From Promethearchaeia archaeon (GTDB lineage Archaea > Asgardarchaeota > Lokiarchaeia > Sigyniarchaeales > SOKP01), in assembly GCA_029856155.1 (NCBI GenBank), contig JAHQWL010000086.1, positions 1-17,389 on the forward strand: 17,389 nucleotides of DNA. The letters run 5' to 3'. The notes under the pieces are model-generated. The model ran no database searches and had not been told where the DNA came from. It saw nothing but the letters and a program-made list of their open reading frames with translations. The translations under genes and the position numbers were made by a program. Shown here one piece after another: positions 1 through 17,389 of this stretch; within the stretch, counting starts at the first letter, position 1; each line of letters opens with the position of its first letter.

Positions 1-2
1 TG

Positions 3-1448
3 GGAAATATTGTAGGAGATCGATATGTATCTGAAGAACCTGAGATACAATTTTTATATCATTATGATTTCATTACAGCAGAACCAGAGGGAAAATGTGA
101 TATTGCCATTATGCCTGAAACAGCTGAAGAAGTTCAAGAAATTGTAAAAGTTGCAAATAAATATAAGATTCCAATTGTCCCTTGGGTATCAGGAATAAAT
201 TTTGGTTCAATTGCTACACCTCGAAAGGGAGGAATTGTTGTTGATTTACGACGTATGAATCGAGTACTTGAAGTAAATGAAGATGATATGTATGCTGTTG
301 TTGAGGGGGGTATTACTTGGGCTGATTTCGTAGGATATCTTAATAAGCATCATCCCGGTTTTAGGACAGGAGTAACTTTTTCTCCCCCAGGTACAGGAGT
401 AGTCCCCTCATGTTTAGCTTATGGAATGTGGGATCTTGGTATGATAGGAGGGACAGGAGCAGAATTTACTAATGGTTTAGAGGTAGTATTACCAACTGGA
501 GAATTAATAAGAGCCGGTTCATGTAGTCTTACTGATTATTGGTATGGTAGACAACCCTTACCAGATATCTCAGGATTATTTATAGGATGGGAAGGCACTA
601 CTGGAATTGTAACAAAAGCAGCAATAAAAATTTGGCCAAAACTCCCATATCGAACTGATTTTCTTCCATTTGCAAATAGAGTTGAGGATGGAGTTCCAAT
701 GTTGCTTAAATTATCAAAAGCAGGTCTAGGAATTGTTGATCTATTGATGACAAATTTGGGATGGGCACAATCTCTTCAATGTTTTGATCAAAAGAGTGTT
801 GCAATAGATCCTGTATCGCTTGGACTACCTGATTTTATTGGTTTAATTACAACTGAGGCCTACACGGAAGAACAACATGAAGCCCAATGTAATGCTATTA
901 AAAATATTTGTCGGGAACATAATATTGAACCATTAACTGCTGATGTTCAAACAAGAAATTTTCCCGAACAGATGAGAGGGGTTTTAGGTCATATCTTTCC
1001 AGCTACGGGAGGACAACTCCCAATACAATTTTGGGGGTGTTGGAATTTTGCCAGAGGTGGTGGAGGAGAGTGGATTGGATGTTATAATACAACACGTAAT
1101 ATTATCAAATATTACAATCTTTCAAGAGAAATATGTATTAAATACGGAAAATCACCACAATATTATTGTAGAATTATGTTTGGAGGGCATTATTGTGTCA
1201 CAAGAACAAACGTGAATTTCAACAAAAATGATCCAGAAGATATTAAGAAAACAAGGCAGATTTTGAAAGAAATTCATGATGCTGTCCAACAACTTGAAGG
1301 TACCATTATGTATAAACCTCCAAAATGGGTAGTTCAACACTATAAAGATAAAACTTTACCAGAAACAACCAATCTCATTGATAAAATTAAAAAGTTTTTA
1401 GATCCAAATAATATAATGAATCCTGGACAGGGTATTGGAGATGAATGA
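3..1448 (+). CDS. FAD-binding oxidoreductase, VAO/PCMH (FAD_binding_4 + FAD-oxidase_C) superfamily, GlcD-like; 5' partial
   Basis: The frame is open from nt 3 (GNIVGDRYVSEEPEIQFLYHYD...CDIAIMPETAEEVQEIVK), so the real start lies left of the window and not at 111. Family motifs: GGIVVDLRRMNRVLEVN, GLEVVLPTGE, GLFIGWEGTTGIVTKA, C-terminal IKKFLDPNNIMNPG. Confidence 0.9.
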   Translation, partial: GNIVGDRYVSEEPEIQFLYHYDFITAEPEGKCDIAIMPETAEEVQEIVKVANKYKIPIVPWVSGINFGSIATPRKGGIVVDLRRMNRVLEVNEDDMYAVVEGGITWADFVGYLNKHHPGFRTGVTFSPPGTGVVPSCLAYGMWDLGMIGGTGAEFTNGLEVVLPTGELIRAGSCSLTDYWYGRQPLPDISGLFIGWEGTTGIVTKAAIKIWPKLPYRTDFLPFANRVEDGVPMLLKLSKAGLGIVDLLMTNLGWAQSLQCFDQKSVAIDPVSLGLPDFIGLITTEAYTEEQHEAQCNAIKNICREHNIEPLTADVQTRNFPEQMRGVLGHIFPATGGQLPIQFWGCWNFARGGGGEWIGCYNTTRNIIKYYNLSREICIKYGKSPQYYCRIMFGGHYCVTRTNVNFNKNDPEDIKKTRQILKEIHDAVQQLEGTIMYKPPKWVVQHYKDKTLPETTNLIDKIKKFLDPNNIMNPGQGIGDE

Positions 1449-1449
1449 A

Positions 1450-2700
1450 ATGGTAAAACGAGAAAAGACAAAATTTATTGATGGTAAGGGTATAACTCGT
1501 ATTAAAACAGTTCCAGATCAACAAAAACTTGATAGACATAAAAATTTAGATTATTATAAAGACATCTTATATCAATGTGGAAAATGCGGTACATGCCGAA
1601 CTGGATATCAGGAAAAGGATTGGTTTCGAGTTTGTCCTTCTGGAGAGTTTGGAAAGTTTGAAGCTTATTATTTAGGAGGAAAAAATCTACTTTCTTGGGC
1701 AGTTAATTCAAATCGCTTAGATTGGACAGAAAATTTAGCAAATATATTTTACCAATGTTCTGTTTGCTTAGCATGTACACAACAGTGTCAAATCCCTGAA
1801 ATCCATTATTATGCTGGAGAATGGTTAATGGCAATGAGAGAAAAGGCTGTTCAAAAAGGCTTTGGACCAATGCCAGAGCAAAAAAAGTATTCTGAACATG
1901 TTGCTTTGGAATACAATCCTTATATGGAAAAGCATAAAAATAGAACAAACTGGTTACCTTCTCACATAAAACAATCTCAAGATGCAAAATTAGCATATTT
2001 TGTTGGATGTACGACTAGTTACAGAGAACAAAATATTGCAATTAATACAGCAGAAATATTGAATTCCCTACAAGTTGATTTTAAAATACTTAAAGATGAA
2101 CATTGCTGTGGATCTCCTGTGTATATGACTGGTCAAACTGAAAAAGCAAAGCAGATTGCTAAAGCTAATATAGACATCTTTAAAGATGAAGGGATTGAAA
2201 AAATTATAACTTCTTGTGCTGGTTGTTATCGAATGTTAAAAGAAACTTATCCCAAGAAATTCGAGCTTGAGCATGGTCTTGAGATACTTCATTTACCTGA
2301 GTTTATTTTAGAGAAAATAAATAATAATGAAGTAAAATTCGATAATAATTTAAAAATGAAAATAACTTACCACGATCCTTGTCATATTGGACGCCACATG
2401 GGAATATATGAACCTCCAAGAGAAGTATTGAAGAACATTCCAGGGATTGAAATAATTGAAATGCCAAGAAACAGACAAAATGCTTGGTGTTGTGGCTCTG
2501 GTGGTGGTGTGAGATCAGCTTTTAAAGAATTATCTAGCTTCGCTGCGAACGAAAGAATTGAGGAAGCAAAAGAGACTACTGCAGAAGCAATAGTTTCTTG
2601 TTGTCCATTCTGTTTAAACCAATTCAAATCAAATATTCTAGATGATGGTATTAAAACCTATGATCTTTCAGAATTAATAAATAAAGCAATTAAGAGATAA
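1450..2700 (+). CDS. (Fe-S)-binding oxidoreductase subunit, HdrD/GlpC/GlcF family (2x[4Fe-4S] domain + two CCG domains)
   Basis: CGKCGTC...VCPS and CSVCLACTQQC ferredoxin-like motifs; FVGC, EHCCGSP...TSCAGC, TYHDPCHIGR, WCCGSGGG, SCCPFC CCG-domain motifs. It abuts the upstream stop. ATG 1450 has GGAG (1437-1440) 9 nt upstream; alternative starts are 1441 (ATG) and 1435 (TTG). Confidence 0.9.
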   Translation: MVKREKTKFIDGKGITRIKTVPDQQKLDRHKNLDYYKDILYQCGKCGTCRTGYQEKDWFRVCPSGEFGKFEAYYLGGKNLLSWAVNSNRLDWTENLANIFYQCSVCLACTQQCQIPEIHYYAGEWLMAMREKAVQKGFGPMPEQKKYSEHVALEYNPYMEKHKNRTNWLPSHIKQSQDAKLAYFVGCTTSYREQNIAINTAEILNSLQVDFKILKDEHCCGSPVYMTGQTEKAKQIAKANIDIFKDEGIEKIITSCAGCYRMLKETYPKKFELEHGLEILHLPEFILEKINNNEVKFDNNLKMKITYHDPCHIGRHMGIYEPPREVLKNIPGIEIIEMPRNRQNAWCCGSGGGVRSAFKELSSFAANERIEEAKETTAEAIVSCCPFCLNQFKSNILDDGIKTYDLSELINKAIKR

Positions 2701-2714
2701 AACTATAAATCCTC

Positions 2715-2734
2715 TTTTTTTTATTATCTTTATA
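2715..2734 (+). terminator. T8 tract (possible archaeal-type terminator) followed by a TTTATA TATA-like box for the next gene
   Basis: T run 2715-2722 lies 14 nt after the stop at 2700. TTTATA 2729-2734 lies about 20-25 nt before ATG 2754. This is a weak signal in AT-rich DNA. Confidence 0.3.
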
Positions 2735-2753
2735 GAATCATATATGGAATTTT

Positions 2754-3536
2754 ATGAAAACAGAATTATTTGAAGAAATTCTTGATAATTTAAGGAATTA
2801 TATTATCTCTGCATCCCAAAAAGGGAAAAATCTTATTACTTATCAAGAAAATTCTGAACCTCTTAAATTATTTGAAAAGTTGAATATTAAAGTTGAATTA
2901 GATAAGCATAAAGAAATAATTCTTCAAGAAGAAACAAAGCTCGAATTGGGGGGTATTAATAAAAAGTCATTTTCTTTAGTGTTTCCCTTCTCTAATTCAG
3001 AATTTATTACTCATATAAATGACGGAACAATTAATCTAATTGGGCAAAAAATCAAAGATATAAAAGAATTATCTATCGATTTTGGAATGATAATTCTAAT
3101 TGGAGGAAAATCTATTACCGAAAAAGATTGGGAATCTTTAAGACAATTTAATCTTATATCTAATGGAATAGAAGGATTTTTGATAAGAACAATTCCTAGA
3201 AAATTTTGGTGCAGAATTAGTGAGAACATACTGAAGAATTTTACATTTGAATTTTTAGGAAATGCTATTTTTTATTTATATAAACAACGTTTTAAAGATT
3301 TAATTGATTCTATGGAGATTTTTTTTGTTAATACGTATCCAAATGTAATAGATGAGTTTATTAAAATTACTTCTAAAATTAATACACATATAAATGAAAA
3401 ATGGTTAGAGAAAATAGAAAATTGGAAAAAAAGAATTGATTGCAATTATGATTGGGGATGTGAGATTTGTCCTTACCAAAAAGAATGTTATGAAATTAAA
3501 CAAGTATTAGTTGAAAGAGAAAAAATGGAGAAATAA
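2754..3536 (+). CDS. Truncated acetyl-CoA synthase beta (CdhC/AcsB)-like protein with C-terminal CX5CX2CX5C motif
   Basis: ELGG...DGTINLIG.KI...FGMIILIGG...IEGFL.R....FWCRISE...NFTFEFLGNAI..YK..F...IDSMEIFFV resembles the N-terminal domain of archaeal CdhC (DGKI..IGPDI...EGFM.....W.R.SK....GF....G) as I recall it. It lacks the A-cluster domain and ends in CNYDWGCEICPYQKEC. It is adjacent to cooC. Confidence 0.7.
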   Translation: MKTELFEEILDNLRNYIISASQKGKNLITYQENSEPLKLFEKLNIKVELDKHKEIILQEETKLELGGINKKSFSLVFPFSNSEFITHINDGTINLIGQKIKDIKELSIDFGMIILIGGKSITEKDWESLRQFNLISNGIEGFLIRTIPRKFWCRISENILKNFTFEFLGNAIFYLYKQRFKDLIDSMEIFFVNTYPNVIDEFIKITSKINTHINEKWLEKIENWKKRIDCNYDWGCEICPYQKECYEIKQVLVEREKMEK

Positions 3537-3557
3537 TACTCTAGAATTTTAGTTATT

Positions 3558-4355
3558 ATGAAAAAAAAGAAGGATAATGAAAAACCACTAACAATTTCGG
3601 TTGTTGGAAAGGGAGGCTCTGGTAAAAGCCTTATAACAACTCTCTTAGCAAAGAGTATATCAAAAGGATATGATTTTAAAATGCTTTTAATTGATGCGGA
3701 TCCAACGCATCCTCATTTAAGCCATATGGTAAATTTGGTTCCGGAAAAAAGTCTTGAGAAGTTAAGAACAGAAGTTATAGATGAGATTTTAACAAAAGCA
3801 AAAGATTTTGAAAAAGTAGCGGAAAACATAGACTTTGAAGTCTATAATGCTATAGCTGAAAATAAAGATTTTAGTTTATTTTCTATTGGTCAACCAGAAG
3901 GACCTGGGTGTTTTTGTCCTTCAAATACTCTTTTACGAAAGGTTATTGGTTCTATTTCTAAAGATTTTGATATAGTCCTAATTGATTGTGAAGCGGGGCT
4001 TGAACAGATCAATAGAATGGTAATAGAAAGTGTTGATATTCTCTTAATTGTTTCAGATATTTCAATAAGAAGTATTGAAACTGCTAACGCTATTCGTAAA
4101 AGTGCTAAGAAATTTACTAAGTACAAAAAACTTGGTATTATCTTGAATAGAGTCAAAGGAAATATTGATTTTATTCTTAATAAGTTAAAAGATCTTGAGC
4201 TACCTCTTTTGGGGGAAATTCCAGAAGATAATAATATTACAAAATTTGAGGTAACGGGGAAATCCATAATTGATCTCTCTGAAAATTCAAAAAGCTATCT
4301 GGCTCTAAAAAAATTAACAGAAATAATACTAAATCCAAAATTTTTAAAAAGTTAG
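3558..4355 (+). CDS. cooC: CooC/AcsF-type nickel-insertion ATPase (MinD/CbiA P-loop family)
   Basis: Deviant Walker A GKGGSGKS, IDADP, Ni-binding GPGCFC (CxC), and DCEAGLEQINR matching the CooC D-x-EAG-x-E-H/Q signature. Confidence 0.88.
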   Translation: MKKKKDNEKPLTISVVGKGGSGKSLITTLLAKSISKGYDFKMLLIDADPTHPHLSHMVNLVPEKSLEKLRTEVIDEILTKAKDFEKVAENIDFEVYNAIAENKDFSLFSIGQPEGPGCFCPSNTLLRKVIGSISKDFDIVLIDCEAGLEQINRMVIESVDILLIVSDISIRSIETANAIRKSAKKFTKYKKLGIILNRVKGNIDFILNKLKDLELPLLGEIPEDNNITKFEVTGKSIIDLSENSKSYLALKKLTEIILNPKFLKS

Positions 4356-4522
4356 TCTTTAAGTAATTTTAAATCCTATTATAATACTAATTTGAGTAAT
4401 AAAAAATCTTTTTAAGGTTGATCTGGAGAATTTATTATATATATAAAAATTAATTAATTTTGCATATAATCCAATTTAATTCTTTTATTGAAACGTGTTA
4501 AGTTTAAGGGTAAAAGAAATCT

Positions 4523-6244
4523 ATGACGCTAAATACTAAAAAAGTATTAATAATTTATGTCTTAATCTCTTTAACTTCCTCTATCATTGAAATTGTTTTT
4601 CTAAAATCGTTTTTTTATAGTTTTTGGATAACATATATTGGGGTTTTCTTCACTGGACATTATATTAGGCGTGCAATTAATGACTTCTTTAAACAATTTC
4701 ACATAAAAAAGGTTGTGAGATCTTTAATAACTCCTTGGATTATGTTTTCGCTTGTTGTTTTTTATGTACAACTCTATTTTATTTCTGATTTATTAGCAAG
4801 AGGCGAAGGATACCTAGGATTTAGTTATATCAGCTTTTTTATTTTTTTTTTGGGATTAATTATTTTGGTTTTACTCTCTATTAATCCTCTTATTAGAATT
4901 ATTGCCGTAGCATTCCATAGAAGAAAATCAAATTTATTTCCAATTAATAGAGTTGAGTATGTTGCAATGGAACATTTAAAAAGATCACCCCAGAATAGTC
5001 TATTGTTTTCTGAATTGAAAAATCGAATAAAGGGAACTTTTAATATCTTTATATCTAACCTACATTTTGATGAAGAAACTTCTATTTCTAGTATATATCA
5101 TTTGTGCGGACTTAGATTAGCTGATATTAATAATAATATAGTTAAGTTAAATCAAGATGGTCAAAAGCAAGAAAAAGTCTGGAATGATACACTTATTAAT
5201 CAAAATGGTAAATTTAATAAGATACTAACTAGTAGTAGCGTCCTTATAAGATCATTTATTGTATTATTCATACTAAGTCTTCTTAAAATATTTATTGGGT
5301 TATTTAATTCTGAGTCCTTGACTGCAGAAGGCTTTGAGAATTTTCTTGACTGTATCGCAGTTATATTAATTGGTATTGGTATTAAATACAGAAAAGAAAA
5401 GCTTGTCAATATAATTTTAATTAGTTTAATGGCTTTTACTGGTGGTTCTATTTTATATAGTTCAATTGAATCCCTAATACTTGGTCCTCACCAAATTTCA
5501 AATACACTGATTATTATAATAATTGCTATGATATCAATTTTCCTGAATACATATATGAGAGCGTTGAAAAATTTTGTTGGGAAAAAGAGTAGAAACTCAT
5601 CTCTGGTAGCAAGTGCTATAGATTCGAGGGTTAACGTAATTATTTCTATTGGTATAATTATAGGTGCTCTTTTTTCAGATTTTGGAAGGACTGTTAATGC
5701 AACATTTCTCTATTACCTAGACCCAATTATAGCAATAGTTATCTGTTTTTTTATTTTTAGAGAAGTTATTGAAATTTTTAAGGAATTTATTACCGGTAAT
5801 GAGGAAGATATCGAATTAGGAAGCTTTCAAATGGCTTATGAAGAAAATTTCAAAGAATACATTGTTAAATGGATCCTTACTGTTCTTTATCATAATGACC
5901 AAAAAACGGTCACTAATGAGCAATTAGATCAATTATTTCAAGATTCCTTAAGTAAAGGAGATTTGATATATACAGATTTATCTCATTTTGGTTTATACTT
6001 ATTTAAAGAAGAAGGAATTGGTTCTATAATTCATAGTCTTATTGATCTTGATGTTTTAATTCAATTTAATGGGGATAACATAAAAATAACAGAAAAAGGA
6101 AATTATATGTATGAAAATTTATATTCAAAACCACTTTTGGATGATATTCAGGATCCATTTGATTTCTTTTTCGAACAAAATTACGATTTTGATAGTTTAA
6201 GGCATAGAAAGCAAGAATTATTAGAGAATTATTCAAAAAATTGA
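4523..6244 (+). CDS. Cation diffusion facilitator (CDF/cation efflux) family membrane protein with extra N-terminal TM region and two winged-helix-like domains
   Basis: CDF core at about aa 240-420: SESLTAEGFENFLD (TM2), NSSLVASAIDSRVNV (TM5), YLDPIIAIVI (TM6). There are about 4 additional N-terminal hydrophobic helices and two soluble segments ending in wHTH-like L..L.L......KL/IT..G wings. Confidence 0.72.
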   Translation: MTLNTKKVLIIYVLISLTSSIIEIVFLKSFFYSFWITYIGVFFTGHYIRRAINDFFKQFHIKKVVRSLITPWIMFSLVVFYVQLYFISDLLARGEGYLGFSYISFFIFFLGLIILVLLSINPLIRIIAVAFHRRKSNLFPINRVEYVAMEHLKRSPQNSLLFSELKNRIKGTFNIFISNLHFDEETSISSIYHLCGLRLADINNNIVKLNQDGQKQEKVWNDTLINQNGKFNKILTSSSVLIRSFIVLFILSLLKIFIGLFNSESLTAEGFENFLDCIAVILIGIGIKYRKEKLVNIILISLMAFTGGSILYSSIESLILGPHQISNTLIIIIIAMISIFLNTYMRALKNFVGKKSRNSSLVASAIDSRVNVIISIGIIIGALFSDFGRTVNATFLYYLDPIIAIVICFFIFREVIEIFKEFITGNEEDIELGSFQMAYEENFKEYIVKWILTVLYHNDQKTVTNEQLDQLFQDSLSKGDLIYTDLSHFGLYLFKEEGIGSIIHSLIDLDVLIQFNGDNIKITEKGNYMYENLYSKPLLDDIQDPFDFFFEQNYDFDSLRHRKQELLENYSKN

Positions 6245-6257
6245 CTTTACAATATGT

Positions 6258-8660
6258 TCAGAATTTTAAAGTCTTTATCTTCCATGGACCTAATTTTATT
6301 TTATTTGAATCGAAGGACGAGAGTAAATCATAATTTAAGTCGATTTCTTTTACTCGATTTTTTATCAACCCTCCCTTTATTTTAATTATACTCTCTTTAT
6401 TAGATGGGTTAAAAAACCTTATAAAAGACCCATTATCACGTCTCCATAAATTAATTACCGAAATTGGAGGCTCTATAGATAAGAATTCATCAATATTTTT
6501 AGCAAAATGAAGATTCTCCTCGATTTCAATTCCAAAAAATTTGTAGTAATATGAATTCACATAAAATAAGGGAGAAACTGAATTATTCTCATCTGTAATT
6601 GATATGGCAAATTCATATCTTCCTTTTTTTGTTAATAGGTTTCGAATTTCAAAATTTTCCCGATTAATTATGAATTTTTGGCAATTTTTTTGAATATAGA
6701 TTATACCTTGCTGAGATCCCTTTAACCACATAAAATCTAATGTTTGGATATTTGTTCTTCTCGTCTCTTCAATCCCAAAAGGATAATTAATAATAGATTT
6801 CTTAATTTCAATTTTAGGTGTAAGTATTATTTCTTGTAATGAATCTGAATCAATAAAAAATTCAAGTCTATTTATTTCTCTATATTGAACTAATTCAATT
6901 TTAAACGTATGTTTTTTTAATTTCCCGATTATCGTGTTTCTCTCGACAACGTCATTTTGATATTGTCCCTTTAAAAACAGCTTATAGTTTTGCTTTTTAT
7001 TAAAATTTAGTTCAAAAACCTTGTTTTTCTTATACGCTATTTTAATAGTCTTCAAATCTTCTAAGATCTCTATGTTAAATAAAAACTCTGATTCTTCATG
7101 AGATTCTAAATCATTTTTCTTTGTATATGAAACAAATTTATATCCAAATTGCGGGATTTCCTCAATAATCTGGAAAACAGAATCTTGTTTAGAATAAATT
7201 GAAATTACATCACGTCTAGTGTACGATGTAGGATTAAATATAAAAATTTTTTTAGTTATATTCTTTATATCATTTTCTTTTTGACTTAATTCTTTTACTA
7301 AATAAGAAAGCGAATCATTAATGAACTTTTGACATCTTTCTTGAATTTCTTTATGAATTTGAAGACTAAGATCAGAAATAGTTATATTAGGGAATGTAAT
7401 TTCTATCTTTTCCAATTCTTCTTTGCCTAATTGAGTCTGAGTATAATCCCCTGATCGTATAAAAGGTACTGCATAACAATCATGAGCTTGAGCAAGTAAA
7501 AGCTTTTTCCATAAATCTTCAAATAAAGAATCATAACTTCTATGCCCAAAAAATCCTAAAATAGAATTAAGAACTTCTGCCGATAATAATAATATTTCCG
7601 AATTTTTATTTTGAAGAAACAACTCAGATGGAATAAAAATAAAATTTCCAAGAAAGAATTCATCCCGTTTATATTTGAATTCACCATTTTTTTCAATTAA
7701 TTGAAAAAAATCAGAACACTGTAAAAATTTACCAAAAATTTCTGAACTTTTAGATATACGCCAGACTTCCTCTTGAAAGGGTTGAGGATTCCTGAAATCT
7801 TCAAGATTAGAATAAATAATATGCTCCATAAAAGGACGAGCAACAGATTGGAATAATAAACTCGGAATTTCTTTAAAGAACGTTCCATGCCAATATTCTC
7901 CATTAAATACTCCTGATTGATCAACAATAGAATCAATTGAAGTACTATCTAACCCAATCCAATTAATATGTGAAGATATAGACGTTGGATTAACTCCTAA
8001 TAACCTAGCTCTCAAAGAGCCGTATTTTATATTAAATCCTTTTAAAATTTGAGGAATTTGTGGATGGAGTGAACTTTCAGAGCAGTAATAAATGTTGCAA
8101 TCTAAACCTAATTTTCTTAATTCCTTCAAACCATATTCAAATTGCTTAATATTTGACTCGGGACCTATAATTAAATTATATGGTTGAGAATAAGAAGGAT
8201 TTATAATTTCAAATTTCCCTTGTTTAACCAGTTTTAAAAAATATGAAATTTTATCAGTCGAATTCTGATTTAACCATTCTAGACATGAGATTGCAATTTC
8301 AAGATTATAAGGCATGTTGGTTTCAATCGCTAATTCCATCTTTTGTAAAAGTGCATCCAAAGCATGGTTAGGAGAATCAAATTCACAGAAACCAATGTTA
8401 TTGATGATAATACCTCCATGTCCTCCTATAATAAAATAGATTTTTATCAGTATTTCTTGACTTATTATTGAGGATAATTTATTTAAAATACTTTTATAGA
8501 GTTTTAATTTTGGTGCTTCTTCAGTTATATTCTTAATATCATTGAATTTTTCTCTTATTCTATTTAGATTGATTTTTTTCTTTGGGATTATGTTTTTTTC
8601 AACAAATTCTTCAACTAAATCAATAGCTTTTCCTAATGCTGAAATTTCTTCAGGCTTCAT
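6258..8660 (-). CDS. Divergent glycoside hydrolase family 38 (alpha-mannosidase-like) protein
   Basis: QGKFEII...YSQPYNLIIGPESNIKQFEYG and PQIPQILKGFNIKY match the GH38 N-terminal (G.WE..GG....D.NL.SGES..RQ..YG; LPQIL..GI) pattern. The middle domain has WKKLLLAQAHD (cf. W..LL.NQFHD), followed by IFNPTSYTR, YPFG and a C-terminal beta-sandwich-like region. Confidence 0.72.
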   Translation of the reverse strand: MKPEEISALGKAIDLVEEFVEKNIIPKKKINLNRIREKFNDIKNITEEAPKLKLYKSILNKLSSIISQEILIKIYFIIGGHGGIIINNIGFCEFDSPNHALDALLQKMELAIETNMPYNLEIAISCLEWLNQNSTDKISYFLKLVKQGKFEIINPSYSQPYNLIIGPESNIKQFEYGLKELRKLGLDCNIYYCSESSLHPQIPQILKGFNIKYGSLRARLLGVNPTSISSHINWIGLDSTSIDSIVDQSGVFNGEYWHGTFFKEIPSLLFQSVARPFMEHIIYSNLEDFRNPQPFQEEVWRISKSSEIFGKFLQCSDFFQLIEKNGEFKYKRDEFFLGNFIFIPSELFLQNKNSEILLLSAEVLNSILGFFGHRSYDSLFEDLWKKLLLAQAHDCYAVPFIRSGDYTQTQLGKEELEKIEITFPNITISDLSLQIHKEIQERCQKFINDSLSYLVKELSQKENDIKNITKKIFIFNPTSYTRRDVISIYSKQDSVFQIIEEIPQFGYKFVSYTKKNDLESHEESEFLFNIEILEDLKTIKIAYKKNKVFELNFNKKQNYKLFLKGQYQNDVVERNTIIGKLKKHTFKIELVQYREINRLEFFIDSDSLQEIILTPKIEIKKSIINYPFGIEETRRTNIQTLDFMWLKGSQQGIIYIQKNCQKFIINRENFEIRNLLTKKGRYEFAISITDENNSVSPLFYVNSYYYKFFGIEIEENLHFAKNIDEFLSIEPPISVINLWRRDNGSFIRFFNPSNKESIIKIKGGLIKNRVKEIDLNYDLLSSFDSNKIKLGPWKIKTLKF

Positions 8661-8696
8661 ATTCTAATCCCATGACATTTTTAATGTAATTAAAGT

Positions 8697-9368
8697 TTAT
8701 GGTAATGGTTTTTCTTTTTCAATATCTTCTGGTTTACGCCCTTTTTCTAGCTGTTCAAACCACCATTTATCCGTAGATATCATTTCTTTTGCTTTTTCTA
8801 GAACGGTTTCAATATTTTCAGATTTTACAATTACAACTCCGTTAATATCTCCAAAAATTAAGTCTCCTGTTTTAATTTTTCTTTCGCCACATTGAATTGG
8901 TTTCATCACAGATTCCAAATCTATTGCCATTCTACCACGAATTGAAGAACTTATTGTTCCTCTAGCAAAAATAGGAAATTTTAAATCAATTACCTGCGCA
9001 AGATCTCGAATAGGTCCATCAACTAAACCCCCTCTAAATCCTAACTTCATAAGAATTCTACTTGTACTCTGACCTAACCCCGCGGCTATCATTAGATTTG
9101 ACATATCAACACACATTATTGGAAATTTTGGAGTTTTTCTCAAAAATTTTACCAGACGAGCAATGATATTTCTATCAAGTGGCTCATCGGAAGGAGTCAT
9201 CTTCATAGTTCCTGCAAAACCTAATAACCTTGCACCAGGCCACATAGGTCTGATCCCCGCATCAATAAAACCCGGTTCAAATCCCAATTCATCTATAGCA
9301 TCTGAGACAGCACAAGTGTACAATCTAGAATACTCATTTAGGATAGATTCCATTTGTTTTTCATCCAT
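8697..9368 (-). CDS. RraA family protein / 4-hydroxy-4-methyl-2-oxoglutarate (HMG) aldolase-like class II pyruvate aldolase
   Basis: TCAVSDAIDELG, IRPM...LLGFAGT, GFRGGLVDGPIRD, KFPIFARG, GDLIFGDINGVVIV. The C-terminal extension is like that of long-form HMG/CHA aldolases. ATG at 9368 is preferred; GTG at 9377 is the alternative. Confidence 0.85.
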   Translation of the reverse strand: MDEKQMESILNEYSRLYTCAVSDAIDELGFEPGFIDAGIRPMWPGARLLGFAGTMKMTPSDEPLDRNIIARLVKFLRKTPKFPIMCVDMSNLMIAAGLGQSTSRILMKLGFRGGLVDGPIRDLAQVIDLKFPIFARGTISSSIRGRMAIDLESVMKPIQCGERKIKTGDLIFGDINGVVIVKSENIETVLEKAKEMISTDKWWFEQLEKGRKPEDIEKEKPLP

Positions 9369-9483
9369 GATTTTCACTGATTAATATTAATCTTATATGA
9401 TATTTGAAAAATTATTTTTTTAATGATATTAATTTGATTATAACACACAAAAAAAAGTATTTACATGAATGTAGGATATAAAC
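9369..9483. promoter_or_regulatory. Divergent promoter region (rraA-like/GH38 leftwards, ilvD rightwards) with 14-bp palindrome
   Basis: 115-bp AT-rich gap between head-to-head genes, containing the perfect palindrome GATTAATATTAATC at 9379-9392. Confidence 0.5.
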
Positions 9484-11154
9484 ATGAATGAGAAAGAGAT
9501 TGATTTAAAGAAAAGAAGTAAAACGATTTTTGAAGGTGTTAAAGATACACCTTTTAGATATGTCACATCTGGAATAATTCAAGGTTTAGGACTTGAGGAA
9601 AAAGAGATATACGAGAAACCTTTTATTGGAGTTGTAAATACATGGAATGAAGTAAATCCTGGGCATAAACATTTAAGAGATCTTGCAGAAGCGGTGAAAT
9701 ATGGTGTGATTGAAGCAGGAGGAATTCCATTTGAGTTTTGTACAGTTGGACCATGTGATGGATGGGCAAATGGGAATGAAGGAATGCGTTATATTCTTCC
9801 ACATAGAGAAACGATTGCAGATTCCATAGAATTAATGGTCCAAGCACATAGATTAGATGCTATGGTAACTATATCTAGCTGTGATAAAATAAATCCAGCA
9901 GTATTAATGGCTGCTGTTCGATTAGATATTCCAACAATTTGTGTTCCAGGAGGCCCTAACTTTTATGAAATTAGATTTAAACCTGATTATAAGGGAATTG
10001 AGCAAAGTAATTATGGAGATTTTATTCATAAATTGGATTGTATATCATGTGCCTCCTATGGTGCATGTGAATTGATGGGAACGGCTAATACAATACAATG
10101 TTTAATGGAAGCATTTGGAATGACGTTACCTAACGCAGCTACAATTCCAGCAATGACAAGAATGAAATATATAACTGCTAAAAATTCTGGAAGACAAATA
10201 ATAGAATTGTTGAAAAAAGGATTAACTGCATCTAAAATCATGACTAAAGAATCCCTAGAGAATGCTATAATGGTGGATGTAGCTATCGGGGGATCCACAA
10301 ATTCAGCACTTCATCTCCCTGCTATCGCACATGAAATGGGGATAGATTTTGATTTGGAAATCTTTAATGAATATAGTAAAAAGATTCCAACAATTGTAAA
10401 TGTTTCTCCATCGGGTGATTATGGAATTGTAGATTTATATAAAGCTGGAGGAATCCCTGCAGTTTTGAAAAGATTGAAAGATTTTATTCATTTGGATTGC
10501 TTAACAGTTTCTGGAAACACAATTGGAAAAGAAATTCGCAAATCTAAAGTATTAGACGATAAAGTAATAACCTCTTTTGACAAACCTGTTTATCCAGAGG
10601 GAGGAACTGTAATACTGAAAGGTAATTTAGCACCTGAGGGCGCAGTTGTGAAACAATCAGCAGTTAAAAATAAAGATATGTTAAAATTTAAAGGAACCGC
10701 TATTTGTTTCAACTTTGAACAAGATGCTATTGACGCTTTAACGTTAAATAAAATAGAAAATGGTTCAGTTATAATCATTCGATATGAAGGACCAAAAGGA
10801 GGACCAGGTATGCCAGAGTTGTTGGCAGTTACAGCAAATCTTATGACACGACGTAAATTGAATAGAGTCGCATTAATTACTGATGGACGATTTTCTGGAG
10901 GTACATCAGGTCCTTGTATTGGGCACGTAAGCCCAGAAGCTTATGTTGGTGGACCTATTGCTGTAGTAAAAGATGGAGATCCAATTAATATCGATATTCC
11001 TAATAGAATTCTTGAAGTGGAACTTTCAGAAGAAGAATTACAGAAACGATTCAAGAGTTGGAAACCACTTGAGAAGGAGATTAGAAGCAAAGCTCTCTTA
11101 AAATATAAAAAACTTGTAACATCTGCTGCAAAAGGAGCTATTCTTGAATTTTAA
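9484..11154 (+). CDS. ilvD: Dihydroxy-acid dehydratase / IlvD-Edd family Fe-S dehydratase
   Basis: KPFIGVVNTWNEVNPGHKHL, CDG, RETIADSIE, SSCDK, GACELMGTANT, GGSTN..LHL.AIA, LKGNLAP.GAVVK, RYEGPKGGPGMPE, ITDGRFSGGTSGPCIGHVSPEA. The family assignment is firm; the substrate is uncertain. Confidence 0.92.
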   Translation: MNEKEIDLKKRSKTIFEGVKDTPFRYVTSGIIQGLGLEEKEIYEKPFIGVVNTWNEVNPGHKHLRDLAEAVKYGVIEAGGIPFEFCTVGPCDGWANGNEGMRYILPHRETIADSIELMVQAHRLDAMVTISSCDKINPAVLMAAVRLDIPTICVPGGPNFYEIRFKPDYKGIEQSNYGDFIHKLDCISCASYGACELMGTANTIQCLMEAFGMTLPNAATIPAMTRMKYITAKNSGRQIIELLKKGLTASKIMTKESLENAIMVDVAIGGSTNSALHLPAIAHEMGIDFDLEIFNEYSKKIPTIVNVSPSGDYGIVDLYKAGGIPAVLKRLKDFIHLDCLTVSGNTIGKEIRKSKVLDDKVITSFDKPVYPEGGTVILKGNLAPEGAVVKQSAVKNKDMLKFKGTAICFNFEQDAIDALTLNKIENGSVIIIRYEGPKGGPGMPELLAVTANLMTRRKLNRVALITDGRFSGGTSGPCIGHVSPEAYVGGPIAVVKDGDPINIDIPNRILEVELSEEELQKRFKSWKPLEKEIRSKALLKYKKLVTSAAKGAILEF

Positions 11155-11163
11155 TTAATAAAG

Positions 11164-11188
11164 AAAATAAAAAAATTAATTTTATTTT
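11164..11188. terminator. Possible bidirectional terminator between convergent ilvD and MFS
   Basis: AAAATAAAA-7nt-TTTTATTTT inverted repeat providing T-rich tracts on both strands in the 32-bp convergent gap. The stem is A/T only. Confidence 0.3.
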
Positions 11189-12596
11189 ACATTCCAATCT
11201 TAGATTTCTTTTCTGTATGTATCTCAGTTAGTTTTTCTTTTATGTTTTTTAAATATTCACCACGAAGAGGATATTTAGACATTGCTAAAATAATGATTGA
11301 TAAAGCGATTGCTGGAAAAACAAAACCTAATAATCTCAAACCTAAAATAGTTCCCTGCGAAATTGTTGTTGGTTCATAAATCCTCCATCCTATATTAGTG
11401 AATACAAGACTAATTGCAAGAAATACGAAAATATATCCAACTCTTAAAAAGAATATATAAATACCAAAGTAACTTGCATCTCGCTTCGTGCCCGTGTTAA
11501 CCTCATCTTCATCGATTATGTCAGAAACAATAAGATCCTTTGAATATAAGGATCCCGCTAAACCTATTCCAACTAAAAAGAAGACTATTAATCCAGACCA
11601 TCTATCCGAAATAAACATCATAGGTGCTAAAGTTGCTATCCATACTGCTGAGGAAATCATCCACATCTTCCTTATTCCTATTTTAGCTGCCAAGGGTTTC
11701 CATAAAAAAGTAATAAATATTGCTGCAGATAAAAAGGTCAAACCTAATAATATAGATATAAACCATGAATCACCTTCACCAATACCTAGAACATATTTTC
11801 CATAAAGTGGTAAAATTGTTGGAAGTATTGTATCCACAAAAAAATCTCCTATAAAAGCCGGAATTGCCCATCGAAAAGATTTATTTTTCATACAAATTTT
11901 AAACGAGGCAAAGAAACCTGGAACATTTTTATGATCTTGTTGGAATTCTTCTCTTTCGCGCGGAGAGAATTTTAAAAATAATAACCCAACAATTACGATA
12001 ATCCCAGTTAATACAATTCCAAAAATCGCATATTTATTTAGATAAGATGGATCTGAATAATCTTTAATAAAAAAACTGGGCAAAATAAAAGCAAAGATTA
12101 GCCCAAAAATCGCAAAAACTTGACGAATATTATTTGCTTTAATGCGAGATTCTTCTGTTATAAATATTTCTGGCAGCATAGATGTAAGATTAATGTCATA
12201 CGTAGTATAGCACAGCTCAAAAATTAAAATTATAATGATGAAATAAATGAAATTACTTGTTTTGTTAGTTATTCCGTATGAGAGTGGTGGAAAGAATAAA
12301 AAGAACATTACAAGACTAAGTGGAACTAATGCAATCATAATGTAGGGTCTTCTTCGCCCCCATCTAGTATGCGTTCTATCACTAATGTATCCTAATATAG
12401 GATCATTGAAAGCATTCCATATAGACCATATTAAAAATCCAACAGATATTAATACTACATCGAGCCCCACAACGGCATAATAAAATGTAAATATTAAAAA
12501 TGTAAATGCTTGGTAAGCCGTAATCAAGGAAATTTGACCAAAACTATAAAAAGCAGCATCTCTATTTGAATATTCTTTTGATCGGTTCTCTTCCAT
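11187..12596 (-). CDS. MFS transporter, glycoside-pentoside-hexuronide (GPH; MelB/UidB-like) family
   Basis: About 12 hydrophobic segments; WNAFNDPILGYISDRTHTRWGRRRPY (GPH TM2/loop signature) and SDIIDEDEVNTGTKRDASYFG. ATG 12596 is preferred over GTG 12605. Confidence 0.9.
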   Translation of the reverse strand: MEENRSKEYSNRDAAFYSFGQISLITAYQAFTFLIFTFYYAVVGLDVVLISVGFLIWSIWNAFNDPILGYISDRTHTRWGRRRPYIMIALVPLSLVMFFLFFPPLSYGITNKTSNFIYFIIIILIFELCYTTYDINLTSMLPEIFITEESRIKANNIRQVFAIFGLIFAFILPSFFIKDYSDPSYLNKYAIFGIVLTGIIVIVGLLFLKFSPREREEFQQDHKNVPGFFASFKICMKNKSFRWAIPAFIGDFFVDTILPTILPLYGKYVLGIGEGDSWFISILLGLTFLSAAIFITFLWKPLAAKIGIRKMWMISSAVWIATLAPMMFISDRWSGLIVFFLVGIGLAGSLYSKDLIVSDIIDEDEVNTGTKRDASYFGIYIFFLRVGYIFVFLAISLVFTNIGWRIYEPTTISQGTILGLRLLGFVFPAIALSIIILAMSKYPLRGEYLKNIKEKLTEIHTEKKSKIGM

Positions 12597-12617
12597 TTTA
12601 AACACGTTTAAGTTAAA

Positions 12618-12629
12618 TTTTTATAAAAA
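12618..12629 (-). promoter_or_regulatory. Putative archaeal TATA box for the GPH transporter
   Basis: TTTTTATAAAAA; the TTTATAAA core lies 24-31 nt upstream of ATG 12596, typical spacing for a leaderless or short-leader archaeal transcript. Confidence 0.35.
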
Positions 12630-12670
12630 CTTTAGATTAAACTCATATAAATAACTATCTAATAAAGGGA

Positions 12671-13906
12671 TTATTTTTTTGGTAATTGTATACTACATGG
12701 AAAAATACCAACTTTAGGTGTTTTCCCATAAACATCTTCTAATGTTGTTATCATTTCATTGAAATTTTTCCTAAATATTGTTTTAGGCGGGTAAAAATGC
12801 AAGACATCAGCTTTATTAATATTAGGTGAATAGATTCCAAAATTTTTATTCTTAATGAATCCTTTAAACCAAAGAAAATCCCCCCAATTTTTGTATAATT
12901 TGGCACCTGTTTCTGCTTGCAAGGAATGAAAACCTCTTCCCTCACTCGCGGCTGTTAAAAAAACTACTGCACCCTTCCGTTTTATCAATCCTTTAGTACT
13001 AAAAATGAAATTAAATCCTTTAATTGCTTGAGATAATTCAGTATCTTCAGGATACAAATTAAAAAAACCTATATCTAAATTTATATCAGATGATAAATCA
13101 GTAGAATATACTAATTTTCCGGATTCCATAGCTTTTCTATGGGCTTTAATAAAATCTCCGGCAAACACTCCTGCTATCCCTCTTTTCATTGTTGATACAA
13201 TATTTATGGAAAAATCTAATCCTACTTTCTTACAGACATCTTCAATATCTTTTCTTAATTCAGATACAATACCAACTCCAATTCCTATACCTCTAACACC
13301 TGCTTTGTGGTTCTCCTCAAGAGTCTGAATCCCACATATACCAGGTAATATAATTTTAGCTCCACCTCCAAATCCTGCTAATGGATGGGGTATTACAGTT
13401 CCTATGGCAATCTTCACATCAGCACTATGGTAAGTTTTGTTTAAATAAATGGGAGTTCCAAAATTAGATTTTCCTACAAAAATTAAATTTTCATATGGAT
13501 GATGGTTTTCAATATTGACCCTTTCTACTATACTTAATCCCACTTTTTTAATTGAATCTTGTCTATTTAAAGGCCTGTGAGAACCAAGAGCATAAATTAT
13601 AGTGATTTTCTCATCATCTATCCCAGCATCGTTTAATTGATCTAAAACTATATTTAATATTTCCTCTAAATAGGAGGGTCTTGAAATGTCTTCAATAACA
13701 ATAACAGCATTTTGTTTTCCTCGAGCAATTTTTAGGATTGTTGGTGTTCCAATAGGATTATTAATAGCAGTTTCAATTTCTTCTTTCGATATTTCAGGAG
13801 CATCTTTCATTTTAAATAATTTAACATCCCATGTATCCGGAAATTCAAGAGCAAGATTCTGATCCCCATACCAAGCAGCCCAAGGAATTTTAAAGATTTG
13901 AACCAT
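12671..13906 (-). CDS. larA: LarA-family (lactate racemase domain, nickel-pincer nucleotide-dependent) 2-hydroxyacid racemase/epimerase
   Basis: AINNPIG, VIEDISRP (Asp/Arg), ALGSHRP (catalytic His), PHPLAGFGGGAKIILPG (His + NPN-binding Lys), ENH (Ni-His), SQAIK. ATG 13906; TTG 13912 is the alternative. Confidence 0.85.
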   Translation of the reverse strand: MVQIFKIPWAAWYGDQNLALEFPDTWDVKLFKMKDAPEISKEEIETAINNPIGTPTILKIARGKQNAVIVIEDISRPSYLEEILNIVLDQLNDAGIDDEKITIIYALGSHRPLNRQDSIKKVGLSIVERVNIENHHPYENLIFVGKSNFGTPIYLNKTYHSADVKIAIGTVIPHPLAGFGGGAKIILPGICGIQTLEENHKAGVRGIGIGVGIVSELRKDIEDVCKKVGLDFSINIVSTMKRGIAGVFAGDFIKAHRKAMESGKLVYSTDLSSDINLDIGFFNLYPEDTELSQAIKGFNFIFSTKGLIKRKGAVVFLTAASEGRGFHSLQAETGAKLYKNWGDFLWFKGFIKNKNFGIYSPNINKADVLHFYPPKTIFRKNFNEMITTLEDVYGKTPKVGIFPCSIQLPKK

Positions 13907-13920
13907 TTTCAACCCTTAAA

Positions 13921-15783
13921 TTAATAATTATTAATATTTAGTTCTTTTAATTTATTAATTGTTGGGATACCATTTTCGTCCCATCCTCTAAATTTATAAT
14001 ATTCTTCTAACATATTATCAATTGTAAGTACTTTGTTCTTAGTTATACCCCTTTCTAATGCAAACCTCAATCGTGGAGGTATTGTATCATCTTTTCTCGT
14101 GATTCCACACTTAGTATTAAAAAATCTTTTTAAATTAAATATCCTCTCTCCAATTTTTAATAATTCCTTTAATGAAAATGTTATGCTAGTTAAATAATAA
14201 ATAGACTTTAGAATTTTGTCAAATAAATCCTCTACAATCTGAGTCCCGGAAGTCATTGTTTGTTTACAAATCCCTAAAGAATTAACCACTTCAGATAAAT
14301 TTTGAGTAATAGCAATATCCCTCGCAAATTGAGGATCATCACTAGTACGATCCCGGATGCGTTTCTCTTTTGTTATTTTTAAAATATCATTAAAACCAGT
14401 AAAACCAGAATATTGGTCATTTGCATAGCCCCTACCATGGCATGCCCCACGATTGGATGTAGCATATTGTAAGCCAAGGGGAAAGATTGCACGAGGGTCA
14501 TGCATTGGAGCTTCTAAACCCTTAATATCTGATAGTAATTCTTCAGATCCTTTCCCTATTATTTCAGAAGCTTTTCTAGATCCATTACCTAAAATCTCCC
14601 CTATTCCTTCCTTCTTACAAATTAATTCTGTAAGCTTAATAATCGCATCGGCATCCCCCCATTCCAAAGGAAATCCAACATCTTCTTGAGTTATAATTCC
14701 CTTCTCATAACAATCTAAAGCAAATGCAACCGTACATCCAGTTGAGATAGTATCTACCCCATATCTATTACATAGATCATTTAAATAAGCAATAGCTTCA
14801 ACATCAGAAAGTAAACACATAGCACCAAATGCTGCTGTAGTTTCATATTCGGCACCCGCTGCATTTTCAATCTTGTATGGCCCTTCAGTTATCTCTATTT
14901 CTCTACCGCAACTAAATGGACACATAAAACAAGGTTTATTCCTTACATGTAATTTTTCAAGCACAATTGCCCCTGAAATGTCATTTACTCCTCTCCATTT
15001 ATGCAAGGTCCAATTTTTATGAGGTACATCAGACAATCTTTCAAAATAATCGATGTTATTAGTCCCTAGATTTCGCAATATTTCTGCCATTGGTGATTCT
15101 TTAAAAGCTTTAAATATTATCCTCGAGATTTCATTGAATTTTTTATCATCGAAATACTCAATTTTTTTAGTACTCTTTACAGCAATCGCTTTTAGGTTTT
15201 TTGATCCCATTACTGCTCCCATACCAGTTCTTCCTACTGCTCTATGATGATCATTAATTATTGATGCTAAATTTACTAACTTTTCTCCAGAAGGGCCAAT
15301 ACAAGCTACTTTAAATTGCTTCCCTAATTTATTTTGTAATTCTTGGATAGTTTTATCTGTTGTTAATCCCCATAATTCGGACGCATCTTTTAATTCAAAA
15401 TGATCATCCTCTATTATAAGGTAAACTGGAGAATCAGATTTATTTTTAAAAATCATACCATTTAGAGTTTTTCTTAATTCTGCTGCAAAAAATCCTCCAG
15501 ATAATCCCTCTCCATAAATATTTGTTAATGGGGACCTTGCTGAAACTGAATAAAACCCAGAACAAGGATAGGATGTACCCGTTAAAAGACCATTCATGAA
15601 AATTAATGGGTTTTTTTCAGTAAGAGGATCATTTTCGTATGATTTCCATTGCATTAAATAATCAATTCCAAAACCTGGACCACCTAAGAACTTTTTAATA
15701 AAATCTTTATCATAAAAATTCTCGGTAAATGATTTTTTTTTAAGATCTATTTCCAAAATCTTTCCATATTTTTCTTTTGTCGT
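13921..15783 (-). CDS. aor: Tungsten-dependent aldehyde:ferredoxin oxidoreductase (AOR/WOR family)
   Basis: YGKILEIDL, FLGGPGFG, SARSPLT, SGGFFAAELR, CIGPSGE, GRTGMGAVMGSKNLKAI, CFMCPFSC, EYET, GVDTIS, KGLE, RGACH, SLGIC, EYYKFRGWDENGIPT. The start is uncertain: the ORF track uses TTG 15756, but homology extends upstream to an ACG at 15783. Confidence 0.92.
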   Translation of the reverse strand, partial: TTKEKYGKILEIDLKKKSFTENFYDKDFIKKFLGGPGFGIDYLMQWKSYENDPLTEKNPLIFMNGLLTGTSYPCSGFYSVSARSPLTNIYGEGLSGGFFAAELRKTLNGMIFKNKSDSPVYLIIEDDHFELKDASELWGLTTDKTIQELQNKLGKQFKVACIGPSGEKLVNLASIINDHHRAVGRTGMGAVMGSKNLKAIAVKSTKKIEYFDDKKFNEISRIIFKAFKESPMAEILRNLGTNNIDYFERLSDVPHKNWTLHKWRGVNDISGAIVLEKLHVRNKPCFMCPFSCGREIEITEGPYKIENAAGAEYETTAAFGAMCLLSDVEAIAYLNDLCNRYGVDTISTGCTVAFALDCYEKGIITQEDVGFPLEWGDADAIIKLTELICKKEGIGEILGNGSRKASEIIGKGSEELLSDIKGLEAPMHDPRAIFPLGLQYATSNRGACHGRGYANDQYSGFTGFNDILKITKEKRIRDRTSDDPQFARDIAITQNLSEVVNSLGICKQTMTSGTQIVEDLFDKILKSIYYLTSITFSLKELLKIGERIFNLKRFFNTKCGITRKDDTIPPRLRFALERGITKNKVLTIDNMLEEYYKFRGWDENGIPTINKLKELNINNY

Positions 15784-15790
15784 CTGAAGG

Positions 15791-15796
15791 TCACCT
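15791..15796 (-). promoter_or_regulatory. Shine-Dalgarno-like AGGTGA upstream of aor
   Basis: The minus strand reads AGGTGA-ccttcag-ACG. GGTGA is the archaeal-type SD, here 7 nt before an in-frame ACG. Confidence 0.5.
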
Positions 15797-15971
15797 ATTA
15801 GATTCTTTTTTTAAAATATTCAGTCATATTTATTTCTTTGTCTAACAAAATTGTGATTTTATCGGAGAGATTAAATTCAAAAACTAATTTAATTAAAAGC
15901 AATTTCATAGAGTATAAAATTCTTTACATTCGAGATAAATAAAATCTAAAATACTGGCGCAAGATTTAATT

Positions 15972-17228
15972 ATGGTTGAAAAACTTACTCGAAAAGCTAC
16001 TTTATCAATCTATCTTGTAGCACTTGCTGGAAACATAGCATTTACCGTTGAAAACCAATTCTATAATGTATTCTTATACAATGAAATTGCCCCCAATACA
16101 TTTTATATATCACTAATGGTAATGATTACTGCAATTGTATCTACAATTACTGCAATTGTAATGGGGGCAATAAGCGATGTTAGAGGGAAAAGAAAATCTT
16201 TTATGGTTTACGGATTTATCTTATGGGCTTTTACAACAGCAATTTTTCCATTTGCAGCATTAGTAAGACCTCTCATAATGGCAGTTTTTACAGCTATTAT
16301 ATTTGACTCAATTATGACTTATTTTGGTGCAACTGCGTATGATGCTGCATTAAAAGCACACGTAATTGATATAACCACCTTAGAGAATAGAGGTAAAGCC
16401 ACGGCAATTATTGAGATAATGACACTTCTTTCCACCCTAATAATTTATGGAGTATCAGGGCTTATTGTATTAGCTATTGGATATTATTATTTCTTTATTC
16501 TAATAGGTATTTTAACAGGAGTTATCGGGCTTGCAGGTTCTTACTTTTTAAAGGATGCTGAGAATTTAAAACCACTAGATATAAGTGTATGGGAACATCT
16601 TAAAAGCACGTTTAATATCAACTTTTTAAAAGCAAATAAAGATTGCTTCTTAGTATTACTAGGGATTGGAATATGGGCAATAGGATTTAATGTCTTTTTT
16701 CCATTTATCTTGATTTACTTAGAGCATTATGTTGGTTTAGAGTTATTGATTGCTTCTTTAGTTGTCTTCATTGCATTAATGGTTTCGATTCTTTCAGGTG
16801 TTTTTATTGGAAAATTTATTGATAAAGTGGGAAGGAAGAAAATTGCTATAGTTTCTGTTGTTTTATTAAGTATTTCATTAGTGCTTTATTCATTTACAAC
16901 TGATTTAGTACTTTTAATAATCACAGGGATATTATGGGTGTTTTTTATGTCAACATTTCATATTTCTTCTCAAACTTGGGTGAATGACTTATACCCTAAA
17001 GAAAAAGCTGGTCAATTTACTGGATATTTTTTGGTTTTCAACGTCTTAATTGGAATGTTAATAGGTCCATGGATAGGGAACTTAATTGCTGAACGATGGG
17101 GGGCTCCAATCGTAATAGACGGAATTCCTGGATTAGTTCCACCCCCATTAATATATTCCGTTGCAGCAATCATTATGCTTTTCTCTATAATTCCTATTCT
17201 TTTAGCAAAGGAACTGAAAAAGTCATAA
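15972..17228 (+). CDS. MFS transporter (MFS_1), substrate unknown
   Basis: About 12 hydrophobic segments; motif A in both halves (GAISDVRGKRK; GKFIDKVGRKK); divergent from aor. Confidence 0.9.
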   Translation: MVEKLTRKATLSIYLVALAGNIAFTVENQFYNVFLYNEIAPNTFYISLMVMITAIVSTITAIVMGAISDVRGKRKSFMVYGFILWAFTTAIFPFAALVRPLIMAVFTAIIFDSIMTYFGATAYDAALKAHVIDITTLENRGKATAIIEIMTLLSTLIIYGVSGLIVLAIGYYYFFILIGILTGVIGLAGSYFLKDAENLKPLDISVWEHLKSTFNINFLKANKDCFLVLLGIGIWAIGFNVFFPFILIYLEHYVGLELLIASLVVFIALMVSILSGVFIGKFIDKVGRKKIAIVSVVLLSISLVLYSFTTDLVLLIITGILWVFFMSTFHISSQTWVNDLYPKEKAGQFTGYFLVFNVLIGMLIGPWIGNLIAERWGAPIVIDGIPGLVPPPLIYSVAAIIMLFSIIPILLAKELKKS

Positions 17229-17250
17229 TAATAATCAAAATTTAATTCTA

Positions 17251-17268
17251 TTTTTTCTTTTTTTCTTT
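17251..17268 (+). terminator. Oligo-T tract terminator (archaeal type)
   Basis: TTTTTTCTTTTTTTCTTT, 22 nt after the MFS stop codon. Confidence 0.45.
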
Positions 17269-17340
17269 AATAAAGATTTTCTTCTCTTTTGCATTAATTT
17301 AATGTTTAAAAAGGATAATTAATTTACACCCATACTTTCT

Positions 17341-17389
17341 ATGGTAAGAGGAACCCTTGTGGAAAATTCTAATCAAGAAATTCATGATT
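17341..17389 (+). CDS. Possible 5' end of next gene (MVRGTLVENSNQEIHD...), product unknown; 3' partial
   Basis: Open frame from ATG 17341 to the window end; alternative GTG at 17359 is preceded by AGAGGA. Too short to assign. Confidence 0.3.
   Translation, partial: MVRGTLVENSNQEIHD

Follow-up and report, generated by a model that had tools for sequence, protein, structure and literature searches.

A conserved gene set of Lokiarchaeia that may serve the non-phosphorylative oxidative breakdown of a glycoside-derived sugar

What might an archaeon do with a glycoside hydrolase-like protein, an aldehyde:ferredoxin oxidoreductase (AOR), a LarA homolog, an IlvD/Edd-family dehydratase, and an RraA-like protein encoded side by side with two transporters? 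The question is raised by a contig of a Loki-type Asgard archaeon (Promethearchaeia), of which we analyzed a stretch of 17,389 nucleotides (the window). An earlier note had proposed that these genes encode a kinase-free route from imported glycosides through sugar acids to pyruvate and an oxidized aldehyde fragment. ORF analysis confirmed all seven genes in position and orientation, and the grouping is a real observation. Five further ORFs complete the window, namely those for a GlcD-like FAD oxidase, a CCG Fe-S protein, a CdhC-like protein, a CooC/MinD-like ATPase, and a CDF transporter. As had been claimed, no kinase, NAD(P) dehydrogenase, or class I aldolase is found among the window's ORFs. 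However, "kinase-free" is valid for the window only, as contig C102 of the genome encodes a MOFRL glycerate kinase.

Six of the seven neighboring genes are a conserved set. Of 161 Lokiarchaeia genomes, 37 (from 13 of 30 genera) encode an ortholog of the RraA-like protein, whose gene nearly always adjoins the genes for the GH38-like hydrolase and the dehydratase (IlvD2), usually together with one AOR orthogroup and a GPH-family transporter. In the 13 untruncated loci, where the contig extends 6 kb or more to either side of the RraA-like gene, IlvD2 is encoded in all 13, the GH38-like protein and AOR in 11 each, the GPH transporter in 9, and LarA in 6. The same pattern is seen in 37 metagenome contigs of at least 7 kb each, and gene order and strand vary between genera. 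The synteny that the earlier note had suggested looking for in related genomes is thus present, with LarA in only part of the loci. The exception is the MFS_1 transporter (positions 15972 to 17228, forward strand; Pfam MFS_1, 133 bits), which is separated from the AOR gene by a second divergent intergenic region (15757 to 15971). It adjoins the cluster in the closest relatives only (1 of 37 genome loci and two metagenome contigs) and is probably a passenger, not the pathway member that it had been taken to be.

It could be argued that the genes are neighbors by common descent that act independently, given that all of the genomes come from one class and that the second MFS gene, the CDF gene, and the GlcD set clearly adjoin the cluster in particular lineages only. 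We consider this very improbable. The linkage outlasts rearrangement, strand changes, and insertions in 13 genera, the AOR ortholog never occurs without the RraA-like gene, and distant GPH and GH38-like homologs (approximately 27% identity) have been recruited anew in an operon of a second type, described below. Recurrence across 13 genera, despite changes of gene order and with non-orthologous replacements, is more than chance would produce.

The GPH-family cation symporter (11187 to 12605, reverse strand) matches Pfam MFS_2 (193.9 bits) and TIGR00792 (gph; 164.8 bits, under the cutoff of 231), with weaker matches to MelB, YagG, and a glucuronide transporter. The GH38-like hydrolase (6258 to 8660, reverse strand; 800 amino acids) is encoded by a single-copy gene, and its Pfam matches to Glyco_hydro_38N (31.1 bits) and GH57 (31.0 bits) are both weak. 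The GH38 call is nevertheless upheld, because the full-length structural matches of its AlphaFold model (pLDDT 92.2) are GH38 alpha-mannosidases alone. The best 40 Foldseek matches in the PDB all belong to this family (TM scores of 0.54 to 0.72, 10 to 14% identity), with TM scores of 0.64 to 0.72 for bacterial and fungal enzymes, compared to a score of approximately 0.3 for GH57. The multi-domain fold is that of the enzymes of Streptococcus pyogenes (2WYH) and Enterococcus (5KBP) and of Ams1 (6LZ1) over the full length, an H-D motif matches the GH38 HHD motif by eye, and distant relatives carry GH38N, GH38C, and GH38C2 domains. In contrast to these enzymes, to which it is 12 to 13% identical, the protein stands apart in a small family of its own (82 representatives at an E value of ≤1e-30 among 1.8 billion proteins), in which an invariant Glu stands at what we take to be the position of the GH38 Asp nucleophile.

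IlvD2 (9484 to 11154, forward strand), a DHAD-like member of the IlvD/Edd family, has both family domains (ILVD_EDD_N, 384 bits; ILVD_EDD_C, 245 bits). A second IlvD copy, on contig C44, is 42% identical to it, scores 670.7 bits against the NCBIfam ilvD model, and belongs to the type present in most genomes. Judged by sequence, IlvD2 is an accessory paralog in a genome that has another IlvD, so the case of a sole dehydratase for branched-chain amino acids, which the earlier note had recognized as a threat to its scheme, does not apply. Two observations speak against a sugar-acid role: IlvD2 passes the NCBIfam cutoff for a true dihydroxy-acid dehydratase (629.8 bits, cutoff 618), and its type, found in 57 of 161 genomes, occurs in approximately 20 that lack RraA. 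The region between ilvD2 and the divergent RraA-like gene (9378 to 9483) contains an AT-rich block (approximately 9408 to 9446) that is conserved across genera and ends in a TATA-like ATTATAA (MAFFT alignment of 23 orthologous regions); no second copy of this block was found in the window.

DHAD-type enzymes dehydrate D-gluconate, and SsDHAD also dehydrates D-glycerate (PMC6692406). IlvD2 might act chiefly on D-glycerate or other short 2,3-dihydroxy acids. LarA would then racemize glycerate or a hydroxy acid (some LarA homologs racemize glycerate; PMC11770544), the GlcD/CCG pair would serve as a D-2-hydroxyacid dehydrogenase, and the GH38-like protein would free glycerate from a mannosylglycerate-type solute. 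Consistent with this, IlvD2 is commoner across genomes than RraA, and in genus g1 it adjoins GlcD, CCG, CdhC-like, and CooC-like genes, with or without LarA, even where RraA, the GH38-like protein, and AOR are absent. However, the GlcD/CCG adjacency is confined to that single genus, the one NCBIfam match of the GH38-like protein, to the mannosylglycerate hydrolase model, is weak (30 bits, cutoff 1138), and the RraA-like protein and the dedicated AOR would be left without a role. This makes the small-acid function quite improbable.

The RraA-like protein (8697 to 9377, reverse strand; single-copy gene; Pfam RraA-like, 84.7 bits) is a candidate metal-dependent pyruvate aldolase, or alternatively a 2-keto-3-deoxy-acid lyase. 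Its R124 and D125, invariant in 13 orthologs, align with the Arg-Asp pair of the HMG/CHA aldolase 3NOJ. With this enzyme and the UMI-01 enzyme (PMC8563752) it shares the RraA fold and, as predicted here, action on 4-hydroxy-2-keto acids with a divalent metal. It differs in an invariant Gln (Q103) at the Asp102 position and scores just 46.8 bits against 3NOJ and 64.7 bits against the NCBIfam CHA aldolase model (cutoff 179). The retained pair agrees with the aldolase role assigned earlier, but one characterized RraA-like enzyme, FlDet, is a dehydratase/decarboxylase that converts 2-keto-3-deoxy-D-glucarate into alpha-ketoglutaric semialdehyde without an aldolase reaction (PMC8563752). For this reason the cleavage step is putative, and the protein may catalyze either aldol cleavage or dehydration/decarboxylation.

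If it resembles FlDet, the RraA-like protein would dehydrate a 2-keto-3-deoxy acid, with or without decarboxylation, in a Weimberg- or aldarate-like route from a pentoside or hexuronide to 2-oxoglutarate semialdehyde, which AOR would oxidize to 2-oxoglutarate. That aldehyde fits an AOR, hexuronide carriers occur among GPH transporters, and the nearest characterized relatives of the cluster's LarA are malate racemases, enzymes with dicarboxylate substrates. Nevertheless, we think such a route unlikely: the Arg-Asp pair is equally consistent with aldolase chemistry, the hydrolase fold is that of GH38, which points to a hexopyranoside, and the short-chain dehydrogenase/reductase (SDR) of the sister clusters discussed below matched no uronate dehydrogenase structure at an E value of ≤1e-10. 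Moreover, we know of no IlvD-family aldarate dehydratase.

The LarA homolog (12671 to 13912, reverse strand; Pfam Lar_N, 184 bits) has equivalents of R75, H108, H174, K184, H200, Q295, and K298, its model resembles LarA structures (TM scores of 0.75 to 0.79), and larB, larC, and larE are present in the genome, in line with a nickel-pincer 2-hydroxyacid racemase/epimerase that retains every catalytic and cofactor residue. As fewer than half of the untruncated loci (6 of 13) encode LarA, C2 epimerization is not obligatory, and its place as a fixed step of the pathway has to be given up. Precedent for aldonate C2 epimerization in sugar-acid metabolism comes from GntE, the D-gluconate/D-mannonate 2-epimerase, which, like other LarA homologs, is a nickel-pincer enzyme with both catalytic His residues (PMC7583248, PMC11770544). 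The cluster's LarA lies outside the GntE group, as the second His is followed by Pro-Leu and not by Glu-Val (GntE) or Phe-Phe (lactate racemases). It belongs to no characterized subgroup; its best models, malate racemase LarAH6 (232 bits, cutoff 500) and LarAH10, are both matched far under their cutoffs; the specificity residues could not be placed from model and alignment.

The tungsten-type AOR (13921 to 15756, reverse strand; AFOR_N, 219 bits; AFOR_C, 398 bits) is closest in the PDB to AOR proper (9MQX, 395 bits; 1AOR, 371 bits) and retains the CxxCxxxC motif and fourth Cys, as well as the Glu313 and His448 equivalents. The genome has 16 AOR paralogs in all, and the one most similar to the cluster AOR is 39% identical to it. 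Orthologs of the cluster AOR (60 to 93% identity) were found in 27 of the 161 genomes; each of these genomes also has RraA, and the AOR gene is on the same contig as the cluster or on a neighboring one.

Sister clusters, seen in three genomes and on a further three contigs from metagenomes, encode an extended SDR and a metallo-beta-lactamase-fold (MBL) protein and lack AOR. The operon of G030 comprises GPH, GH38-like, RraA, SDR, MBL, IlvD, and LarA genes with gaps of 3 to 40 bp; that of G027 has RraA, SDR, MBL, IlvD, and LarA, and that of G034 RraA, SDR, GPH, and GH38-like genes on a contig that stops inside the SDR gene. Metagenome loci L141, L142, and L144 each have RraA, SDR, MBL, and IlvD, with LarA also in L141 and L142 and GH38-like and GPH genes also in L142 and L144. 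The G027 locus also has a gene for an Fe-ADH, which is transcribed divergently from the RraA-like gene. Within the genome set the SDR ortholog is restricted to G027, G030, and G034, in which no AOR ortholog was found; neither was an SDR or MBL ortholog found in G000, nor any locus with both AOR and SDR plus MBL (19 metagenome loci are of the AOR type and 3 of the SDR type). The SDR and MBL proteins have no close match to a characterized sugar dehydrogenase or lactonase.

The earlier scheme lacked an enzyme that makes the aldonate. Because SDR plus MBL and AOR are mutually exclusive between clusters, AOR may carry out this missing oxidation of sugar to sugar acid, although the split tracks phylogeny, with families f1, f5, and f6 on one side and f2 and f4 on the other, and may thus reflect just one or two evolutionary events. 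In the original proposal, AOR oxidizes only the fragment released by an RraA-type aldolase (glyceraldehyde, glycolaldehyde, or lactaldehyde), as in a non-phosphorylative Entner-Doudoroff (ED) branch; this would require that the sugar acid come from an unlinked enzyme or be imported ready-made. The archaeal branched ED pathway is agreed to include an aldehyde oxidoreductase step (PMC2063504), the cluster AOR is most similar to AOR proper, the Fe-ADH of G027 would be another means of aldehyde disposal, and 15 other AOR paralogs and the MOFRL glycerate kinase are available for follow-up steps. This restricted role is possible but doubtful, as it leaves the strict exclusivity without explanation. 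AOR-type clusters would lack a sugar oxidizer and SDR-type clusters an aldehyde oxidizer, two unlinked activities would be needed, and G000 has no ortholog of SDR or MBL. That AOR oxidizes the sugar itself with ferredoxin, beyond the aldehyde fragment only, is a suggestion we make with reserve. Sugars are mostly cyclic hemiacetals and poor AOR substrates, and AOR proper, despite broad specificity, has glyceraldehyde as its known sugar-related substrate. We know of no AOR-family enzyme that oxidizes an aldose, and a literature search returned no report of one.

Related architectures exist. The Dahms-type clusters yagEFGH and yjhGH of Escherichia coli likewise combine a glycoside hydrolase, a GPH symporter, an IlvD/Edd dehydratase, and a pyruvate-forming aldolase, but with a class I (DHDPS family) aldolase, a GH43-like hydrolase, and no AOR or LarA. 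Cluster proteins give sub-threshold hits to the NCBIfam YagG and YjhG/YagF models, the latter representing another IlvD/Edd clade (IlvD2, 273 bits; cutoff 808). Mukund and Adams reportedly proposed in 1991 that the tungsten AOR of Pyrococcus furiosus serves a non-phosphorylated ED-type "pyroglycolysis" with ferredoxin as acceptor, a pathway said to have been abandoned later for Pyrococcus. Unlike that enzyme (1AOR), the cluster AOR is linked genetically to a dehydratase and a putative aldolase. The archaeal non-phosphorylative or branched ED pathways (Thermoproteus tenax, Sulfolobus, Thermoplasmatales) similarly convert sugar via aldonate and an unphosphorylated 2-keto-3-deoxy acid to pyruvate and an aldehyde, which an aldehyde dehydrogenase or oxidoreductase oxidizes (PMC2063504). 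All of their enzymes are from other families, with an enolase-type dehydratase in place of IlvD and a class I KD(P)G aldolase in place of the RraA-like lyase; the cluster has a tungsten AOR and no NAD(P) glucose dehydrogenase, and adds a glycosidase, a transporter, and an optional nickel-pincer epimerase. The synthetic glucose-to-pyruvate cascade (GDH, DHAD, KDG aldolase, ALDH, DHAD), as outlined in PMC6692406 (citing Guterl 2012), also uses DHAD on gluconate (SsDHAD also on glycerate), an aldolase, and aldehyde oxidation without ATP or phosphorylation. It is man-made and NAD dependent with a class I aldolase, whereas the cluster would use ferredoxin via a tungsten enzyme.

We infer the substrates, the order of the steps, and the AOR reaction of the following six-step route. 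A glycoside would be taken up by the GPH symporter and hydrolyzed by the cytoplasmic GH38-like enzyme. The dedicated AOR would convert the free aldose into its aldonic acid and pass the electrons to ferredoxin; in sister clusters, the SDR together with an MBL-fold lactonase would do this instead. In loci with LarA, inversion at C2 would make an erythro-configured (mannonate-type) acid suitable for the dehydratase. IlvD2 would then form the 2-keto-3-deoxy acid, and its cleavage by the RraA-like protein may yield pyruvate plus a short aldehyde that this AOR or a different one could oxidize. Overall, these genes probably work together as a modular, Lokiarchaeia-specific sugar-acid module. We propose, more tentatively, that the set may enable these archaea to break down a glycoside-derived sugar oxidatively and without phosphorylation, with AOR making the aldonate.

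We conclude that genes for a GPH transporter, a GH38-like protein, an RraA-like protein, a dihydroxy-acid dehydratase (DHAD)-like IlvD/Edd paralog (IlvD2), and a tungsten aldehyde:ferredoxin oxidoreductase (AOR) form a module in Lokiarchaeia, with LarA as an optional member. This composition follows from linkage counts and from the lineage-restricted distribution of the neighboring genes. The single-copy RraA-like gene served as the anchor. Its orthologs were identified in 37 of the 161 genomes of Lokiarchaeia (13 of 30 genera), and the DNA around them was searched by tblastn for all window proteins. Counts were limited to 13 loci in which the anchor is flanked by 6 kb or more in each direction: IlvD2 is encoded at all 13, the GH38-like protein and the cluster AOR at 11 each (at a twelfth, the AOR gene is 12 kb away), GPH at 9, and LarA at 6. 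The linkage recurs in 13 genera, in line with the conserved synteny that the earlier note proposed to look for, and metagenome contigs repeat the pattern of the genome loci. Gene order and strand vary between genera, which favors selection on linkage over simple inheritance of a block. The second MFS gene, previously counted as part of the pathway, drops out of the module: it and the gene for a CDF transporter are common to the closest relatives only, and adjacency of a GlcD-like, CCG, CdhC-like, and CooC-like gene set is confined to the window's own genus.

A Pfam search of the variable genes within the other loci found no additional conserved members; genes for an M28 peptidase, DUF3604, radical SAM, IS605 TnpB, GH15, and an amidohydrolase were rejected, as none recurs. 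A search of genome contigs for bacterial counterparts gave only Promethearchaeota records, a few of them under bacterial MAG titles, and one 32% Caldivirga match. Two contigs with this Asgard cluster (L080 and L085; RraA 74 to 78% identical) are titled as Nanopelagicaceae and Deferrimicrobium MAGs and are probably misbinned or mislabeled. A distant variant of the module on the metagenome contig L149 (59% G+C; positions 644-12313) has an operon of LarA-like, SDR, RraA (53%), and IlvD (55%) genes, divergent from two GH2 glycosidase genes, which points to the same enzyme logic outside the low-GC Loki lineage.

The window corresponds to the first 17,389 bases of contig C85, which it probably spans entirely, in a genome of 4.1 Mb with ~30% G+C. 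ORF calling reproduces the coordinates and strands of the seven genes first described, and Pfam assigns them to GH38N/GH57 (weakly; the 800-amino-acid protein, 6258-8660, minus strand), RraA-like (8697-9377, minus), IlvD/Edd N and C (ilvD2, 9484-11154, plus), MFS_2 (GPH, 11187-12605, minus), Lar_N (larA, 12671-13912, minus), AFOR_N and AFOR_C (aor, 13921-15756, minus), and MFS_1 (15972-17228, plus). At 3-4355 on the plus strand, four codirectional genes encode a GlcD-like FAD oxidase, a CCG-domain Fe-S protein, a small (260-amino-acid) CdhC-like protein with no second copy in the genome, and a CooC/MinD-like ATPase. This set adjoins IlvD2 in the window's genus even in genomes without the RraA-like, GH38-like, and AOR genes; one possibility is a hydroxy-acid dehydrogenase accompanied by a small nickel-site-like protein and its ATPase. 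The fifth remaining ORF (4523-6244, plus) encodes a 573-amino-acid CDF (cation efflux) protein, in which the Pfam domain begins only at residue 241 and the long N-terminal extension has no family match. Elsewhere in the genome, at about 11 to 51 kb on contig C11, an SDR gene is grouped with two paralogs of the cluster's GPH gene (52 to 55% identity) and one paralog of the second MFS gene (45%), which may constitute a second sugar-uptake island.

The cluster genes fall into apparent transcription units of RraA to GH38-like (36-bp gap) and AOR to LarA to GPH (8 and 65 bp between genes), with ilvD2 and the MFS gene as separate units and two divergent intergenic regions between units. The region between the RraA-like gene and ilvD2 retains across several genera an AT-rich block (9408-9446), a possible promoter or operator element. 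The block contains a near-palindrome, TAATGATATTAATTTGATTA, and after it a TATA-like ATTATAA. A shared operator of the divergent units was considered and rejected, because no second copy of the block beyond chance was found in the AOR/MFS region or the rest of the window, and coregulation is accordingly unsupported. In one genome (G076, locus L052, 10910-12187), an IS605 OrfB/TnpB-type gene has inserted between RraA and ilvD2 and interrupts the divergent promoter that is conserved elsewhere.

The cluster AOR is nearest to AOR proper, has both AFOR_N and AFOR_C domains, and retains the four cysteines for the [4Fe-4S] cluster as well as the equivalents of Glu313 and His448, all of which place it in the AOR family. 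It is distinct among the 16 AOR paralogs of the genome, the others being at most 39% identical to it. Its orthologs (60 to 93% identity) occur in 27 genomes, all of which are RraA positive, on the same contig as the RraA-like gene or an adjacent one.

The role of this enzyme is best approached through sister clusters that encode an extended SDR and a metallo-beta-lactamase-fold (MBL) protein. Three genomes from families other than that of the window's genome have such clusters. Genome G030 has a tight codirectional operon of GPH, GH38-like, RraA, SDR, MBL, IlvD, and LarA; G027 has RraA, SDR, MBL, LarA, and IlvD; and G034 has GPH, GH38-like, RraA, and SDR before the contig ends. The metagenome contigs L141, L142, and L144 each carry RraA, SDR, MBL, and IlvD; the first two also have LarA, and the last two also have GH38-like and GPH genes. 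These operons contain no AOR, and no ortholog of the cluster AOR was found in the three genomes (eight candidates scored per genome). Conversely, the SDR ortholog is limited to these three among the 161 Lokiarchaeia genomes, and the window's genome encodes no ortholog of either the SDR or the MBL protein. Among the loci examined, none has both AOR and SDR plus MBL; the longer metagenome contigs include 19 of the AOR type and 3 of the SDR type.

Free sugars are usually converted to aldonic acids by an SDR plus a lactonase-type hydrolase, and MBL-fold sugar lactonases such as UlaG exist (PMC3219644). By analogy, we infer that the sister-cluster SDR and MBL proteins convert free sugar to aldonic acid, although their matches in PDB and NCBIfam are no more than generic (epimerase/dehydratase and glyoxalase II-like) and gave no substrate clue. 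The route proposed in the earlier note (glycoside uptake, hydrolysis, aldonate, C2 epimerization, dehydration, and RraA-like cleavage, with AOR acting on the aldehyde fragment) proved incomplete at exactly this step, as it contains no enzyme for converting sugar to aldonate. Given this gap and the mutual exclusion, the simplest reading is that AOR makes the aldonate in AOR-type clusters, passing electrons to ferredoxin, a suggestion that we hold tentatively and at somewhat less than even odds. If AOR instead oxidizes only the aldehyde fragment, then one cluster type needs an unlinked sugar oxidase and the other an unlinked aldehyde oxidase. This alternative gains, however, from the mostly cyclic form of sugars and from the lack of precedent for aldose oxidation in the AOR family: our literature search found no paper on an aldose-oxidizing AOR or a "glucose ferredoxin oxidoreductase." Moreover, the split between AOR and SDR plus MBL tracks phylogeny and may thus reflect very few evolutionary events.

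The GH38-like protein represents a small sister family of GH38. In the window protein, GH38N is the only GH38 domain to exceed its Pfam threshold (31.1 bits against 25), with an equal score for GH57; C-terminal domains of GH38 are recognized in distant relatives only. A structure model built with a 46-sequence alignment (pLDDT, 92) has as its top 40 PDB fold matches exclusively GH38 alpha-mannosidases over the full length (about 900 to 1,050 alignment columns), with TM scores of 0.54 to 0.72 overall, 0.64 to 0.72 for the bacterial and fungal enzymes, and identities of 10 to 14%. The predicted architecture is that of GH38: an N-terminal (beta/alpha)7 barrel, a helical middle domain, and C-terminal beta-sandwich domains. 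Membership in GH57 was rejected, as fold matches to that family reach only about 0.3, far below those to GH38. An exhaustive profile search yielded only 82 representatives at an E value of ≤1e-30, and distant relatives show weak GH38N, GH38C, and GH38C2 domains; together with the fold matches, these findings underlie the sister-family assignment, although homology does not give the specificity. As possible counterparts of the Asp nucleophile, the Asp acid/base, and the His/Asp zinc site of GH38, five residues stand out: H81, E195, D288, H393, and D394 are fully or almost fully conserved and fall in motifs that resemble those of GH38 by eye only.

IlvD2 has full-length Pfam IlvD/Edd N and C domains and scores just over the cutoff of the NCBI dihydroxy-acid dehydratase model TIGR00110 (629.8 bits against 618.15). 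It falls far below the NCBIfam cutoffs for L-arabinonate dehydratase (435 against 882), YjhG/YagF xylonate dehydratase (273 against 808), and Edd (249 against 708), and its nearest solved structures are DHADs. The earlier note had allowed that this might be the genome's sole branched-chain amino-acid dehydratase; that possibility falls, because a second copy on contig C44, 42% identical to IlvD2, scores higher on the ilvD model (670.7), and the C44 type is found in most genomes of the class, compared with 57 of 161 for the IlvD2 type. On these grounds, IlvD2 is classed as an accessory paralog rather than as the branched-chain amino-acid enzyme of the organism. Dehydration of D-gluconate is known for DHAD-type enzymes, and the one from Sulfolobus acts on D-glycerate as well (PMC6692406). 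In the window's genus, IlvD2 occurs, with or without LarA, beside GlcD/CCG genes in genomes that have no RraA, GH38-like, or AOR gene, and it may therefore have a second, simpler role, such as glycerate dehydration. Some genomes (G076, G077, G068, G069, G079, and G151) have two or three IlvD2-type copies, 62 to 80% identical to the window's, indicating further diversification of the subfamily.

LarA has a complete catalytic and cofactor-binding set in alignment with Mar2, IpLarA, and LarA1 (two catalytic histidines, the NPN-binding Arg, Lys, and His, and the substrate Gln and Lys), and larB, larC, and larE are present in the genome above model cutoffs. It belongs to none of the characterized subgroups (LAR, MAR, GntE, HGR, and HHR), for which the best NCBIfam score is 232 against a cutoff of 500. 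The IlvD/Edd sugar-acid dehydratases are generally known to accept acids with the gluconate-type (threo) C2-C3 configuration; a C2 epimerase would admit mannonate-type (erythro) acids to the dehydratase. The proposal that LarA epimerizes C2 ahead of the dehydratase fits the precedent of GntE, which interconverts mannonate and gluconate (PMC7583248), but it sits less easily with the absence of LarA from half of the complete clusters. The published subgroup criteria include four specificity residues (PMC11770544), of which those at 175 and 176 are Pro and Leu here. For the other two, positions 358 and 359, the alignment is unreliable: over residues 340 to 372, the HMM alignment to LarA1 conflicts with the secondary structure of the model, in a loop with pLDDT of <50. 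A by-eye pairing of N342-W343-G344 with Q-W358-T359 of LarA1 was set aside as a guess. For the LarA-containing clusters, the GH38 fold of the hydrolase and the two GH2 genes of the L149 variant hint weakly at D-mannose as a reasonable first candidate sugar, with glucose, galactose, pentoses, and 6-deoxyhexoses also possible.

The RraA-like protein (Pfam RraA-like, 84.7 bits) has R124 and D125 aligned to the catalytic Arg and metal-binding Asp of the HMG/CHA aldolase 3NOJ, and both are invariant in 13 orthologs. The position of Asp102, the second metal-shell Asp, is an invariant Gln103 in the orthologs, and the score against NF006731 (64.7, with a cutoff of 179) does not reach equivalog-level similarity to HMG/CHA aldolases. 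FlDet, a characterized RraA-like enzyme, converts 2-keto-3-deoxyglucarate to 2-oxoglutarate semialdehyde by dehydration and decarboxylation (PMC8563752). With this chemistry as precedent in the family, a possible alternative to aldol cleavage is a route of the Weimberg or aldarate type, in which AOR would form 2-oxoglutarate at the last step.

Pfam assignments of all ORFs bear out the absence of kinases, NAD(P) dehydrogenases, and class I aldolases from the window. The description of the pathway as kinase-free holds for the cluster itself but not genome-wide, as a MOFRL-type glycerate kinase is encoded on contig C102; DHDPS-family proteins are likewise encoded outside the cluster. The E. coli yagEFGH-type Dahms clusters match the pathway logic of this cluster, although every enzyme family differs. 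The same is true of the archaeal nonphosphorylative Entner-Doudoroff (ED) branch (PMC2063504) and of a synthetic kinase-free cascade (PMC6692406). With the ED-type NAD(P) glucose dehydrogenase, the enolase-type gluconate dehydratase, and the class I KD(P)G aldolase all missing from the window by Pfam, the canonical nonphosphorylative ED steps would fall to other enzyme families here. Candidate parts for the C3 branch are present, namely, AOR in the cluster and the MOFRL-family gene on C102. Our literature search found no paper describing this cluster.

In the most far-reaching reading, a single tungsten AOR would carry out two ferredoxin-linked oxidations, that of the aldose and that of the glyceraldehyde fragment; a single DHAD-like enzyme, IlvD2, would serve for dehydration of the aldonate as well as of glycerate; and the RraA-like aldolase would perform the cleavage. 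Three enzymes would then convert a hexose to two pyruvate and reduced ferredoxin with no ATP invested, making the cluster the equivalent in nature of the synthetic "minimal" kinase-free glycolysis, an outcome that we consider improbable. If true, it would include the first aldose:ferredoxin oxidoreductase. A natural, efficient glycerate dehydratase would lift a known bottleneck of cell-free kinase-free cascades (PMC6692406). New activities are possible in four families: the GH38-like sister family, a DHAD paralog perhaps active toward sugar acids, an RraA-type lyase for 2-keto-3-deoxy sugar acids, and possibly an aldose-oxidizing tungsten enzyme. The archaeal ancestor of eukaryotes has close relatives in the Lokiarchaeia, whose diet is still inferred mostly from genomes. 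For about a quarter of the Lokiarchaeia, the cluster would provide an ATP-free route from glycosides to pyruvate with all electrons delivered to ferredoxin, which would suit hydrogen- or formate-producing syntrophs.
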